This document shows, piece by piece, positions 1 to 64,000 of a stretch of DNA of 64,000 nt (its first letter is position 1; the number at the start of each line of letters is the position of its first letter). Under the pieces are notes generated by a model. The model was not told the origin of the DNA. It saw only the letters and a list, made by a program, of their open reading frames with translations, and did no database searches. The stretch covers positions 4,335 through 68,334 of the forward strand of contig CAYILR010000014.1 in assembly GCA_964364175.1 (NCBI GenBank). Reading direction: 5' to 3'. This stretch comes from an uncultured Bacteriovoracaceae bacterium (GTDB lineage Bacteria > Bdellovibrionota > UBA1018). Position numbers and translations under genes: made by a program.

Positions 1-138
1 GGAAGCGGCCTTGGACTGATGATTTCCAGAAAGATCGTCGAAGCCCATCAGGGCAGCATCACTGCCGGGCGCTCTGAGCGTCTCGATGGGGCACGCTTTG
101 ACATACTCATTCCAGCGATAGCGGAGGCGACAAAATGA
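1..138 (+). CDS. Sensor histidine kinase, C-terminal end (partial)
   Basis: Frame 1 reads GSGLGLMISRKIVEAHQGSI...GARFDILIP, the HATPase_c G2 box. Its stop overlaps the next start (ATGA at 135-138). Confidence 0.85.
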   Translation, partial: GSGLGLMISRKIVEAHQGSITAGRSERLDGARFDILIPAIAEATK

Positions 139-1553
139 CAGCACTTAACAACGCATTACCCAAGATCCTTGCGATCGACGACGATCCGTCGTGGCTAGAG
201 CAGATCCCACTGATTCTTGAAGATGAGTGCCAGGTGGAGAGCTACACAACGATCGACCAGGGACTCCGTGCGATCGCCATGGACTACTACGATGTACTTC
301 TTCTCGACCTCAACTTTGACGGCGATAGCCGCACAGGGCTCGACGTGTTCCGCAAAATTCAGGCACTGGATCGCGGCGTTGATGTCATTGTGGTGAGCGC
401 CGAAACAAACCCGGGGCGTTTGATCGAACTATTTAACGCGGGTGTAAGCCATTTTATTCCAAAACCCGCTACTCCAAATTCAATCCGTGAGGCAGTAAAA
501 AAGATGATCGAGCAGCGAGAACTACGAGCTCGCGCGGTCAATCGCGAGGTCAGCGGTAAAGAAGGACCCACGCTGATTGGCAGGTCGGCGGCAGCTCAAC
601 GTTTGCGTGCGGATATTCACCGAGTGGTGACCGCCAAGGCGAACAATATCTTGCTCCTGGGCGACACCGGATCGGGCAAAGAGGTCGTTGCAAAAATGAT
701 TGCGGGATACGCGGATCGGTCGCCCCGTTTTGTCGCGGTTCATTGCGGAGCGATCAATGCGGGCATCGCGGAATCAGAACTGTTTGGCCATGTTCGAGGC
801 GCCTTTACGGGTGCTGACCAGGGGCGCGCCGGGGCGTTTGAGGCCGCGGGCGGTGGCTATGTCTTTTTGGATGAAATCGGCGAAATGCCTCTTGCACAGC
901 AAGCAAAACTTTTGCGGGTGCTCCAAGAGCGAAAAGTCCAGCGTGTGGGTTCAAATGAGGAAAGGCCGTGCAACTTCCGGCTCATCGCTGCAACCAATAT
1001 CAATCTTGAGAAGGCCGTTCAGGAAAAACGGTTTCGCGAAGACCTCTACTACCGCATTGCGGGCGAGAAGATTATCATTCCGCCGTTAAGCGATCGAATC
1101 GAGGACATTCCAGAGTTAGTTTATGATGTGCTTGCGCAAAAGCCCGCTACTCGCAAAATGAAGCTGACCGCCGGGGCAATGGCACTGCTTCAGGCCCACG
1201 CGTGGCCGGGCAATGTGCGCGAGTTGTTTCATGCTGTTGAACGTCTGGCGAATCGTTGCACTGATCACGTGATCCGAGAAAAGGATGTCTGCACGGTAAT
1301 CCCAGAAGTGGCTTCCATATTCAATTCTCGTGCGACCAAGGTGCTCGTCGGTCGGTACGGCGCCCAACTCATCGCCGGGGAACGCAAACGCTTTGAGAAG
1401 GCAATCAATGAGGCGCATGGCAACCGTAATAAAGCGGCAATCATTCTTGGAATTTCACGGCCCACTTTTTTCCGGAAAGCAAAGGAGTTGGGACTCGTCA
1501 GGGAGCGAATTCGGGACGACGGCCCGACGGAAGGACCCGAGGTTACTCAATGA
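135..1553 (+). CDS. Sigma-54-dependent response regulator (NtrC family)
   Basis: Receiver domain (AIDDD, LLDL), Walker A GDTGSGKE, intact GAFTGA, FLDEIGEM, WPGNVREL and C-terminal Fis-type HTH. Confidence 0.95.
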   Translation: MTALNNALPKILAIDDDPSWLEQIPLILEDECQVESYTTIDQGLRAIAMDYYDVLLLDLNFDGDSRTGLDVFRKIQALDRGVDVIVVSAETNPGRLIELFNAGVSHFIPKPATPNSIREAVKKMIEQRELRARAVNREVSGKEGPTLIGRSAAAQRLRADIHRVVTAKANNILLLGDTGSGKEVVAKMIAGYADRSPRFVAVHCGAINAGIAESELFGHVRGAFTGADQGRAGAFEAAGGGYVFLDEIGEMPLAQQAKLLRVLQERKVQRVGSNEERPCNFRLIAATNINLEKAVQEKRFREDLYYRIAGEKIIIPPLSDRIEDIPELVYDVLAQKPATRKMKLTAGAMALLQAHAWPGNVRELFHAVERLANRCTDHVIREKDVCTVIPEVASIFNSRATKVLVGRYGAQLIAGERKRFEKAINEAHGNRNKAAIILGISRPTFFRKAKELGLVRERIRDDGPTEGPEVTQ

Positions 1554-2215
1554 TTGGAGGAATGAGTTCCTGTATGCTTCTACTTATGGCGGTTGCGACT
1601 CATAAGTCCGTAATCAAGATCGAGCCCCAGCAATTGACGTTGAGGGACGGCGCAAAGGTGAACGTTCGAGCGGCAACCAAGAAGGATGTTGGCGTAGTAA
1701 CCGATCTCATCCATCAAGCCTATGGCTACTGGATGGATGAATTTGGGCTAAAACTGAGTCCGCAAACCCAGCCCGCTGAGAAGACCGAAAAACACCTTGT
1801 CGGCCTAGGTTTTGTGGCAACGGATGAATCGGGAAAAATTGTGGCCACGTTTAGTTCGGATGAGGTCAAGATCACCGAGACTCCAGAGAATATCGACGTA
1901 AAGTTCCGCTTTGCCAACGAGGGAGTGTCTTACACGAAGGTGGAGAACCTCAATACGCCGATCAATGGGCGTTATTTAGAATTTAAGAAATTTGCGACCG
2001 ATCCGCGCCTCGGCAAGCAGGGACTTGGAAAGCAGCTGTATCTCCTGGCTGAAAACTTTGCCCGCGCCAACGGCTTTGATGGTGTCGAGCTGGAAACAGT
2101 CTACGAATGTCGTTGGCTTTATGAATGGTACGTGGAGATGGGCTTTCAGGTCATTGGTCGGCACCAGTATCCAGGCTCGAAGCTGGATACTTTGATTTTG
2201 GTGAAGATGTTTTAG
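1550..2215 (+). CDS. GNAT-family N-acetyltransferase
   Basis: Acetyl-CoA motif A FATDPRLGKQGLGKQL and C-terminal WYVEMGF. ATGA-coupled to the regulator. Confidence 0.8.
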   Translation: MIGGMSSCMLLLMAVATHKSVIKIEPQQLTLRDGAKVNVRAATKKDVGVVTDLIHQAYGYWMDEFGLKLSPQTQPAEKTEKHLVGLGFVATDESGKIVATFSSDEVKITETPENIDVKFRFANEGVSYTKVENLNTPINGRYLEFKKFATDPRLGKQGLGKQLYLLAENFARANGFDGVELETVYECRWLYEWYVEMGFQVIGRHQYPGSKLDTLILVKMF

Positions 2216-2218
2216 AGG

Positions 2219-2671
2219 ATGGCTGAAGTGAGAACTCGAAGGATGAAGCTAAAGAAAAACTTCACGCCCCCAAGTTTCGATGATGGCGACGAATTTTTCC
2301 CGAACGGCATCTTTGAATTCAACATCACGAAGCTGCTTTCGTTTATCGGTTCTCATCCGAGCGCATTTCCAGTCGAAAACGTCGACGTTTCCTCGTTGGT
2401 TCGCGGAGTCCCCGATCACCTGGACGACAAGACGGTCCAAAAGGCCAATCTAGCGAACCCGATCGTTCTTGCTGAAATCAGCCCTGGCCGCTTCAACGTG
2501 GTCGATGGCAATCATCGGCTTGAGAAGGCCATGCGCGACGGACTGAAGTCGATTCCGACGTACCGGGTGGCTGCCGAACAGCATGTACCTTTTATGAAAA
2601 CAGTCAGGGGTTACCAGGCGTATGTTAAATATTGGAATGAAAAACTGAGAGAGGCACCTGAGCAGAGATGA
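2219..2671 (+). CDS. Stand-alone ParB/Srx N-terminal domain protein
   Basis: PIVL...FNVVDGNHRLEKA motif of the ParB/sulfiredoxin fold, with no HTH. Confidence 0.7.
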   Translation: MAEVRTRRMKLKKNFTPPSFDDGDEFFPNGIFEFNITKLLSFIGSHPSAFPVENVDVSSLVRGVPDHLDDKTVQKANLANPIVLAEISPGRFNVVDGNHRLEKAMRDGLKSIPTYRVAAEQHVPFMKTVRGYQAYVKYWNEKLREAPEQR

Positions 2672-3279
2672 TGACCGCCTTTTTTCCGACTGATCCAAAA
2701 AAAATCCGCGATAGAATCAAACGGTACGAGCGCGCATTCAAGGATCCACACCACGATGACGGAGCTGGCAAACGCTTCCTCTTGGGCCCGCTCTACATGC
2801 TCATGGGGGACCTTCCAGGCGCATTGAAGTCTTACACCTGGTACAAGAAGACCTTTCCAGACGACTGCTGCGAGGCATTCAATCACCTGTGCTGGACTCT
2901 GGCACTTTTGAGGTCGGATGACGAGAAGACTGCGAAGGCGAAACTGCGAGAGCTGATTTTTGACAACCTTTACATCGTACCCATTTTCTTTGGTGAGGCT
3001 CCGGCCAATCACGGCTTTCGTCATTTCTCAAACTGGAGCGAAGCCGCTTATATCTTGGAAGGTCCGAAGGACGAACTGTTTGCACTATGGAACGAGGCCG
3101 AAGCCTCCTGGCTCAAAGCGCAATGGCATTCGCCAGAACTCCAGGTCGACCTCGCGAAATATATTGAACTCCAACGGAAGCTCGACAAAACGTCGGGAGC
3201 AGAGGCTCGAAGCAAAATCATGAAAGAGGCTGATCGAGTAGCACGTGGGCAAAATCATTTGCGCGTCGTGAAGGCATGA
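2668..3279 (+). CDS. Hypothetical helical (TPR-like) protein
   Basis: 203-aa ORF ATGA-coupled to the ParB-like gene. No catalytic motif recognised. Confidence 0.6.
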   Translation: MMTAFFPTDPKKIRDRIKRYERAFKDPHHDDGAGKRFLLGPLYMLMGDLPGALKSYTWYKKTFPDDCCEAFNHLCWTLALLRSDDEKTAKAKLRELIFDNLYIVPIFFGEAPANHGFRHFSNWSEAAYILEGPKDELFALWNEAEASWLKAQWHSPELQVDLAKYIELQRKLDKTSGAEARSKIMKEADRVARGQNHLRVVKA

Positions 3280-3285
3280 AGGCGT

Positions 3286-3358
3286 TGAGACTCGGTTCTT
3301 AGCCAGCTCACCTTACTCCAGTGAGACTCCGCGAGACTCAGTCTCACGCGTGAGACTC
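3286..3358. promoter_or_regulatory. Cluster of GAGACT boxes with an 18-bp perfect palindrome (candidate activator binding site)
   Basis: (T/C)GAGACTC at 3286, 3322, 3332 and 3351, and palindrome AGTCTCACGCGTGAGACT at 3340-3357, upstream of a sigma-54-like promoter. Confidence 0.55.
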
Positions 3359-3420
3359 CGAGATCGCTGCAGATCCTAGACAAAACAACGCTTTACCCAA
3401 TACCACCAAAATCCAGGCTC

Positions 3421-3437
3421 TTGGCACGGCCTTGCAT
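3421..3437 (+). promoter_or_regulatory. Sigma-54-like -24/-12 promoter (spacing one base short)
   Basis: TTGGCACGGCCTTGCAT has both consensus boxes, but is GG-N9-GC rather than GG-N10-GC. Confidence 0.5.
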
Positions 3438-3461
3438 TAACTCCCCGTGAAAGGGGATTTT

Positions 3462-5735
3462 ATGAACCAGGATTTTGGAAACCGGCAGACTTTGCTCTTC
3501 ATCGCATTCAGTTTGATGGGCGTTCTAATACTTGTTGGATGCCAATCGAAAACGCCCAGCGAAGTCCCTTTGCCTCAGGCGCTACCTAAGAACGCTCCAC
3601 CGATGGCGTTACCAAAAGACTCGCCCACAGAACCTTCCACGCCGCAAATACAAACAGGTGACTGGGATTTTTCAATTCAAGAATCGACGTACGTCAAAGC
3701 AGAAATTCGCAAGCTTCGAAAAGAAGCAGAGGAAGCCGCCCGAAATCAGCTGGATGCTGCTCAAATAGTACCCATTCCCCCGAGCGAAACGAGTTCAAAA
3801 TACGGAGTGTCGCTCTACCAACTCAAGAATTCTCCTGGCCGTGAGCAAGACGTATTTATTCAGCCAAAAATTTTTGTTCGTAGCAGTGTTTTTGGAGGCC
3901 GAGTGTACTCTTCAAAAAATGCGTTTAAACAGGTGACGTTGCGAATTCCCGTTGCCTTGGTCGATGGGTTATCCAGAACAATTTCGTCAGGGCTTTCTAC
4001 GGTGACTCTACCCGATGAGTACGTCATTCAAGATATCGACGTGTTTCGAGATGCGCTCAGTCGGGAACTCGGATTTAAACCTAATTTGCATCCCACTTCG
4101 GCGTGCCCGGCAAATATGGTGCTGGCATTTGGAGATGAGCGCCTTCCTGTCAAATCACTCCTTCCGAGAGGAGTGTGCCCCATCAATCAATTTTTTGACG
4201 TCTCGGTCACTGGGAGTGAAAGCCAGATCCAAAAACTCATCGAACAAGAGATGTCCAGTCGTTCCGCTCAATTGGTTGCAGTTCTTGGAAGCGCGCCTCA
4301 GCTTTTGAAGGAAATTACGGATATTCAAATTTCCGGATCTCATCTACGCGAACAGATTTACAAAAAATTTGTTGAACTTCCGTACCAGCTCGAATCCGGT
4401 GATTTTCTTTTGTATCCAGCTGCGAGTGTCAGACGAGGTGTCGAAGAAGTGCTCACGGATATTTTGGCAGAAGTAGGACTGAGCCTGACTCAAAAAACAG
4501 ATTGGGTCCCCTGGATCGACGAAATCCTTGCTAACTATTTTGATTCGGAAGTCTGCGGTGAGGATCTGGGAGTTTGTTTGCGGCCTCGCTCGGCTCCAGT
4601 GATCAATGAGCCCATCGTCCGCTGGAGTGTTTTTGATACTGAAAATATATCGAAGTCCGCTTTTGTCGTTGGAACGACAACCACGCTTCGAAGCCTAACC
4701 ACCGACGAAAGCGCATTTACCGCTCCTTTTGAAAACACGGACGATTCGGTTCCGCCAATTCAAGGCAGAGTCGCAGGACTCCTAAGGCCCGTTCATGAGG
4801 GAGATTTGGTTGAATTTGAACTCACTGGCATCAGTGCTTTACGTCGGCAACATAGCGCACCGATTTTGGACGAGAGCCTGAGTCATCCTGAAAATCCCGT
4901 ATGTGTTGCGTGGGGCGACCCACCCACTCGGCCAGAGCCTGATTATTCAGTTTGCTTGGAATGGAACATGGGTTGTTCACGCTCTCACGAAGCTTGCGTT
5001 CAAAACGAAACTTATTGTGGATCGGGCCACCGTGAGTGCGTGGAACGCGGAAACGGCATTTGTTTTTTCTGTTGCAAGCACGTGGGCGATATTTGTGATC
5101 GTTGGGACGTGCGTTGTGTTCGCACGGAAACGAGGTGCGATGAGTGGACCCCCACGAGTTGCCGAACCTTCGGAACTCGGATGGTGCCTGCAGGACCCGC
5201 TCCCTGTATTCAAACGGAAAATCAATGGTCTAAATTCTGGAGAGTGTCTGAAGTCGCATCGATCATCAAGACACCGATTTCCCCAGTGGCCTTCGATTTA
5301 GAAAGTCTGTCTCAGGGAATTCAAATTCAGCTCACGCATTGGGAGCCATCAGAGGCCGGTGACTACAGACTGGTGAAAACGGTTTGCCCTTTGTCGGCGT
5401 TTCATCCCACGACAGAATTGCGCGAAGACTTAAAAATCCGCTTTCGTCTTGCTAACAATATTTCGGCCAATTGTTTTCCATTTAACTCTTGGAACCGAAA
5501 AGAGGGACGCGAGCCTGAGCTCGCCATCATCAATAGTTTGGCCAAGCCAGAGCGATACGAATGTGGATTTCGTGAGGAGTTTTGGAACGGGAAAGTGGTC
5601 TACACTTGCCCAAAACTCGAGAGGTCATCCGATCGGCCTATTTTTGACGCCTACTATCCGAGACTGGAGCTTCGAGGAATTTTAAGGCTTCCAGGGACAT
5701 CGTTTGTTTCAACAGAGAAAGGAATCGAACCATGA
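3462..5735 (+). CDS. Large cysteine-ladder lipoprotein 1 heading the T4SS operon
   Basis: RBS AAGGGG before ATG 3462, lipobox LILVG-C, 14-Cys insert at 4902-5207. Shares motifs with the next gene (VFIQPK, CP...F, C.PFN.WN...P..A..N, Y.CG). Confidence 0.8.
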   Translation: MNQDFGNRQTLLFIAFSLMGVLILVGCQSKTPSEVPLPQALPKNAPPMALPKDSPTEPSTPQIQTGDWDFSIQESTYVKAEIRKLRKEAEEAARNQLDAAQIVPIPPSETSSKYGVSLYQLKNSPGREQDVFIQPKIFVRSSVFGGRVYSSKNAFKQVTLRIPVALVDGLSRTISSGLSTVTLPDEYVIQDIDVFRDALSRELGFKPNLHPTSACPANMVLAFGDERLPVKSLLPRGVCPINQFFDVSVTGSESQIQKLIEQEMSSRSAQLVAVLGSAPQLLKEITDIQISGSHLREQIYKKFVELPYQLESGDFLLYPAASVRRGVEEVLTDILAEVGLSLTQKTDWVPWIDEILANYFDSEVCGEDLGVCLRPRSAPVINEPIVRWSVFDTENISKSAFVVGTTTTLRSLTTDESAFTAPFENTDDSVPPIQGRVAGLLRPVHEGDLVEFELTGISALRRQHSAPILDESLSHPENPVCVAWGDPPTRPEPDYSVCLEWNMGCSRSHEACVQNETYCGSGHRECVERGNGICFFCCKHVGDICDRWDVRCVRTETRCDEWTPTSCRTFGTRMVPAGPAPCIQTENQWSKFWRVSEVASIIKTPISPVAFDLESLSQGIQIQLTHWEPSEAGDYRLVKTVCPLSAFHPTTELREDLKIRFRLANNISANCFPFNSWNRKEGREPELAIINSLAKPERYECGFREEFWNGKVVYTCPKLERSSDRPIFDAYYPRLELRGILRLPGTSFVSTEKGIEP

Positions 5736-8179
5736 GAGTACAGTTCTATGGTCAACTCATCGTTTTTGGGATGAGTAGCATTTTGGTTTCAGGCTGCTCA
5801 TTTAAAAAAACGTCAGCAGTAACAGATCCAGCACATCCATCACCCGGGATCTCTCAAGGTCCCCAAAGTGGGAACGCAGCCGCTGCGGTAACAGACGGAG
5901 CACCGGCGCCCGTTGCTTGGGATGATACCACGCTCTCTGTTCCTGGCGTTGTCCTGCGTGTAAAATCGATGCCCGCCGATTTGCAGATCCAGAATAAAAA
6001 ATCGTTTCGAGTTCCGGATTTAGAAGAAATCCATTCTGATTTTTCAGGATCTTATACCCTTTATCGAATGAAAAATGCGCCAGCTCAAATCGAAAATCCG
6101 CAGAGCATTGTATTCATCCAACCCAAAGTATTTGTCTATGGAACTGCTCAAGGTGGCAACGTCGTACAGCTGACCTCACGAGACAATAAGACTGCGTCAC
6201 TCACCTTTGCCATGGCGTTTGTGGATGGAACGAGAGCGTCTTTGCCCAGCCACGAAGGAACTCACGCTGTAGTTCTTCCTGATTCGCTCACGATTCCAAG
6301 CCTTGAAAAATTGAAGACGGATCTCCGTGCTCAGATCGGAATCGAGCCTAGACTCATGGGGCTTACGACTTGCCCCAGGCAGATGGAGCTTCGTTACCTC
6401 CGAGGAGGCAGTACGGAACGCCTTCCTCTTTTGCCGACTGTATCCATTCGTAACCGCTGTCCCATGGATGAATTTTTTACGGTAACAGTGAGATCGACGC
6501 GTGAGGAAATCAATGACCTGGTTCAAAACGGAATCGTGGATGGATTAGGCGTTCAGCTCCAGGCTGATTTTCAGGTGCAATACCGAGAGGCGGTTGCTTT
6601 TTATTCTTTGGAGCTAGAGCCCATGCAGCTTTACACGGAACTCAGAAAAAAATTCATTGAAACCCCTTTTGGTCAAAGCAGTGATCCCACGATCTATTTT
6701 GCCTTTCAGTTAGTGGAGCCCTTGGAAGCGATGCTCAGAGATCGAGTGACGCAAACGGGAGTCACCGATGGATGGATTCCTTATTTCCAAGGAGTTCAAA
6801 TCCTGATGGATACTTTTTTTGATTCGGTAAAGCCAGAAGAAGGCTGCCAGGCACCAAACCGGTGTTTTCGATTAAAACATGAACTGAGTGTCAAAATGGA
6901 TGAGCCTGTTGAGCTTCAGTGGATCGAAAACAGTTTACTGGCAGCGTCTCAAAGAATACCCACGGTGACTTTTGTCAAAGGACTCTCCGAAACCTATCCC
7001 ATTCAAGTCAACAGTACACGTGTATTACCCGTGGCTGGAGTGGTACCTAGCCAGGAAGCTTGTGACGCAGTCAAAGGGAATATTCCGGGGTGCAAAGATT
7101 TTAGCTGTGAAAAATTCTCAGAAAATCCCTACTGCCGATTCCCCAAGCACCGAAATCCCATTCATGCGTTTCAGGTGTTTCCTGGGGCCAAAATCAAATT
7201 GTCGTTTGACCGAATCACCGAATGGGGTTTTGAGCTGCCTTCGCCCAGGGAAGATACGACGGCTGATCAAAAAAAGGGCACGATCAAATGCGCGGATACA
7301 GAGCCCATTCCCGGCGCATGTGTGGAGTACGAAGAGTATTGCCCAGTCGATAAAGTTCCCTTTTGTAAGCATCAAAAGGACGATTGTGTCGAAGAGCATA
7401 CGATTTTTCAGGACTACTGTCGTAACGAGCGAACGACCGAACGAAGTTGCGGATTTTTAGGGCTGGGTCATTGCAAGGAAGTGCTCAAAGAAAATCGCAC
7501 GATTTGCGAGCATGTAGAAGCGGGACATGAGTGTTTGCGTTGGAAATCGTCCTGCGATGGCGAAGTCGAGATGGTCTGTCCTCGGACTGAACGACGATGC
7601 AAAACTCCAGCAGTCACCTGCAATCAATGGACGACGGAATTTTATTCAAAATATACGTACTCGGAACCTTGGGTCAGACCCCAGACTCTCAATCTCGACA
7701 AGGGACAAACCATCGAACAACTTTGGGACGGGCTGGATCTCGAGTTTAGCTGGTTAGAAGAAGATGCGCGGACTTGGCACAGTGTCGCCTGTCCGATCAA
7801 GGCGTTTGCTAATCGCGTCGATGGGTATTCGATTACGGTCTTACTCGAAAATCAAGACGATACGAGTTGCCAACCTTTCAATACATGGAACACCCAGCCC
7901 GGGCGGTGGCCACAAATTGCAGTGGTTAATCACATCAATTTTGAAAAACCCTACCTTTGCGGAACTTTGGAGTGGACACACTCGATTGCTGCTGACCCAA
8001 ATGCCAAGGAGCATGTCGTGGATCGCCTGGAGTATCGCTGCTCTGAGCGCCAGGACTTGGGGCCATCCAGTACACCTATCGTCAATACCTACACACCGAT
8101 TGTGGATCTTGAAGGAACTGTCTCAATTTTGGGCCGAAGCATGGACACCATTAGCTCGATGTCAGGGGGAACATTATGA
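5732..8179 (+). CDS. Large cysteine-ladder lipoprotein 2 (paralogue of lipoprotein 1)
   Basis: Lipobox ILVSG-C, 14-Cys insert at 7289-7621, ATGA-coupled on both sides. Confidence 0.8.
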   Translation: MRVQFYGQLIVFGMSSILVSGCSFKKTSAVTDPAHPSPGISQGPQSGNAAAAVTDGAPAPVAWDDTTLSVPGVVLRVKSMPADLQIQNKKSFRVPDLEEIHSDFSGSYTLYRMKNAPAQIENPQSIVFIQPKVFVYGTAQGGNVVQLTSRDNKTASLTFAMAFVDGTRASLPSHEGTHAVVLPDSLTIPSLEKLKTDLRAQIGIEPRLMGLTTCPRQMELRYLRGGSTERLPLLPTVSIRNRCPMDEFFTVTVRSTREEINDLVQNGIVDGLGVQLQADFQVQYREAVAFYSLELEPMQLYTELRKKFIETPFGQSSDPTIYFAFQLVEPLEAMLRDRVTQTGVTDGWIPYFQGVQILMDTFFDSVKPEEGCQAPNRCFRLKHELSVKMDEPVELQWIENSLLAASQRIPTVTFVKGLSETYPIQVNSTRVLPVAGVVPSQEACDAVKGNIPGCKDFSCEKFSENPYCRFPKHRNPIHAFQVFPGAKIKLSFDRITEWGFELPSPREDTTADQKKGTIKCADTEPIPGACVEYEEYCPVDKVPFCKHQKDDCVEEHTIFQDYCRNERTTERSCGFLGLGHCKEVLKENRTICEHVEAGHECLRWKSSCDGEVEMVCPRTERRCKTPAVTCNQWTTEFYSKYTYSEPWVRPQTLNLDKGQTIEQLWDGLDLEFSWLEEDARTWHSVACPIKAFANRVDGYSITVLLENQDDTSCQPFNTWNTQPGRWPQIAVVNHINFEKPYLCGTLEWTHSIAADPNAKEHVVDRLEYRCSERQDLGPSSTPIVNTYTPIVDLEGTVSILGRSMDTISSMSGGTL

Positions 8180-8685
8180 GAGCGTGGATGTCCATGTTTT
8201 TGCTTCTCGCTTCCGGCTGCGCAAGCCTATCGAACCGCGACAAAATACTGATCACCATGGGAGTCGTAGGAGTCGCAGCCGGAACAGCGGGGGCACTTTT
8301 GATAGCCCCACCCGAAGATAATAAGCTTCCACACGCGGGACTTTGGGGAGGGCTGGGGGCCGCCACTGCTGGAATCGCGTCACTCTTTATTTTTGACGAA
8401 GAAGCCAAACGAAAAGAGGCCGAAGTCAAAATCGCGAAACTTGAAAAAGAAATTGCTTCGATGAAAGAAGAGACAGCGCCCGAACTCATCGCCACGAATC
8501 ACGTGGGCGCATCCAAGCCGCTCCCAGAAAAGTACCGTTCTCTCGTTACACCGGGACAGTGGAGTTTATATCAAGTCGATCGCTGGGTTTCGTCCTCGGA
8601 CAGTGAATTAGTGCATCAGGATCTTATTTTTCGATTTCATCAACCCCAACTTAACCCGTCGGGAAAACTCCCGGCACATCCTTGA
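8176..8685 (+). CDS. Lipoprotein with glycine zipper; possible TraV/VirB7-like T4SS component
   Basis: Lipobox LASG-C, two Gly/Ala-rich helices, a coiled coil, and position within the tra operon. Confidence 0.5.
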   Translation: MRAWMSMFLLLASGCASLSNRDKILITMGVVGVAAGTAGALLIAPPEDNKLPHAGLWGGLGAATAGIASLFIFDEEAKRKEAEVKIAKLEKEIASMKEETAPELIATNHVGASKPLPEKYRSLVTPGQWSLYQVDRWVSSSDSELVHQDLIFRFHQPQLNPSGKLPAHP

Positions 8686-8696
8686 AAGGAATGATT

Positions 8697-8996
8697 ATGA
8701 AAATTTCTCAAACGATAGCTCTGGGTGTGGTGATCGTCGCGGCTGCCACCTTTACTTCCACCTGGTGTTTTGCAGCCAGGGACCTGACCTCGGCAGCAAC
8801 TACAGCCGTGAGTCAAGCCACTTTGATTGCAAAAGCTGCCAGCGTTTTGGGCGTTCTGGCCGGTGCAGTTTCCTATCAAATTCCAGGCGCTGCGGGCTGG
8901 GCACAGCGAGTGCTGACGAGCGGTCTTATTGGTGCTGGACTTGCGTTTGGCGGTCCCAGTTTACTTGGGCTTTTTCGCACGATTTTTGGAGGATGA
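8697..8996 (+). CDS. VirB2/TrbC-like conjugative pilin
   Basis: About 100 aa with signal peptide and two hydrophobic segments, directly upstream of virB3/virB4-like genes. Confidence 0.65.
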   Translation: MKISQTIALGVVIVAAATFTSTWCFAARDLTSAATTAVSQATLIAKAASVLGVLAGAVSYQIPGAAGWAQRVLTSGLIGAGLAFGGPSLLGLFRTIFGG

Positions 8997-8999
8997 CTC

Positions 9000-9284
9000 G
9001 TGAAGGCAGTCTACGGTTCACGACTTCTTAACGATAACGGAAATGTTCTGGGGCTGAACGCTGCCGATCTCGTCAGTGGTGTTGCTGTATTGATTGTTTC
9101 CGCCGAAATTCTCAAGCCTCTCGGTATCGAAGTATTTTCGGTGCCTCTGGCTTGTTTGTCAATCGTGATGCTGATTCCGGTACGCCTCCGTTACCGACGA
9201 AAAATCATTCGAGACACCATCCGGGCATATTTGTTTCCGAGAGGATTTAAAAATGGCATTTCTAGGGTACGCAGAATTTCCTGA
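9000..9284 (+). CDS. VirB3/TraL-like small membrane protein
   Basis: 94 aa with two TM segments and a basic tail, overlapping the start of the VirB4 gene. Confidence 0.6.
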   Translation: MKAVYGSRLLNDNGNVLGLNAADLVSGVAVLIVSAEILKPLGIEVFSVPLACLSIVMLIPVRLRYRRKIIRDTIRAYLFPRGFKNGISRVRRIS

Positions 9285-11481
9285 ACTCTCACACATCGAG
9301 TTGCCTGCACCAGACGACGCGTATTTTGTAACGGTCGGAGGTCGTGTCGGTACTATTTTTAGAATGCTGCTCGTGGATCTCGAAGAGCCTGAATTTTTGT
9401 CACGTTTTGAAGCCTACAGTCATCACCTCGCGCGTCTGAAACCTGGCGTGACCGCCAAATGGATTTTGCGAACCGTTCAAATACACGAGGCTGTTGGGAA
9501 TGGTTCACGAAAAGAAGCCATCGCGTGTTTGGGTTGGACAAGAAAAGAACTCTGGATTGTGCTCGAAACTTCACCCAGAGTTTCCACTTTCGCTCGGATT
9601 CTTAAACAACCGTTTCAGGGCAAAGCTCATTCGAGCTTTGAGAAAGAGATTCTGTTTTTAAAGCAATCGGGCGATTTTGAATTTTTGACTGAACAGGGTG
9701 CCAAGCGATGTGGTGAAGACGAAATTCGCGCTTTTTTTCCTCATTCTCAAAGCGAACCCCTTCAAACTCGTACTGGACTTGAGACAGGTACCGATCACGT
9801 GGGCGTTGTAAGGCTTTGGCGACAGGGCGTGAACGCTCTTGAACCCAGCACATTGGCGCTGATGTGCGAGCGGATTCCGCCACCTTACGAGATCGTGGTT
9901 CAGTTGCGAAAACTCCCCGAGGTGCGCTCCCAATATATTTTGCAGCGAATGCATGGACAAAAGGCACATTCGGTTCAATCCACAGCGGCACGTGGACTTG
10001 AGACTGCCGATCGTCTTTTGGAAGAGACACTGCTCTCTGGAAAATCCATGGTCGAGATCGAGTGGCTTTTAGTGCTCAAACGTCCTTCTGAAGAAACCCT
10101 TAAAACTGACACGGCCAAATCTCTGCGCATTTTGGAGTCGCTCGGGGATCTTTTGGCCGAAGTGCAAGGTGTGCTTCCCAGCTATGTGGCTACTTTTCCA
10201 GGAGCTGAGCCTCACCACCTGTTTTTAGAACTTGATGAAACCGCGACTTACTATTTGCCCGTGTTTACTCGCGGAGAGGCGCAAACCGACACTATGCCTG
10301 AGCTCCGTGCGCTTTCGCTCCACCGAAGAGATGGATCGCTCTATCATTTCGATTTATTTCGAAAAGGTTACGACGGCGCCAACTGCTTGATCAATGGCCG
10401 TCGAGGCAAAGGAAAAAGCGTTCTTGCAAACTTGATTTCGACAAGTCTTTTACAAGACCCGTCTGTGCGTCTCATCAAAGTCGATGTGGGTGGATCGTAT
10501 GTCAAAGAATGTGAACTCTATCAGGGCCAACATATTCAGTTTAATTTGTCCGAACCCTCTGGACTGAACCCATTTGCACTTTTGGGACAAACGGAGCTGA
10601 TGGAGGATGCGTCCGTGATTGTGGCGGGCTTTCTTTCGACTTTGATTTTGGATGGAAAAGAAACGCTGCTTTCCAAGGAAATTCAGAGTGCCGTCGAAAA
10701 AGCAGTACTTGCCTATGCCGAGGCTCGCAGGCAACAGGCGTCGCTCGAAGATTTTTTGACCTTTTCGAAGGATTTACCGAGACGGAGTTTGCTGGAGCGG
10801 TTTTCTGCGGGCGGAATTTTTTCAAATGTCCTCAAGGATAAAGACAATAACGCCGGAATTTTGGGTAGCCGCTATGTGTATTTCAACTTTGAGCGACTTC
10901 AAAATGCTGCCAACGAAGATTTTGCCCAAGCCGTCATGGCCGCAGTCATTGCTTCAGTCAATCTGGAGGTGTTGCGTGCGGGAGATGCAAGGCGAGGTGC
11001 TAAAAACCGGGTGGTCTTTTTTGCGGATGAGACGCCATTTTTTATTCAAAGAAACGGCCGGTTTTTTAAGCTCACGACCGCCAATTTTAGAAAATTTGGT
11101 CATGGCACCATTCTGATCGCTCAAACTACACAAGACTTTGCGCTCCCAAAAGACGGTGGTGGCGTGGATTATGGGATTTTGATCAACAGTCCGATCCGAT
11201 TTTTCTATCAAGTGGATGACGAAGTAAATGCGTTTCGAGAGCGCTTTGGGCTTACCAACCAACAAACACAGGAAATTCAAAATCTCAGGCGCTTTGACTC
11301 CTATCGTGAGGTTTTTTTGCAAGATGAACTCGGTGGGCGAGTTTTGCAGGTTGCCGTGACCCCCGAAGAGTATTGGCGGGTGACCTCGTCGCGTGCAGAC
11401 AATGAAAAATTGCAGGCGCTGCTGAGCGCCGTGCCCGGTCTAAGATTAGAGGAGGCGATTCGATGTCTGACTGCCGAGTGA
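9253..11481 (+). CDS. virB4: VirB4/TraC-family T4SS ATPase
   Basis: Walker A GRRGKGKS, VDVGGSY, LNPF, Walker B FFADE and FRKFG...IAQ motif. Confidence 0.9.
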   Translation: MAFLGYAEFPELSHIELPAPDDAYFVTVGGRVGTIFRMLLVDLEEPEFLSRFEAYSHHLARLKPGVTAKWILRTVQIHEAVGNGSRKEAIACLGWTRKELWIVLETSPRVSTFARILKQPFQGKAHSSFEKEILFLKQSGDFEFLTEQGAKRCGEDEIRAFFPHSQSEPLQTRTGLETGTDHVGVVRLWRQGVNALEPSTLALMCERIPPPYEIVVQLRKLPEVRSQYILQRMHGQKAHSVQSTAARGLETADRLLEETLLSGKSMVEIEWLLVLKRPSEETLKTDTAKSLRILESLGDLLAEVQGVLPSYVATFPGAEPHHLFLELDETATYYLPVFTRGEAQTDTMPELRALSLHRRDGSLYHFDLFRKGYDGANCLINGRRGKGKSVLANLISTSLLQDPSVRLIKVDVGGSYVKECELYQGQHIQFNLSEPSGLNPFALLGQTELMEDASVIVAGFLSTLILDGKETLLSKEIQSAVEKAVLAYAEARRQQASLEDFLTFSKDLPRRSLLERFSAGGIFSNVLKDKDNNAGILGSRYVYFNFERLQNAANEDFAQAVMAAVIASVNLEVLRAGDARRGAKNRVVFFADETPFFIQRNGRFFKLTTANFRKFGHGTILIAQTTQDFALPKDGGGVDYGILINSPIRFFYQVDDEVNAFRERFGLTNQQTQEIQNLRRFDSYREVFLQDELGGRVLQVAVTPEEYWRVTSSRADNEKLQALLSAVPGLRLEEAIRCLTAE

Positions 11482-12860
11482 ATCGATTACTTGCAACGAG
11501 TATGGGAGTAGCGTGCTTGCTTGAAAGCGCGCAAGCTTTTGCAATCGATCCCTTCACCATCTTGGCCGCTGGAAGTGCTGCTACGAGTGCCGTGCAAACG
11601 GTCGCAGGTGCTTCTTCGCAAGGAGCCGAAGTTGGGGCTTCGCTCGATGCACTATCGGAGCTTACGTCAGAGCTGGGTCTCGGCGATGACAGCAGCCAAG
11701 ATCCACAAAAGATTGCTCGGAAAATCCAGGCAATCGAGGCGTTGGCGTTGGACCTTGGGTACACGCATGACGAAGCTCAGGACATTGTGGGCCAGGATCG
11801 CGATTCGTCACAAAACTTGTCTCTGACCCTCGGAAAAATCACTCGTTCAGTGAGACTGGGAAAGCATTTGTTGCTTTTGGCCGGAGTTTCGACACAAAAA
11901 GCGGCTGAAATTTCTACTTTGGATCAAGGGTTCGGGCAAAATGACGAAAAGAAAATCCTCTCTGACATTTATTCCTATTTGATTCGAAAAGATTTGTCGG
12001 CCAAAGAAGCTGAACTTAAAAAGAACAAGCAAGTTGTCGAAGAGATCAAGCTTCTCGGTAAATTTCTTAAATCAGTTGCACCGAGCGGGAATCTCAATTT
12101 GTTCCCCGTCCAAAGATCCATTGTCAAAAAAGCCATCGACGTTTTTCGTTCGTACTCAAATCTGATTCTGGGACTCGTAGCAATGGTATTTGTGAGTCGG
12201 ATTCTTCATTACCAGTTTACTTTTTCTCCTCCAGAAAAATACGGCGATTTGGTCATCGACACGCTTTCCTGCTTTTTTCTGATGATGGTGTTTCCGCTGC
12301 TCTACGGGTACATGGCTGAGTATTCCGAGGCATTGTCTCTTAAGCTCAGTCAGCTTTTTCATGTCACTGGCCCCAAGTTTCCGGAATCTCCTAGGTTATT
12401 TGGACACGTTTTTCCGTGGTGGCTGCAACCGGCAGTGCTCAAAACGCTGATTTACCTGCTTGTGTACTCGATTTTTAATCTGATTTTGGCGGTTCTCATC
12501 GCACTTGGCCCCATCATGATTTTCTCAGGAACGATGTTGGGATTTTCTGGGCAGCTTAGTTCCTATTTTGGTTGGCTACTGATCATTTGGCTTTGGCCCG
12601 TGGTGTGGAATGTTGCGGGGTTTTTTGCCAACTCCCTATGGGATGGACGCGATCTGACGGCTGGTGGGATTGCGGAAACTGCTCTGGCTGTTGTTTTCTA
12701 CGCGTTCCAACTGATTTCGCCCCTCGTGCTGTTGAGACACTTGGAAAAATCATCTCTCGGACAGGCTGTCGGAAATACATTTAAGCGAAAATCAACCAAA
12801 ACCACCGTGCAAACCTACTCGACAGAAAATCCCGCAACCGCAGGAGGCCAAGGTCTATGA
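11463..12860 (+). CDS. VirB6-like polytopic membrane protein with N-terminal periplasmic helical domain
   Basis: Signal peptide, about 200-aa soluble region, then 5-6 TM helices including LIALGPIMI. Located after virB4. Confidence 0.65.
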   Translation: MSDCRVNRLLATSMGVACLLESAQAFAIDPFTILAAGSAATSAVQTVAGASSQGAEVGASLDALSELTSELGLGDDSSQDPQKIARKIQAIEALALDLGYTHDEAQDIVGQDRDSSQNLSLTLGKITRSVRLGKHLLLLAGVSTQKAAEISTLDQGFGQNDEKKILSDIYSYLIRKDLSAKEAELKKNKQVVEEIKLLGKFLKSVAPSGNLNLFPVQRSIVKKAIDVFRSYSNLILGLVAMVFVSRILHYQFTFSPPEKYGDLVIDTLSCFFLMMVFPLLYGYMAEYSEALSLKLSQLFHVTGPKFPESPRLFGHVFPWWLQPAVLKTLIYLLVYSIFNLILAVLIALGPIMIFSGTMLGFSGQLSSYFGWLLIIWLWPVVWNVAGFFANSLWDGRDLTAGGIAETALAVVFYAFQLISPLVLLRHLEKSSLGQAVGNTFKRKSTKTTVQTYSTENPATAGGQGL

Positions 12861-13414
12861 AAATCTCGATTCAACCTTACATTCGATACAAACTTCTCAT
12901 GGGCATGGTCATTGCCCTGCTGTTTGCCTGGGCAGTGACGGCCACGGTGGTTGCCTTCAAGTTGCAGCCTCAGGTGATCCTGGTAGGCACCGACGAAAAC
13001 GGTACTCGCCTGATTACAACCCAAACCGATCCCATGCTTTCGCGCGAACGGATCAAGTTTATCAAAGAGTTTCTCTATTCATTCTATAATTATTCCTCAG
13101 ACGATTATGAAAAAGCCATGAATCAAGCAGGTGGTCTCATGGCCGATTCGCTTTGGATCGAAAAAGAAAAAGAGCTTCATACGACCTTGAATCAAATGAA
13201 GCAAACCCCACTGAGCCAAGAGGTGCGGCTTTTGGATCTGCGAGAAGTGGCAGACACGGAGTTTGAAGTCGATCTGGGAGTAAAGATCCAAACGCGCCTT
13301 CAGTCCAAAGAAACCAAATACCGGGTTGATGTCAAAATTGGCTCGCGAAAACGAGGGACCGAAAATCCCTATCCTTGGGAGGTGTTGAGTGTTCACGAAA
13401 CAGAGATCCATTAG
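12857..13414 (+). CDS. VirB8/TraE-like protein
   Basis: Single N-terminal TM, NTF2-like pattern and C-terminal R..ENPYPWEV motif. Confidence 0.7.
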   Translation: MKISIQPYIRYKLLMGMVIALLFAWAVTATVVAFKLQPQVILVGTDENGTRLITTQTDPMLSRERIKFIKEFLYSFYNYSSDDYEKAMNQAGGLMADSLWIEKEKELHTTLNQMKQTPLSQEVRLLDLREVADTEFEVDLGVKIQTRLQSKETKYRVDVKIGSRKRGTENPYPWEVLSVHETEIH

Positions 13415-13904
13415 GGTTGCAGCTGTCCTGTGTTGGATTGTAGAAATTTCATCAATTTTGGCCGCCGAGCTTCCCGGACGCATCAGCTCGCAGCTTGCGG
13501 ATTTGGGCGAAGTCCACAAACTCTATTTGGCGCAAGGGTTGGCCTCGGTAGTTCAACTTCCTTATCCGATCACTGAGGTGAAGCTGGGTAATCCAGACGA
13601 CATTCAGGCCGTCATTTCAAAGACGCTTCCGTCGGAGGTCACTCTGATTCTGAAGAGGTCTACTGTTCAACCCACGAACCTCATCATTCGCTGCGGGGTC
13701 AGAACATTTGTTTTTGATGTGATTCCATCCAAGAAAACGCATCAGGATCTTGTGCGGATTTCTGGGAGCTATGGGGCTCCGCAGATGCAGGACATGGGTG
13801 CGGTGCTGATTGATTCCAGTCGGGGCAAAGAGGCTGCTAAAGAGAACGCTCCTAAATCCAGCGATATGGTGTTGATTGATTCGAGTGCTGGAGGTCACGA
13901 ATGA
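13389..13904 (+). CDS. VirB9/TraK-like core complex protein (short)
   Basis: Signal peptide and beta-rich domain (VVQLPYPITEVKLG, TNLII), between virB8- and virB10-like genes. Confidence 0.6.
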   Translation: MFTKQRSIRVAAVLCWIVEISSILAAELPGRISSQLADLGEVHKLYLAQGLASVVQLPYPITEVKLGNPDDIQAVISKTLPSEVTLILKRSTVQPTNLIIRCGVRTFVFDVIPSKKTHQDLVRISGSYGAPQMQDMGAVLIDSSRGKEAAKENAPKSSDMVLIDSSAGGHE

Positions 13905-14776
13905 TTGCGTGGTTTGGGTTTTTGACGGCACTCGCTTGGGCTGATCCTGCGCCTCCACCGCGGGGGTTGAGTCGTTGCGCCGCTCATCCATCGGAATGCG
14001 GTTGGAATCATGATGTAGGGCAACCTAAAGAACGAAACCCTAGTGCTTCGAATACTGCTGCGTCAGCGGACAGCAAATCCAAAAAAACTTCAGTCAAAGT
14101 AGCCAAGCCCGTGGCCATTGAAATGCCAGGAAACCTTCCCGCTTATCAAACGGCAAACGCACGGGCTGCTACCGAGGCTTCCGACGAAATCGTGATTGTC
14201 GCCGAAAAACCTCTGGGGGCTTTGCTCCCTGGACTCCGAGCCGGAGATATTCTCCAGGCCGAAATTGAGCAGTCCATCAAGGCTTCACCCAGCGTGCCTA
14301 CACCTGTTCGAGCGCGGGTCACTCAGGGGCGCTTTCGCGGAGCATTTGTTTTGGGGTCCGCAACTTTTGATCGTGAACTCAAACGGGTACTCCTCGTATT
14401 TGAGCACATGCGACTACCCGGAAACGAGACCACCTATGCTCTCAAAGCAACAGGCTTGGCGGCCAGTGGGCAAGTGGGTCTCGAAGGTGACTACCACACG
14501 CAAGAGGGACTTTTCTTTGCTGCCGAGATTTTGACCGCGGGCGCTGCAGGCTACGCGGACGCGACGACGCAAAGAAATCAGACTCTGCTGGGCACTTACC
14601 AGACCGCGCCTACTCTCGCTAATGCGTCGAAACAAGGAGCCGTGACCGCTCTCTCGAAATCAGCAGAACGTTTTGCCGAGCGTGAGCGCACGGCTCCTGA
14701 GTACACCGAAATCGAAGGTGGGCGCGAGATTCAAATCATTCTCGAAGCGAGTCCAACAGAGAGTACAGGCACATGA
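13901..14776 (+). CDS. VirB10/TraB/TrbI-like protein
   Basis: Pro-rich N-terminus then TrbI-like domain (GDILQA, PVRARV, GLEG, YTEIEGG). Confidence 0.75.
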   Translation: MIAWFGFLTALAWADPAPPPRGLSRCAAHPSECGWNHDVGQPKERNPSASNTAASADSKSKKTSVKVAKPVAIEMPGNLPAYQTANARAATEASDEIVIVAEKPLGALLPGLRAGDILQAEIEQSIKASPSVPTPVRARVTQGRFRGAFVLGSATFDRELKRVLLVFEHMRLPGNETTYALKATGLAASGQVGLEGDYHTQEGLFFAAEILTAGAAGYADATTQRNQTLLGTYQTAPTLANASKQGAVTALSKSAERFAERERTAPEYTEIEGGREIQIILEASPTESTGT

Positions 14777-14860
14777 GAGTAATTCGAAATCACTTCAATC
14801 CAACCAGAGGAGTCGGTGGAGGAATCATCAGAGGAGAACTCTGCTCTAGCGACTCCTCCA

Positions 14861-15015
14861 CCCCCACTGGGAATTTGTCTTTATTTTCGAATACCTGTGT
14901 AAATGTTGCGCGGCGACCGAATCCACACCCCGCCCCCACAACGACATGTGAGCGGGGTGTGGATTCGGTCTGGACAAATTTAACAGTGAAAACAAAGACA
15001 AATTCCCAGTGGGGG
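14861..15015. repeat. Nested long inverted repeat, candidate oriT
   Basis: Perfect 22-bp outer arms (14861-14882/14994-15015) and perfect 19-bp inner arms (14915-14933/14952-14970), just upstream of the relaxase. Confidence 0.75.
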
Positions 15016-15062
15016 CGGTTGGGTTCAAGTGGGGTTGAGGGTGGGGTTCTGGGGGTGGAGGG

Positions 15063-15746
15063 ATGGTAATACAAAAACGGGACCAGGAAATCCTAAGAGT
15101 CTGCTATGAGCAGCAGTTTCTGACAACAGAGCACGTGATTCAGTATTTTTTTAAAGTGGGTCAGTGGAGGCGTGCGTATGAGAGGATTTCGGAACTGAAG
15201 TCAGGTGGCTTTTTACGGGCTGAAAAGAATGTGCTTTTTGATCAGCTTCAGATTTTACGACTGACCTCTTACGGACAACGTCTAGTGCTTTCAAGCGCCC
15301 CAATCGAAGTTCCTCAGGTCAGACGCCTAGATCCCAGGACTCTGGTTCACGATACGATTGTGACTTCTGTGAGACTGAGACTTTCCGATTTTTGGGATGG
15401 AAGTTGGATTCCCGAGCGGGTGATCAAACAAGACGAATATCCTCAAATTCCAGATGGGCTATTTGTTTTTCAGAGTGGCAAGAAAGTGGCCGTCGAAGTC
15501 GAAAATTCTCCCAAAGACAGAGCTCGATTTTTTCAGAATATGGAGCGTTGGCGAAAAACGGACGTCAAGCTCGTGCTTTTTATAGCGACGACGCCGGCGC
15601 TTGTTGCGCGTATCGAAGGCTATTTGAAGGAAGGACCGCAAGGTCTTCCGCTGGCTCTGGTCTTTTGGGACGAACTCAAAAAGCGTGCAGTAAAAGTGTG
15701 GACCCCATCGGGTTCGGTCGATGTTTTTAATCGGAAGGAATATTAA
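15063..15746 (+). CDS. Relaxase, MOBC/Replic_Relax family
   Basis: N-terminal winged helix (RDQEILR...FLT), HD, and PDG...VAVEVENSPKDRARF matching the MOBC D-xn-ExE-x3-K-x3-R(Y/F) pattern. Adjacent to the coupling protein. Confidence 0.8.
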   Translation: MVIQKRDQEILRVCYEQQFLTTEHVIQYFFKVGQWRRAYERISELKSGGFLRAEKNVLFDQLQILRLTSYGQRLVLSSAPIEVPQVRRLDPRTLVHDTIVTSVRLRLSDFWDGSWIPERVIKQDEYPQIPDGLFVFQSGKKVAVEVENSPKDRARFFQNMERWRKTDVKLVLFIATTPALVARIEGYLKEGPQGLPLALVFWDELKKRAVKVWTPSGSVDVFNRKEY

Positions 15747-15747
15747 A

Positions 15748-17256
15748 ATGCTGAAGCATCATTATCAAAGTTGGTATGGAGAAAATTTTCACCTGACAGG
15801 CACCCAGTGGAATGCGGTGTTAGTTTTGGTTTTGGGTCTTGCTGCTCTCTCAGCACTGAGGCCCAAGCTGGTTTCGCAGTTACTGATGAGTTTCTTACAA
15901 AAGCTGCTCTCCCTGCTCAGAATCAAAAAAGCGGGCCCAGGCATTGAAGTGGCTGGGGAATGGTTGTCCGACGAAGCACGCCTCAGACACACGCAAATTT
16001 CTGGAGCGACCGGCACCGGTAAAACTCTGCTCATGGAACAGATCATCTATGGGGATATCGCTAGGGGACATGGCGCGATGATCATTGATCCCAAAGGAGA
16101 TCGTGAGTTTTATGACCGACTGAAGAAATTCTGCAAATCCATCGGACGCGAAAAGGATCTGCACTTTTTGTCAGCATCCTGGCCTGACGAAAGTGTGCGG
16201 TGGAATCCGTGTCGGTTAGGAAATTCGTCAGAGCTGCAAAGCAAGTGGTTTAGATCGGGAGTTTACCGCGAACCGTTTTACGCTACCGCTTGCGAGCTAG
16301 CACTCTTGGAAGCATTCAACGCTCTTTTGATTGGAGAGTCCGATGGATTTACGCTTTCGGATCTCGTAAGACAGCTTGAGGTTCAGTCGAAAGCATCCAA
16401 AAACCAAAACGTCGAGGGATTGTACAACGAGCTTAAGAACTTTGCGTTCGGTGAATGGGGTCCGATCCTTTGCGCAGCACCCGCCCTTCGCGGACAGCAA
16501 GCGAATAGAGAAGTAACGCTGCTTGAGATTACGCAAAAAAATGAAATTCTATTCGTGGATTTACCAACAGAGTCCAAGGCGATTCAGAGCGCGCGGGTAG
16601 GAAAATTACTCCTTCAGGAAATCATGCTGATCTCCGGGCTCAGGAAACACTACTCAGAGCTCAAAAGTAAGTCGCCATTTTCAATTTTTGTGGACGAGTT
16701 CGATGCGTTTGCCACCGAAAATTTTGTGACATTCCAGAATAAAGGACGGTCGTCCGAGTTCATGATCCACATCGCGCATCAGACGCTAAGTGACTTGGAT
16801 CGGATCAGCCCTACGTTTAAAGGACAGATCATGGGCAATTGCAACGTTCGGTATATTTTTAGGCAGGACTTCCCCGATGACGCCGAAATGTGGTCGCGGT
16901 TTTTGGGAACAAAATCTGTCGTCAAAAAGACGTTTCAAACCAAGGATGGCTTCTGGACTGGAAGTTCTTCCAATCGAGAGACTCAGGAATTTGTGATCCA
17001 TCCCGATCGCATCAAAAACATGGGCACCGGACAGTGTATTTTTAGCGTCAAAACCGACAGCATACTCAAAGAACTCAAAATTCCGTTTCCTCTCAAACTA
17101 CCCAAACGAAAAGCAGGTCGGCTTTTGCGGGGTGAAACAAAAGCGTCCCCCGCGCCTGATTTTAACCAAGCCACGAGTGAGCTAGGTGGGATTTTGGAAG
17201 AAGCTAGGAAATCAAAAACTGTGATTGGAAAGAGGGGTAACAATGGGTACAATTGA
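15748..17256 (+). CDS. virD4: Type IV coupling protein (VirD4/TraD family)
   Basis: N-terminal TM, Walker A GATGTGKT, IDPKG, WNP, Walker B FVDEF, KGRS...HQ. Confidence 0.9.
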   Translation: MLKHHYQSWYGENFHLTGTQWNAVLVLVLGLAALSALRPKLVSQLLMSFLQKLLSLLRIKKAGPGIEVAGEWLSDEARLRHTQISGATGTGKTLLMEQIIYGDIARGHGAMIIDPKGDREFYDRLKKFCKSIGREKDLHFLSASWPDESVRWNPCRLGNSSELQSKWFRSGVYREPFYATACELALLEAFNALLIGESDGFTLSDLVRQLEVQSKASKNQNVEGLYNELKNFAFGEWGPILCAAPALRGQQANREVTLLEITQKNEILFVDLPTESKAIQSARVGKLLLQEIMLISGLRKHYSELKSKSPFSIFVDEFDAFATENFVTFQNKGRSSEFMIHIAHQTLSDLDRISPTFKGQIMGNCNVRYIFRQDFPDDAEMWSRFLGTKSVVKKTFQTKDGFWTGSSSNRETQEFVIHPDRIKNMGTGQCIFSVKTDSILKELKIPFPLKLPKRKAGRLLRGETKASPAPDFNQATSELGGILEEARKSKTVIGKRGNNGYN

Positions 17257-17461
17257 AAATGCGACTGACAGGGAGCCAGATGAAGTGCTGGAGTGCCTCA
17301 CCTGGTTGGATTCAAAAGAGGCTGCGAAGTATCTTCGTAAAACAGCCAATGCGTTAAGAATCATGGTGTACCGGGGTTATCTCCGGCCCAGGCGATTCCG
17401 GCATAGGCTCTATTTTCGAAGAATCGAACTCGATCGACTGTTGGAATCCTCACCATTTTGA
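17243..17461 (+). CDS. xis: Excisionase-like HTH (HTH_17)
   Basis: WLDSKEAAKYL...RLYFRRIELD pattern, immediately upstream of the integrase. Confidence 0.8.
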   Translation: MGTIENATDREPDEVLECLTWLDSKEAAKYLRKTANALRIMVYRGYLRPRRFRHRLYFRRIELDRLLESSPF

Positions 17462-17462
17462 A

Positions 17463-18695
17463 ATGGGAGGAATGATGGCGGTCACAAAATACGAAAAAGA
17501 CGGGAAAGTTTTCTGGCAGGTGTACGTCGGCATGCGCGGGCGCAAGAATTCGCGCGCGCGCGTGCAGAAACGAATCACAGGAATCACTTCAGAGCGCGAG
17601 GCCATTTCGACTGAAAAACGTCTCCTGCGCGACCTGTCCGAAGAGCTGACAAAGGTCGAAGCGAAAGGTGCCTTCTGGGGCGAAGTCGTCGAGCGTTGGG
17701 CTCGCCACCAAGAGCTTTACCCATCTCGGCGTTACGCGGCGACGACCGTCCAGGACTATGTTGCCATGCTATACAACTGGACGGCGCCTTGGCTCAACCG
17801 GGTCGCCAGCGAGATCAATCGCGGCGATGGGCGCGAAATCATGCGGCAGGCCGAGGATGCCGGAAAAAGTGCAAGTCTCCGTAAAAACCTCAAGTACACC
17901 ATCGGCCAGGTCTATCGCTGGGGAATTGATGAGCGTCTGATCAATGGCGTAACCGAAACCCCGGTACACGGTCTTGAACTTACTCGTGATCGTGAGGAGA
18001 AACGCCCTGACATTCTGACGGTCGAAGAAATTCGCGACTTGCTTCGCAAGGCCAAGGAGCAAAAGCATCCTTGGTATCCAGTCTGGGTGGGCGCCGTGCT
18101 CACCGGCTGTCGTAGCGGAGAACTCCATCAGATGAGAAGGTCCGATCTCGAAGTGGTCTCACGCGATCAAGCCATAGAGGAAAGCAAAAAGCCGTTCGAT
18201 AAGCGCCGATTCGGATTCTTGCGCGTCCGCAAAAGCTGGAACACGCGTGCCAAACAAGCTGGTCCGACCAAGGCGGGCTACTGGCGCAATGTGCCCGTGT
18301 CGAGCGAATTCTACTGGGTTCTAATTCACGATCTTAGAATCGAAAAGATGTCACCAAACGACTTTATTTTTCCAAGAGCCTGGGAGTGGGACAAGGGCGA
18401 ACAAGCCCGCGTGCTCCGCACTTTTTGCATTGGGAACGGACTGCCGTCAGTCAGATTCCACGCCTTGCGTGCCTGTTTCGCGACTCAGCTCATTTCGACA
18501 GGAATTCCCGCGACAGTGGTGATGAAAATCTGCGGATGGAAGGACTTAAAAACCATGCAAAGATACATCCGTCTGGCTGGTGTTGATGAAGCCGGTGCCA
18601 CAGAAGTGCTCCGGTTCGTTCCGACCGAGGAAGCGGTCATGGAGAAGGTAGTGAACCTTTATGGACGCCAAGGGGGCAAGGGTAGCAATGACTAG
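17463..18695 (+). CDS. int: Tyrosine recombinase/integrase
   Basis: TGCRSGE, FHALR, GW and TMQRY catalytic motifs. The true start is probably 17472 or 17475. Confidence 0.93.
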   Translation: MGGMMAVTKYEKDGKVFWQVYVGMRGRKNSRARVQKRITGITSEREAISTEKRLLRDLSEELTKVEAKGAFWGEVVERWARHQELYPSRRYAATTVQDYVAMLYNWTAPWLNRVASEINRGDGREIMRQAEDAGKSASLRKNLKYTIGQVYRWGIDERLINGVTETPVHGLELTRDREEKRPDILTVEEIRDLLRKAKEQKHPWYPVWVGAVLTGCRSGELHQMRRSDLEVVSRDQAIEESKKPFDKRRFGFLRVRKSWNTRAKQAGPTKAGYWRNVPVSSEFYWVLIHDLRIEKMSPNDFIFPRAWEWDKGEQARVLRTFCIGNGLPSVRFHALRACFATQLISTGIPATVVMKICGWKDLKTMQRYIRLAGVDEAGATEVLRFVPTEEAVMEKVVNLYGRQGGKGSND

Positions 18696-18727
18696 TTATT
18701 CTATCTATCTGACTTCATTGAATAATA

Positions 18728-18776
18728 ATTTTAATATTGGCACTACATTTACATTTTATTGTGCCGATATTAAAAT
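18728..18776. promoter_or_regulatory. Inverted repeat operator upstream of abiEi
   Basis: ATTTTAATATTGGCAC-N17-GTGCCGATATTAAAAT (15/16 match). AbiEi proteins autorepress through inverted repeats. Confidence 0.6.
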
Positions 18777-18783
18777 AAAGGTC

Positions 18784-19383
18784 ATGAGAAAAAAGGCAGA
18801 TCTCAAACAACTTAGCCCACTACTCGGCGCACCGAGTTTTACCGCACGCGAGGCAGCCAGCCTCGGCATGCCTGCAGCCAACCTGGCCTATTACGTGAGG
18901 CGCGGCGACCTCGAACGTGTCGCCCACGGCGTATACCGCGCAGCCCAGGCACCCACGACAACCGATTTTCGATGGGAAGATCTCGTCACCGCTCTCCAGT
19001 CGGTTAAAAACGGCGTCGTTTGCCTGACCACAGCTCTTGCACTTTACGATATCACCGAAGAAATTCCTCGCCAGCACTGGATTGCAATCAAGAATTCGAC
19101 TCGTCACCGTTGCGGGTCTGATGTACGAGTCGTAAGAATGAGCAACATGAGCCTGGGCCGCACCACTCTGGACGTCGGTGGAATCTCTGTTCCGATCTTC
19201 GACCGGGAGCGCACCATCGTGGATTCGTTTCGCTATCTCGGCGCTGAAATTGCTATAAAGGCGCTGAAATTTGCTCTCGCAAAGAAAGATCGGGGGCAAA
19301 GGCTCGACCTACGAAAGCTTGCGCAATACGCGGATCGACTCCGATTCGACATCCAACCTTACGTCTTGGCGGTGACGACATGA
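18784..19383 (+). CDS. abiEi: Type IV TA antitoxin AbiEi
   Basis: LERVAHGVYR, CLTTALALYDIT and ERTIVD motifs. ATGA-coupled to the toxin. Confidence 0.88.
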   Translation: MRKKADLKQLSPLLGAPSFTAREAASLGMPAANLAYYVRRGDLERVAHGVYRAAQAPTTTDFRWEDLVTALQSVKNGVVCLTTALALYDITEEIPRQHWIAIKNSTRHRCGSDVRVVRMSNMSLGRTTLDVGGISVPIFDRERTIVDSFRYLGAEIAIKALKFALAKKDRGQRLDLRKLAQYADRLRFDIQPYVLAVTT

Positions 19384-20243
19384 ACGAAACCGCACTCAAA
19401 GAACGCCTGAAAGTGGTCGCAAAGGATAAGGACGTCCTATTCAACGTCGTTTGGAAACAACTCCTTCTGGAGCGTTTCCTCGCACGTCTCTCACGTTCCA
19501 AACACAACGAACATTTTATTTTTAAAGGCGGCATGCTTCTCTCTCAACGAATCAAGATTGGTCGTGAGACCACGGATCTCGACTTCCTGATGACACGACT
19601 CAAAGGCGAAGCTCCCGCCATTGAGTCCGCATTCCGAGAAATTATCACCGTCAGCAACAGCGATGGTTTCACTTTCACTTGGAACGCCGTCTCTGAACTC
19701 ACCCAGCCTCATATGGAATATCCGGGCTTTCGCGTGAATCTGAACGTCGCGCTCGGAAAAATGAAAGACAAAATCCAGATCGACATTGGCATTGGCGATG
19801 CGGTCGAACCCGTCGAGGAACAGTTCCATCCGTTCGAGTATAAGGGCAAGCCACTCTTCGCGGGCGAGATCACGCTTCTCACGTATCCCGTGGAAACGAT
19901 CTTTGCTGAAAAGCTCGAAGCCATCGTCTCGAAGGGCGGCCCCAATAGCAGGATGAAGGACTACCACGACACGCTGCTGATGCTCCGTGAGCCGGGTTTG
20001 ATTTCAGCCTCCGCGCTAAGAGCATCCATTGGCGCGACTTTCCGATATCGAAGCACGACTCTTTCTCTTCCGATCGTCTTTACCGCCGAGGAAATCGTGA
20101 AACTGGAGGCATCTTGGGTGCAGCACCTGACGCGGATCGCGAAGTTTCGCGAGCAGCTCAGAATGCCCACGACAATCCAAGATGTTCTCGCTGAAATCAA
20201 CGCGTGGCTCTCCGCGAACAGCGTCGAGGAAGTGAAACTATGA
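19380..20243 (+). CDS. abiEii: Type IV TA nucleotidyltransferase toxin AbiEii
   Basis: FKGG, RETTDLDF, AEKLEA and SRMKDYHD motifs. Confidence 0.92.
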   Translation: MNETALKERLKVVAKDKDVLFNVVWKQLLLERFLARLSRSKHNEHFIFKGGMLLSQRIKIGRETTDLDFLMTRLKGEAPAIESAFREIITVSNSDGFTFTWNAVSELTQPHMEYPGFRVNLNVALGKMKDKIQIDIGIGDAVEPVEEQFHPFEYKGKPLFAGEITLLTYPVETIFAEKLEAIVSKGGPNSRMKDYHDTLLMLREPGLISASALRASIGATFRYRSTTLSLPIVFTAEEIVKLEASWVQHLTRIAKFREQLRMPTTIQDVLAEINAWLSANSVEEVKL

Positions 20244-20322
20244 GTGAAAACGCTTGTCACGAAACGAGGTGCTGTCTACAATAGTCAAAAGCGGGCCGCA
20301 AGGCGGCGATTTCTTTCGTTTT

Positions 20323-20337
20323 GGGTCTGTCACCCCA
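20323..20337. repeat. 15-bp direct repeat GGGTCTGTCACCCCA, copy 1 (att-like or REP-like)
   Basis: Identical to 30683-30697. Confidence 0.6.
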
Positions 20338-20458
20338 TTTTTTTTTCTCAAAGAATAAACGCCCCATTGAGGCAAATAATTAAAAACTTCTCCAGGGGAT
20401 GAGGGAGAAGGAATGGTTTAATAAAGACAGTTTAAAATAAAAAAATGATTTCAGCGTG

Positions 20459-21199
20459 TTACGTGTGTTGTTCATACTTCTCTCGAACCTCTCTCGCATA
20501 TTTTTCAAGATAGGGTTTTCGTTCGGGTCCACGTACGTGGCTCAAGGCCGGGGGAGAAATCAAAGGTAGAAAGCAGACCTCTACTGTCCCTGGCTGAACA
20601 CCCCAGCTCCTTCCTCTGTTGATGTTGCGAGGAATGCTGAGATACAAAGGCTGGATCGAACATTTGAGTTCCGCAGCGAGGTGAAACGCCCCCTTGTTGA
20701 ATTTGCCAAATTCGCCTGTGGTGATGCGGGTACCCTCGGGCGTGAGGAAAGCGGATTCTCCAGACTTTTTAAGTTCACGGCACGCTTGGGCAAATTGCCT
20801 TTCGCGTTGAACAGGAAAGTCTTGAGTATCTAGATAAAAAACTCTGGCCAAGACCGCCAATGCTGTTACTGGAAAAATGGGTATTGTTTTTTTGGAGAGA
20901 AAAAACCGCGTTCGAGGAAGTCCCAAGGCCAATATGACTAGCATATCGAGGCTTGTCGAATGGTTGCTGATAAAAATCAGCTGTTCGGAGGAAAAAACGT
21001 CAGGACGATGATGGACTTTCAGTTTGATTCCATGCAGCCCTAAAATCATCTCTGCAAGAATCCGCAATATTTTTTCAGAAAAAAAGTACCTCGCTCGTCC
21101 CAATGTAAAAATGAGCGTGATGGCTCCCAGAACAAAAACGACAAAAATCAAAAAGAAAGCCATTGCTAACTTTACTACCGGTAGAAAACTATTTTTCAC
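20459..21199 (-). CDS. PlsC-family acyltransferase
   Basis: NHSTSLD (HX4D) and TPEGTR motifs. Confidence 0.88.
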   Translation of the reverse strand: MKNSFLPVVKLAMAFFLIFVVFVLGAITLIFTLGRARYFFSEKILRILAEMILGLHGIKLKVHHRPDVFSSEQLIFISNHSTSLDMLVILALGLPRTRFFLSKKTIPIFPVTALAVLARVFYLDTQDFPVQRERQFAQACRELKKSGESAFLTPEGTRITTGEFGKFNKGAFHLAAELKCSIQPLYLSIPRNINRGRSWGVQPGTVEVCFLPLISPPALSHVRGPERKPYLEKYAREVREKYEQHT

Positions 21200-22160
21200 A
21201 GATCACCGTTTGCATAGAAAGATTGAGCCGCCTCTGAAACAAAAAGAAGGGGCTGGTTAAAACCTGCCCCAAAAAGTAGGGCCCGGTCCATAATTTGAGA
21301 TTCATCCCTCGGCCTCTCAAAATCTTAAATAGCGCTCCGGTAAAAAAATAAAAATAAGGAGGAAAAGCTCCGTAGGGTAGGTAATCTACCACTTTCAAAC
21401 CAGCAGATTCCACAAACTGGAGCAAATGGGCCTTGTCAAAAATCACCGTGTGTTGAGGAGCCTGAAATCCAGGCCAACGGCTTTGAAAAAGTTGATAACT
21501 GAGGCTGTCCAGTCGTGGCACTTCGATCACAATTCGACCGGTTTTACTGAGTGCATCCTTAGCGCTCTGCAAGGTTTTCATCGGGTCGTAGCAGTGCTCA
21601 AGAAAATGCCACAGGGTAATGAGGTCGTACTGATTTGACGGAAGATCTTGGTTAAAAAATTCACCGTGATAAAAATCAATGTGTTCAAAATCTGGAAATC
21701 CATCAAATCGTTTGAAGTCTACTCCTGCGACTTTTGATCCATAGGTTTTTCTAATCTTGTTTAGAAAAGTCCCTGTGGCACACCCGCCGTCGAGTACGTG
21801 ACTCTGTGGTCCTAGCTGGACATAATTGTTGATGATTTCTAGTTTTTTCTTGTTGTGTTGATCCATTCCCCACTGAGTGAGAAAAGAAAAAATGCCCCAG
21901 TCCTTTTTGTTTCGATGGGCAATGTATTGATCATCGTAAAAAGCACCGATTTGATCAAACGTTAGGCGCGGATTTTGAAAAACTAATCCACATTCTTGGC
22001 ATTGCCCAAATCGAAAGTTACCCGGTTTGCCAGTCAGGTCTTCCTGGGCAATGGCAAATTCTTGATCATCGGCAAAAGCCCCGCATTGATAACAGGGGAC
22101 TGTCTCAAATTGATAGTGATTCGGATTTTCCAGGCGTGAGATGTCAATTATTGTATTCAT
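21189..22160 (-). CDS. Class I SAM-dependent methyltransferase with N-terminal Cys motif
   Basis: CxxC...CxxCGL, VLDGGCATG and WHFLEH motifs. Confidence 0.88.
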   Translation of the reverse strand: MNTIIDISRLENPNHYQFETVPCYQCGAFADDQEFAIAQEDLTGKPGNFRFGQCQECGLVFQNPRLTFDQIGAFYDDQYIAHRNKKDWGIFSFLTQWGMDQHNKKKLEIINNYVQLGPQSHVLDGGCATGTFLNKIRKTYGSKVAGVDFKRFDGFPDFEHIDFYHGEFFNQDLPSNQYDLITLWHFLEHCYDPMKTLQSAKDALSKTGRIVIEVPRLDSLSYQLFQSRWPGFQAPQHTVIFDKAHLLQFVESAGLKVVDYLPYGAFPPYFYFFTGALFKILRGRGMNLKLWTGPYFLGQVLTSPFFLFQRRLNLSMQTVICEK

Positions 22161-22750
22161 ACATGTTTTTCCTTGTCGTGAACGACTTCATAAAAAATAA
22201 ACAAACCCCAGACGGTGATCATGGTCAGCAAGAGTGGAAAACTCAATTCGAGACCAGGTCGAAAAGCCTCTGCTCCCAAAAATGCAACCAGTGGATATTT
22301 CAGCAGAGGAACCGACCAATGAAGCAGATGTGTATGTGTTGCTCGATTCCAATAGGTTTTCCAAAATTCGATAAAAACAAAAAGCCCAAGGAACTTGAGA
22401 TAGACACCCCATTTAATCCATAGTGAAAGACTGAATAACAAGAACATCAAGACCCATTTAAAGTAAATATCCATTCCTGGAGTAGTGACGATTCGACGTG
22501 GTATTTTATCGCGATCTTCTTGGATGCTGAGAAGGTCATCTTGAATACGCAGACAGAGCAAAAACAAAAGTGTGACCCAGAACATTCCCAAAGCATCTGT
22601 CCCACGTATGCTGCGAATTCCCTGCGAAGCAAAGAGGATGGAAAGCACCAAAATACAGGCCACAGGAGCAAAGACCCGAAGAGGAAAACGTTCGCGACAG
22701 TAGGAGAAAAATGGAAAAAGTCTAATAACGAATTCTCCCTGTATTGCCAT
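22157..22750 (-). CDS. Short UbiA prenyltransferase-like membrane protein
   Basis: ERFP N-terminal motif, Asp-rich RIQDDLLSIQEDR loop and multiple TM helices. Start uncertain. Confidence 0.55.
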   Translation of the reverse strand: MAIQGEFVIRLFPFFSYCRERFPLRVFAPVACILVLSILFASQGIRSIRGTDALGMFWVTLLFLLCLRIQDDLLSIQEDRDKIPRRIVTTPGMDIYFKWVLMFLLFSLSLWIKWGVYLKFLGLFVFIEFWKTYWNRATHTHLLHWSVPLLKYPLVAFLGAEAFRPGLELSFPLLLTMITVWGLFIFYEVVHDKEKHV

Positions 22751-25217
22751 CGACTTGGATGGGAGAAGAATTTGTAAATCGCGTGGTGGCGCCTGGGACT
22801 CCGACGACTGCTGGGATCCCCAACTCTCTTGCAAGGATGGCGCCGTGAGAGAGCATTCCGCCCCGCTCCAAGACTAGTCCAGAAACTAACGGAAATGCCG
22901 CAGCCCAACCCGGATCGGTTTGTCGGGTCACTAGGATTTCTCCCTTGATCAGGCCTGCTGATTCTGCGACCGATTGGAGGACCCGTGCTTGTCCTGACGC
23001 AAATCCTCCAGAGACGGGAATTCCAGTGATTTCTGTTTCGCTCTCTTGAATTGCAAATGGATCAGTCGAGGAAACTCCAGACTTAAAATATTCACCAGGT
23101 GCTAAAACTAAAGTTTCTGGAGGCTGTAATGCCGAAACCTTTTCAAATTCCGTTTTTCTCAGGTGAGCAAACGGTCGGAGTGTTTCGGGGAGCATGTATG
23201 CGCCTTCGAGATACTGGGAGATTTCTTGATGGTGTAAGAAAAAAATATCGTCCCGATTTTCTAAATATCCTTTGTGTTGCATCTCTTGGCCGATTTTGAG
23301 AAGAGTTGCCCGAAACTGTGCATAGAGCTGGGCTTGCTTCATTCGTGCTCGTTCCCGAAACGAAATCGCCTTTTCGGTCAAAAAACTGGTGGATTTCAAA
23401 ATGATAAATTTAAAATACTGAGTTTCTTTGTGGATTTGTTGCCATAGTTTTGCTTTCTCGAACTCTTGCTTTTTAAAGAGTGCTCGAGGTTCCTCGATGG
23501 GTTGTAAGACATAGTTTCGTAGAATGGGGATCCACTCCGTGGGCACTTCATTGAAATGAGGAACGGTCAAAAGAAGTTCACCCGAACATCGAAAGCCCCA
23601 CTGATCGAGATAGGTTTTTATTTCCAAAAAAAGCCCCGAGTACTGAGAGTCGGATTGAATGCGAGACCAGATTTCTTTTTCATTGGATGGACTGGTGATC
23701 ATAGAAAACCAATTGGGATGGGATTTGATTTTTTCTGCTAGCTCCCAAAGGGCTTGATTGGGTTGATTGCTGATCAGTTGACCTTGTCCTACGAGGAGAG
23801 TGTTGCGGACGGAGTCTCCTTTTTCCCCAAACCATCGGCGAGTCAGCATTCCCAAAAATCCATAAGTGACCATGGCAGCGAGATCGGCGATTGAGGCATT
23901 TTTCCAAATTTTAAAACGAATTTTAAAAAACTGCTGAAAGGCAGATCGAATGTTCTGAGGATGTTGATCGCAGAAAGCAAGATGACTGTTTACTTCTTTT
24001 TCAAAAAACTGAACTCGTGCAGAAAGTCGTAACGCAGTGAAAAAGCTGGTCAGTGTCATTTGGATTAACTCTGTTTTGCGAAGAGGGCTGCAAACAGCTG
24101 GAGCTTGAGTAGACGCATCCAAATCTTGATACTGACCCAGAAAATCGTCAAACCATCGAGAGAGCGTAGATCCAAAAGGGAGGTGTCTGATCATGAAATG
24201 AAGATTTGAAAAATGGTAATATAACCTAGCGCCGTGACATCCGACTGCGTTGCGAAGGCAGTTCTCTAGAGCCAAGAGAAGTCGGTGGGGAACACCGAGT
24301 GATTTCCCTAGATCGCGGTAGTAATAGTAGTATGAATCATAAGCGACCGAGTAAAGCAGCGGCGAGATGGGGACTGGATAGTTTTCATTGAGGTTTACAT
24401 TGGACCAAACCACCTTGGGTGAGGTCGGAGCTCGGAGGAGCGGAGTAGTGATCGGTCTTGCTTGAACGATAAAAAGTGTGTGATCAGGATCTACGACCCA
24501 CTCAATGTCCATCGGTCGTCCGGCACGAGATTCAATTTGCTGGGCTAGTGTTGCAAGTTTTTCGATGATAGGCTTGGGCAATTTTTTTGTCGGGTGCTGC
24601 TCTGGAGAGCGATGATTGTTGATTCTAAAAACGTTTTTGGTTTCCGACGCGACTTCGAAACTACCTGGGTTGATGTTGCCAGAGACCAGCTCATGCCCTG
24701 GCCCAAAGTGATATTCGCAATAGAGAGGCGATGTACCCTGCGTGAAGCACACGCCAGAAGACCAGGGAGTAATTGCTTTTTGTACAATCACTCCCATTCC
24801 TCGAAGAGAGACATTCATTCGCTTTTGGTAACTCACGCATCGTGCAGAATAATAGGAGCTCCAGACGTCGATGATTCCATTTGCCAATTGCGAAGACTCG
24901 CAAAGGACTGAATCCAACTGGCCCGCGAAGGAATTAGTTTCTGAATCTTCGCCAATGGCAGAGCTTCGCACCATCCAAGGTCCGCTTGGATGGATTTTCT
25001 GTTGACAGAAGTCAATGATTTCTTGAGTGAGTGAGTCCAGAAAAGTTTTTGCTGCTTCGTCAGTGAGGAGTGAAAATTTATTAAATACAGAGTGTGGAAT
25101 AACGCATCCGCCCGGAACTGGCGCATTTTTTTGTATGAGCTGAGAAAGTGAATGAGCTTTTCCGCCTACTTCTTCGATGGGAATTACCTCGGTGAGGGAA
25201 AAGAAACGCCTTTGCAT
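22722..25217 (-). CDS. PEP-utilising dikinase-type enzyme (PigC/rifampin phosphotransferase architecture)
   Basis: N-terminal ATP-grasp (GGKA, VRSSA.GED..SFAGQ, DIEW, QARPIT), helical middle and C-terminal phospho-His domain (TDPGW, GGMLSHGAILARE). Confidence 0.88.
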   Translation of the reverse strand: MQRRFFSLTEVIPIEEVGGKAHSLSQLIQKNAPVPGGCVIPHSVFNKFSLLTDEAAKTFLDSLTQEIIDFCQQKIHPSGPWMVRSSAIGEDSETNSFAGQLDSVLCESSQLANGIIDVWSSYYSARCVSYQKRMNVSLRGMGVIVQKAITPWSSGVCFTQGTSPLYCEYHFGPGHELVSGNINPGSFEVASETKNVFRINNHRSPEQHPTKKLPKPIIEKLATLAQQIESRAGRPMDIEWVVDPDHTLFIVQARPITTPLLRAPTSPKVVWSNVNLNENYPVPISPLLYSVAYDSYYYYYRDLGKSLGVPHRLLLALENCLRNAVGCHGARLYYHFSNLHFMIRHLPFGSTLSRWFDDFLGQYQDLDASTQAPAVCSPLRKTELIQMTLTSFFTALRLSARVQFFEKEVNSHLAFCDQHPQNIRSAFQQFFKIRFKIWKNASIADLAAMVTYGFLGMLTRRWFGEKGDSVRNTLLVGQGQLISNQPNQALWELAEKIKSHPNWFSMITSPSNEKEIWSRIQSDSQYSGLFLEIKTYLDQWGFRCSGELLLTVPHFNEVPTEWIPILRNYVLQPIEEPRALFKKQEFEKAKLWQQIHKETQYFKFIILKSTSFLTEKAISFRERARMKQAQLYAQFRATLLKIGQEMQHKGYLENRDDIFFLHHQEISQYLEGAYMLPETLRPFAHLRKTEFEKVSALQPPETLVLAPGEYFKSGVSSTDPFAIQESETEITGIPVSGGFASGQARVLQSVAESAGLIKGEILVTRQTDPGWAAAFPLVSGLVLERGGMLSHGAILARELGIPAVVGVPGATTRFTNSSPIQVDGNTGRIRY

Positions 25218-25283
25218 TTATAAAATCCATACGACACTTCAATAGCTATTGTAAATCTGGATCAGATGATTCACTGATAGAGG

Positions 25284-26201
25284 ATGACAGGCGACGTTCG
25301 ACTCTTTGCTGGTTGGCAGATCATTGGGTCATTGGGAGCGGTAACATTTGTTTCAATTCTGCTGATACTATCTCCCTCGGGGTTCAGTTGGGTGATGGGT
25401 GAATGTCTTCTGGGTCTTGGGATGTTGCAATGGTTCATAGTGCTTCACGAGGCGGGGCACGGTACTTTGTTTTCATCCAAAAAGTTAAATTTTATTATGG
25501 GTCATGTGGCATCGGTTTTCTGTGCAATTCCTTTTACTTCCTGGAGGCATATTCACCGACTTCATCATGTTTGGACGGGATGGAGAAATATTGACCCCAC
25601 GACGGAAAGTACATTGCCAAAAACACTTTCTCCGATCCAAAAAAAAATCATGAGGCTGGCTTGGACGTCTGGGTTTCCATTGTTTTCGATCATTTATCGT
25701 CTCGACACCTATTGGAATTTGTCCAAACTTAAGAGAAGTCTAGAAAGTCGCCCGTTTATTTCGTCGAGAAAAAACATCCTATTCTTGGGAATTTTTTATT
25801 TGATGTGTATTTTCTTGCTCAAGGTATTGTTCGTAAAACTTTTCGTTCTTCCGTTTTTGATTTCGCTCGTTCTAGCAGATCCAATTTTGATGAGTCAGCA
25901 CAACCATGTGACGATGAGATTGGCTCCGGAATCTAACGTAAAGCCTTTTCCCGCGGGAGCTCAAATAGAATTTACTCGGGAGCTCGTTGCTCCTCAGTGG
26001 GTTTCTCGATACATTCTTTTGGGGTTTGATCGGCACGCGCTTCATCACAAATATCCTACCGTTCCCGGATACCGCCTTCCTTTCATGAGAGAGAGTGTAC
26101 CCATCCGATATGGTTTTTTTGATTGGATTCGGCGTGCAAAACAAATTCCAGCTGACCAGTTGGTTTTTAGTCATCGAGCGGAGAGCGGATTGGATATTTA
26201 A
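25284..26201 (+). CDS. Membrane fatty-acid desaturase/hydroxylase
   Basis: His boxes HEAGH, HRLHH and HALHH. Confidence 0.88.
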   Translation: MTGDVRLFAGWQIIGSLGAVTFVSILLILSPSGFSWVMGECLLGLGMLQWFIVLHEAGHGTLFSSKKLNFIMGHVASVFCAIPFTSWRHIHRLHHVWTGWRNIDPTTESTLPKTLSPIQKKIMRLAWTSGFPLFSIIYRLDTYWNLSKLKRSLESRPFISSRKNILFLGIFYLMCIFLLKVLFVKLFVLPFLISLVLADPILMSQHNHVTMRLAPESNVKPFPAGAQIEFTRELVAPQWVSRYILLGFDRHALHHKYPTVPGYRLPFMRESVPIRYGFFDWIRRAKQIPADQLVFSHRAESGLDI

Positions 26202-26213
26202 AGGGATTGATTT

Positions 26214-27104
26214 ATGAAGAGTCATCTAACAAATTTATTACCCGAGCAACGCAGGCCCTTGATTCAGAGGCTCTTGTCGCATTTGGCTGGGAAAAAAGTG
26301 ATCAAAGCAATTGAGGCGCACCATGGCTTGAGCGCCAGAATTGCGGAAGACGCTGGGTATGATGCAATCTGGGTGAGTTCTTTGACTGAGACGGCCTCGC
26401 GCGGGCTTCCGGATATCGAGTTAGAAGGTTATTGGCCGCGGCTCGAGCTCGTTCACGAAATTCTCAATGTCTGTTCGCTCCCTGTGATTGTGGATGGGGA
26501 TACGGGTGGTACCATCGATCAGTTTTGTCATTTGGTTCAGGAGCTCGAACGGATGGGAGTTTCAGCAGTTGTAGTCGAAGACAAAGTTTTTCCGAAAGCC
26601 AATAGTTTTGACGAATCACGAACGCAGGTTCTTGAGGATCCGGATCGCTTTGCGCTGAAGATTCGGAGAGGTCGGCAAGCGCTTCGAACTCAGGACTTTC
26701 TACTCATTGCTCGCATCGAGACATTCATTGTGGGCGCGAATCTAGAAGACGCGATTTTTCGCGCAAAATCCTACATCGAAGCGGGAGCTGACGGTATCGT
26801 CATTCATTCTAAGTCCGTTTCCCCGGAGGAAGTATTTGAGTTTGCTCAGCAGTATCAGCGCCTCGATCGAAAAGTACCGCTTTTTGCTATTCCAACGACC
26901 TATCATGAGGTGAAAACTTCTGAACTTCAGAAGGTGGGATTTCATGGAGTGATCTATGCGAATCATCTTTTGAGGAGTTCTGTTTTTGCTATGAGGCAGG
27001 TCGCTGCGTCTATCTTGGAGGAAGACCGCAGTTCAGAAGTGGAAGACTTTTGTGTTCCCGTAAAATCTCTCTTGAACGAGTTAGTCAATGATTACAGGCA
27101 TTGA
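26214..27104 (+). CDS. pepM: Phosphoenolpyruvate mutase
   Basis: ICL/PEPM fold (DGDTG) with the diagnostic EDK-X5-NS motif (EDKVFPKANS). Confidence 0.92.
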   Translation: MKSHLTNLLPEQRRPLIQRLLSHLAGKKVIKAIEAHHGLSARIAEDAGYDAIWVSSLTETASRGLPDIELEGYWPRLELVHEILNVCSLPVIVDGDTGGTIDQFCHLVQELERMGVSAVVVEDKVFPKANSFDESRTQVLEDPDRFALKIRRGRQALRTQDFLLIARIETFIVGANLEDAIFRAKSYIEAGADGIVIHSKSVSPEEVFEFAQQYQRLDRKVPLFAIPTTYHEVKTSELQKVGFHGVIYANHLLRSSVFAMRQVAASILEEDRSSEVEDFCVPVKSLLNELVNDYRH

Positions 27105-29292
27105 ACCGACACTTCTATTAGAGGAGTTTAAAAAGCAGGGAATTAAAAACTGCGTGGGAGTTCCTGATTCAACATTGCAAACTCTTGTTGAGGCGATTTC
27201 ATTAACGCCTGAAATGGATCACCAGATTGCTACCAACGAGGCAGAAGCAATGGCGTTAGCGCTTGGACAATTCTTGGCAACGGGGAAGCCTTCTCTCGTT
27301 TATCTTCAAAATTCGGGTCTCGGAAATATTATCAACCCACTGACCTCTCTTTTTCTGGAAGACTCCTATCGGATTCCTGCGATTTTGATGGTGGGTATGC
27401 GTGGCGATGTTGAAAGCGGCAGCGATGAACCACAGCACTTGTTGATGGGGCGAATCACTTCGCCGCTTTTGGATTTGGCCGGTGTGACTCACGAGGTACT
27501 TTCTCAGGATCCCTCGGATTGGGTCAATCAATGTTCTAAACTTTTTAGGGAAGCCACCGAGAATCGTCTTCCGGTTGCTTTGCTGTTTCCACGAAATCGT
27601 TTGCGCAAACCGAGCCATTCCGAAAAGGAAAAGGGAGCATCCGAACTCTATTCTCTTTCGAGGAGGGAGGCGATTGAATCTCTTCGCAAAGAACTTCCTC
27701 CTTCAACTTTTTTTGTTTCCTCGATCGGAAAAGCTTCTCGAGAGTTGTTTGAAATCAACGAATCCCAGGGGCATGGACATGCCAGTGCCTTTTATGGAAT
27801 CGGTGGGATGGGATGTAGTTCTGGAGTGGCTCTGGGCTATGCGCGGAGTATGCCGCAAAGAGATGTTTGTGTTTTCGATACCGATGGCGCAGCGCTCATG
27901 CATTTGGGAAATTTGGCCACCATTGGTCATTGTAAGCCTCCTAATTTGTTTCACATTCTTTTGGATAATGAAGCCCACGATTCAACGGGAGGTCAATGGA
28001 CGGCTTCGAGTTCAACCGACTTAAGTGAAGTAGCTCGAGCGTGTGGCTATCCTTGGGTCCGTCGCGTAGAAACTTTGACCGAATTGCAAACGGCATTGGA
28101 GGAAGGGAAAAGAGTAAGCGCCCTTCGATTTTTACATATCAAATGCAGAAGAGATCAAAATGAAAAACTAGGACGTCCAACACACCTGCCACAGAAACAA
28201 ATAGCCGAGATTTTAGCAGCCCGAGCTCAAAGCGAATTGATTGAGGGGAGAGGAAGCATCAGTCAACTATCCTCGATTCTTGATTGTTTAGAATCCAAAC
28301 GTTGTCTTTTAGTGAGTCGGAACGAGGATTACTCCCACCATCTATTGAGCAGGAGTCATCGATCGGAAGTGAGATCGTATCGGTTGTCTACTCCGTTGCT
28401 TACACTCGAAAATATTGAAGAGGCACAGCGAGTTCTTTTTGATCCAGGAAATTGGGAGCCGGACACCATCGTGAGCATTGGTGGGGGCTCGGTGATCGAT
28501 CTTGCAAAAATATTGCACCATAGATCCACTAGCATTCGACACCATGTAGCGGTTCCCACCACAGCTGGAACGGGTTCTGAGGTCACTCCGTTTGCCACTT
28601 ATTATGTGAATGGAAGGAAGGAGAGCCTTGCTGATTCACGAATTTTGCCGGATCGAGTGATCTTGGATTCAAGTCTTCTGGAGAGCCTACCGGAAAGAAT
28701 AGTCATATCTTGTGCGCTGGATGCTTTTTCTCATGCAGTTGAATCACATTGGTCGATTCAGTCGAATCCAGAATCGCTCTGTTATTCTGCCCGTGCGCTT
28801 ACACTTTTGCGCGAACACTGGGTCGAGGTCGATCGAGCCCATTTGATGGCAAAAGAGCACTTAGCTGGGCTGCAAAAGGCAGCGTACTGGTCGGGAAAGG
28901 CAATTGCAATTTCACAAACTACCTTAGCACATGCATTGTCATATGGATTGTCCGCAGAGGAAGGTGTTCCTCATGGTATTGCTGTTTTTTTAAATCTTCC
29001 CACTGTAACAAGATACAACATCGAAACTCATGAGGAGACAGCGTCTGATCCCCGCGGTTTAAATTTCATGAATGCGCGTTTGTCCGAGATTGCCAGGTAT
29101 TTGGGATGTCGATCTGTTGCCGAGTTGCCGGTCTTAATGGATAATCTGATCCAAAAATTTGGCCTCAGAGAACTGCAACAGTCTCTCGATGGCAAAATCT
29201 CCAAGAGAATTGCAACGGCAAAGTTTTTTGGTCGATCCAAAAACAATCCTAGAAAATTTGATGAGGAGGCTCTTCGTGAATATTTTAGATAG
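27088..29292 (+). CDS. ppd: Phosphonopyruvate decarboxylase fused to an Fe-dependent alcohol dehydrogenase (phosphonoacetaldehyde reductase)
   Basis: GVPDS, YLQNSGLGN..NPL.SL, DEPQH and TPP motif DGAALM...N. The C-terminal half has GGGSVIDLAK, PTTAGTGSE, DAFSHAVES, AHALSY and PHG. Confidence 0.9.
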   Translation: MITGIEPTLLLEEFKKQGIKNCVGVPDSTLQTLVEAISLTPEMDHQIATNEAEAMALALGQFLATGKPSLVYLQNSGLGNIINPLTSLFLEDSYRIPAILMVGMRGDVESGSDEPQHLLMGRITSPLLDLAGVTHEVLSQDPSDWVNQCSKLFREATENRLPVALLFPRNRLRKPSHSEKEKGASELYSLSRREAIESLRKELPPSTFFVSSIGKASRELFEINESQGHGHASAFYGIGGMGCSSGVALGYARSMPQRDVCVFDTDGAALMHLGNLATIGHCKPPNLFHILLDNEAHDSTGGQWTASSSTDLSEVARACGYPWVRRVETLTELQTALEEGKRVSALRFLHIKCRRDQNEKLGRPTHLPQKQIAEILAARAQSELIEGRGSISQLSSILDCLESKRCLLVSRNEDYSHHLLSRSHRSEVRSYRLSTPLLTLENIEEAQRVLFDPGNWEPDTIVSIGGGSVIDLAKILHHRSTSIRHHVAVPTTAGTGSEVTPFATYYVNGRKESLADSRILPDRVILDSSLLESLPERIVISCALDAFSHAVESHWSIQSNPESLCYSARALTLLREHWVEVDRAHLMAKEHLAGLQKAAYWSGKAIAISQTTLAHALSYGLSAEEGVPHGIAVFLNLPTVTRYNIETHEETASDPRGLNFMNARLSEIARYLGCRSVAELPVLMDNLIQKFGLRELQQSLDGKISKRIATAKFFGRSKNNPRKFDEEALREYFR

Positions 29293-29866
29293 CTGTGTCC
29301 TTGCAATCATCATTGTTGGAGTTTTCTTGGTGGTGGGAGTACCTCAGGCTTTTTGGCTGAGGTCAAATACCATTCGCAAGTGTCGGATTCCGCTAGATGC
29401 CGGGAAAACTTTTCGTGGGAGGAGAATTTTCGGAGAGAACAAAACTCTCGGTGGTCTTGTCGTGATGGTGCCGGGGATTACTCTTGCATTTGGTATGACG
29501 GGACTTGCTTTGGCATATTGGGCACCCGAGTGGCTCGAAATCATCGGCTGGCCGGTTCGAAGTGAAGAGTGGTTGCTTTTGGGTTTCGTGACCTCTTGCT
29601 GTTATATGTTGGGAGAATTACCCAATTCATTCGTTAAACGACAGTGGGGAGTTCCCGCAGGAGGCATCCCCGACCACAGGCTAGGGAGATTGCTCTGTTT
29701 TGTGGCAGACCAAGTGGACTCCGTTTTTGCATTTATGTTGGCCCTGGTTTTTCTCGTACCGACGAGTTGGACGTTGTTTGGATTTATTTTTGTTTTTGGA
29801 GCAGTAGCTCATTGGCTTTATAATGTCGTTTTGTTTAAAATGGGATTGAAGTCTCGGGCAGGCTGA
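29276..29866 (+). CDS. CDP-archaeol synthase (CarS/DUF46)-like membrane cytidylyltransferase
   Basis: PLDAG...GRRIFGENKT..G, GELPNSFVKRQ.G and DQVD motifs. GAGGAGG precedes GTG 29276; ATG 29261 is an alternative start. Confidence 0.8.
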   Translation: MNILDSCVLAIIIVGVFLVVGVPQAFWLRSNTIRKCRIPLDAGKTFRGRRIFGENKTLGGLVVMVPGITLAFGMTGLALAYWAPEWLEIIGWPVRSEEWLLLGFVTSCCYMLGELPNSFVKRQWGVPAGGIPDHRLGRLLCFVADQVDSVFAFMLALVFLVPTSWTLFGFIFVFGAVAHWLYNVVLFKMGLKSRAG

Positions 29867-30604
29867 ATGATTTGGCGAAATTGGACTCTGACAAAAACTG
29901 CAGTTTGGTTCATTTATTGGGTCGATTTTACACTGTTTTACTATCTCTGGCCGAGAATATTGGAAATTCTCGGGTTTTCTATGGCAAAAATTTGGACCTA
30001 CCCGGATCGATTTTCCAAGCGGGCGTGTCGCTTGTTTGGGATTGAACTGAAGGTTCACAAAATGCAGGCGCTCTCGGTGAGGAATGCAATTGTCGTTGCC
30101 AATCATCGATCGTGGATGGATCAGATTGTTTTGGTGGCAGCGCTTCGCGGACTGAATCTTCGGTTTATGGCAAAGGCCGACTATTTGAAAATTCCCATCC
30201 TCAAGCAGGTCATGGAGCTGTATGGATTTTATTTTGTGCGCGATGGAAAGTTGCTGGAACCCGACAGAGAGAGACTGATTTCGGATTTGAAAAACGGGGC
30301 CTCAGTCGTGATTTATCCCGAGGGCACGCGCGGTTCAGGAAATCAGTTGTTGCCCTTCAAATCAGGAGCATTTCGCTTGGCTCAGCAAACCGGTGTTCCG
30401 GTGCTACCTGTGTTTATTATCGGCACCGAGGGAATTCTGTCCAAAAAAAATTCTCTGCTTAGCATACATCCGGGCAAGGTCGAGGTTTGGATTGGGGCGC
30501 CGGTATGTTTTCAGACTTCTGATGCACATCAGGAATTTGAATTAGAATATCGAAAAAAATTCGAATCCCTGGTGGCTGATCATCGAGAAATCCAACCGTC
30601 GTGA
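29867..30604 (+). CDS. PlsC-family acyltransferase
   Basis: NHRSWMD, FMAK, YPEGTR and PFKSGAF motifs. Confidence 0.9.
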   Translation: MIWRNWTLTKTAVWFIYWVDFTLFYYLWPRILEILGFSMAKIWTYPDRFSKRACRLFGIELKVHKMQALSVRNAIVVANHRSWMDQIVLVAALRGLNLRFMAKADYLKIPILKQVMELYGFYFVRDGKLLEPDRERLISDLKNGASVVIYPEGTRGSGNQLLPFKSGAFRLAQQTGVPVLPVFIIGTEGILSKKNSLLSIHPGKVEVWIGAPVCFQTSDAHQEFELEYRKKFESLVADHREIQPS

Positions 30605-30678
30605 TGAAAATCTGCGTTTGGAAGGATCTCAAAACCATGCAGCGGTACATTCGGCTCGTCGGAGTCGACGAGGCAGGA
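30595..30678 (+). pseudogene. Relic of a tyrosine integrase 3' end
   Basis: Encodes TVVMKICVWKDLKTMQRYIRLVGVDEAG, 26/28 aa identical to 18513-18596 of the intact integrase. Confidence 0.85.
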
Positions 30679-30682
30679 CAGG

Positions 30683-30697
30683 GGGTCTGTCACCCCA
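30683..30697. repeat. 15-bp direct repeat GGGTCTGTCACCCCA, copy 2
   Basis: Identical to 20323-20337 and directly after the integrase relic. Confidence 0.6.
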
Positions 30698-30816
30698 AAA
30701 ACCCTAGGGGTTGTTAAACAAAGAGATTTAATGACTGTCCAGGCCACTTTTTGTTTCATAAATAATTGCAATGGATGATTTGGCGTGTTAATGCCCTCGT
30801 CGAGGAGAGCTGAGAC

Positions 30817-31419
30817 TTGAGAGTTTTGTTGTGTATTTTTGTACTATTACTTTGCGGGTGGGTGAATGCGGACACTTATTTTAACCATCCAGGGGATCGG
30901 TTTCCGACTATTTTCAGCGCTGAACACTTGCTTGCGCCCGAGCTGACCGAACATTTTGACAGTGTCCAGATTTTCTTGCCGCCGTTCGTTGACAGGCCTC
31001 AGCTTAAATATCACTACAATAACCGAAACGTTTCGAAGACGATTTTTTTCAATCAAATGGACTTCCTCAAGATTCGTTCTAATGCCTACGGGATCTACGA
31101 AGTCCAGTTTCAGTTTTCGGACCCAGATCTCAACGGGTTTGCGGGAGACTTCGGTGAAGAAGTTTTGACTCATAAGATCGAGGTGGTTTTCTTTTTTAAA
31201 AAAGATCCCCGCCATTTTGAAAACACTCTTTTGGGTATCGAGGATTACAAACGCTTGCGTTACGAGCACTATGTGACATTGATTCCGCCCAAATCATTCA
31301 TGAGATTGGATCCCAAAGTGGTAACCGCAAGCTTTCACCATGTCACGGTCGAGAATGCGGTGAAGCGAGATCCTCGCGCGCGTCGTTGCGGAAGATTATT
31401 GCATAAGGGCGTGTTTTGA
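30817..31419 (+). CDS. Secreted hypothetical protein
   Basis: Signal peptide (…GWVNA) and GAGGAG upstream of a TTG start. Confidence 0.6.
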   Translation: MRVLLCIFVLLLCGWVNADTYFNHPGDRFPTIFSAEHLLAPELTEHFDSVQIFLPPFVDRPQLKYHYNNRNVSKTIFFNQMDFLKIRSNAYGIYEVQFQFSDPDLNGFAGDFGEEVLTHKIEVVFFFKKDPRHFENTLLGIEDYKRLRYEHYVTLIPPKSFMRLDPKVVTASFHHVTVENAVKRDPRARRCGRLLHKGVF

Positions 31420-31515
31420 ATTTGGCTAAGCGCATTGTTTTATAGTTTTCTAGGTAGCCGATTGCAGATGAGTTGACCCACCTGTTGTAGTTGCTGAAGT
31501 TCAGCTTTTGTCGCG

Positions 31516-32598
31516 CTATAGTTCGCTGCTTCTCAACATGTCTTCCACTGTTACCCCGAGGCCGAGCTTAAGAGCTAAGTTCTGGTCAAACGGGTTCTTA
31601 AAGGACTGGATGAAGTCAAGCCATTCACGGCTCAAATGGAGGTAATAGTATTTATAGCTGCTGAGTGGAAAGCGAAGGAGCCGGACATTAATCAATGGAT
31701 AGTCACTTCCGTAGTAGAAGCGTCCCGGAAACTCGAGTGCGTGCCGGACGTGGTTGAACTTGTTGACCAGTTCGAGCGCCGAGATATCAAACTTGAGCTG
31801 AGGATACTTCCTGAGTATTTCTTTCGTTCTTTTGAGGGCAGACTCACCTTTGAATTTTCCTGCAGTTCCCATATGTGCCGCGACGATCTTAACCCCCATC
31901 TTCAAAGGTTTTTCCAAACGGCTGGGGTCGCAGAGGTCGTTTTCAGCAAACAGAAAAGAATGCTCAGTTCCGACGTGAGTGATCAGAGTCAGATCCAGTT
32001 CAATCAGTTTAGAATAAAAAGCGCTCATTTTTTCATTTTCCGCGGCCGGATCGATTCCCATGATGCTCGGGATCCATTTGATAAAAATAGCGCCGTCCCT
32101 CTTGGCATTTTCAAGTTCAGTCAAGGCATCGGTGCGATAGGGGTGTACACTTGCGGCATAGAGCAGGTTTCGGTGTCGTCTGACCTGTTTAAGGACATAC
32201 GAATTGGGGACCAGAACCTGGGTTCTTTCAAGATCCAAGGTGCCATCGAGGTGATAATATCCGTCTAATGCCAGGACCACCGCCTTCGACAAAAACTCGG
32301 ATTGGGCGACGAGATCAGACAGTCGGTCCGCAATCAGATCATCGGCGTCAGGAGATTGGGCTTCCTCTTTGCTCAGGCCGAATGCATCAATATAGACGCT
32401 GTACTTCCAGTGTTTTAGAAAGGCGGGCAGGATTCGACATCCGTTTTTTTCTGCGGATGTGCAGGCCAAGTGAGTGTGAACGTCGATTACTTTTTTTCTA
32501 AGAATCTCATACTGTTCAAATCCCGCCGGAAAAATCCGGTGGTCATTTTCTGCCATTGAAGTTGCGGTGAAAAAAAGTAGGGCGAGAAGGTGAAACAT
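31516..32598 (-). CDS. Secreted amidohydrolase-family protein
   Basis: Signal peptide, IDVHTH, THVG, AAHMG and GSDYP motifs. Confidence 0.85.
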   Translation of the reverse strand: MFHLLALLFFTATSMAENDHRIFPAGFEQYEILRKKVIDVHTHLACTSAEKNGCRILPAFLKHWKYSVYIDAFGLSKEEAQSPDADDLIADRLSDLVAQSEFLSKAVVLALDGYYHLDGTLDLERTQVLVPNSYVLKQVRRHRNLLYAASVHPYRTDALTELENAKRDGAIFIKWIPSIMGIDPAAENEKMSAFYSKLIELDLTLITHVGTEHSFLFAENDLCDPSRLEKPLKMGVKIVAAHMGTAGKFKGESALKRTKEILRKYPQLKFDISALELVNKFNHVRHALEFPGRFYYGSDYPLINVRLLRFPLSSYKYYYLHLSREWLDFIQSFKNPFDQNLALKLGLGVTVEDMLRSSEL

Positions 32599-32785
32599 GC
32601 CTTGACGTTAGCACAAAAGACACCCGATTGACGATAATTTGAGTTTGAAACGACTGGGGCCTTGCAAACACGTCAACCCGAAGCGCTTTTTTTGAGCAGA
32701 GATTTTTTCTATTTACATTCCTCACTCTCGTAGTTAAAAGAGCAAAAATCGATAACAATTATCAATTTTTAAAATTGGGAGTTTT

Positions 32786-33154
32786 ATGAAAAAAATGTGG
32801 TTAATTTTTGGGATGATCGCTGCGGCATGTGCCATGAATCCAGCATTCGCTTTCGAGCAGTGCAACGTTAAAAAAATCCGTGTCAATCAACTTGTGTTTC
32901 CCGGGGACTACGTTGAGCGACTCGAGACTAAACTCCTGGCCAGTGGGTATACGCTGGACGAGACGCGCTCTGGACTGACTGTGTCTTACTTCCTCACTGC
33001 CTCTCATCGGGGAAGCCCTAGTCATCACGGATTCAAAACCACTCTCAGCATCTGGAACGAAAGTGGGGAGAAAGAATGGTCCACCTACACCCGCACCGGC
33101 AATCGTCAAAGCTTGATCGACGCCATCCCCCTTTGCACGCAATCAAATCTTTGA
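32786..33154 (+). CDS. Small secreted hypothetical protein
   Basis: RBS GGGAG, signal peptide ending AFA and a terminal Cys pair. Confidence 0.65.
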   Translation: MKKMWLIFGMIAAACAMNPAFAFEQCNVKKIRVNQLVFPGDYVERLETKLLASGYTLDETRSGLTVSYFLTASHRGSPSHHGFKTTLSIWNESGEKEWSTYTRTGNRQSLIDAIPLCTQSNL

Positions 33155-33213
33155 TTCATCAGGTTGGGGTATGAGACGAACACCGCTTCAGGGCTTTCTT
33201 TAGCTCTCACGAG

Positions 33214-34263
33214 CTATTTTTTAATTGCATAAACCTGAGCAAGACCGGGCGCTGTGCGATAGTGAATCTCGTGAATATTTTGATATCCGGATTCCTTCAA
33301 CCACGCACCGATTTCACCTGTGGACCAGGTCCCGGATTGGCTAGTGAGGCAGAAGTACAGATCTAAGAAAGCACCCATTTGATTTTTGTCTGAGGGAATG
33401 TCGCTTCGTTCAGTCTCGAGAATCGAAAACACTCCACCTGGCTTTAATGCGCGAAAAACCTTTTTGGCCACAGCGATGTTTTGTTCTTTGGAAAAGTGAT
33501 GCGCAACGTTCGCCATCCAAACAAAGTCATACGCTCCGTCCTCGAGCTGATCCGTCAAAACGTTCCCAGCAACAATCTCAAGGCGCTGACCCAAACCCTG
33601 CTTTTGCACAAAAGGGCGTGCATGCTCTACCGCCGAAGGCAGATCTAAAATTCGCGACGAAAGTCCAGGATACTTTTTCAAAAAAGCCGCCGAATAGGTT
33701 CCTCCCGAACCCCCAATGTCCAGCATCCGAGTGGCAGATTTAGGAATAGGAGTTCTCGATACGGTTTCTCCCAGTGCCAGCTTGCCGATATCCACCATGC
33801 CCGCCTGATACGATGCCCAGAGTTTTGGATCTTCGCTCAAGTGCAAATCCATAGCAGTGCCTGTACGCACGTAATTTTCTAATCGAGACATCACATCCCA
33901 TTCCATCAACTGGAATTTGAGTTTATTACAAATATTGGCAGGGCTGCTCTGGATCAGCCATTTTTTTGCGACCGGTGCTAAGGTGTATGCCTTTGATTTG
34001 GACTGATATTTAACGTATCTGCAACCCACCAAAGCACCCAGTAAAGCACGCGTGGCTTTGGGGTTGGTTTTGCAAAACTGCGCTACTTGCTCGGCAGTTT
34101 GAGGACCATTCTCCAGCGCTTCAAAAACATTCAACTCCACAGCAGCCATAATGGAACGAGCCATGGTAAATGCCATTTGTGTGGTCAACAACGGTTCAGG
34201 TGCTAGTAGACTTTTCAGAACCAAAACTTCGATGGGGTTAGAAGGTATGACTCCGACTCGCGT
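33214..34263 (-). CDS. SAM-dependent O-methyltransferase with dimerisation domain
   Basis: AAVELNVFE wHTH, LDIGGSGG, LDLP and NVAHH. The ORF caller starts at TTG 34224, but the RBS points to ACG at 34263. Confidence 0.88.
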   Translation of the reverse strand, partial: TRVGVIPSNPIEVLVLKSLLAPEPLLTTQMAFTMARSIMAAVELNVFEALENGPQTAEQVAQFCKTNPKATRALLGALVGCRYVKYQSKSKAYTLAPVAKKWLIQSSPANICNKLKFQLMEWDVMSRLENYVRTGTAMDLHLSEDPKLWASYQAGMVDIGKLALGETVSRTPIPKSATRMLDIGGSGGTYSAAFLKKYPGLSSRILDLPSAVEHARPFVQKQGLGQRLEIVAGNVLTDQLEDGAYDFVWMANVAHHFSKEQNIAVAKKVFRALKPGGVFSILETERSDIPSDKNQMGAFLDLYFCLTSQSGTWSTGEIGAWLKESGYQNIHEIHYRTAPGLAQVYAIKK

Positions 34264-34353
34264 AAAAAACTCCCTTTTCCGTCCTGCAGAATTGAAAGAT
34301 TTTTTAGCTCAACTCACTCACTGAGGAAAGTAAAAATTGGGCCAGGTTACTCA

Positions 34354-34761
34354 TCAGTGCTGATAGCCAGGATTCAAACTCCGAAGCGCGCCCTCCAACA
34401 AGCGATCTGCATGGACTGCTGAAGATTTTATGTTTGAATCTCCCAAGACCTCCATCAGTGCCGAAGGTTTAGCCAACTCAACCGAAATACGCCCCTCCGA
34501 AATTTCTCGAACCACAGCATTGCATGGCAATAAGCTCGTCACATCTGGATTTTCCAGATAGGCCTCATAAGCCAGATTGGGATTGCAAGCGCCCAAGATC
34601 ACAACTGGCGCAATGTCCTTGCCGATTTTCTCTTTTATTTTTTTATGCAGATCAATCCGGGTAAGAACACCAAATCCTTCTTTTTTTAAAGCCTCTGTAA
34701 CGCGCTCGACTGCTTCATCAACTGTGCCAGAAATTTCTGTTTTAAAATTAATCTTCGTCAT
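34354..34761 (-). CDS. DUF302 family protein
   Basis: GFGVLTRID...ILGACNP..A...LLPCN motif. Confidence 0.85.
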   Translation of the reverse strand: MTKINFKTEISGTVDEAVERVTEALKKEGFGVLTRIDLHKKIKEKIGKDIAPVVILGACNPNLAYEAYLENPDVTSLLPCNAVVREISEGRISVELAKPSALMEVLGDSNIKSSAVHADRLLEGALRSLNPGYQH

Positions 34762-35020
34762 GATGATGATGCCTGCCTTTTTTCATTCCCATCATCGGGC
34801 AACCTTCACCCTTATTATCATTACAGGCTTTTCGCATCTCTTCATGGCAATCCTTCATGGGCTTTTCGGATCGCAAGCAAACGGCCATTTTTTCATGAGC
34901 CTCGGCCATCTTGCTTCTTTGTTCTGCTGTCATCGCTGGTTTTCCTTTTGGCTCCTCGGCCGATACGGCGCTACCCACCAAACTTGATAAAAACAATAAA
35001 ACGAATGCTGCTTGATTCAT
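34748..35020 (-). CDS. Small secreted Met/Cys/His-rich protein
   Basis: Signal peptide, four Cys, many Met and an HHHH tail. RBS AGGAG. Confidence 0.7.
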   Translation of the reverse strand: MNQAAFVLLFLSSLVGSAVSAEEPKGKPAMTAEQRSKMAEAHEKMAVCLRSEKPMKDCHEEMRKACNDNKGEGCPMMGMKKGRHHHHDED

Positions 35021-35196
35021 GATGGTTCTCCTTGTTGTGGCTATCACTGCAACTCCATTGCAAATTACAGTGCAATTGCCATACCACCACAATTGCGCCT
35101 CATTCAGCTTGTTTTTCGGTAAAAGAAAGACAGTTTGACTCAAACCAGTGACAATATGTCCAAACTCTCAGAAATCACTTCCGTTGTCGGAATTCC

Positions 35197-36075
35197 TCAT
35201 TCCGATAACGGGAAAAACTGGACGTTGAGCTGGTAAACCTCTTGCGATGATCCTTCGGTGAGGAGCTCGGCCATTTCGGTTTTAAACTTCTCAATCTTGT
35301 CTTTGGCGATGGCAATCTTGTCTTTGCGGATAGCGAGCGTGGCGGCACTGATCGACCGGCTCTGATAGGCTTCCACTGAGTCGCGACTGAGGTGCTCTCC
35401 TGCTTTTTCGATCATTTGGCGGTGATAATTTCGGATGGCGGCTTCGGATTTTGAGTTCTTGAAACTCAGGTGTTGCGAGGTCTTAACCAGTTGACCATTA
35501 GGTTGCCTGCTCATGAGTCCGAGCTCGAGGAGTCGCTCGATCGACTCCTTGGCTTGTTCTGGATGGATCTTGAGCCGTCTCGAGATCCAGAGTGGATCCG
35601 ATTTAAACCCTTCGGTCGTGGCTAGGTCCAAAATCGCCAAGGTATACCAATGGGAGATGAGGTGGAACTCGTCTGTGCCCAGGACACGACAGAGCTTCAT
35701 AAAATTATTTTTGTTCGAGGCGTTTTTGATTTCGAGTCGAATGGGCTGGAGCTTTTCCACCACTCGTTTGGAGAGTTTGGCATTCTGGGGAAGGTGAGCC
35801 AGCGTGAGATTCATCAGATGCTCCGACTGACTCTCCGACAAACCCAGTAGTGCTGCTACGCGAGTCGCCTGGGACAATGTCAGTGATCGCTTGCCGTTGA
35901 GGATCAGGCTCAGCAGCGTTTGGCTCATCCCGAGATCTCTTGCGAAAGCTCGAGTCGAGTACTGAGAGCGCCCCTTCTTTTTTTGAAGATAGAGCGCTCT
36001 CAGAAAGTCTGATGGAGTATGAGGGATAAGTGAGGAAGACATTTGCATCAGTCCTTTGTAGCTAGAAGAATTCAC
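35197..36075 (-). CDS. TIGR02147/DUF4423-like HTH protein
   Basis: YSTRAFARDLG.S...LSLILNGKR HTH, WY.LAIL, AIRNYHRQM and C-terminal VYQLNVQFFPL. Confidence 0.85.
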   Translation of the reverse strand: MNSSSYKGLMQMSSSLIPHTPSDFLRALYLQKKKGRSQYSTRAFARDLGMSQTLLSLILNGKRSLTLSQATRVAALLGLSESQSEHLMNLTLAHLPQNAKLSKRVVEKLQPIRLEIKNASNKNNFMKLCRVLGTDEFHLISHWYTLAILDLATTEGFKSDPLWISRRLKIHPEQAKESIERLLELGLMSRQPNGQLVKTSQHLSFKNSKSEAAIRNYHRQMIEKAGEHLSRDSVEAYQSRSISAATLAIRKDKIAIAKDKIEKFKTEMAELLTEGSSQEVYQLNVQFFPLSE

Positions 36076-36845
36076 TTCAAGCAGGTGATGGAGCCGTATG
36101 TATAAGATGTCGTATTAATGATCCGGGATTTTGCGAGAAACGCTGAAATCCAGGGACCATAGAACGCCATGTGGGTCTTGTAATAGAGATTCTGGAGGGA
36201 GCAAAAGTAACCTCCTCCAGCAGTACCGGTCTCCCCTTCATCGTAACCGTAGTTGGGTGAGTCGCCTACGGGATAAGCGATTTCGTTGATGACCATGATG
36301 GGATTGACAAAGGTGACCTCGTTGCCACTGATCAAAACCTGCTCGGCCTTATCCTTGTATTTGAAGTAGGGAGCGAGCTCAAAAACCAATGCCGACATGT
36401 CAGGCGACACAGAATACTCTCCCTCGCTCTCGTATTTAGCCAGCACTGCTAACTCATGAGCAACGAGTCGAATCTGGTTATAGAGTTTATTGGTATTCCA
36501 GCGTTCCTGATCCAGCCGGGTGGTGACAGTGAGAGGATCACTGATTGCATCTCGGTCAAGGTGAGAAGCAGGAAGGCATTTAAAGGGCTTCTTTTTGATC
36601 GCGATGAGTTCGTTGACCTGGATAAAGGGATTGGTTTGATTAATCTTGTCCTGACCGATCACGGCAAGAGCGGCAATCAGCCGGCCCGCGATAGTAGAAA
36701 ATTCGGCGCATGCCCCTGTTCCGCCGCCAGGAACACTGGTGCTCCCGCCGTTGGCCGATGCCAACCCACTTACCAGTGGAGAAGCTCCCAATGCGACTAC
36801 AGTCATGAGTGAAAAAACATCTTTTTTAAATTTCTTATTATTCAT
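36072..36845 (-). CDS. Secreted hypothetical protein
   Basis: Signal peptide ending ASA, then a GGG motif and LVAHELA. RBS GAAAGG. Confidence 0.65.
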   Translation of the reverse strand: MNNKKFKKDVFSLMTVVALGASPLVSGLASANGGSTSVPGGGTGACAEFSTIAGRLIAALAVIGQDKINQTNPFIQVNELIAIKKKPFKCLPASHLDRDAISDPLTVTTRLDQERWNTNKLYNQIRLVAHELAVLAKYESEGEYSVSPDMSALVFELAPYFKYKDKAEQVLISGNEVTFVNPIMVINEIAYPVGDSPNYGYDEGETGTAGGGYFCSLQNLYYKTHMAFYGPWISAFLAKSRIINTTSYTYGSITCLK

Positions 36846-36851
36846 AGCAAT

Positions 36852-36973
36852 CAACCTTTCAAGTCATGCATTTTTTATGCATTGTTTGTTTTTCGATGAT
36901 TTATATATAATTAAAGTGAAACAATCAAATCAAAAGTAATCAGCATGATTAAATTTGATTACGTATGTAATCT
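36852..36973 (-). promoter_or_regulatory. Duplicated promoter/operator block, copy 1
   Basis: Near-identical to 38761-38870. Contains an RBS and the dyads TAATCA-N3-TGATTA and GATTAC-N4-GTAATC. Confidence 0.7.
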
Positions 36974-37085
36974 AAAACTTTGTAAAAAATAAAGGCAGCA
37001 TATTAAAGGTACGAATCACGATAAAATAGTATCGTTCTTTTGCTTCATTTTTGCCCTATGTTGAGACTTTGCCAACTTCTCTTCG

Positions 37086-38290
37086 TTGACCAAAAGCGAC
37101 CTTTCCAACATACTCATACGAATGAGCACGATTCCACTGATTTTGTGCAGTTTTCTCATGTTTTCCAGTTGGGGAGGAGATTCTGCAGAAAATGAAAAAA
37201 TATGGGGTGACTGGCTCGTAAGGGAAATCGTCGATAAAAAAAATTCTCCTTATCCCGAAGATAACCCTTATGTTGATCTCCACGCACATCTTTTCATGAA
37301 ACAAGGCATGGGAACTCTTTTTTACGGAGACTTTTTGGAACCCATGAAAGCAAAAAAATGGAGTGATGCGCTTTCTTCTCAGGCAGATCCTGTTTCACTC
37401 CAGCGATCAAGGATGCTCAAGAAGCACAAGAAGCTCGCAAAAAAGGCAAAAGGGTCATGATTTTTTCTTTGGAAGGAACCGAAGGGATCATCGAAACTGA
37501 GCAAGACATTAAAGAATTTGTGGATCAAGAAGGAATCAGAATCATCACATTTTCGCACCTGAACGATGATCCTGATTTAGGGGGAGCTGCTTTTCTATCT
37601 GGCTCCGGAGCTTTTCTTAACTTGGCTCCTTGGATCCACCAACACGTTCTTCCCTCTGGACCCAAATGCGAAGATACTGTTGTAAATCCAAAAGGACTTA
37701 CCGACGAAGGTAAAAAATTGGCTAGAATGTTGGTGAACCATAAAGTTTGGATCGATTTAACCCATGCTTCGGATGCAACCCAAAGAGACCTGATCCCCAT
37801 CATGCGCGAAGCAGGACAACCCCTTCTCTATACACACGCTGTTTTAAGAAAACATCATGGAGCAGAACGTGGATTGGCACAGTGGCAAATCGACGAAATT
37901 AAAAAAAATCCCAACAGCGGACTAATTGGGCTTTTGCCCAGCGAAAAGTATTTAGAAAATACAAAGGTTCCAAAACCTCAATGTGCTTGTGACGACCCTC
38001 CAGGCTGTACAGGAGGAATTCACTATGCTGTAGCCCAATACAACGAAATGGCGAACGAAATAGGAGCTAAAAACATCATGCTGGGCTCGGATACAAACGG
38101 AGCAGTCCCTCATCTCAAACCCACCGAATGCTCTTCATCAGGCACTAGTATAGATCGAGAGGGATTTTGGAATATCGGACAAACCCGAGAACTTTGGGAG
38201 TCGATGAAATCGGCAGGCGCTAGCATTCCTGTAAATACTAATCCCGGTGAGCATTTCTTGGAAAAATGGTCACTGCTTTGGAAAAAATAA
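37086..38290 (+). pseudogene. Membrane dipeptidase (M19) disrupted by a frameshifting deletion
   Basis: The first ORF has YVDLHAH and the second has FSLEG, IDLTH, YTH and GSDTNG. The second frame extends back to about 37406 (IKDAQEAQEARKKGKRV). Confidence 0.7.
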
Positions 38291-38318
38291 TTCTCTTTTT
38301 TAATAGAAACCACTGAGA

Positions 38319-38753
38319 TCAGTGATCTGCAATCGTGTAGAGTGCTGCTGCAACCATCTCTAAATCGACTTCTACACCTGACCGAGCCAATTCTGTTTGG
38401 AAAAATACAATTTGATCGACGCAATCTTGATGCACTTCTTCTCCTAAAAGAAAGCTTTTATATTCTAATTTTTCCGCCATTACTTGTTGTTTCCTGAGCG
38501 GCGACCTAGTAAGAGTGCCGCAATCATCGTTCGCGCATTGAAGAATCTGTTCAATAAGAATCACCACCGAACCTAGTGCTGTCAAACCACCAGCAATCTG
38601 TGGATAGCCGCTGGAAAGAGCGAATATTCCACTTCCGGTGCTCATGAATCCAGCATTCATAGTCCCTTCCAGGTATCTTCCATCGATTGCGAATGTCGTC
38701 TGTGAGGAAAACGAAACGAGTAAAGTCAAAACAGCCTGATATTTATAATTCAT
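38319..38753 (-). CDS. Secreted/membrane hypothetical protein
   Basis: Signal peptide ending TFA. RBS GAAAGG lies within the duplicated block. Confidence 0.55.
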   Translation of the reverse strand: MNYKYQAVLTLLVSFSSQTTFAIDGRYLEGTMNAGFMSTGSGIFALSSGYPQIAGGLTALGSVVILIEQILQCANDDCGTLTRSPLRKQQVMAEKLEYKSFLLGEEVHQDCVDQIVFFQTELARSGVEVDLEMVAAALYTIADH

Positions 38754-38760
38754 TTCAAAA

Positions 38761-38870
38761 CAACCTTTCATGTCATTCATTGTTTGTTTTCGAGAATTTA
38801 TATACAATTAAAGTAAAACAATCAATTCAAAAGTAATCAGGATGATTAAATTTGATTACGTATGTAATCT
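38761..38870 (-). promoter_or_regulatory. Duplicated promoter/operator block, copy 2
   Basis: Near-identical to 36852-36973. Confidence 0.7.
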
Positions 38871-38933
38871 GAGTGGTGATCCGCATCAACCCATAGCCTC
38901 TCAAGGAAGGATTTTGATCCCAGGTGCATGTTT

Positions 38934-39236
38934 CTAACGGTGAATGTGATTCGTTACTTTTTCTTTGTGTCGCTGGATTTGTTTTTCGATTTTACTCAAA
39001 GCATCGTCGATGGCCAGATAGAGATTATGGTGTTCAGCGTTTGCTTCACCGAAATAGTCCATTTGGTTGCCCAAAAGATGGCAATGGGCGATGGCGTCCT
39101 GTTTGTCAGTTGAAAAGGTCCATGTCACGTGAATTTTACCATCGAAGTATTTTTTTAGTTTTTCAGTCTTTTCTGTTGCATGGGTTTTAACTGCATCTGA
39201 AGGATCTAGGTTTTTAAAGGTAATTTGAATTTGCAT
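38934..39236 (-). CDS. hpf: Ribosome hibernation promoting factor (short HPF/RaiA)
   Basis: MQIQITFKNLDPSDAVK...NLYLAIDDALSKIEKQIQRHKEK. Confidence 0.9.
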   Translation of the reverse strand: MQIQITFKNLDPSDAVKTHATEKTEKLKKYFDGKIHVTWTFSTDKQDAIAHCHLLGNQMDYFGEANAEHHNLYLAIDDALSKIEKQIQRHKEKVTNHIHR

Positions 39237-39237
39237 A

Positions 39238-39504
39238 CTAAGCTGCTTTTTTGCCTTCACTCCACCACCAGTTTTTTGCCCAAGTGGTTTCGGTGGACTC
39301 GACCCATTTGTTGTTTCTGACTTCTTTCCAAACAAATTTCTCGAGTTCGTCGGGGCCGCTGACGTCTAACCAAACCGAGCAGTCCCAAGCACCTGTGGTG
39401 GACCATACGCCCTTAACCCACTTGTGCTTTGCCCAGCCTTTCCATGCGCTGTCCGGTGCTCCTGGTTTCCATCGAATGTTGACCCATGCTTGCCACTTTT
39501 TCAT
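39238..39504 (-). CDS. Trp-rich stand-alone Lrp/AsnC ligand-binding (RAM)-like protein
   Basis: V..VWSTTGAWD...V.STET pattern, 15 Trp in 88 aa, RBS GGGGAG. Confidence 0.7.
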   Translation of the reverse strand: MKKWQAWVNIRWKPGAPDSAWKGWAKHKWVKGVWSTTGAWDCSVWLDVSGPDELEKFVWKEVRNNKWVESTETTWAKNWWWSEGKKAA

Positions 39505-39674
39505 GAATATCTCCCCCGAGTTTTCGTATCGGTGTTTGGTTGAAAAACATAAGCCTCGGCGCAGGCTCCATTATCGAACTTTGGGCTCCTAGATAAAAAC
39601 GGCAGTGATTTCAAGGTTTTGTGTTTAAATAAACAAATTTTAAAAAATATGATTCAATCCAATTTTGTGATAAA

Positions 39675-41021
39675 ATGCGCTCACTTGTGAGCTCCCAAAA
39701 AAGAATTTTCATCATTGGCATCTGGATCGCATCTGTTTGTGGATGGATGAATTATGGATGGGCAGAAGATCGCGCCAAGCTCCTGGAAACGCGCTCGGAC
39801 ATCGCTGATGCAGGAATTGCACTGACCGAGCGTTCGCAGCACAGCTTGGATATGGCATTTTTCCACTTCGCCGAAGATCGAACGGGATGGGTAGCTATCC
39901 ACCAAATGCTCAGAGCTGCTCAAAGAGGAGCAAAAGTTCGCCTCATCATCGATGGAGGAATTCGACAAAGAGAGCTAAAACGCTCGACCATCGCCTATTT
40001 GCAGGAAAATGGTGTTGAAATCCGAATTTTTCACGAACGTAAGCTTTTTAAGCCCTTCTCCTGGCACAACCAAAGATTGCACGACAAGATGGTTCTTTCG
40101 GACGGGCGCGCTGCAATTTTCCCCACCGGAAACATCAAGGACAACTACTATACACACAAGCCATTGATTCCAGGAATGGCTCATCACCGCTTCAATGACG
40201 TTGCGCTTTATGTTGAAGGAGATGTTGTCCAAGAGGCGCAAAGCTACTTTGAGGAACTTTGGAAAAGCGGCGAAGTCGAGTCCCCAACGTCCAGAAAAAT
40301 TTCTGTTTCAGAAAGGCAAAATATTACAAAGCAACTCGAGCTTTACAGCCGCGTGAGCCGCGCTTGGATTCATGGCGGACGGACCGCGCGAGACATTCAA
40401 AAGGCGCTCGATGATCTGATTCCCGTTGAGGAAGCAAGGTTTTTTCATGACCCGATTGGGCAAAAAGGAAAAATCGCTGGAGCCGAAGTGCCTATTTTGG
40501 AGCTGATTCGAACTGCAAAAACGGAGTTGTTGATCGAGAATCCTTACGTCGTTTTGACTCCTCCGTTTGAAAAGGCGTTTCAAGAAGCAGCGGATAAAAA
40601 GGTTCAGACCACTCTGATGACGAATTCGCCACATGGCTCTGACCAAATGACAACTGCTTATCGATATGAAGCAGAAAGGCACAAATTCCCAGGCATGGGT
40701 GAATCAGCAATGATTGTTGAACGCAACGCCAGCGAGGGTATGCAGCACGCCAAGGTTTTTGCAAAAGACGGCGAGTACATGATTGTTACTTCCATGAATC
40801 TCGACCCGAGATCGCTTAATCTCAACAACGAAATCGGGATTAGTTTCAGATCGCGTCAACTCGTGACTCAATTGAGAGATCGAATTGAGAAACTGAAAGA
40901 AACCTCAACGATTTACAGGGGAGAAAATAATGCAAAATTGGATGCAAAGCTCTCCATTCCCAGATCAATTCAGCGTTGCTCATTGCTTCTTTTGGGAGCC
41001 GTGACCAGATCACAGCTTTAA
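39675..41021 (+). CDS. Phospholipase D family protein (ClsC-like)
   Basis: Two HKD motifs (HDKMVLSD, HAKVFAKD), SMNLDPRSL.LNNE and a signal peptide. Confidence 0.88.
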   Translation: MRSLVSSQKRIFIIGIWIASVCGWMNYGWAEDRAKLLETRSDIADAGIALTERSQHSLDMAFFHFAEDRTGWVAIHQMLRAAQRGAKVRLIIDGGIRQRELKRSTIAYLQENGVEIRIFHERKLFKPFSWHNQRLHDKMVLSDGRAAIFPTGNIKDNYYTHKPLIPGMAHHRFNDVALYVEGDVVQEAQSYFEELWKSGEVESPTSRKISVSERQNITKQLELYSRVSRAWIHGGRTARDIQKALDDLIPVEEARFFHDPIGQKGKIAGAEVPILELIRTAKTELLIENPYVVLTPPFEKAFQEAADKKVQTTLMTNSPHGSDQMTTAYRYEAERHKFPGMGESAMIVERNASEGMQHAKVFAKDGEYMIVTSMNLDPRSLNLNNEIGISFRSRQLVTQLRDRIEKLKETSTIYRGENNAKLDAKLSIPRSIQRCSLLLLGAVTRSQL

Positions 41022-41107
41022 AGATAAAAATTATTTGGTTCTTGCTCGTAAATGATACAGTTTCTGGTAGACATGTAGTTATGACTAAAAACCAATTTAA
41101 GAATTTT

Positions 41108-42001
41108 ATGAGTAAGAATTTTGTAAAGATTGCTTTGTTTGCACTTTGCGTGAGTGGGATGACCAGCCTCAATTCGCAGGACGCCTCCGCGCGAGCGGGA
41201 GGTGGGCGGTCTTTCGGAATGCGTGGTTCTCGCAGCTACAGCACGCCCATGAGGCCTTCTTCTCCATTCCAGCAGCAAGCCCGACCTCAACAGCCGAATA
41301 TGCCGACACAACCCTATTCCCAACCGATGGGTGGGGGGGGTGGATTTTTGCGAAACATGGCAGGAGGACTGGCAGGCGGGTTTTTGGGAAGTATGCTCTT
41401 TCGATCCCTAGGTTTTGGTGGCGATATGGGGACCGGCCTGGGCGGTGGCGGCGGATCTGGATGGATGGGAATTTTGCTGATGGCTGCGCTTGGATTCTTT
41501 GCTTTCAAAATGTTCTCGGGGCGTCGTCGCGAGGTTTCTCCTCGTGAAACGACTGCAGAAGATCTCATGGCTAGGACTCAGCCTCAAAATCAATCTGCTT
41601 CATTCGATCAGGAGCGATTTAAAGAAACAGCGCAAGACATCTTCTTTAAAGTTCAAGGGGCATGGACTCGTGGAGATCTAGGGCTGGTTCGAAATGCAGT
41701 GAGCCCAGACACGCTTGGAATTCTTCAGCAGGATTTAGATCAATTAAAAAAACGCCGCGAAGTAAATCGCCTGGAGAATATCTCGGTTCGAGGCGTGGAT
41801 CTGACCGAAGTTTGGAATGAGTCGGGCGTGGATTATGCCACGGTGTGTTTTCGTGCCAACCTTTTGGATTACAACACGGACGAAACTGGAAAAATAGTTT
41901 CGGGAAGTGATGCTGAGCCTGTCAAGTTTGAGGAATTTTGGACGTTTCAGCGGCCGACAGCCTCCAGCTCGTGGATTTTGTCAGCGGTACAGCAAGCCTA
42001 G
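41108..42001 (+). CDS. Tim44-domain protein
   Basis: ARAGGGRSFG.RGSRS, GGLAGG.LG and C-terminal FEEFWTF..W.LSAVQQ. Confidence 0.88.
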   Translation: MSKNFVKIALFALCVSGMTSLNSQDASARAGGGRSFGMRGSRSYSTPMRPSSPFQQQARPQQPNMPTQPYSQPMGGGGGFLRNMAGGLAGGFLGSMLFRSLGFGGDMGTGLGGGGGSGWMGILLMAALGFFAFKMFSGRRREVSPRETTAEDLMARTQPQNQSASFDQERFKETAQDIFFKVQGAWTRGDLGLVRNAVSPDTLGILQQDLDQLKKRREVNRLENISVRGVDLTEVWNESGVDYATVCFRANLLDYNTDETGKIVSGSDAEPVKFEEFWTFQRPTASSSWILSAVQQA

Positions 42002-42059
42002 CCTGCACTCAAGCTAGTGAGTTCCTGTGTCGAAGAGTACCCTGGAACGGGGTGCTCTT

Positions 42060-42536
42060 ATGTGGAGTGGCAATTTTCTGTCATGGGGTAACGCGAGAAA
42101 TCGTGAGGCTAGCCGCGATCAAGGGAAAATCAGAAAAAAAAGGCTTCAGATTGAGATGCGGCGAGTCTCTGCGGAAATACAGATTGCGCGCGGTCTGGGT
42201 GAACCTACATGGGTAGCTCGGTCTCGGGTGGTTTTGTCAGATTTTTCGGCCCATGGGGTCGCCATGTTCACCTCGCAGCGCTTTCAAGAGTACCAGCAAG
42301 TTGCTGTCAGTATTGATCTTCCTAGGCAGTTTTTTTGTCGAGGTCGAGTTCGCTGGTGTCACGACGCCCCGACGGGAAGAATCATCACCGCCGAGGGAAA
42401 CCCGGAATTCAAGTATCGCGTCAGTATCGAGTTTATGTTTGATTCCGCTGAAGAGCGGACGCAGGTCTTGGAATATTGCAAAGACTTAGCCCGTCAACAA
42501 ATGTTGGTTTTGTCTCGTCCAGATTTAAAACTGTAG
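42060..42536 (+). CDS. PilZ-like domain protein
   Basis: DFSAHG (D/NxSxxG), GRVRWC and YRVSIEF patterns. Confidence 0.65.
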   Translation: MWSGNFLSWGNARNREASRDQGKIRKKRLQIEMRRVSAEIQIARGLGEPTWVARSRVVLSDFSAHGVAMFTSQRFQEYQQVAVSIDLPRQFFCRGRVRWCHDAPTGRIITAEGNPEFKYRVSIEFMFDSAEERTQVLEYCKDLARQQMLVLSRPDLKL

Positions 42537-42869
42537 CTACTTTTTATCGGACTCAGTATTTTTATCAGCATCGCCCGAGCCGTGCTCGTAGGGGCATTCA
42601 CCGTGCTTCTTTTCCCCACATTCGCTGCTATGGCCACGTCCCATACCGCAGTGATGTCGTCTTTTCATCGCGCAGGGTGCGCAAAGAACGCAGATCGTTG
42701 CTAGCACAAGCGCGGGTTGCCAAAACTTCACCCGTTTCATGGAGCTGAGTTTGCAGACCACTTCGTTCCACGCGAAGTAGAGAAGTGCTGAGGAGGCTAA
42801 AAACCACCCCAGACAGAGCAGAATACAACTGACCCAACAAGTTCCACCGAATGGACATGAATTATGCAT
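42537..42869 (-). CDS. Small membrane protein with Cys/His-rich tail
   Basis: Two TM segments (WNEV...FWQ) and RBS GGAG. Confidence 0.55.
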   Translation of the reverse strand: MHNSCPFGGTCWVSCILLCLGWFLASSALLYFAWNEVVCKLSSMKRVKFWQPALVLATICVLCAPCAMKRRHHCGMGRGHSSECGEKKHGECPYEHGSGDADKNTESDKK

Positions 42870-42982
42870 GGTTATGATGATCTCCAACGAATCGGGCAAA
42901 CACAAGCGGCAAAAAATGAGATTTGAGGGTCTATGCCTTGACACGCCCTCTGTGGCGCGTTAGACGGCCTCCGGGGGTAAAA

Positions 42983-44848
42983 ATGAATATCAAAAAATTT
43001 CTGACTGTTGTTTTGGGTGTGAGTGTTTTGGGTATCGCCGCATGCGATCCGATTCCGAGGAGGACATTGTCTCTTGAGGAAAAAAAGGCGGATCTCTTCT
43101 GGATCTATTCACAGTTTGGCGAAAACTACGCTCCGATGGAGTACAAACAGACTCGTTACAAATTTGACTATACTGCTCTGAAAGATAGCTATCTCCAGCT
43201 GGCAGAAACCACTACAACAAACGAAGAGTTTTATGTTTTGATGTACCGTTTTGTTGCAGAATTCAAAGATGCACACACTTCCGGCACTTTGACAGCATCT
43301 TCGCTGCCCAGCCGGACTGAAATTGCATACTTGGGTTTTACAGGAGTTCGACGAGGAGATCACCTGGTGGTGACCAAGCTTCTTCCCACGATTTCAAAAG
43401 ACTCAATTTACCCGATTAAAGTGGGGCAAACGATCACTCAGTTGGACGGTGTTTCTCTGAAAGATGTAGTCCTCAACGAGATGGTTCAGTATCGTAATCT
43501 GGGAAGCGATGAAGCGAACCTGACTTATCACATGTCCAAAATTTTCAATCGTGTGACGACTTCGCAAAAACTGCCCACGAAGTCGAATGCAGTGCTGACT
43601 GTGTTGAAGAGCGATGGGGTGAGCACCACTCAATTGCTGGTTCCTTGGATCCGCAAAGACCTAAAGGTTTTTCGCGAAGAGCAAATGGCGGCGACTCCGA
43701 CAACAGATCTCAACGGTCGCACTCAAATTCCATCCGACAATCTCAATTTTCAGATCAGCTTAATGGCGTTGGCTGGACAGGTGGACTTGCTGGCAGATTG
43801 GAAACAGATTCTGGACAAAACTCAGGACGGCTACAATCCATGGAACTCGTTTGTGTTTGTGGATAGCTCTCCAGACTGGAATTCTAATTTCTACAAAAAT
43901 ACTTTAAAGCGCATGATCGCGAAAAAGAAAACCGAAGTTGGAAAGGATCTGATTTCTTTCGAAGACGATCCTAAAAAAATTCTTCAGGAAGATCGCAATG
44001 TACCAGAACCTGCATTGATGATTCCAACTGCAAAAATCTATCCATCTTACATTACCTCGACAGTGGCCAGGGATAAGGACGGCAAGGAAGTCGGGAAAAA
44101 ATTCAATGTGGGATACATCCACCTGGATACTTTCTCTCCTGCAGCGTCTGAAGACGACACGATCAAAGAAGTGTCAGCGACTCTGGATGCGTTTGCACTG
44201 GTCGGTGTAAAAGACGTCGTCATCGACATGATCAATAACGGCGGAGGCTCGTTGAGCTTAGGAGTCAAACTGGCTCAGCTTTTTTCGAAAGAAAAAATCC
44301 TGGTTTCCGAGATTCAATTTCGCCTCAGCGACTCTTGGCTGGATGATTTTGAATCTATGAGTTTGCGGGCCGGATCCGATGCAGAAAGAGAACTCTACCG
44401 ACGAGTTTTTGTTGGCCTGAAGGACGAGCGCCTGCAGGGCAAATGGTTGTCACACCCGATGAGCATCGAATCGCTCTTTCCGTTTGAGCTGAAGGGCAAC
44501 GAGAATTTGAACCAAAAACTCAATGTGGTTCTCTTGGTGAACGAGATGTGCGCATCCATGTGCGATATTTTTTCGGGCATCATGAAGGATAATGCGCTTG
44601 CAACTGTGGTGGGGACAAAAACCATGGGAGCAGGGGGCAACGTTGTGAATCATACTCAATCGCCGAACAGTCACTTTGATGTTCGTCAGACCGAGTCCCT
44701 GATTTTGAGAAAAGACGGTTCGTACGTCGAGAACAATGGTGTGGATCCTGATGTAGCCTATGCTGTGAACGAAGATGCCATCAGCAAGTATGATGGTGCT
44801 CGCGCCAAGGCATTTGATTACATTGCGACTCAAAAACTCAGCCAGTAA
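42983..44848 (+). CDS. S41-family peptidase lipoprotein (PDZ-containing)
   Basis: Lipobox IAA-C, FKDAHT, DMINNGGGS, CASMCD, TMGAGG and ENNGVDPD. Confidence 0.85.
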   Translation: MNIKKFLTVVLGVSVLGIAACDPIPRRTLSLEEKKADLFWIYSQFGENYAPMEYKQTRYKFDYTALKDSYLQLAETTTTNEEFYVLMYRFVAEFKDAHTSGTLTASSLPSRTEIAYLGFTGVRRGDHLVVTKLLPTISKDSIYPIKVGQTITQLDGVSLKDVVLNEMVQYRNLGSDEANLTYHMSKIFNRVTTSQKLPTKSNAVLTVLKSDGVSTTQLLVPWIRKDLKVFREEQMAATPTTDLNGRTQIPSDNLNFQISLMALAGQVDLLADWKQILDKTQDGYNPWNSFVFVDSSPDWNSNFYKNTLKRMIAKKKTEVGKDLISFEDDPKKILQEDRNVPEPALMIPTAKIYPSYITSTVARDKDGKEVGKKFNVGYIHLDTFSPAASEDDTIKEVSATLDAFALVGVKDVVIDMINNGGGSLSLGVKLAQLFSKEKILVSEIQFRLSDSWLDDFESMSLRAGSDAERELYRRVFVGLKDERLQGKWLSHPMSIESLFPFELKGNENLNQKLNVVLLVNEMCASMCDIFSGIMKDNALATVVGTKTMGAGGNVVNHTQSPNSHFDVRQTESLILRKDGSYVENNGVDPDVAYAVNEDAISKYDGARAKAFDYIATQKLSQ

Positions 44849-44865
44849 TTCATATCAAATAACGA

Positions 44866-44897
44866 CAACGCCCCACCTGTTTCCAGGTGGGGCGTTG
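44866..44897. terminator. Hairpin between convergent genes (probable terminator)
   Basis: CAACGCCCCACCTG-TTTC-CAGGTGGGGCGTTG, a perfect 14-bp stem. Confidence 0.7.
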
Positions 44898-44901
44898 CAA
44901 G

Positions 44902-47589
44902 TTACTGACCGGCTTCGATGATTGCAGCCAGTTGCTCGCGCATCGATTCCCAGTCATCCGGATTCGTGGACCAGCTGATGTCGGTACGAGTCCAGGTAGG
45001 ATCAGACTGCATGGTCACGTCGTTCTCCCACATGATTTTCGGAACCATCTGATTCACGATTGCATCTACCGCAGTAGGATTGATCGCACGCGCTAAGGTC
45101 AGATAGTCGACGTCTTGAACACCTCGTCTCCAATGTTTCAATCGGAGGCTGGCGACTGGGCCATTCAAGCCGAGTGAGTCAGCTGGGAACACCATGTCGG
45201 TTCCGGGGTAGAAAAGTACTCCGTCGCCGTTGCAGTGGTTCCAGCCCGTTTCACCCGTGCTGGAGCTGATTCCAGTTTTTCCGCCGAAGGTCTGAGCATC
45301 ATGGAAGAGGTTATTCTGGCCTCGACCGCTCTGGTAGTCTTTGTAGTAAGTCGACTCCCAGAAGAACCAACGAGAGATTTTCTTTTTAAACTGAGTCCAA
45401 GGCACCACTCGGAGAGCGACACCATCGTCTTCAGTTGCATAAGAACCTGTCGCAGGTCTTTTTCCGTTGTAGCTGTAGAACTTCTTATTTGAAGAAGCCA
45501 ATACAGTTTGGTTGGCGTTTTCGTATTCAGCCTTCTTAGCCACGGCGAACCAACTCGCCATGATGTTCAGAGAAGGCGTGTAGGTCAGGGCACTCGGCAA
45601 CGGGATGGTTGCAAAGGTCGGCAGCGATCCACCGATTCCGGTGTTGCTAGCGGCCCAACCAGCCCACATTTCGGTTTGGGCGTAGTTCGTGCTCTCATCA
45701 ATGAGGTACACGAAACGCTCAGTCGAAGGGCTGTTGGTTCTGAACCACTGTTCCCAGTTGTTCATATGGGATTGCATGGAGTCCTGAGTGGTCCACTGCG
45801 ACCGCCACGATCCATAGGTATGAATCGAGTAGACGTTGTTTCCAGTGCCAACGCCTGGGCCATCATAGCCGTTAGCGCCAGTGTACAGCGAACCGTTCAA
45901 GCGACTGACCCATTCTGCTCGAGGACGATCTTGGGTCCAGGAGTCTGAACCAGGGTTCGAGTCGATCATCGAGAGTTTATGTCGATGAGCGAGCAAGAAG
46001 TGCTTGTCTCTGATTTGCACAGCAGACGAGCTGGCTGCAGTTCCGGGGTTAGGATATGGATTTCCTAAATATCGTTCGTTGATATCGGGGAAACCCGCAT
46101 AGACCATGGTTTTTGAGCTAGGCTCGTCTGGGAGAGCAAAGTTCTTCACCTTCAGCTCGACTGGAACAGTGCGAACCACTGTGCCGTTCAAGGAGATGGA
46201 GATGTTCCCAGTGTAGAGTCCAGCCGGAGCATTTTTTGGGACATAGACGTCTACCCAAATGCTTTGGTTTTTAGCCGCTGCGATATTGAAAGCTCCGTTA
46301 GCTTCCATCGGCACAGCGATTTCTGGGTAGAACTTGTCATGGTCCGGACGTTGAGCCCAGGTACCCGAACCGATGCCTTCACCGGTATAAGGTCTGCGCA
46401 TACGTTTTGGAACATGGCGCTCGTCATAAGTATCGTATGACAAGGCGCTCAAGCCTTTGATTTGTAAATAACGAACGTGGAAGAGTTCGATATTACGATT
46501 GACCCAGTTAAACACACCGTTGCCGGTAGTAGGTGCAGAACTGATAACTGCACCATTGGGGCCTGTGAGTTGATTAAAGCTCACATTCACCAAATTGGCG
46601 GACTGACTTGCGGCTTCGAGGACTAGGTTGAAGCCCACGACTTCGTTCTTAGCTCCGAAGGCGGAAATTTTCGTTCCGTTCCAGAGTTTGTTGACGACAG
46701 AAGCCGGTGCAGAGCTGGCACGCAATTCGTCTTGAGTGACCTTGTTGCCACCATCGTTCGCCCAAATTGCACTGATTGCGATCGGGCTAGGAGTTGGAGT
46801 TGGGGTCGGAGTGGGCGTCGGTGTTGGAGTAGGCGACGGACTCGGACTTGGGCTCGGAGAAGGGGATGGTGATGGACTAGGTGACGGTGAGGGGCTCGGA
46901 CTTGGCGTCGGGCTTGGAGTAGGCGACGGAGTCGGAGTGGGTGTAGGGGTTGGAGTGGGTGTCACGCTTGGAACTGGCGCAGGCACATTGAGGTAAGTGA
47001 TTTCTGCTGTTACATTATCAACGAGATAAGTGACGGCAGTGGAGCCTTGAAGAGTAATGCGCATATTCACTGTCGAAATCACTCTCTTGGAATCCAGAGG
47101 CAAAATGGTTGAAACAGTGCCAACAGTACCGGCAATTTTACTGACAGGCGAACATTGCTCAACCATCGCGTTTGCATTGGTGTAAAGCACGTCGGCGCAT
47201 ATCATCACTTGCGATGAAGCACTGGTCGTTATGCCTTTGAAAGTTCCAGCTACCCGGAGTTGAGTAGCGTACTTAGATTGAAGAGAAGATGCTGGCAGAC
47301 TCCACCAGGCATTGCTGCCCCAGCGTGACATCCTGACACGCAAGCTGCCTGAACCCGAAATAGGTCCTGATGTAGTTCTCGTAGCAGAGTCGGTAGAGAG
47401 CTGAACATAATATCCAGCGTTACTTGATTCGAATCCCGGGTCAGAAATAAGATTTCCTGACGTACCGCTAATATGTGCGACACTGGATTCGAATCCCGGT
47501 TCTTTTGAATTACCGCAAGCAGCCAAGGCTGTTGCAATTGCTGAAGCAAGAAACACACGTCCATAGGACGTAAAAATATGCGTTTTCAC
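44902..47589 (-). CDS. Lipoprotein with CBM-like domain, Pro-Thr/Pro-Ser linker and GH123-like (DUF4091) domain
   Basis: Lipobox [13 protein letters not shown], (PT/PS)n linker, [15 protein letters not shown] and [17 protein letters not shown]. Confidence 0.75.
46781..46985 (-). repeat. Coding low-complexity repeat (PT/PS linker)
   Basis: Degenerate 6-bp periodicity encoding more than 30 xP dipeptides. Confidence 0.85.
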
Positions 47590-47816
47590 GACACACTCTC
47601 CTTATTGTTGATAAGTTCGGACTTGAGAGCAGGTAAAATACGTCCCGCGACCTGGTGGAATAAGTCCGGCTAGTTTTTCTGGATCAATATACTTATCGGC
47701 TGATTGGATGGCCGAGTAAGGCCATTAACAATGCAACGCAATTCGTTGAGATCAATGAATCTTGATTGCATGCTGTGATGCAGGAGGTTAGATTTTGAGG
47801 GCGGGGAACAGTAGAA

Positions 47817-48929
47817 ATGTCAAAGTATCAGATTCAGCATGAAATCGAGCGCCTGGACTGGAGCGGGTGCTGGAAAAACGGAAAGTCAGTGCTGGATGTT
47901 CAGATAAAAAGTGCTGGATTTTGGGCAAAAAAAGACAATCTTCACACAGTGATTGAATCCCAAGTTTTAGAAAAAGAACCCGAACTAAAAAATTTCCTAG
48001 AACTCAAGAATCAAGTCAGAAGATTCTCGTCGGATTTTGATGAAGTGAATCTCACAGCGCAAAGTGTAAAAAAAACTCTGCGGATGAGCATGCATCCCAA
48101 ACACACGGTTCAAAGAGAGTACTTCGAGCTGCACATTCGAAAGGGCGCTCAAACCTGGAAGTTGGTTTCTCCTTTGAATCATGATTGCAACCAGACGGTA
48201 CAAAATTGGGTCATGAGATTGAGAGAGTTTTTTTCCACCCAAGCTGATTTGGGGCATTTTGCGTTCCGCCAAGTTGAGTTTATGAAGCCAGCTTTCGCAC
48301 AAGTCCTTTATTATGCTTTGGGAAAAAGACTAAATGAGAGATTTTCCACCCAACCCATCCAGTGGCCAAAAGATTGGAAGTCCTTCCCGGTTTGTAACTT
48401 TGATGTTTGGGATGTGCCAGGAGAGAGTGATTGGCTGGGGTACGCTCCCTATGGAGATGATGGTGTCCAGGGTAAGCGGGTTAAGATCTATGATGGAAAG
48501 AACGGGGAACAAAACTTCGTTTCTGCACGAACGGGTAATTCGCGTTGTTTGGATTTTCAGCAGTCCCCAGAAGTTCACACCCGGAGTTTATTGGTGAAGA
48601 GCACAGACGAAAAACCTCCCAAAGATAGGCAATCCACACTGATTGTAGAAAATTGCGAAAGCGTAGTGTTGCGAGGTGACGTGGTTGAAGTCATCACAAA
48701 CATGCAGTGGATGATGAGCCCCTACAAAAAAATGCTCAGCCTGCCGCCACTCAAAATTTTGGTGCCTCTGAGCGCAATCCCACGTTTTCAAGTTTTTGAG
48801 GACAGCAAGCCATTCCATTTCATCGACGGCAACGACGGACGGTTGTCCCATGGGATTGGAATCACCGTGAAGTGTCCGTCGGGCTGGGCGCGGAGCCGTC
48901 TCTGCGGGATTTCGTTTGAGCCTTTGTGA
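47817..48929 (+). CDS. Hypothetical protein
   Basis: 370-aa ORF, GTGA-coupled to the next gene. No motif recognised. Confidence 0.65.
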   Translation: MSKYQIQHEIERLDWSGCWKNGKSVLDVQIKSAGFWAKKDNLHTVIESQVLEKEPELKNFLELKNQVRRFSSDFDEVNLTAQSVKKTLRMSMHPKHTVQREYFELHIRKGAQTWKLVSPLNHDCNQTVQNWVMRLREFFSTQADLGHFAFRQVEFMKPAFAQVLYYALGKRLNERFSTQPIQWPKDWKSFPVCNFDVWDVPGESDWLGYAPYGDDGVQGKRVKIYDGKNGEQNFVSARTGNSRCLDFQQSPEVHTRSLLVKSTDEKPPKDRQSTLIVENCESVVLRGDVVEVITNMQWMMSPYKKMLSLPPLKILVPLSAIPRFQVFEDSKPFHFIDGNDGRLSHGIGITVKCPSGWARSRLCGISFEPL

Positions 48930-49759
48930 GTAAGTTCGAAATCGTCACACTTAAAACGGGCATCAAAAGCCTACGTTCTTTGGAGTATCAAGAAACGTTC
49001 CATCCCGTCACGGGACCCTGGGCAGAAGCTCAGATTTTACATGTCGATCAGCAGGGGTTGCGCGAGAGAAGTCAGGAGTTCGAAAAATTCGTGATTTGGG
49101 ACGTCGGGTTTGGAGCAGCGGCTAATTCTCTCGCTGCTGTTGCGGCTCTTCAAAATCTTTCTGGGAATGTGACCATTCATAGTTTTGAGAAGGATCTGTC
49201 TTCACTTCAGTTTGCTCTCAGTTATGCGGGTGAACTGGGATATCTGGAAGAGTTCCGACCTTTGCTCGAGAAGCTTCTTGAATCAGGGGTTGCTCAAATC
49301 CGAGAAGATTTTTTGTGGAAGCTACATGTGGGTGATTTTCGAAAGCAGCTTGAGAACTCCGGTTTGCCTTCGCCTCACGCAATTCTGTATGACCCATATT
49401 CGCCCCAGAGTAATCCGGAAGTGTGGAATCTCGAGCATTTTGAGGCGCTCTACCTGCGATTGGATTCTAATGTTCCTTGTTTACTCACCAATTACACACG
49501 CTCAACAGCGGTCAGGGTGACATTATTGATGGCGGGATTCTTTGTCGGCCGGGGTTGTGAAGTCGGGGAGAAGGCCGAGACCACAGTAGTGAGCAATCGA
49601 TTGGATTTATTGCAGGATCCCTTGGGTCCGATTTGGTTGGATCGAGTTCGAGTTTCTGGGAATGCGGCTCCGATGCGTGGGGATGTTTATTCTCAAGGTC
49701 GAATTTCGCCTCAGGATTTCGAGAGGCTGTGCGCACACCCACAGTTTTGTACCGCCTAG
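48926..49759 (+). CDS. MnmC/MnmD-like tRNA methyltransferase domain protein
   Basis: ETFHP..G...EA, WDVGFGAAAN, YDPYSP..NPEVW and LLMAGF motifs. Confidence 0.8.
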   Translation: MSKFEIVTLKTGIKSLRSLEYQETFHPVTGPWAEAQILHVDQQGLRERSQEFEKFVIWDVGFGAAANSLAAVAALQNLSGNVTIHSFEKDLSSLQFALSYAGELGYLEEFRPLLEKLLESGVAQIREDFLWKLHVGDFRKQLENSGLPSPHAILYDPYSPQSNPEVWNLEHFEALYLRLDSNVPCLLTNYTRSTAVRVTLLMAGFFVGRGCEVGEKAETTVVSNRLDLLQDPLGPIWLDRVRVSGNAAPMRGDVYSQGRISPQDFERLCAHPQFCTA

Positions 49760-49763
49760 AACG

Positions 49764-49799
49764 CCAAAGGCCCCACCCGGTGAAGAGTGAGGCCTTTGG
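49764..49799. terminator. Hairpin between convergent genes
   Basis: CCAAAGGCC...GGCCTTTGG stem. Confidence 0.55.
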
Positions 49800-49846
49800 A
49801 TAATACCTAGTTTTAAAAAGAAATTGTTCGCACAATTTCAAACAAG

Positions 49847-50233
49847 TCAGTAGCGTCGGCCGCCGCGACCGCCACCGCCGCCGCCACGATCACGGTCACC
49901 ACCGCGTCCGCCGCCACCGCCGCCGTATCCGCCACCACCACCGCCGCCGTATCCGCCGCGACCACCGCCGCCGCCTTCACGAGGAACCATAGGTTTAGCT
50001 TCGTTCACGGTCATTGCACGACCTTCGAGGTCTGCGCCATTAAACTTGCTGATCGCTGCTTGAGCTTCTGCATCCGAACCCATTTCCACGAATCCGAAGC
50101 CTTTGCTTCGACCCGTGTCACGGTCGGTGATGATTTTAACAGACTCAACAGTTCCGCACTGTGCGAAAGTATCTGTGAGGAGCTGTTCGGTTGCTGAGAA
50201 TGGCAAATTGCCAACGTATAGTTTCTTACCCAT
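49847..50233 (-). CDS. RRM RNA-binding protein with Gly-rich tail
   Basis: RNP2 LYVGNL, RNP1 KGFGFVEM and RBS AAGGAGG. Confidence 0.95.
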   Translation of the reverse strand: MGKKLYVGNLPFSATEQLLTDTFAQCGTVESVKIITDRDTGRSKGFGFVEMGSDAEAQAAISKFNGADLEGRAMTVNEAKPMVPREGGGGGRGGYGGGGGGGYGGGGGGRGGDRDRGGGGGGRGGRRY

Positions 50234-50381
50234 GTAGACCTCCTTAAGGCCGGGAGCCACTAAAGAGGACATTGGGCACTATGCCCGCAAACTCAATAGA
50301 AGCGAATCAACTGATAAGAATAGTTATACCATAGCTTGATTTGTTTTGAACACTAGATTTTGGGTGGGTTCAGTGAAAACG

Positions 50382-50418
50382 AAAAAGCCCCGGTTTCATT
50401 GAAGAAACCAGGGCTTTT
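50382..50418 (-). terminator. Rho-independent terminator
   Basis: AAAAAGCCC-CGGTTTC...GAAACCA-GGGCTTTT, downstream of the 50463 gene. Confidence 0.7.
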
Positions 50419-50462
50419 AGATTTTTCAATCTCTTACTAATCAGCTTTGATTAGAAACGAGA

Positions 50463-50894
50463 TTAGAAGCCTACGAAACCTGCGCCGACGTCAGTTCCGT
50501 ACAAGCCAGTGCCTGCAGACATGAACACACCGTTGCTTAAAACCCAATAGACCACAACAACAACGCCCACTGCGATCGCAACGTTGCGAAGGATGGTGTA
50601 GTTTGCGCCGTGCAAGCTGCTGCCAGTGCTTTTTTGCAATTGCACAGAAGCGACGATGCCGTCGATGTCTTGTTTCAAGGTGCCTGCGAAATAAGAATCT
50701 TGCATTGCTTGAGCAATACGAGCGTATTCAGCAGCAGAAATGTGTGCTTGCAGGTATTCTGCAGCAGCTTCAGAAGACAATTGGGCAGCAACCAATTGAT
50801 CAGCGGTTTCGCGAACGATGCTAGCGGTGTCGCTAGCAAATGCTACTTGGCTCATCATGGCAAATGCCAATACTAAACTCATGATTTTTTTCAT
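50463..50894 (-). CDS. Exported hypothetical protein with C-terminal TM
   Basis: RBS GAAGGAG, signal peptide ending AFA and hydrophobic VAIAVGVVVVVYWVL. Confidence 0.75.
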   Translation of the reverse strand: MKKIMSLVLAFAMMSQVAFASDTASIVRETADQLVAAQLSSEAAAEYLQAHISAAEYARIAQAMQDSYFAGTLKQDIDGIVASVQLQKSTGSSLHGANYTILRNVAIAVGVVVVVYWVLSNGVFMSAGTGLYGTDVGAGFVGF

Positions 50895-51098
50895 AACAAC
50901 TACTCCTTCTTCTTCCTTTCGGAAGTTTGTTATGTCCTCAATACGTCGGTAACTGAGCGGTGAATTATAGTCGTAGTGCGTCAAAGTCAAGTGCTTATGT
51001 AAAAAATATTGTGATTTGCTCACCCCTCGTGATAGATGCATTGTGTCAAACGTATTGGCGGCCGTTAGAATGTCTTTATCTAAAATGAAGGAGTTCTT

Positions 51099-52688
51099 GT
51101 GGTCTTAGCATGCATTGTTTTTTTGATGGGTGTGGCTTCTGCAGCAGAAAATATTGAACGTCAGTGGGATGTCGTCGATTGGGATTCTGCAAAAAAATCA
51201 TTTGTGGATCGCACGGTGAGTCAAAGCGCGTTGCTCCTCAATTCTGAGCAGCAGTTCTCTACAAAAAATTTTTCGATTCACAAGAATTTTTCAGATGAAG
51301 TTTTTCAAATCCCTGAACGGGGGAAAAAACTCTCGAGTGATGCAAAGCTCGAATTGAAGCGAGCCTCAACTCTCGCGTTCCAACTCAATAAAATCGAGGC
51401 CTATTTTACACAACGTCTTCGTGAGGCAGGGCTGAACGAGCAAGTCATTCAATATGCGGACCCGGTGAAAATCCGATTTGATGCGGCTCACGAATTCTCG
51501 CCCACGCACTACTATGACCCAAAAGAAAAAAGAAGAAATACGGCCCTGAGCATCCCTCCATCGGATGCCAACGATGCCAAGGAGTATATTGAGAAAAATG
51601 GCCATGGCTGGAAGAGCGAAATCTGGTTTGCTCCCATGCTCTCGATCCCTTTGCTGGCAAGATACTCTCCTGATCGGGTTCTGGATGTGGCTCTTTGTCC
51701 TGACGTGATTTACCACGAGTATGCTCATTTAGTGACCGGGGCTTTCATTGGCAAAAATGTAATTGGCAGTGCATTGAGTGAAGGATTGTCGGATTATTTT
51801 GCGGCTTCTATGATCGATCATCCTGCTCTGTATGGCAGCAAGACTTGCCCGTCCGTCAAATGGCAGTTGTTCGTCAATGCATTTCGTTTCGATAAAAATA
51901 CATCAGAATATAGTCCGGCAATCGAGGAAAATTTCAAATCCAATCTTCATTTCGTGCCTTCTGTCTTGTGGCAGTACCGCAAGTATTTGAGAGCTGACCT
52001 GGCGGATAAGGTCATTCTCAGAGCAGTTTCGAAAAGCAGCCCAAAAACCCGGATTTATCCAGAGTTTGTGCAAATTCTTTCGGATGTGATTTTCGAAGAA
52101 ATTAAATCGACGGATGGAGAAGAAACTGCCTTGGCTCTGTTGAACACCATTGAACAGAACGTGATTCGCCCTCGCGCGTTGATGACTTCCTTTGGTGAGA
52201 ACGACACGATCTTTCCTGACCTTCCTCGTTATCAAATTGAAGTGCAAAATCCGGACAACAGATCATCTCAGGTCTGCAAGAATGAAAACCGGATGGTGTT
52301 TTATTGGGATCGGTTTTCGCGCGTCAATCCCAAGCTTTACGTCGAGTGGTTTTGTGATGGACTGAGAGTCCCCATGAAAGTCCAATTCCCCTTGAGTCCT
52401 TTTGCCTACCTAACCAGCAAGTTCCAAAAAGCGGGCGCTCTTGAAGGACGGATTTCAATGGCAAGTCCTGCAGCAAAAATCCCGAGCAAAAATTTGTCAG
52501 CTGCAGATCAAGCCCGGTACGCAAGGCTGATCAAGTACACCCAAGAGTATTACATAGGTGGGAGCGAAACAGCAGGCTCGATCAGTTTGAAACCTGCGCC
52601 AGCGAATGATCCATTGAATCGGCTTTTCGTCCTCAAGATGTATTATGGACGGCTGAGCGGTGACAGGACCTTTGAACTAGTGTTTTGA
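51099..52688 (+). CDS. Secreted gluzincin metalloprotease (M4/M36-like)
   Basis: DVIYHEYAH followed by ALSEGLSDYFA, plus a signal peptide. Confidence 0.75.
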   Translation: MVLACIVFLMGVASAAENIERQWDVVDWDSAKKSFVDRTVSQSALLLNSEQQFSTKNFSIHKNFSDEVFQIPERGKKLSSDAKLELKRASTLAFQLNKIEAYFTQRLREAGLNEQVIQYADPVKIRFDAAHEFSPTHYYDPKEKRRNTALSIPPSDANDAKEYIEKNGHGWKSEIWFAPMLSIPLLARYSPDRVLDVALCPDVIYHEYAHLVTGAFIGKNVIGSALSEGLSDYFAASMIDHPALYGSKTCPSVKWQLFVNAFRFDKNTSEYSPAIEENFKSNLHFVPSVLWQYRKYLRADLADKVILRAVSKSSPKTRIYPEFVQILSDVIFEEIKSTDGEETALALLNTIEQNVIRPRALMTSFGENDTIFPDLPRYQIEVQNPDNRSSQVCKNENRMVFYWDRFSRVNPKLYVEWFCDGLRVPMKVQFPLSPFAYLTSKFQKAGALEGRISMASPAAKIPSKNLSAADQARYARLIKYTQEYYIGGSETAGSISLKPAPANDPLNRLFVLKMYYGRLSGDRTFELVF

Positions 52689-53105
52689 AGGGCGGCCTTC
52701 CACGCTGAGGGCAAACCTCGTGAGGCCGTTCTGGCGAAGCACATCCATCAGGCGAATGACGTTGCCATGTGTGGCTGAAGTGTCTGCACTGAGATAGACG
52801 GTCTGCTCGGCGGCCTTTGCGCCCAAGGCCTTCAGTCTGACTTCGATTTCTTCCCAGGCCATGACCTTGCCATTCCATAGGACGCTACCTTCTTGAGTCA
52901 CCGTGAATGTCAGAGGCGAGGTTTGGCCGCTAGTGCTCTCTCCTGATTTCGCGTCAGGGAGTTTGACCTTGATGGCGGATTGATACATTACCGGCGCTGT
53001 TACCATGAAAACCACAAGGAGTACCAAAACAACATCGACGAGAGGTGTGACATTGATTCCTACGATGGAGTCGTCGTCGCCGGATGAGCTTGAGGTGGAT
53101 GCCAT
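52677..53105 (-). CDS. exbD: ExbD/TolR family protein
   Basis: INVTPLVDVVLVLLVVFMVTAP motif. Confidence 0.92.
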   Translation of the reverse strand: MASTSSSSGDDDSIVGINVTPLVDVVLVLLVVFMVTAPVMYQSAIKVKLPDAKSGESTSGQTSPLTFTVTQEGSVLWNGKVMAWEEIEVRLKALGAKAAEQTVYLSADTSATHGNVIRLMDVLRQNGLTRFALSVEGRPSKH

Positions 53106-53108
53106 GGG

Positions 53109-53771
53109 CTATTCTCCCAGTTTACCGATCATGAAGCTCTTGATCGCATCCGCATCGGTCAGGGCAGTTTTAACGCGTCTTTGAAAAAGATTGTAGGCGG
53201 CTACGGCAGGGATGGCAACCAAGATGCCCACCGCAGTGGCGATGAGCGCTTCGGAGATTCCCGACATAACGGTTTGTGGGCCAGCGCCCGTGCTTTCCTG
53301 CGCGAGGTGATGAAAGGCTTTGATGATGCCGAGGACGGTCCCAAAAAGCCCCACGAAGGGTGCGTTGTTGCCAATGGTGCCCAGGAAAACCAAGTTCTGG
53401 TCCCAGCGGGACTTGCTGCGCAAAATAGAGTCTTGGGCGATTTCTGAGAGGATATCGGGGGATTTTTTTGTGTCTGAACCGCTTCGGCAGTGTTGAAGCA
53501 GATCGGAGATCATCGTGGTTTCCAGATCTCCGGCGGTGGTTCCCATGTTGCGAGCACGTTCGTCCACGATTCGTGTGGCATCGTCGATGCGCTTAGCGGT
53601 CACTGCGTCACGAATTCGAGTTCTGAATTCTGGAAGGCCAGCCGTTGCTTTTTTGTAGAAGCGCGCGCGTTCCAACATGACGGCGACCGACATGACAGAA
53701 AGCAAAATCAGCAAATAGAGGACCCATTCCGCACCGACGAGAGATATTCCTAGAAAAAGACTTGAGATCAT
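53109..53771 (-). CDS. exbB: ExbB/TolQ/MotA family protein
   Basis: APFVGLFGTVLGI and GISEALIATAVG..VAIPA motifs. Confidence 0.92.
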   Translation of the reverse strand: MISSLFLGISLVGAEWVLYLLILLSVMSVAVMLERARFYKKATAGLPEFRTRIRDAVTAKRIDDATRIVDERARNMGTTAGDLETTMISDLLQHCRSGSDTKKSPDILSEIAQDSILRSKSRWDQNLVFLGTIGNNAPFVGLFGTVLGIIKAFHHLAQESTGAGPQTVMSGISEALIATAVGILVAIPAVAAYNLFQRRVKTALTDADAIKSFMIGKLGE

Positions 53772-53817
53772 ATAATAATTTCGTATCTGGAGTAGAGTGA
53801 ATTTACAAGGGGGATGA

Positions 53818-54969
53818 ATGGCCTACAATATTGTTACGGTGAACAAGATTCGAGATCGGTTTGTTTCGCATCCAAAACCTGATTATTGGAAAGATACTCC
53901 GCAGTCCGATTGGGACAACTGGATTTGGCAGCAGCAGAAGCGGATCAAGTCGATGGACACTTTGGAAAAAGTCATCCACGTCACCCAAGAAGAGAGGGAT
54001 GCATTTGCTCAATCGCACGAGATGTTCAATATGGGGATTACTCCTTACTACGCATCGTTGATTGATCCGAACGATCCCAACTGTCCGATCCGATTGCAGT
54101 CGGTGCCCAAAGCGGGCGAGTTGAATATTTCTGCGCACGATATGGAAGACCCGCTCGCGGAAGAGCGAGACATGCCAGTTCCCGGCATCACGCATCGTTA
54201 TCCGGATCGCGTGCTTTTTTACACCACTCACAATTGCCCCGTTTATTGCCGTCACTGCACGCGCAAACGCAAAGTTTCGGATCCTTCAAGTTCTGCCGCG
54301 AATAAGCAGCTGGAAGAAAGCTTGGAGTACATCATGGCCCACAAAGAAATCCGGGACGTCGTTATTTCTGGGGGGGACCCGTTGTCCAACTCGGATGATC
54401 GTCTGGAATATATTTTGTCACGCTTGCGGGCGATGGAGCATATTCAGGTTTTTCGTTTGGGAACACGCAACCTGGTGACATTGCCTCAGCGGATTACGGA
54501 TTCTTTTGCGCAGATGTTGCGTAAATACCATCCTGTTTTCGTGCATACGCATTTCAACCATCCCAAAGAAGTGACCAAAGAGACCTTCGACGCTTGTGCG
54601 AAGCTGGCGGATGCAGGTTGTGTGATCAACAACCAGATGGTTTTGCTCAAAGGAGTCAACGACAAACCCGAAATCGTCATGGAGTTGAATCACAAGCTTC
54701 TGATGATGCGAGTTCGACCCTATTATATTTTCCAATGCGATATGTCTCAGGGGATCAGCCACTTCAGGACACCGATCGAAACGGGCTTGAACATTATTGA
54801 GAAGCTGCGGGGCTGGACGAGTGGGATGGCTGTTCCTCACTACGTGGTGGATGCGCCGGGTGGTGGAGGCAAGATCCCGATGCTGCCGAATTACGTGGTG
54901 AAGCACGAAGGCAAGAAGTGGATTTTGCGCAATTACAAAAATAAACAATACGAGTATAACGAACCGTAG
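53818..54969 (+). CDS. kamA: KamA-family radical SAM (lysine 2,3-aminomutase-like)
   Basis: THRYPDR, CPVYCRHCTR, SGGDP, HFNHP, RPYY and DAPGGGGK. Confidence 0.9.
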   Translation: MAYNIVTVNKIRDRFVSHPKPDYWKDTPQSDWDNWIWQQQKRIKSMDTLEKVIHVTQEERDAFAQSHEMFNMGITPYYASLIDPNDPNCPIRLQSVPKAGELNISAHDMEDPLAEERDMPVPGITHRYPDRVLFYTTHNCPVYCRHCTRKRKVSDPSSSAANKQLEESLEYIMAHKEIRDVVISGGDPLSNSDDRLEYILSRLRAMEHIQVFRLGTRNLVTLPQRITDSFAQMLRKYHPVFVHTHFNHPKEVTKETFDACAKLADAGCVINNQMVLLKGVNDKPEIVMELNHKLLMMRVRPYYIFQCDMSQGISHFRTPIETGLNIIEKLRGWTSGMAVPHYVVDAPGGGGKIPMLPNYVVKHEGKKWILRNYKNKQYEYNEP

Positions 54970-55608
54970 ATGGAACGCCGAACTTGGATTTTTGGCTTGG
55001 GTGGAGCTGCCGTGGTTGCCGTTGCGATTGCCTGTTCTACGTTGCCCAAACACAAACATAAAAAATACATCTTCCCCAAAGAAGCGCACCTCGGGATTGA
55101 TCCCGGCTATCCTTTCGAGGTGATGGGCCCTGTCAAAGATAAGCAAGTCTGGGCCTCGCTCGACATGGAAAACGAGGAGAAGGATCTTTGTAAGAACTAC
55201 TTCAATCATGCTGCTGGTGAATTGCTGAAGTACGCGAAGAAGGCGGGTGGGGATGGTGTTATCGAGGTTCGTTCGGTCGTGTTTTTGATGGATGGTCGCA
55301 CGGAAACTTATGAGACGCCCGAGTGTTCGGATGATGGGGAAGAGGGGCAGGTTCTGGTGCAGGGAGTTGCTATCAAGCGCAAACGGCCGGGTGCTAGTCC
55401 GAGTCCAAGTCCATCGCCATCTGTTTCTCCGTCAGCTGAGCCATCGCCGGAAGCATCCCAGTCAGCCACTCGTGGGACTTGGAATGGAGTTCCGCTGAGA
55501 CCGCGTCCACGCCCGTCTCGCTTGATGCGGAATCGGCAGCGAGATGCCGAAAAAAGACAACCCAAGTTCGATCCCGAGCTGGACGGCGAGTCTACCGAGA
55601 CACACTGA
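54970..55608 (+). CDS. Lipoprotein with YbjQ-like domain and SP linker
   Basis: Lipobox AIA-C, AKKAGGDGVIEVR...QGVAIK and SPSPSP. Confidence 0.6.
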   Translation: MERRTWIFGLGGAAVVAVAIACSTLPKHKHKKYIFPKEAHLGIDPGYPFEVMGPVKDKQVWASLDMENEEKDLCKNYFNHAAGELLKYAKKAGGDGVIEVRSVVFLMDGRTETYETPECSDDGEEGQVLVQGVAIKRKRPGASPSPSPSPSVSPSAEPSPEASQSATRGTWNGVPLRPRPRPSRLMRNRQRDAEKRQPKFDPELDGESTETH

Positions 55609-55676
55609 CACGGTCAGTTTGTGCTGAGACACAGCTCAGCGATTTGCTAAACCCCTAATTTTACATAAAACCTGTG

Positions 55677-55694
55677 TTGGCACGCCTCGTGCTT
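55677..55694 (+). promoter_or_regulatory. Sigma-54 promoter
   Basis: TTGGCACGCCTCGTGCTT with correct GG-N10-GC spacing, about 50 bp upstream of ATG 55742. Confidence 0.7.
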
Positions 55695-55741
55695 TATCAA
55701 GTCCCATGAACCTTAACCCCCGTAGAAAGGAGGTTCAGCTT

Positions 55742-56344
55742 ATGGGTCACGAGCCAATCACTACTCACTTGAAGGAGATTCGTACTCTCCTCTCTCTCCT
55801 CCGTAACGAAGTCGCTCTTTTTCAAGAGAGATATGATCAAACGCTCGCGGCCATCTCGCGGTTGGAGCGCCGGTCAGATCGAGATGATTTGACCGGTCTC
55901 CTCCGTCGAAATGCGTTTTTTGAACGCTGGAAAGAGGTATTAAATGCGTGCGAAAAAATGGAAGAAAATTGTGGGCTACTGTTTGTGGACGTGGACCACT
56001 TTAAATCTATTAATGATACTCATGGCCACGCTGTGGGTGATGAAGTCTTGAAAGGTTTGGGAGTTTTGTTGAAGCAGTTTGAATCGCCCGATGTGTTCAG
56101 CGGTCGCTACGGAGGTGAAGAGTTCCTCGTTGCAGTGAAGGGTGATGAGCAGAAAATCCGTGCGACCGCCGAGTGGATCCGGAAGCGGGTGGAGAACTCG
56201 CTGACTGGAGTGAAGCATACAGTCAGTGTGGGGGTGGCCAATGCGCGAGATGAAAAATATGATGCTCAACGTTTGTTGAAAAAGGCAGATCAGGCCCTCT
56301 ACTGTGCAAAGAAGCGTGGGAGGAACCAAATCAAAGTTGCTTAG
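55742..56344 (+). CDS. Diguanylate cyclase (coiled coil + GGEEF)
   Basis: DDLTGL, DVDHFK.IND..GH..GD and RYGGEEF. RBS AAAGGAGG. No RxxD I-site. Confidence 0.93.
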   Translation: MGHEPITTHLKEIRTLLSLLRNEVALFQERYDQTLAAISRLERRSDRDDLTGLLRRNAFFERWKEVLNACEKMEENCGLLFVDVDHFKSINDTHGHAVGDEVLKGLGVLLKQFESPDVFSGRYGGEEFLVAVKGDEQKIRATAEWIRKRVENSLTGVKHTVSVGVANARDEKYDAQRLLKKADQALYCAKKRGRNQIKVA

Positions 56345-56347
56345 GCG

Positions 56348-56428
56348 GCTGGATTTCGCTAAACGCGAAATCCAAGGCATGCTCGGCGCGTTAATTTGGC
56401 TCAGATTTCGCATTTAGCGAAATCCAGC
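56348..56428. repeat. Inverted doublet of a palindromic 25-bp unit (REP/REPIN-like)
   Basis: GCTGGATTTCGCTAAACGCGAAATC at 56348-56372 and its reverse complement (24/25) at 56404-56428. Confidence 0.7.
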
Positions 56429-56429
56429 G

Positions 56430-57989
56430 TTAGGCAGCTTTTTTGTCTGCTGGAACGGCGGTATTCGCTGCTGGTTTGCGGTAGCCCTTGGCTTGGATTC
56501 CGTGTCGACGTAGGAGTCGCAGGAAGTTGCTGCGATCGATTTTTGCTTCTCTTGCGGCGTAGGTTACGTTGCCGTGATGTTTCTCGAGCAGTTTGCGGAG
56601 AAAGTCTGTCTCAAAAGATTGGGCGAGTTTTTTCTTCATCCGAGTGTAGTTCTCTGGGCTTCCAGTTCCTGTACCGCTGCTGTCTGGTCCCATGGAGGGG
56701 AGTCCCGAGCTTCCACCTCCCACGAGTTGCAAGCTCGGGACTCCCTTTACAGAGGGTGCCGTGGCTCTCAAAGGAATCGACAGCGTTCCAAGATCGATTG
56801 AGTAGTCCCCATCAAAAACCAGCGCCGCGCGTTCAATCAAGTTCAGCATTTCGCGGACGTTGCCGGGCCAGTTGTAATTCTGGATTCCGGTTTCGGCATC
56901 GGTCGAAAATCCTCGGAATCTTTTTCCTCGAGCTTTGAATGCGCGTTCGGCAAAGTGATTGGCCATCAAAATCATGTCTTGTTTGCGATCACGCAGAGGA
57001 GGCATGTCGATCACGACTTTGGCCAAGCGATGATAGAGGTCATCCCTGAATTCGCCGCGCGTGCATCGCATCTGGAGATCTGCATTGGTAGCAGCAATGA
57101 TTCGTACATCCGATTGGGTGTCTGCTGTGGCTCCGACACGACGAAATGTTTTTTCCTGAAGAACACGGAGTAATTTAGACTGCAGCTTGACATCCATTTC
57201 TCCAATTTCATCCAGGAACAATGTCCCGCCTTTTGCGATTTCAAAGAGCCCTCTTTTCATGGATGTAGCTCCAGAGAACGATCCTTTTTCGTGCCCGAAA
57301 AGTTCGGATTCCAAAAGCTGTTCACTGAAATTCGCACAGTTGACTGCAACCCAAGGGCCGCGGGCTCGTTTGGATCCGGCGTGCACCATTCGTGCGATGC
57401 CTTCTTTGCCTGTGCCGCTTTCTCCTAAAATTAAAACCGTGGGTTCTTCAGCTCCGCCGCGCATGGATTCGCGTCTGAGTACGGTCAGCCAATGATTGAC
57501 GCCGCCCATAGCGGCGTCCTTGGAGACAAACCAAACGCTGTCCTCGGATTGTCCTTCCGCACGACTGACTCGGACTTGGAGTCGATCCATCAAGTCGCGA
57601 TTCTCTCTTTCCAGCGCGCACTCACGAGCGCAGCGCTTGACGGAGTGGGAGAGTTCGTCGAGGTCAAAAGGTTTTTCAAGATAATCTGAGGCTCCGGCTT
57701 TGAGCGCTTTGACAGCAATTTCTTTTTCCCCATGGCCCGTGATGACAATCACGCGCAGGGTGCTGTATTTTTCTTTCACAGCAGCGGTGAGAGCGATTCC
57801 GTCCCGACCCGGCATTTTGATGTCAGTGATCATGACGGAGGTCGTGGGGAAGTTCGACAAAAGAGTTTCAGCTTCATCGGCGCTCGATGCGACTTCGACA
57901 TCGTAACCATCGCGTTCTAGGCGTCCTTTGAGCAATTTTCGGATGGTGTCTTCGTCGTCCACAACGATTACTTTGCTTTTGGTATTCAT
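56430..57989 (-). CDS. Sigma-54-dependent response regulator (NtrC/AtoC family)
   Basis: Receiver domain (VVDDE, TDIKMP), GESGTGKE, GSFSGA loop, FLDEIGE, WPGNVRE and Fis HTH. Confidence 0.95.
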   Translation of the reverse strand: MNTKSKVIVVDDEDTIRKLLKGRLERDGYDVEVASSADEAETLLSNFPTTSVMITDIKMPGRDGIALTAAVKEKYSTLRVIVITGHGEKEIAVKALKAGASDYLEKPFDLDELSHSVKRCARECALERENRDLMDRLQVRVSRAEGQSEDSVWFVSKDAAMGGVNHWLTVLRRESMRGGAEEPTVLILGESGTGKEGIARMVHAGSKRARGPWVAVNCANFSEQLLESELFGHEKGSFSGATSMKRGLFEIAKGGTLFLDEIGEMDVKLQSKLLRVLQEKTFRRVGATADTQSDVRIIAATNADLQMRCTRGEFRDDLYHRLAKVVIDMPPLRDRKQDMILMANHFAERAFKARGKRFRGFSTDAETGIQNYNWPGNVREMLNLIERAALVFDGDYSIDLGTLSIPLRATAPSVKGVPSLQLVGGGSSGLPSMGPDSSGTGTGSPENYTRMKKKLAQSFETDFLRKLLEKHHGNVTYAAREAKIDRSNFLRLLRRHGIQAKGYRKPAANTAVPADKKAA

Positions 57990-57992
57990 AGT

Positions 57993-59267
57993 CTAAGCGA
58001 CCTCCCTAAAGTCCTTTGGTATTCGAATTTTAAACGTCGTTCCTTTGCCTAGTTCACTCTCGATCACGACCGAGGCATGCAGCTTGGTCAAAATGCCGTA
58101 ACTCAAGCTCAGCCCCAGCCCCATGCCCTTGCCGACTTCTTTGGTGGTGAAAAATGGATTGAATATTTTTTGCCGGGTTTTCTCGTTCATTCCAGCTCCG
58201 TTATCGCTAAATAGAACTTCGATAAAATCTCCGTCCTTCTTGGCTTCGATCCGGATGATGCCCGAGCCGCGCCCTGTTTCTTCGATGGCGTCGCGGGCGT
58301 TGCTGATGAGGTTGATGAAGACTTGTTCGAGCTGGAGCGGATTGCCGTAGATAGCAGGAATGTCGTCTGCGAACTGGGTTTCGATTCGAATGCCGCGAGA
58401 TGACAGTTGCCGGGAAAACATTTTAATAGATTCATTGACGCGCTGGTTGAGGTGAGTGAGCTCGTATTGCTCCACGGACTTGCGGGTGAAAGTCCTGAGA
58501 TAATCAATGATGGTCGCCATCTTGTCCACGTTGCTGACGACTTCTTTGAGATAGGTTTCGATGTCAGATGCATTCGTGCAATCGGGGCGCAGGGCAGGGG
58601 CGATGAGGCTTTGCAGCTCTTGAGCATAGCCGCGAATTCCTTGCAATGGTTGGTTCAGCTCGTGAGCAATCCCTGCTGCAAGTTCTCCGAGAGCTGCCAT
58701 TTTGCCCGCTTGCACCAGAGTTTGCTGCATGGCCTGGAGCTCAGCGTTTTTGCGCTCCAGTTCCAGGTAAGCATCCTTGAGTTCGGTGTGCTTGGTGATC
58801 AGCTCGCGATCCATTTTTTTCTTTTCAGTCACATTGCGAAGGACGGCGAGGGCGAGTTTTGCAGAGGAATCACTGCCTTCGACCCAGCGTACGGTCAGTT
58901 CTGCCAAGCTCACATAGTCATCGTTTCGCTTGATCGCGATGTCTTCGTAGGTTCCCGGGGTTTTGAACATTTCAAAGGTCAGAGGCCGGCTGCGCTCGGG
59001 GACTCGAGAATTATTTGTGTTGGGAATGAGGACTTCGATTGAGGATCCAATCAATTCAGATTTTAGATAGCCCGTGAGTTCTTCAGCAGCCTGATTGGCA
59101 GAATCGATTTTTCCGTTCTCTGTGACCGCAAGAATGGCATCGGATGCTTGGTCAAAGAGGACCTGATATTTGTTTTTGAATGAAGCTACCTCTCGTATGG
59201 GTATGATTGCGGCCTGCGTAGTCACGGGAGCGGTAGCTGATTTTTTGTGCTTCATTTCTGATTTCAT
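57993..59267 (-). CDS. PAS-domain sensor histidine kinase (NtrB-like)
   Basis: PAS domain, AHELNQPL, NLISNA, DNGAG and FFTTK..G.G.GLGL. Confidence 0.95.
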   Translation of the reverse strand: MKSEMKHKKSATAPVTTQAAIIPIREVASFKNKYQVLFDQASDAILAVTENGKIDSANQAAEELTGYLKSELIGSSIEVLIPNTNNSRVPERSRPLTFEMFKTPGTYEDIAIKRNDDYVSLAELTVRWVEGSDSSAKLALAVLRNVTEKKKMDRELITKHTELKDAYLELERKNAELQAMQQTLVQAGKMAALGELAAGIAHELNQPLQGIRGYAQELQSLIAPALRPDCTNASDIETYLKEVVSNVDKMATIIDYLRTFTRKSVEQYELTHLNQRVNESIKMFSRQLSSRGIRIETQFADDIPAIYGNPLQLEQVFINLISNARDAIEETGRGSGIIRIEAKKDGDFIEVLFSDNGAGMNEKTRQKIFNPFFTTKEVGKGMGLGLSLSYGILTKLHASVVIESELGKGTTFKIRIPKDFREVA

Positions 59268-59270
59268 TTT

Positions 59271-60164
59271 TTACCTGTACGCACTCAAAAAAGCGGACGC
59301 CTTGTCCATGTCCTTTTCCATTTGTTTTTCTATTTCTTTTACGTCGTCTTCAGTCATTTTCATGGGAGCCAACATGTCTTCGGTGATCTGTCCGTCGGAG
59401 CAATCCCCTGAGTGACCAAATTTGTTTTTTACACAAATTGCGTTGGCCAATCGGACCGTATGAACGACGGGTTTGACAGAAGGCAAAATGCTGCTCATCT
59501 GGGTCACATCAAAGTGGTGGTAGCGAATCGCCATACGGATGGATTGCGGCAGTCCCCACTTGATCGCGATCAGTTCGCCCAAGTAAGAATGAGAGGGCAT
59601 TTCCCACTCTTTTTCGACGTCGACAAAGCTGCAGTTTTTGTTTTTTGTTTCTTCGTAGATCGCCAATAGCATCGTGCGATCGACTTCGTGCAAGCCGAGT
59701 TTCCCGATGTCATGCAAGAGGCCGCAGGTAAAGGCTTCTTCAGGCTTGGGGTATTTGATTCGCTTGGCCAGCATCTCGCTGCAGATCGCAGTTCCCAGGG
59801 CATGTCTCCAGAACTCATTCATCGAGAACCCATTGACTTGCTTGTCTTCGAAGACAGAAAAAACCGAAACGCCCAAGACAAGCTGAGCTAGTGTGTTGAA
59901 ACCCAAGAACGCCAGAGCGCGCTGCACATCAGTGACGCCGCCTGGGATGGAGTAGTAGGAGGAGTTCACCAGGCGCAGGACTTTTGCCGTAAGAACTTGG
60001 TCTTTTTTGAGAACTTCAGCAATCTGAGCCCCCGTAGAATTGGGGTTGTTGATCAGGTCGTTCACGCGAATAGCAACCACAGGAAGCGTAGGAATGTCCT
60101 TGAGCTTCGTGATTAAGTCAGTGTAATCCGCGTGAGTTTTCGTTTTCCTGACCGCAGTCGGCAT
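59271..60164 (-). CDS. HDOD domain protein
   Basis: IPTLP, D..LTAKVLRLVNS, FWRHA and GLLHDIGK. Confidence 0.92.
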   Translation of the reverse strand: MPTAVRKTKTHADYTDLITKLKDIPTLPVVAIRVNDLINNPNSTGAQIAEVLKKDQVLTAKVLRLVNSSYYSIPGGVTDVQRALAFLGFNTLAQLVLGVSVFSVFEDKQVNGFSMNEFWRHALGTAICSEMLAKRIKYPKPEEAFTCGLLHDIGKLGLHEVDRTMLLAIYEETKNKNCSFVDVEKEWEMPSHSYLGELIAIKWGLPQSIRMAIRYHHFDVTQMSSILPSVKPVVHTVRLANAICVKNKFGHSGDCSDGQITEDMLAPMKMTEDDVKEIEKQMEKDMDKASAFLSAYR

Positions 60165-60363
60165 CTTTTACCTATCCCCAGATGTCCTATCGGACACATA
60201 GCAGAGGACGTTGAGGCTTTTTTGATTTCGTTGAAAAAAACAGCTTATTGTAATTCATTAAATATTAACAGTATTCGTAACTGATTGATTTTATAAATAT
60301 TATTAGCGAACAAATAAATTGATTAATTTAGTACAATATAAGACAATCGAGAGTGAAGGATTT

Positions 60364-61708
60364 ATGAGGAACGTATACCTGAGATTTCACACGAGCTGGC
60401 TTGCTTGTAGTGCTTTAGCACTGAGTGCGACCCGCGATCGATGACAATGGACTCACCTCTGAAACCAGCAGCAGCGAGTTGGTGGATGATTCGGTGACAA
60501 CAACAAAAATTAAGGATGGAGCTGTGACTCCTGCTAAACTATCCCAGGCGTATCTCCCGCTCGCAGGTGGAACGATGAGTGGCGCACTCGTTCTTTCAGG
60601 CGCTCCTTCAGCGGCACTTCATGCCACGACCAAAACGTATGTGGATAGCTCTCTGGGTGGGTACTCCATCAGTGCACTCAGCTCCATCACGAACGGACAA
60701 GTTTTGGCTTGGAATAGCACAACCTCCCAATGGGAGCCCGCAACAGTGGCAGGGGGGGGAGCTTCAACCAGTATCATTGGCAAAACCATCGATACCACTG
60801 CTCCCACCACGACGGGGCAGACCTTGACCTACAATTCCGGCACGGGGAAATGGGAGGTCGGAAGCGTTTCGGGATCTTACATTTCAGGGGGAACATTCGG
60901 AGCCGTGAATGGTTCCGCTCTCACCAGTTTGAACGGCAGCAACGTTGCCAGCGGCACTGTTCCCGTTGCCTACGGAGGAACCGGGACTGCCACGGGCTCC
61001 ATCACAGGAACGGGCGCTCTGACTTTCACTGCCGGTGGTGCTAACTCCAACGTCAACTTAGCTCCCACAGGAACGGGCACGGTCGATGCGGCTTCCAAAA
61101 GAATCACCAATCTCGCCACTCCTACTGCTAGCACAGATGCATCCACCAAAGGTTATGTAGACGCTGCAAGCGCAACCGTTGCGCCAGACGCAGTTTTTAG
61201 CATCACTTCTATCGCTGGTTTGTATAATAATCTGATCGCAACAATTACCCCGTCTCTGGACTATACGGAAGTTTGTTTCAAAAGTGGCGTAACAAAATAT
61301 GACATCCACGCTGGCGGAGAGGCCACCACGGCTGCAGCTAGTGTGGGCGGATCGGGCGGCGTAGGCAGCAATGACTGTGTACCTGGAGATGTGGGGTTCA
61401 TTATTGAAAGGGACGAAAGGGTCACTCAGCAATGGCATTTAGCTAAAGAAATTTGTGTGCAAAACAATATGCGTCTCCCTGAACCCTTTGAGTGGAAGTT
61501 GGCATGCACCTACTCAGCGACTTGGAGCATGATTAATATGACCGGTGCCCAAGAGTGGGCGAGCAATCACCCTGATACTTTTTATGAAGCTGCTCACTAC
61601 ACCGGGGTTGTTTCTTTTGGAGCTACGGGATGTAATTATAGTGCACACGGTTATCTGGGGAGTACCAGCAGCGATATCAGTACTTCTCCATTTCGATGTG
61701 TGCGCTAG
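60364..61708 (+). pseudogene. Phage-tail-fibre-like adhesin with C-terminal lectin-like tip; frame break after the signal peptide
   Basis: ATG 60364 (RBS GAAGGA) gives a signal-like peptide that stops after 26 codons. The fibre repeats (YLPLAGGTMSG, AATKxYVD-like, GQVLAWN, PVAYGGTG) and the EWASN...FRCVR tip lie in the 60425 frame. Confidence 0.65.
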
Positions 61709-61729
61709 CAGACTAGCACCCCACAAACA

Positions 61730-61767
61730 ATAAAGGATCCGAAGGAGCAAGCCTTAGGATCCTTTAT
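61730..61767. terminator. Hairpin downstream of the fibre gene
   Basis: ATAAAGGATCC-GAAGG...CCTT-A-GGATCCTTTAT. Confidence 0.5.
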
Positions 61768-61892
61768 CGCCACGGGGCCCATAGGTGTGTGGGGGGGGGG
61801 AAATGGGGACCCGTGAAGCATGATTGTGGAGCGCTTATATCTGGATATTTTCGAAAGATCAATAGAAAAATGAAAGTTAAATGCTAAAAAAA

Positions 61893-62849
61893 TCAAATCT
61901 CCCGGGCGTGCCCTAGAAAACTCGCTTTTTCTGCAAATTCAAAGCACATTTTCACGTCCTCGGCGGTTAGGCCCATCCTTTTTTGGCTGATTTCGACCTC
62001 TCCCGGCAGTGTTACAGCGAAAATCCCCGGGTCGTCGGTGTTGATCGTCGCTCGAACCCCGAGCCGCAGCAGCTCCTTCAGAGGGTGTTTTTCCAGGGTA
62101 GGGACGCATTGGGTGATCCAGTTGCTGGTGGGGCAGACTTCGAGGGTGACCTGGCGTTTGAGCAGCTCCGTAATCAACTTTGGGTCCTGAAGGGCAGCAA
62201 TTCCATGTCCGATCCTTTCAGCCCCCAGATCGTCGATTGCTTCCCAAATATTTTCAGGCCCACAGGATTCTCCAGCGTGTACCGTAATCCGGGCCCCAGC
62301 TTTTTTGGCCTTCTGAAAAGAAGACCTAAAAAGACGACAAGGAAAGTCTTTTTCGTTACCCGCCAAATCTAAACCCACAAACGAGTTCCGATTTTGCGAA
62401 AAAAAATCGACCGTTTTTTCAACCGAATCGATTCCAAAATCTCGGCTTCCAATGCAAATCAAACCCACCTGGATTTGGGGATATTGAATGAGAGCGCGGG
62501 CAATTCCTTTTTCGAAGTGAAGTAGGATCTCCTCCCAAGAAAGAGAGCTTTTTTCACAAGCCCATGCAGGAGAAAATCGAAGCTCCACTTTACGAATTCC
62601 CTCATTCCAACAATCTTCGACGGCTTCGAAAGCCAGGCGTTCCAGAAAATCCCGACGCACCAGGACTCTTTGGAAAAACTCAAAACGAGTGAGAACGTCC
62701 TCGAGAGATTGCCCCGGAGTGGTGATCAGAATTCGATTTCGAAAACTTTCAAGAGAAGTGCTTTGCCCCTCGATCCCGAGAATCTGAGCGAGCTCCAGCA
62801 AAGTCGAGATTCGTGCAGAAACATCCAGGTGACGGTGAAGCTCAATCAT
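61893..62849 (-). CDS. add: Adenosine deaminase
   Basis: ELHRHLD, DLAG.E, HAGE, RIGHG, CPTSN and NTDDP. Confidence 0.92.
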   Translation of the reverse strand: MIELHRHLDVSARISTLLELAQILGIEGQSTSLESFRNRILITTPGQSLEDVLTRFEFFQRVLVRRDFLERLAFEAVEDCWNEGIRKVELRFSPAWACEKSSLSWEEILLHFEKGIARALIQYPQIQVGLICIGSRDFGIDSVEKTVDFFSQNRNSFVGLDLAGNEKDFPCRLFRSSFQKAKKAGARITVHAGESCGPENIWEAIDDLGAERIGHGIAALQDPKLITELLKRQVTLEVCPTSNWITQCVPTLEKHPLKELLRLGVRATINTDDPGIFAVTLPGEVEISQKRMGLTAEDVKMCFEFAEKASFLGHAREI

Positions 62850-62853
62850 AGCG

Positions 62854-63633
62854 TCAAGCGCCCATGATGTGAGCGCCGCTGTCCACGTATAGGGTGGATC
62901 CAGTGATGTGTTTGCCGCCGGGTCCGCACAGAAACGCAGCGAGGTCGCCCACGTCTTCCGCCGAGATATTTTCCTTGAGCGGATTTTTCTGCTCCGCCAT
63001 CGCCAGCATGTCTCGAAATCCCTTGATTCCCGCAGCAGCCAAAGTTTTCACAGGCCCAGCTGAAATCGCATTCACGCGGATTTTTTTCGGCCCCAAATCG
63101 TGTGCCAAGTAACGAACGGATGCCTCGAGAGCAGCCTTGGCGACACCCATGACATTGTAGTTAGGAATCACTTTCACAGCGCCGTAGTAAGAAAGGGTGA
63201 GAACCGTGCCACCACCTCGTCCTTCCATTAGAGGTTCCGCCAACCGAGTCATAGGAAGCAGAGAATACGCGCTGATATCCAGCGCAACCCGGAATCCTTC
63301 GCGCGAGGTTTCGACAAAACGTTTGTCCAGGTCTTCTCGATTAGCAAAAGCAACGGCGTGAATCAAAATATCCAGAACGCCCCATTTTTCCTTCACAGCA
63401 GCGAATGTGCTTTCGATATCGCTGTCGCGAGCCACATCGCAGGGGAGAATCAGAGGCGCCCCCAGACTCTCAGCCAGCGGTCGCATGCGTTTTTCGATCG
63501 CCTCGTTTGGGTAGGTGAAGGCTAACTCTGCGCCGCCTTCTGACAGGCGTTGCGCGATCGCCCAAGCCAGGGATCTTTCGTTGGCAAGTCCAAAAATCAG
63601 CGCCTTTTTACCTTCAAAAATTTTTGTGCTCAT
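62854..63633 (-). CDS. fabI: Enoyl-ACP reductase FabI
   Basis: GLANERSLAW, ISAYS, YNVMGVAKAALE and NAISAGPVKTLAA. Confidence 0.96.
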   Translation of the reverse strand: MSTKIFEGKKALIFGLANERSLAWAIAQRLSEGGAELAFTYPNEAIEKRMRPLAESLGAPLILPCDVARDSDIESTFAAVKEKWGVLDILIHAVAFANREDLDKRFVETSREGFRVALDISAYSLLPMTRLAEPLMEGRGGGTVLTLSYYGAVKVIPNYNVMGVAKAALEASVRYLAHDLGPKKIRVNAISAGPVKTLAAAGIKGFRDMLAMAEQKNPLKENISAEDVGDLAAFLCGPGGKHITGSTLYVDSGAHIMGA

Positions 63634-63662
63634 CCCCCAAGAGCTATCAAATTCTGGCGGAC

Positions 63663-64000
63663 TTACAAGCTCAAGCTGGCCAGGTTGATCCCGAAAAAGA
63701 TCTCCGGCTTGCCGCCAGAAGCTTTTTGGAAGCCCTGGTGGACTTCCACTGCAAATATAATGGGCACGTGTAGAAAAAATTCTGTATTCACGCGAACACC
63801 CGCCCCAGCGGAGGGGAGAAAGTAGTTTTTGGGTTCCTTGTTCGGGAAGTAGCCGCCCTCTACGAATCCAACTCCGTAGATGTTTTCAAAAAAGAAAGGA
63901 TTGGTTCCCCATCCTCGGAATATCCTCTCAATCGGAAACCGTAAGTCCAGTGATGCGATAGCAGCGCTTTTCGCCCTGAAAACTTTGCCCGAGTACCCAC
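63663..64000 (-). CDS. Omp85/BamA-like outer-membrane beta-barrel, C-terminal part (partial)
   Basis: The minus frame reads GYSGKVF...LDLRFPIERIFRGWG...SAGAGVRV...IFFGINLASLSL*, with amphipathic beta-strands. Not in the ORF track because the start is outside the window. Confidence 0.6.
   Translation of the reverse strand, partial: GYSGKVFRAKSAAIASLDLRFPIERIFRGWGTNPFFFENIYGVGFVEGGYFPNKEPKNYFLPSAGAGVRVNTEFFLHVPIIFAVEVHQGFQKASGGKPEIFFGINLASLSL

Follow-up and report, generated by a model that had tools for sequence, protein, structure and literature searches.

How could a phosphonate be built into a lipid by a gene cluster that places the synthesis of 2-hydroxyethylphosphonate (HEP) among lipid enzymes and has none of the usual partners of such pathways? 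The window analysed here, i.e., the whole stretch of 64,000 nucleotides from an uncultured Bacteriovoracaceae bacterium, raises this question, and the layout of its locus hints at an undescribed route to phosphonate lipids in an uncultured groundwater bacterium.

Organisation of the locus

Nine intact, close-packed genes form two divergent operons with 66 bp between them, and the ORF check and the Pfam and NCBIfam searches returned them at the positions and in the families given in the preliminary description of this DNA. The minus-strand operon encodes an RPH-type dikinase, a small UbiA-fold protein, a methyltransferase, and PlsC1; the plus-strand operon encodes a desaturase-like protein, PepM, a Ppd-FeADH fusion, a CarS-like protein, and PlsC2.

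13901..20243, plus strand: mobile-element flank with TrbI-like protein, TraG/TraD-type coupling protein, tyrosine integrase, and AbiEi/AbiEii (context, outside the pathway)
20459..21199, minus strand: PlsC1, PlsC-type acyltransferase (PF01553, E 5.7e-18)
21189..22160, minus strand: class I SAM methyltransferase (Methyltransf_23, E 5e-19)
22157..22750, minus strand: small polytopic membrane protein of UbiA-type fold, 197 aa (fold and Asp-rich motif; ORF to 22834)
22722..25217, minus strand: dikinase-type phosphotransferase (PPDK_N, E 5.6e-38; PEP-utilizers, E 1.6e-24)
25218..25283, no strand: divergent intergenic region of 66 bp between the two operon starts
25284..26201, plus strand: membrane di-iron desaturase/hydroxylase-like protein (FA_desaturase, E 1.3e-27)
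26214..27104, plus strand: PepM, standalone PEP mutase (TIGR02320, 322.5 bits vs. cut-off 319.55)
27088..29292, plus strand: Ppd fused to Fe-ADH (TIGR03297, 386.4 bits vs. 312.5; Fe-ADH Pfam domains)
29276..29866, plus strand: CarS-like membrane protein, putative CTP-dependent cytidylyltransferase (PF01864, 36 bits vs. 22; ORF start 29159)
29867..30604, plus strand: PlsC2, LPAAT-like acyltransferase (PF01553, E 9e-29; TIGR00530, 100.1 bits vs. 102.95)

A CarS-like database protein (P0002) begins at residue 40 of the CarS-like ORF. The junctions around pepM and ppd-adh consist of one 12-nt gap and 17-nt overlaps, and PlsC2 starts at the base right after the carS stop (gap of 0 nt). The catalytic motifs, in what we take to be their usual definitions, are kept in PepM, both PlsC, the desaturase-like protein, and the dikinase. 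A promoter scan of the 66-bp intergenic region gave no more sites than shuffled sequence. The desaturase/pepM, pepM/ppd, ppd-adh/carS, and carS/plsC2 junctions are each bridged by contigs with 0-1 differing letters, and because these contigs come from three studies, the gene arrangement is real and the assembly is not chimeric.

The phosphonate genes and the partners looked for

PepM carries the EDKVFPKANS motif and is encoded by the only pepM copy in the genome. It is a bare protein of 296 aa, without a cytidylyltransferase domain; even its nearest relatives do not exceed 51% identity, most of the 120 matches listed carry a fused PF01467 domain, and one is named [quoted passage not shown] by its source. 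This bears out the earlier remark that no LicC/PntC-type partner is present. In relatives of the same family and order, PepM is fused to a CyTase and encoded in loci of polysaccharide or teichoic type. About 12 further Ppd-ADH fusions of the same architecture, 31-37% identical, were found in the protein collection. Homology shows PepM, a Ppd domain, and an Fe-ADH domain, a set that would convert PEP into HEP, the predicted reaction of the fusion being PnPy to PnAA to HEP. The HEP enzyme set proposed in the preliminary description therefore holds for PepM and Ppd, both above their cut-offs, and for the presence of an Fe-ADH domain, but this domain scores under the phosphonate-specific equivalog cut-off (TIGR03405, 149.5 vs. 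423.7 bits).

The cluster lacks the usual partners, as had been noticed: no AEP transaminase reached the cut-off in the 94%-complete genome (best 165 vs. 360.8), no PntC or CDP-alcohol transferase is linked to the cluster, and the three CDP-OH_P_transf genes of the genome all lie on other contigs. Searches with Pfam and NCBIfam found no cytidylyltransferase domain, LicD, glycerophosphotransferase, or glycosyltransferase within the cluster; HEPD, MpnS, and Fom3 are not present among its genes, and it holds no transferase for a CTP-activated product.

A conserved lipid operon with inserted phosphonate genes

Six genes of the window make up the colinear core, desaturase-CarS-dikinase-UbiA-like-methyltransferase-PlsC, of a conserved operon of which we found no published description. 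Among 80 metagenome loci examined out of at least 576 related ones (all picked by the CarS-like profile), the CarS-like gene is present in 80, with the desaturase directly upstream in 66, the dikinase directly downstream in 59, and the methyltransferase and PlsC in 24, lower counts that largely reflect locus truncation because many of these loci are short. The 22 loci that span 8 kb or more encode UbiA-like protein, methyltransferase, and PlsC (19 each), FAAL (17), ACP-reductase-APH (16), and CDP-OH_P_transf (6). The full nine-gene order, in which the core is followed by FAAL, ACP-reductase-kinase, and CDP-alcohol transferase, occurs in 2 Acidobacteriota genomes, and the set of CarS, dikinase, UbiA, and CDP-OH-transferase also recurs in loci of Clostridia and CPR. 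In each of the three system types, the dikinase gene adjoins or overlaps the UbiA-like gene. Elsewhere, the module combines a branch from fatty acid to alcohol to phosphate (FAAL, then ACP-reductase-kinase) with a CDP-alcohol transferase of its own. Judged by its gene content, this is a conserved and widespread, uncharacterised lipid operon.

In all 66 loci with a desaturase upstream of CarS, the projected distance between the two genes ranges from -12 to 122 nt (median 6); in the window it is 3,074 nt, a space filled by pepM and ppd-adh. Neither Ppd-ADH (0/80) nor a true PepM (0/80) occurs in the metagenome loci; the single "PepM" match among them was rejected, since it belongs to a prp operon and is a methylisocitrate lyase. 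As comparative genomics shows, pepM and ppd-adh have been inserted, translationally coupled, into a pre-existing, widely conserved lipid operon. The window has no FAAL/reductase-kinase branch and no CDP-alcohol transferase in the cluster, and has HEP synthesis and a second PlsC instead; a search of the genome for homologues of the module's FAAL, reductase-kinase, and CDP-OH transferase turned up none. One metagenome locus, L109, has the same gene set with two PlsC, no FAAL branch, and no phosphonate genes, so that the second PlsC is not specific to the phosphonate variant and a mapping in which HEP replaces the alkyl-phosphate branch is not unique. The different route to lipids suggested in the preliminary description is partly supported, by the missing canonical partners, but it is no unique collection of enzymes; it is a conserved operon carrying inserted pepM and ppd-adh. 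Since the desaturase, methyltransferase, dikinase, UbiA-like protein, CarS, and PlsC1 are each found at loci devoid of phosphonate genes, they cannot be taken for tailoring enzymes specific to a phosphonate.

The proteins of the module

The CarS-like protein has a single sequence match in the PDB, the CDP-archaeol synthase 5guf (E 4e-9), with which it has the NKTxxG, SFxKRxxG, and DQxDS blocks in common, and it retains the invariant residues of its family. Its relatives number 827 in 1.84e9 representatives, and some are fused to PlsC or dikinase: there are fusions of CarS, PlsC, and dikinase (1228 aa), of CarS and dikinase (964 aa), of CarS and PlsC (four proteins of ~400 aa each), and of CarS and a fatty-acyl-reductase domain. 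Such natural fusions link the parts of the module functionally. The HX4D motif reads HSTSLD in PlsC1 (residue 80) and HRSWMD in PlsC2. PlsC1 is the orthologue of the conserved operon's PlsC, with 36-45% identity to it in 24 of the 80 loci; the pairing of CarS with PlsC2 has counterparts in a CarS-PlsC pair in locus L075, a PlsC2-desaturase fusion in L109, and the CarS-PlsC fusion proteins.

The dikinase has the architecture of rifampin phosphotransferase, i.e., ATP-grasp, central domain, and C-terminal swivel domain with its His intact, and no pyruvate/PEP barrel. Its closest solved chains are 5fbs/5hv1 (E 1e-55), its best NCBIfam matches (PRK06241-type, Rph, PigC, RedH) all score under cut-off, and it is 30-39% identical to the dikinases of 59 of the 80 loci. 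It most likely phosphorylates a hydroxyl, as do its closest characterised relatives. The small membrane protein had been called UbiA-like, a label for which fold and one Asp-rich motif speak, but not family profiles: it matches no Pfam family and scores 19.2 bits against an NCBIfam cut-off of 443. The best PDB fold matches of its AF2 model (pLDDT 85.1) are DGGGP synthase and UbiA homologues, at E 1e-2 or weaker, so that the match suggested by the model is a weak one. In alignment A2 of its homologues, which occupy the slot directly after the dikinase in 19 of the 22 long loci, D71, D72, D79, P84, R86, and a KYP motif are invariant, and position Asp75, kept in at least 90% of homologues, is Ser in the window. 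The methyltransferase, with CxxC...CxxC in its N-terminal part, is the best-conserved member of the module (46-57% identity in 24 of 80 metagenome loci; 50-55% in 3 of 301 Acidobacteriota genomes sampled). The desaturase-like protein has three His boxes and is 33-47% identical to its counterparts in 66 of the 80 loci, always with CarS directly downstream.

The cluster was probably acquired horizontally, as its sequence context suggests. GC content falls from ~0.52 to 0.45 at 20 kb, the cluster boundary; conjugation, integrase, and AbiE genes adjoin it; and the CarS-like gene was not found in any of 36 genomes of the same family. At positions with at least 90% conservation among the other sequences, the six module proteins of the window deviate in 13-34% of cases; the medians for those other sequences are 0-2%. 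A PLD-type gene lies 9 kb downstream of the cluster.

Possible routes to a phosphonate lipid

We favour, with roughly even credence, the reading that the locus is a phosphonate-fed variant of the conserved lipid-assembly operon, in which HEP enters the module and the membrane CarS-like enzyme replaces a soluble cytidylyltransferase. Every step beyond HEP, i.e., the exact chemistry, is what we infer. HEP would stand in for the phosphorylated alcohol of the module as the phosphorus-bearing building block, and its hydroxyl might be acylated by PlsC-type enzymes; if the desaturase-like enzyme first hydroxylates C1, the two PlsC could yield a two-tailed C-P analogue of phosphatidic acid. The CarS-like enzyme may then activate the lipid phosphonate with CTP, the role played elsewhere by soluble PntC or Fom1-type cytidylyltransferases, and the UbiA-fold protein or an enzyme outside the cluster might hand the activated lipid to an acceptor. 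To our knowledge, every CarS-type enzyme described so far acts on lipid phosphate monoesters, with no precedent for a phosphonate, and we know of none for acylation of a two-carbon phosphonate by PlsC; since the module is at work elsewhere in the absence of phosphonate, adaptation to a C-P substrate is not demonstrable for any of its enzymes.

CarS and PlsC would need no new substrate class if HEP were the head-group alcohol and the module made a CDP-activated lipid, with PlsC acylating, the dikinase phosphorylating a hydroxyl of the lipid, and the CarS-like enzyme adding the cytidylyl group. A transferase of CDP-alcohol or PLD type would couple this lipid to the HEP hydroxyl and give a phosphatidyl-HEP-type lipid whose free terminal phosphonate makes it a non-hydrolysable analogue of phosphatidylglycerol phosphate. 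A CDP-alcohol transferase normally ends the module, the versions in Clostridia and CPR also have one, and the genome offers the three CDP-OH_P_transf genes and the downstream PLD-type gene. Yet the variant that gained HEP is the one without the module's own CDP-alcohol transferase, the opposite of what is predicted, and the transferase would have to be a housekeeping gene on another contig, so that we regard both this route and its product as rather unlikely. HEP could instead be activated at its hydroxyl, phosphorylated or pyrophosphorylated by the dikinase, before the UbiA-fold enzyme moves the 2-phosphonoethyl group as an ether onto a hydroxyl of glycerol or lipid, both PlsC acylate, and CarS activates the phosphonate. 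This uses every gene of the cluster, explains two PlsC, and suits the constant neighbourhood of dikinase and UbiA-like genes, the retained Asp-rich motif of diphosphate-binding type, and best fold matches to ether-forming DGGGP synthases, but the weakness of that match, the Ser at position 75, and the presence of dikinase and UbiA-like protein in L109 without HEP or FAAL genes all speak against it. UbiA enzymes use allylic or anomeric diphosphates, and we know of no case in which the donor is a primary alkyl diphosphate; what RPH-type enzymes are known to transfer is a single phosphate, not pyrophosphate. Such a scheme is very unlikely.

The phosphonate genes might also share only transcription with the lipid operon, HEP going to a glycan, a secreted or an unrelated product and the module making an ordinary phosphate lipid. 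In favour of this, HEP or PepM loci elsewhere in the phylum, including those of the same family and order, are of polysaccharide or teichoic type, and the module does without phosphonate in all other loci examined. We consider this quite unlikely, given that the two genes sit between two module genes with such tight junctions, that the cluster encodes no cytidylyltransferase domain and none of the glycan-type transferases searched for, and that the genome has a single pepM. That the cluster came in recently as the passenger of a mobile element and is non-functional or decaying is highly improbable: the adjoining conjugation, integrase, and toxin-antitoxin genes, the GC shift, and the strong divergence of the proteins from the main clade would fit, but the nine frames are intact, the catalytic motifs are retained, as are the residues invariant in the CarS-like and UbiA-like families, and the sequence is near-identical in runs from three studies.

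Comparison with known systems

The beginning of the phosphonate-fed variant favoured here resembles the early pathway of other HEP producers (PepM, Ppd, and an Fe-ADH such as PhpC/FomC/DhpG), with PepM and Ppd above equivalog cut-offs followed by an Fe-ADH domain, and the nearest relatives of its PepM are Fom1-like fusions of the kind that cytidylylate HEP. It differs in the fusion of Ppd and ADH, in having lipid enzymes as neighbours, and in a PepM and ADH devoid of a soluble cytidylyltransferase domain (Fom1-type or PntC). HEP-type neighbourhoods make up 8.5% of 434 in the excerpted text of PMC8942020. According to the same excerpts, with which the earlier mention of phosphonosphingolipids in Bacteriovorax stolpii agrees, the Burkholderiales "CDP-OH" Group 1 and the B. 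stolpii phosphonosphingolipid cluster (GCF 761) are, like the window, PepM-based with a presumed membrane product and have phospholipid-type genes adjoining ppm, but use AEP transaminase, PntC, and CDP-alcohol transferase, none of which is in the window cluster.

The full module has, as separate genes, the domain types of ElbD (ligase-ACP-reductase-acyltransferase) of the myxobacterial elb operon, as given in part of PMC9131029, whereas the fatty acyl-AMP ligase/ACP-reductase branch is missing from the window; the portions of the elb accounts consulted (PMC9131029, 2026 sponge preprint) do not mention genes of CarS-like, dikinase, or UbiA-like type. The dikinase has the three-part architecture, length, and conserved catalytic-His swivel domain of RPH and PigC/RedH, but scores far under the Rph, PigC, and RedH equivalog cut-offs, and, unlike RPH, has membrane-lipid enzymes as partners and is found in fusions with CarS and PlsC. 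Archaeal phospholipid assembly (DGGGP synthase, CarS, then CDP-alcohol transferases) likewise pairs a CarS-family enzyme with a UbiA-fold membrane protein, and the full bacterial operon also ends in a CDP-alcohol transferase. The window cluster shows neither a G1P dehydrogenase nor a GGGP synthase, however, and its UbiA-fold protein is about two-thirds of the usual length and under the Pfam UbiA threshold; to the archaeal scheme, the bacterial module adds PlsC, dikinase, methyltransferase, and a fatty-acid reductase branch.

Gene content and arrangement of the cluster

The cluster at 20459-30604 comprises nine genes arranged as two divergent operons, with 66 bp between their start codons, and the ORF listing, together with Pfam and NCBIfam scans, bears out the tightly packed layout claimed in the preliminary description.

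Table. Proteins encoded in the cluster (leftward operon, minus strand; rightward operon, plus strand; scores in bits against cut-off).
Leftward; dikinase-like protein; 831 aa, PPDK_N and a C-terminal PEP-utilizers swivel domain
Leftward; small membrane protein (UbiA-like); 197 aa, no Pfam match
Leftward; methyltransferase; Methyltransf_23
Leftward; PlsC1 acyltransferase; PlsC-type
Rightward; FA_desaturase-like protein
Rightward; PepM; TIGR02320, 322.5 against 319.55
Rightward; Ppd-FeADH fusion; TIGR03297, 386.4 against 312.5
Rightward; CarS-like protein; PF01864, 36 against 22
Rightward; PlsC2, second acyltransferase

Since a database protein (P0002) begins at residue 40 of the ORF, the start of the carS-like gene is most likely at 29276. 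The junctions of the rightward operon consist of a 12-nt gap, two 17-nt overlaps and a 0-nt gap, and are so tight that its genes are probably coupled in translation. A promoter and terminator scan over 20.0-31.6 kb returned sites no more numerous than in shuffled sequence.

The arrangement is real. A 5.5-kb stretch over the rightward operon is present in sequencing runs of three studies, those of the runs that carry an organism label being groundwater metagenomes, and run contigs span the desaturase/pepM, pepM/ppd, ppd-adh/carS and carS/plsC2 junctions with 0-1 differences; these contigs exclude those of one run that may be the source of the assembly. No RNA dataset is listed among the runs with this stretch, which has no bearing on expression. 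At window position 30595, one contig in each of two runs, from two studies, matches rightward and diverges leftward, and one run shows a doubling of depth in the last bin. The DNA downstream of 30595 may be shared by a related population without the cluster, in which case the end of plsC2 would be the boundary of a variable region.

Genes for hydroxyethylphosphonate synthesis

PepM passes the TIGR02320 equivalog cut-off marginally (322.5 against 319.55 bits) and is the lowest-scoring true PepM in our sample of the phylum. Its residues 122-131, EDKVFPKANS, correspond to the active-site motif EDKxxxxxNS, which separates PepM from other enzymes of the isocitrate-lyase superfamily. The Ppd domain scores 386.4 bits against 312.5 for TIGR03297 and matches both TPP_enzyme_N and TPP_enzyme_C. 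The Fe-ADH domain passes the generic Fe-ADH Pfam domains but fails TIGR03405, the PsrA/PhpC-type model (149.5 against 423.7 bits, over residues 484-650 only), which is still its top ADH model. The set of 2-hydroxyethylphosphonate (HEP) genes claimed from the sequence is present, with PepM and Ppd above their cut-offs and the Fe-ADH below the phosphonate-specific equivalog cut-off. By homology, the three enzymes are predicted to convert PEP into phosphonopyruvate, phosphonoacetaldehyde and finally HEP.

The genome carries a single pepM. Identity between its product and the nearest relatives does not exceed 51%. Among the 120 matches listed, the majority carry a fused PF01467 cytidylyltransferase, and one such protein is named in its source as PEP phosphomutase / HEP cytidylyltransferase. 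Relatives of the Fe-ADH are often PF12804 fusions, with or without LicD.

A conserved lipid operon around CarS-like genes

A first search for CarS-like genes, limited to one genome per species, gave 32 loci with distant relatives (at most 36% identity), none of which has a PepM; a dikinase match lies beside the CarS-like gene in 17 of them, mostly from Clostridia MAGs, with one Gottesmanbacteria locus. An exhaustive HMMER search of 1.84 billion representatives gave 827 relatives, the best non-self match being 45% identical. Several are natural fusions (P0043, P0044, P0047, P0048, P0061, P0070, P0083): CarS+PlsC+dikinase (1228 aa), CarS+dikinase (964 aa), CarS+PlsC (four proteins of about 400 aa) and CarS+NAD_binding_4 reductase.

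Metagenome contigs were scanned with a profile of the 33 closest relatives (A1), and at least 576 stretches encode CarS-like proteins. When the best 80 of these at least 576 loci were searched with the window proteins (tblastn), they revealed a colinear operon of desaturase, CarS, dikinase, a slot of about 600 nt, methyltransferase and PlsC, which we call the module. The desaturase was found in 66 of the 80, the dikinase in 59, and the methyltransferase and PlsC in 24 each, the lower counts mainly reflecting missing locus ends because many loci are only 1-3 kb long. ORF clustering and Pfam, applied to the 22 loci of at least 8 kb, placed a protein in the slot between dikinase and methyltransferase in 19 of the 22 and, after PlsC, a fatty acyl-AMP ligase (FAAL) in 17, a 910-aa protein with PP-binding, NAD_binding_4 and APH kinase domains in 16 and a CDP-alcohol phosphatidyltransferase in 6, this last count being limited by locus ends.

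The complete nine-gene order (desaturase, CarS-like, RPH-type dikinase, UbiA-fold protein, Methyltransf_23, PlsC, FAAL, ACP-reductase-APH kinase, CDP-alcohol transferase) occurs in two Acidobacteriota genomes (L176, G670:C1; L177, G446:C7), and an orthologue of the methyltransferase in 3 of 301 sampled Acidobacteriota genomes. The operon is conserved across soil and groundwater metagenomes (loci L057-L133), and its product may be an ether, diol or alkyl-phosphate lipid. A literature search for the module found no description, which leaves prior publication possible; the module is conserved, apparently uncharacterised, and interesting in its own right.

Related sets occur in rumen Clostridia MAGs and in a Gottesmanbacteria (CPR) MAG (L010 9950-18025; L014 3989-8847). 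In one Clostridia locus the genes run in the order CarS-like, dikinase, CDP-alcohol transferase, PS decarboxylase, UbiA and second dikinase; the Gottesmanbacteria locus contains CarS-like, UbiA, dikinase and CDP-alcohol transferase genes. These sets include a full-length UbiA, a second dikinase and a GNAT-like gene, with the PS decarboxylase in Clostridia only, and the UbiA and dikinase genes abut or overlap in each locus.

The phosphonate genes interrupt the module

Orthologues of all six core genes of the module are present in the window: five of its proteins match those of metagenome locus L059 at 35-53% identity (tblastn), and its UbiA-like protein matches the slot proteins with E down to 1.9e-12. 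In all 66 loci with both genes, the desaturase stop and the CarS start are separated by a projected -12 to 122 nt (median 6); in the window the spacing is 3,074 nt, and pepM and ppd-adh fill it exactly. Judged by this gene order, the phosphonate genes are an insertion into the module operon. Ppd-ADH is absent from all of the best 80 of at least 576 metagenome loci; the sole PepM match in the 80, in L062, belongs to a prp operon, where it encodes a methylisocitrate lyase and has PrpD and citrate synthase as neighbours.

The window module is not colinear on a single strand, being split into two divergent halves, of which the one from dikinase to PlsC1 is inverted and the other is interrupted by pepM and ppd-adh. 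No close homologue of the module's FAAL, reductase-kinase or CDP-alcohol transferase was found in the genome, which is 94% complete. The same reduced set is found without phosphonate genes in locus L109, with a divergent PlsC1, a PlsC2-desaturase fusion, CarS, dikinase, UbiA-like protein and methyltransferase, and L075 is a bare CarS-PlsC2 pair. The idea that PlsC2 arrived together with the phosphonate genes is weakened by these two loci and by the CarS+PlsC fusions.

Canonical partners and origin of the cluster

Neither Pfam nor NCBIfam finds an AEP transaminase, a PntC/LicC-type cytidylyltransferase or a CDP-alcohol or LicD transferase in 20.4-30.6 kb, so that the claimed absence of AEP-type partners holds for the locus. 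Nor does any AEP transaminase reach the cut-off elsewhere in the genome, where PhnW-type scores go no higher than 165 against 360.8. The three CDP-OH_P_transf genes (on contigs C46, C1 and C30) and the NTP_transf_3 genes, which are of generic type only, all lie on contigs other than that of the window.

PepM exceeds its cut-off in 34 of 401 sampled genomes of the phylum, and in the 30 phylum loci fetched no module gene lies within 1.5 kb of it. Two genomes of the same family have fusions of a cytidylyltransferase to PepM (CyTase-PepM) within polysaccharide loci, and a genome of the same order has CyTase-PepM, Ppd, Fe-ADH, a glycerophosphotransferase-like gene and sulfatases. Compared with these loci, the arrangement in the window is atypical even within its own lineage. 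In one same-family genome (G018), CyTase-PepM, Ppd and Fe-ADH are followed in a polysaccharide locus by a 602-aa protein (L168 12722-14530) that joins a squalene-hopene-cyclase-like repeat region to a Methyltransf_23 domain. In the same-order genome G040, we considered that a PepM at a contig end might adjoin a CarS-like gene at the start of another contig; this is not supported by the neighbours, which are Glyphos_transf and sulfatases on one side and a CDP-OH transferase of housekeeping type on the other.

A search of 36 same-family genomes found the CarS-like gene in none of them. Immediately upstream (13901-20243) are genes for a TrbI-like protein, a TraG/TraD-type coupling protein, a tyrosine integrase and the AbiEi/AbiEii pair, which suggests an integrative conjugative element or its remnant; no tRNA-type integration site was identified, the window having no tRNA, and no flanking repeat was identified either. 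GC falls from about 0.52 to 0.45 at the cluster boundary, and of the positions highly conserved in the soil clade, 13-34% are changed in the six module proteins. Taken together, the lack of the CarS-like gene in the same-family genomes searched, the mobile genes, the GC drop and the divergence suggest that a deep-branching form of the module was acquired horizontally. The same conserved positions were considered as a means to spot a substrate-switched enzyme; all six proteins are outliers (13-34%), which shows a deep branch only.

Three further features downstream of the cluster were noted, the first two in the same low-GC stretch and with no apparent link to the cluster.
33214-34224, minus strand: O-methyltransferase with dimerisation domain (Methyltransf_2)
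35197-36075, minus strand: DUF4423/HTH regulator
39675-42001: PLD-superfamily gene (two PLDc_2, cardiolipin/PS-synthase type), then a Tim44-like domain protein, 9 kb downstream of the cluster
PLD-type enzymes can use CDP-activated lipids, which makes the PLD gene a remote candidate for the missing transfer step.

Predicted enzymes of the lipid module

The CarS-like protein scores above the gathering cut-off of PF01864 (36 against 22 bits). In the PDB, the profile of 33 relatives has a single match, the CDP-archaeol synthase 5guf (E 4e-9), and the NKTxxG, SFxKRxxG and DQxDS blocks align between the two. It fails the CDP-archaeol synthase equivalog NF003114 (61.6 against 148 bits); CDP-archaeol synthase proper acts on unsaturated archaetidic acid.

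The UbiA-like protein, at 197 aa short for the roughly 280 aa of UbiA, has no match to PF01040 in the Pfam scan, and its slot homologues in L059 and L109 fall below that cut-off (24.9 and 21.5 against 34.2 bits). Its AF2 model (pLDDT 85.1) has only UbiA members as top Foldseek matches in the PDB (7bpu, 6m31, 4tq3, 4od4, 8djk, 8j8k), among them DGGGP synthase, UbiA homologues, UBIAD1 and a membrane phosphoribosyltransferase, all weak (none better than E 1e-2; TMq 0.51-0.60), and in the Atlas it reaches TM 0.68 to a UbiA cluster. The UbiA fold carries two Asp-rich Mg-diphosphate motifs, of which the first reads DDxxSxxxD here and the second is not clear; D71, D72, D79, P84, R86 and KYP are invariant in 19 aligned slot proteins. 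A word-based homologue search returned only the protein itself, its homologues surfacing through synteny alone. Going by the fold matches and the one Asp-rich motif, we file the protein as a putative UbiA-fold protein rather than a proven member of the family. A FAAL-derived alkyl diphosphate as its donor was considered and is weakened by L109, which keeps dikinase and UbiA-like protein without FAAL.

The dikinase matches PPDK_N at residues 62-258 and PEP-utilizers at 758-827 only, with no PEP/pyruvate-barrel domain, an RPH-type layout of ATP-grasp, central domain and C-terminal swivel His domain. Its best solved matches are 5fbs/5hv1, which we take to be the Listeria rifampin phosphotransferase, and it is far below the equivalogs Rph (249 against 999), PigC (210 against 1300) and RedH (221 against 1350). 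Both PlsC proteins pass PF01553 and have the HX4D motif at residue 80 (HSTSLD and HRSWMD); for TIGR00530, PlsC2 scores 100.1 against 102.95 bits and PlsC1 58.7.

Discussion

Comparison of loci shows that HEP synthesis is embedded in a lipid module, with which it is predicted to be co-transcribed, and fusions tie the CarS, PlsC and dikinase of this module together. HEP would substitute for the phosphorylated alcohol of the module, the PlsC enzymes would acylate it, and the CarS-like enzyme would cytidylylate the resulting lipid phosphonate, thereby accounting for the lack of a soluble cytidylyltransferase. Three points weigh most against this main reading: the module operates without phosphonate everywhere else, L109 has the two-PlsC, FAAL-less form without HEP genes, and the cluster variant lacks a transferase for the CTP-activated product. 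Less probably, the phosphonate genes might merely be co-transcribed with the lipid operon.

Decay of the cluster is improbable; its catalytic motifs are intact (EDKVFPKANS in PepM, HX4D in both PlsC, the swivel His in the dikinase and the three His boxes that the desaturase-like protein carries). Also less probably than in the main reading, HEP might be the head-group alcohol, in a genome whose CDP-OH_P_transf genes are all away from the locus, or its phosphonoethyl group might be transferred through the dikinase and the UbiA-like protein, the latter with its single clear Asp-rich motif. Taken as a whole, the observation made in the preliminary description is confirmed and its interpretation supported in part, and we read the finding as a variant of PepM-based lipid modification resting on a conserved lipid operon.

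We consider it improbable that the module is a bacterial counterpart of the archaeal line of UbiA-fold and CarS enzymes, driven by an RPH-type dikinase and here re-plumbed so that HEP gives a C-P analogue of phosphatidic acid and then a CMP-phosphonolipid. If it were, a phosphonate would for the first time be seen to undergo membrane-bound, CarS-type nucleotidyl activation, the product would be a new class of phosphonolipid with a two-carbon backbone, and a nine-gene operon spread through soil and groundwater bacteria would gain its first function. The phosphonate variant gives a handle on that operon, with a C-P label easily traced by 31P-NMR. More speculatively, a product that resists phospholipases or phosphatases would be relevant to the protection of their own membranes by predatory or surface-attached bacteria.

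To our knowledge, all described phosphonolipid routes depend on soluble cytidylyltransferases, and the locus of about 10 kb is a compact test case for another logic, that of a membrane CarS-type enzyme with PlsC acyltransferases. It differs from the elb ether-lipid genes, for which the relevant sections of PMC9131029 and of a 2026 sponge-symbiont preprint mention no CarS, dikinase or UbiA-like partner. The passages of PMC8942020 on which we draw, which cover HEP-type neighbourhoods and the AEPT-type cluster of B. stolpii, indicate that almost no phosphonolipid pathway has been worked out so far, even though the modification of lipids or glycans is the presumed role of about half the PepM clusters in bacteria.
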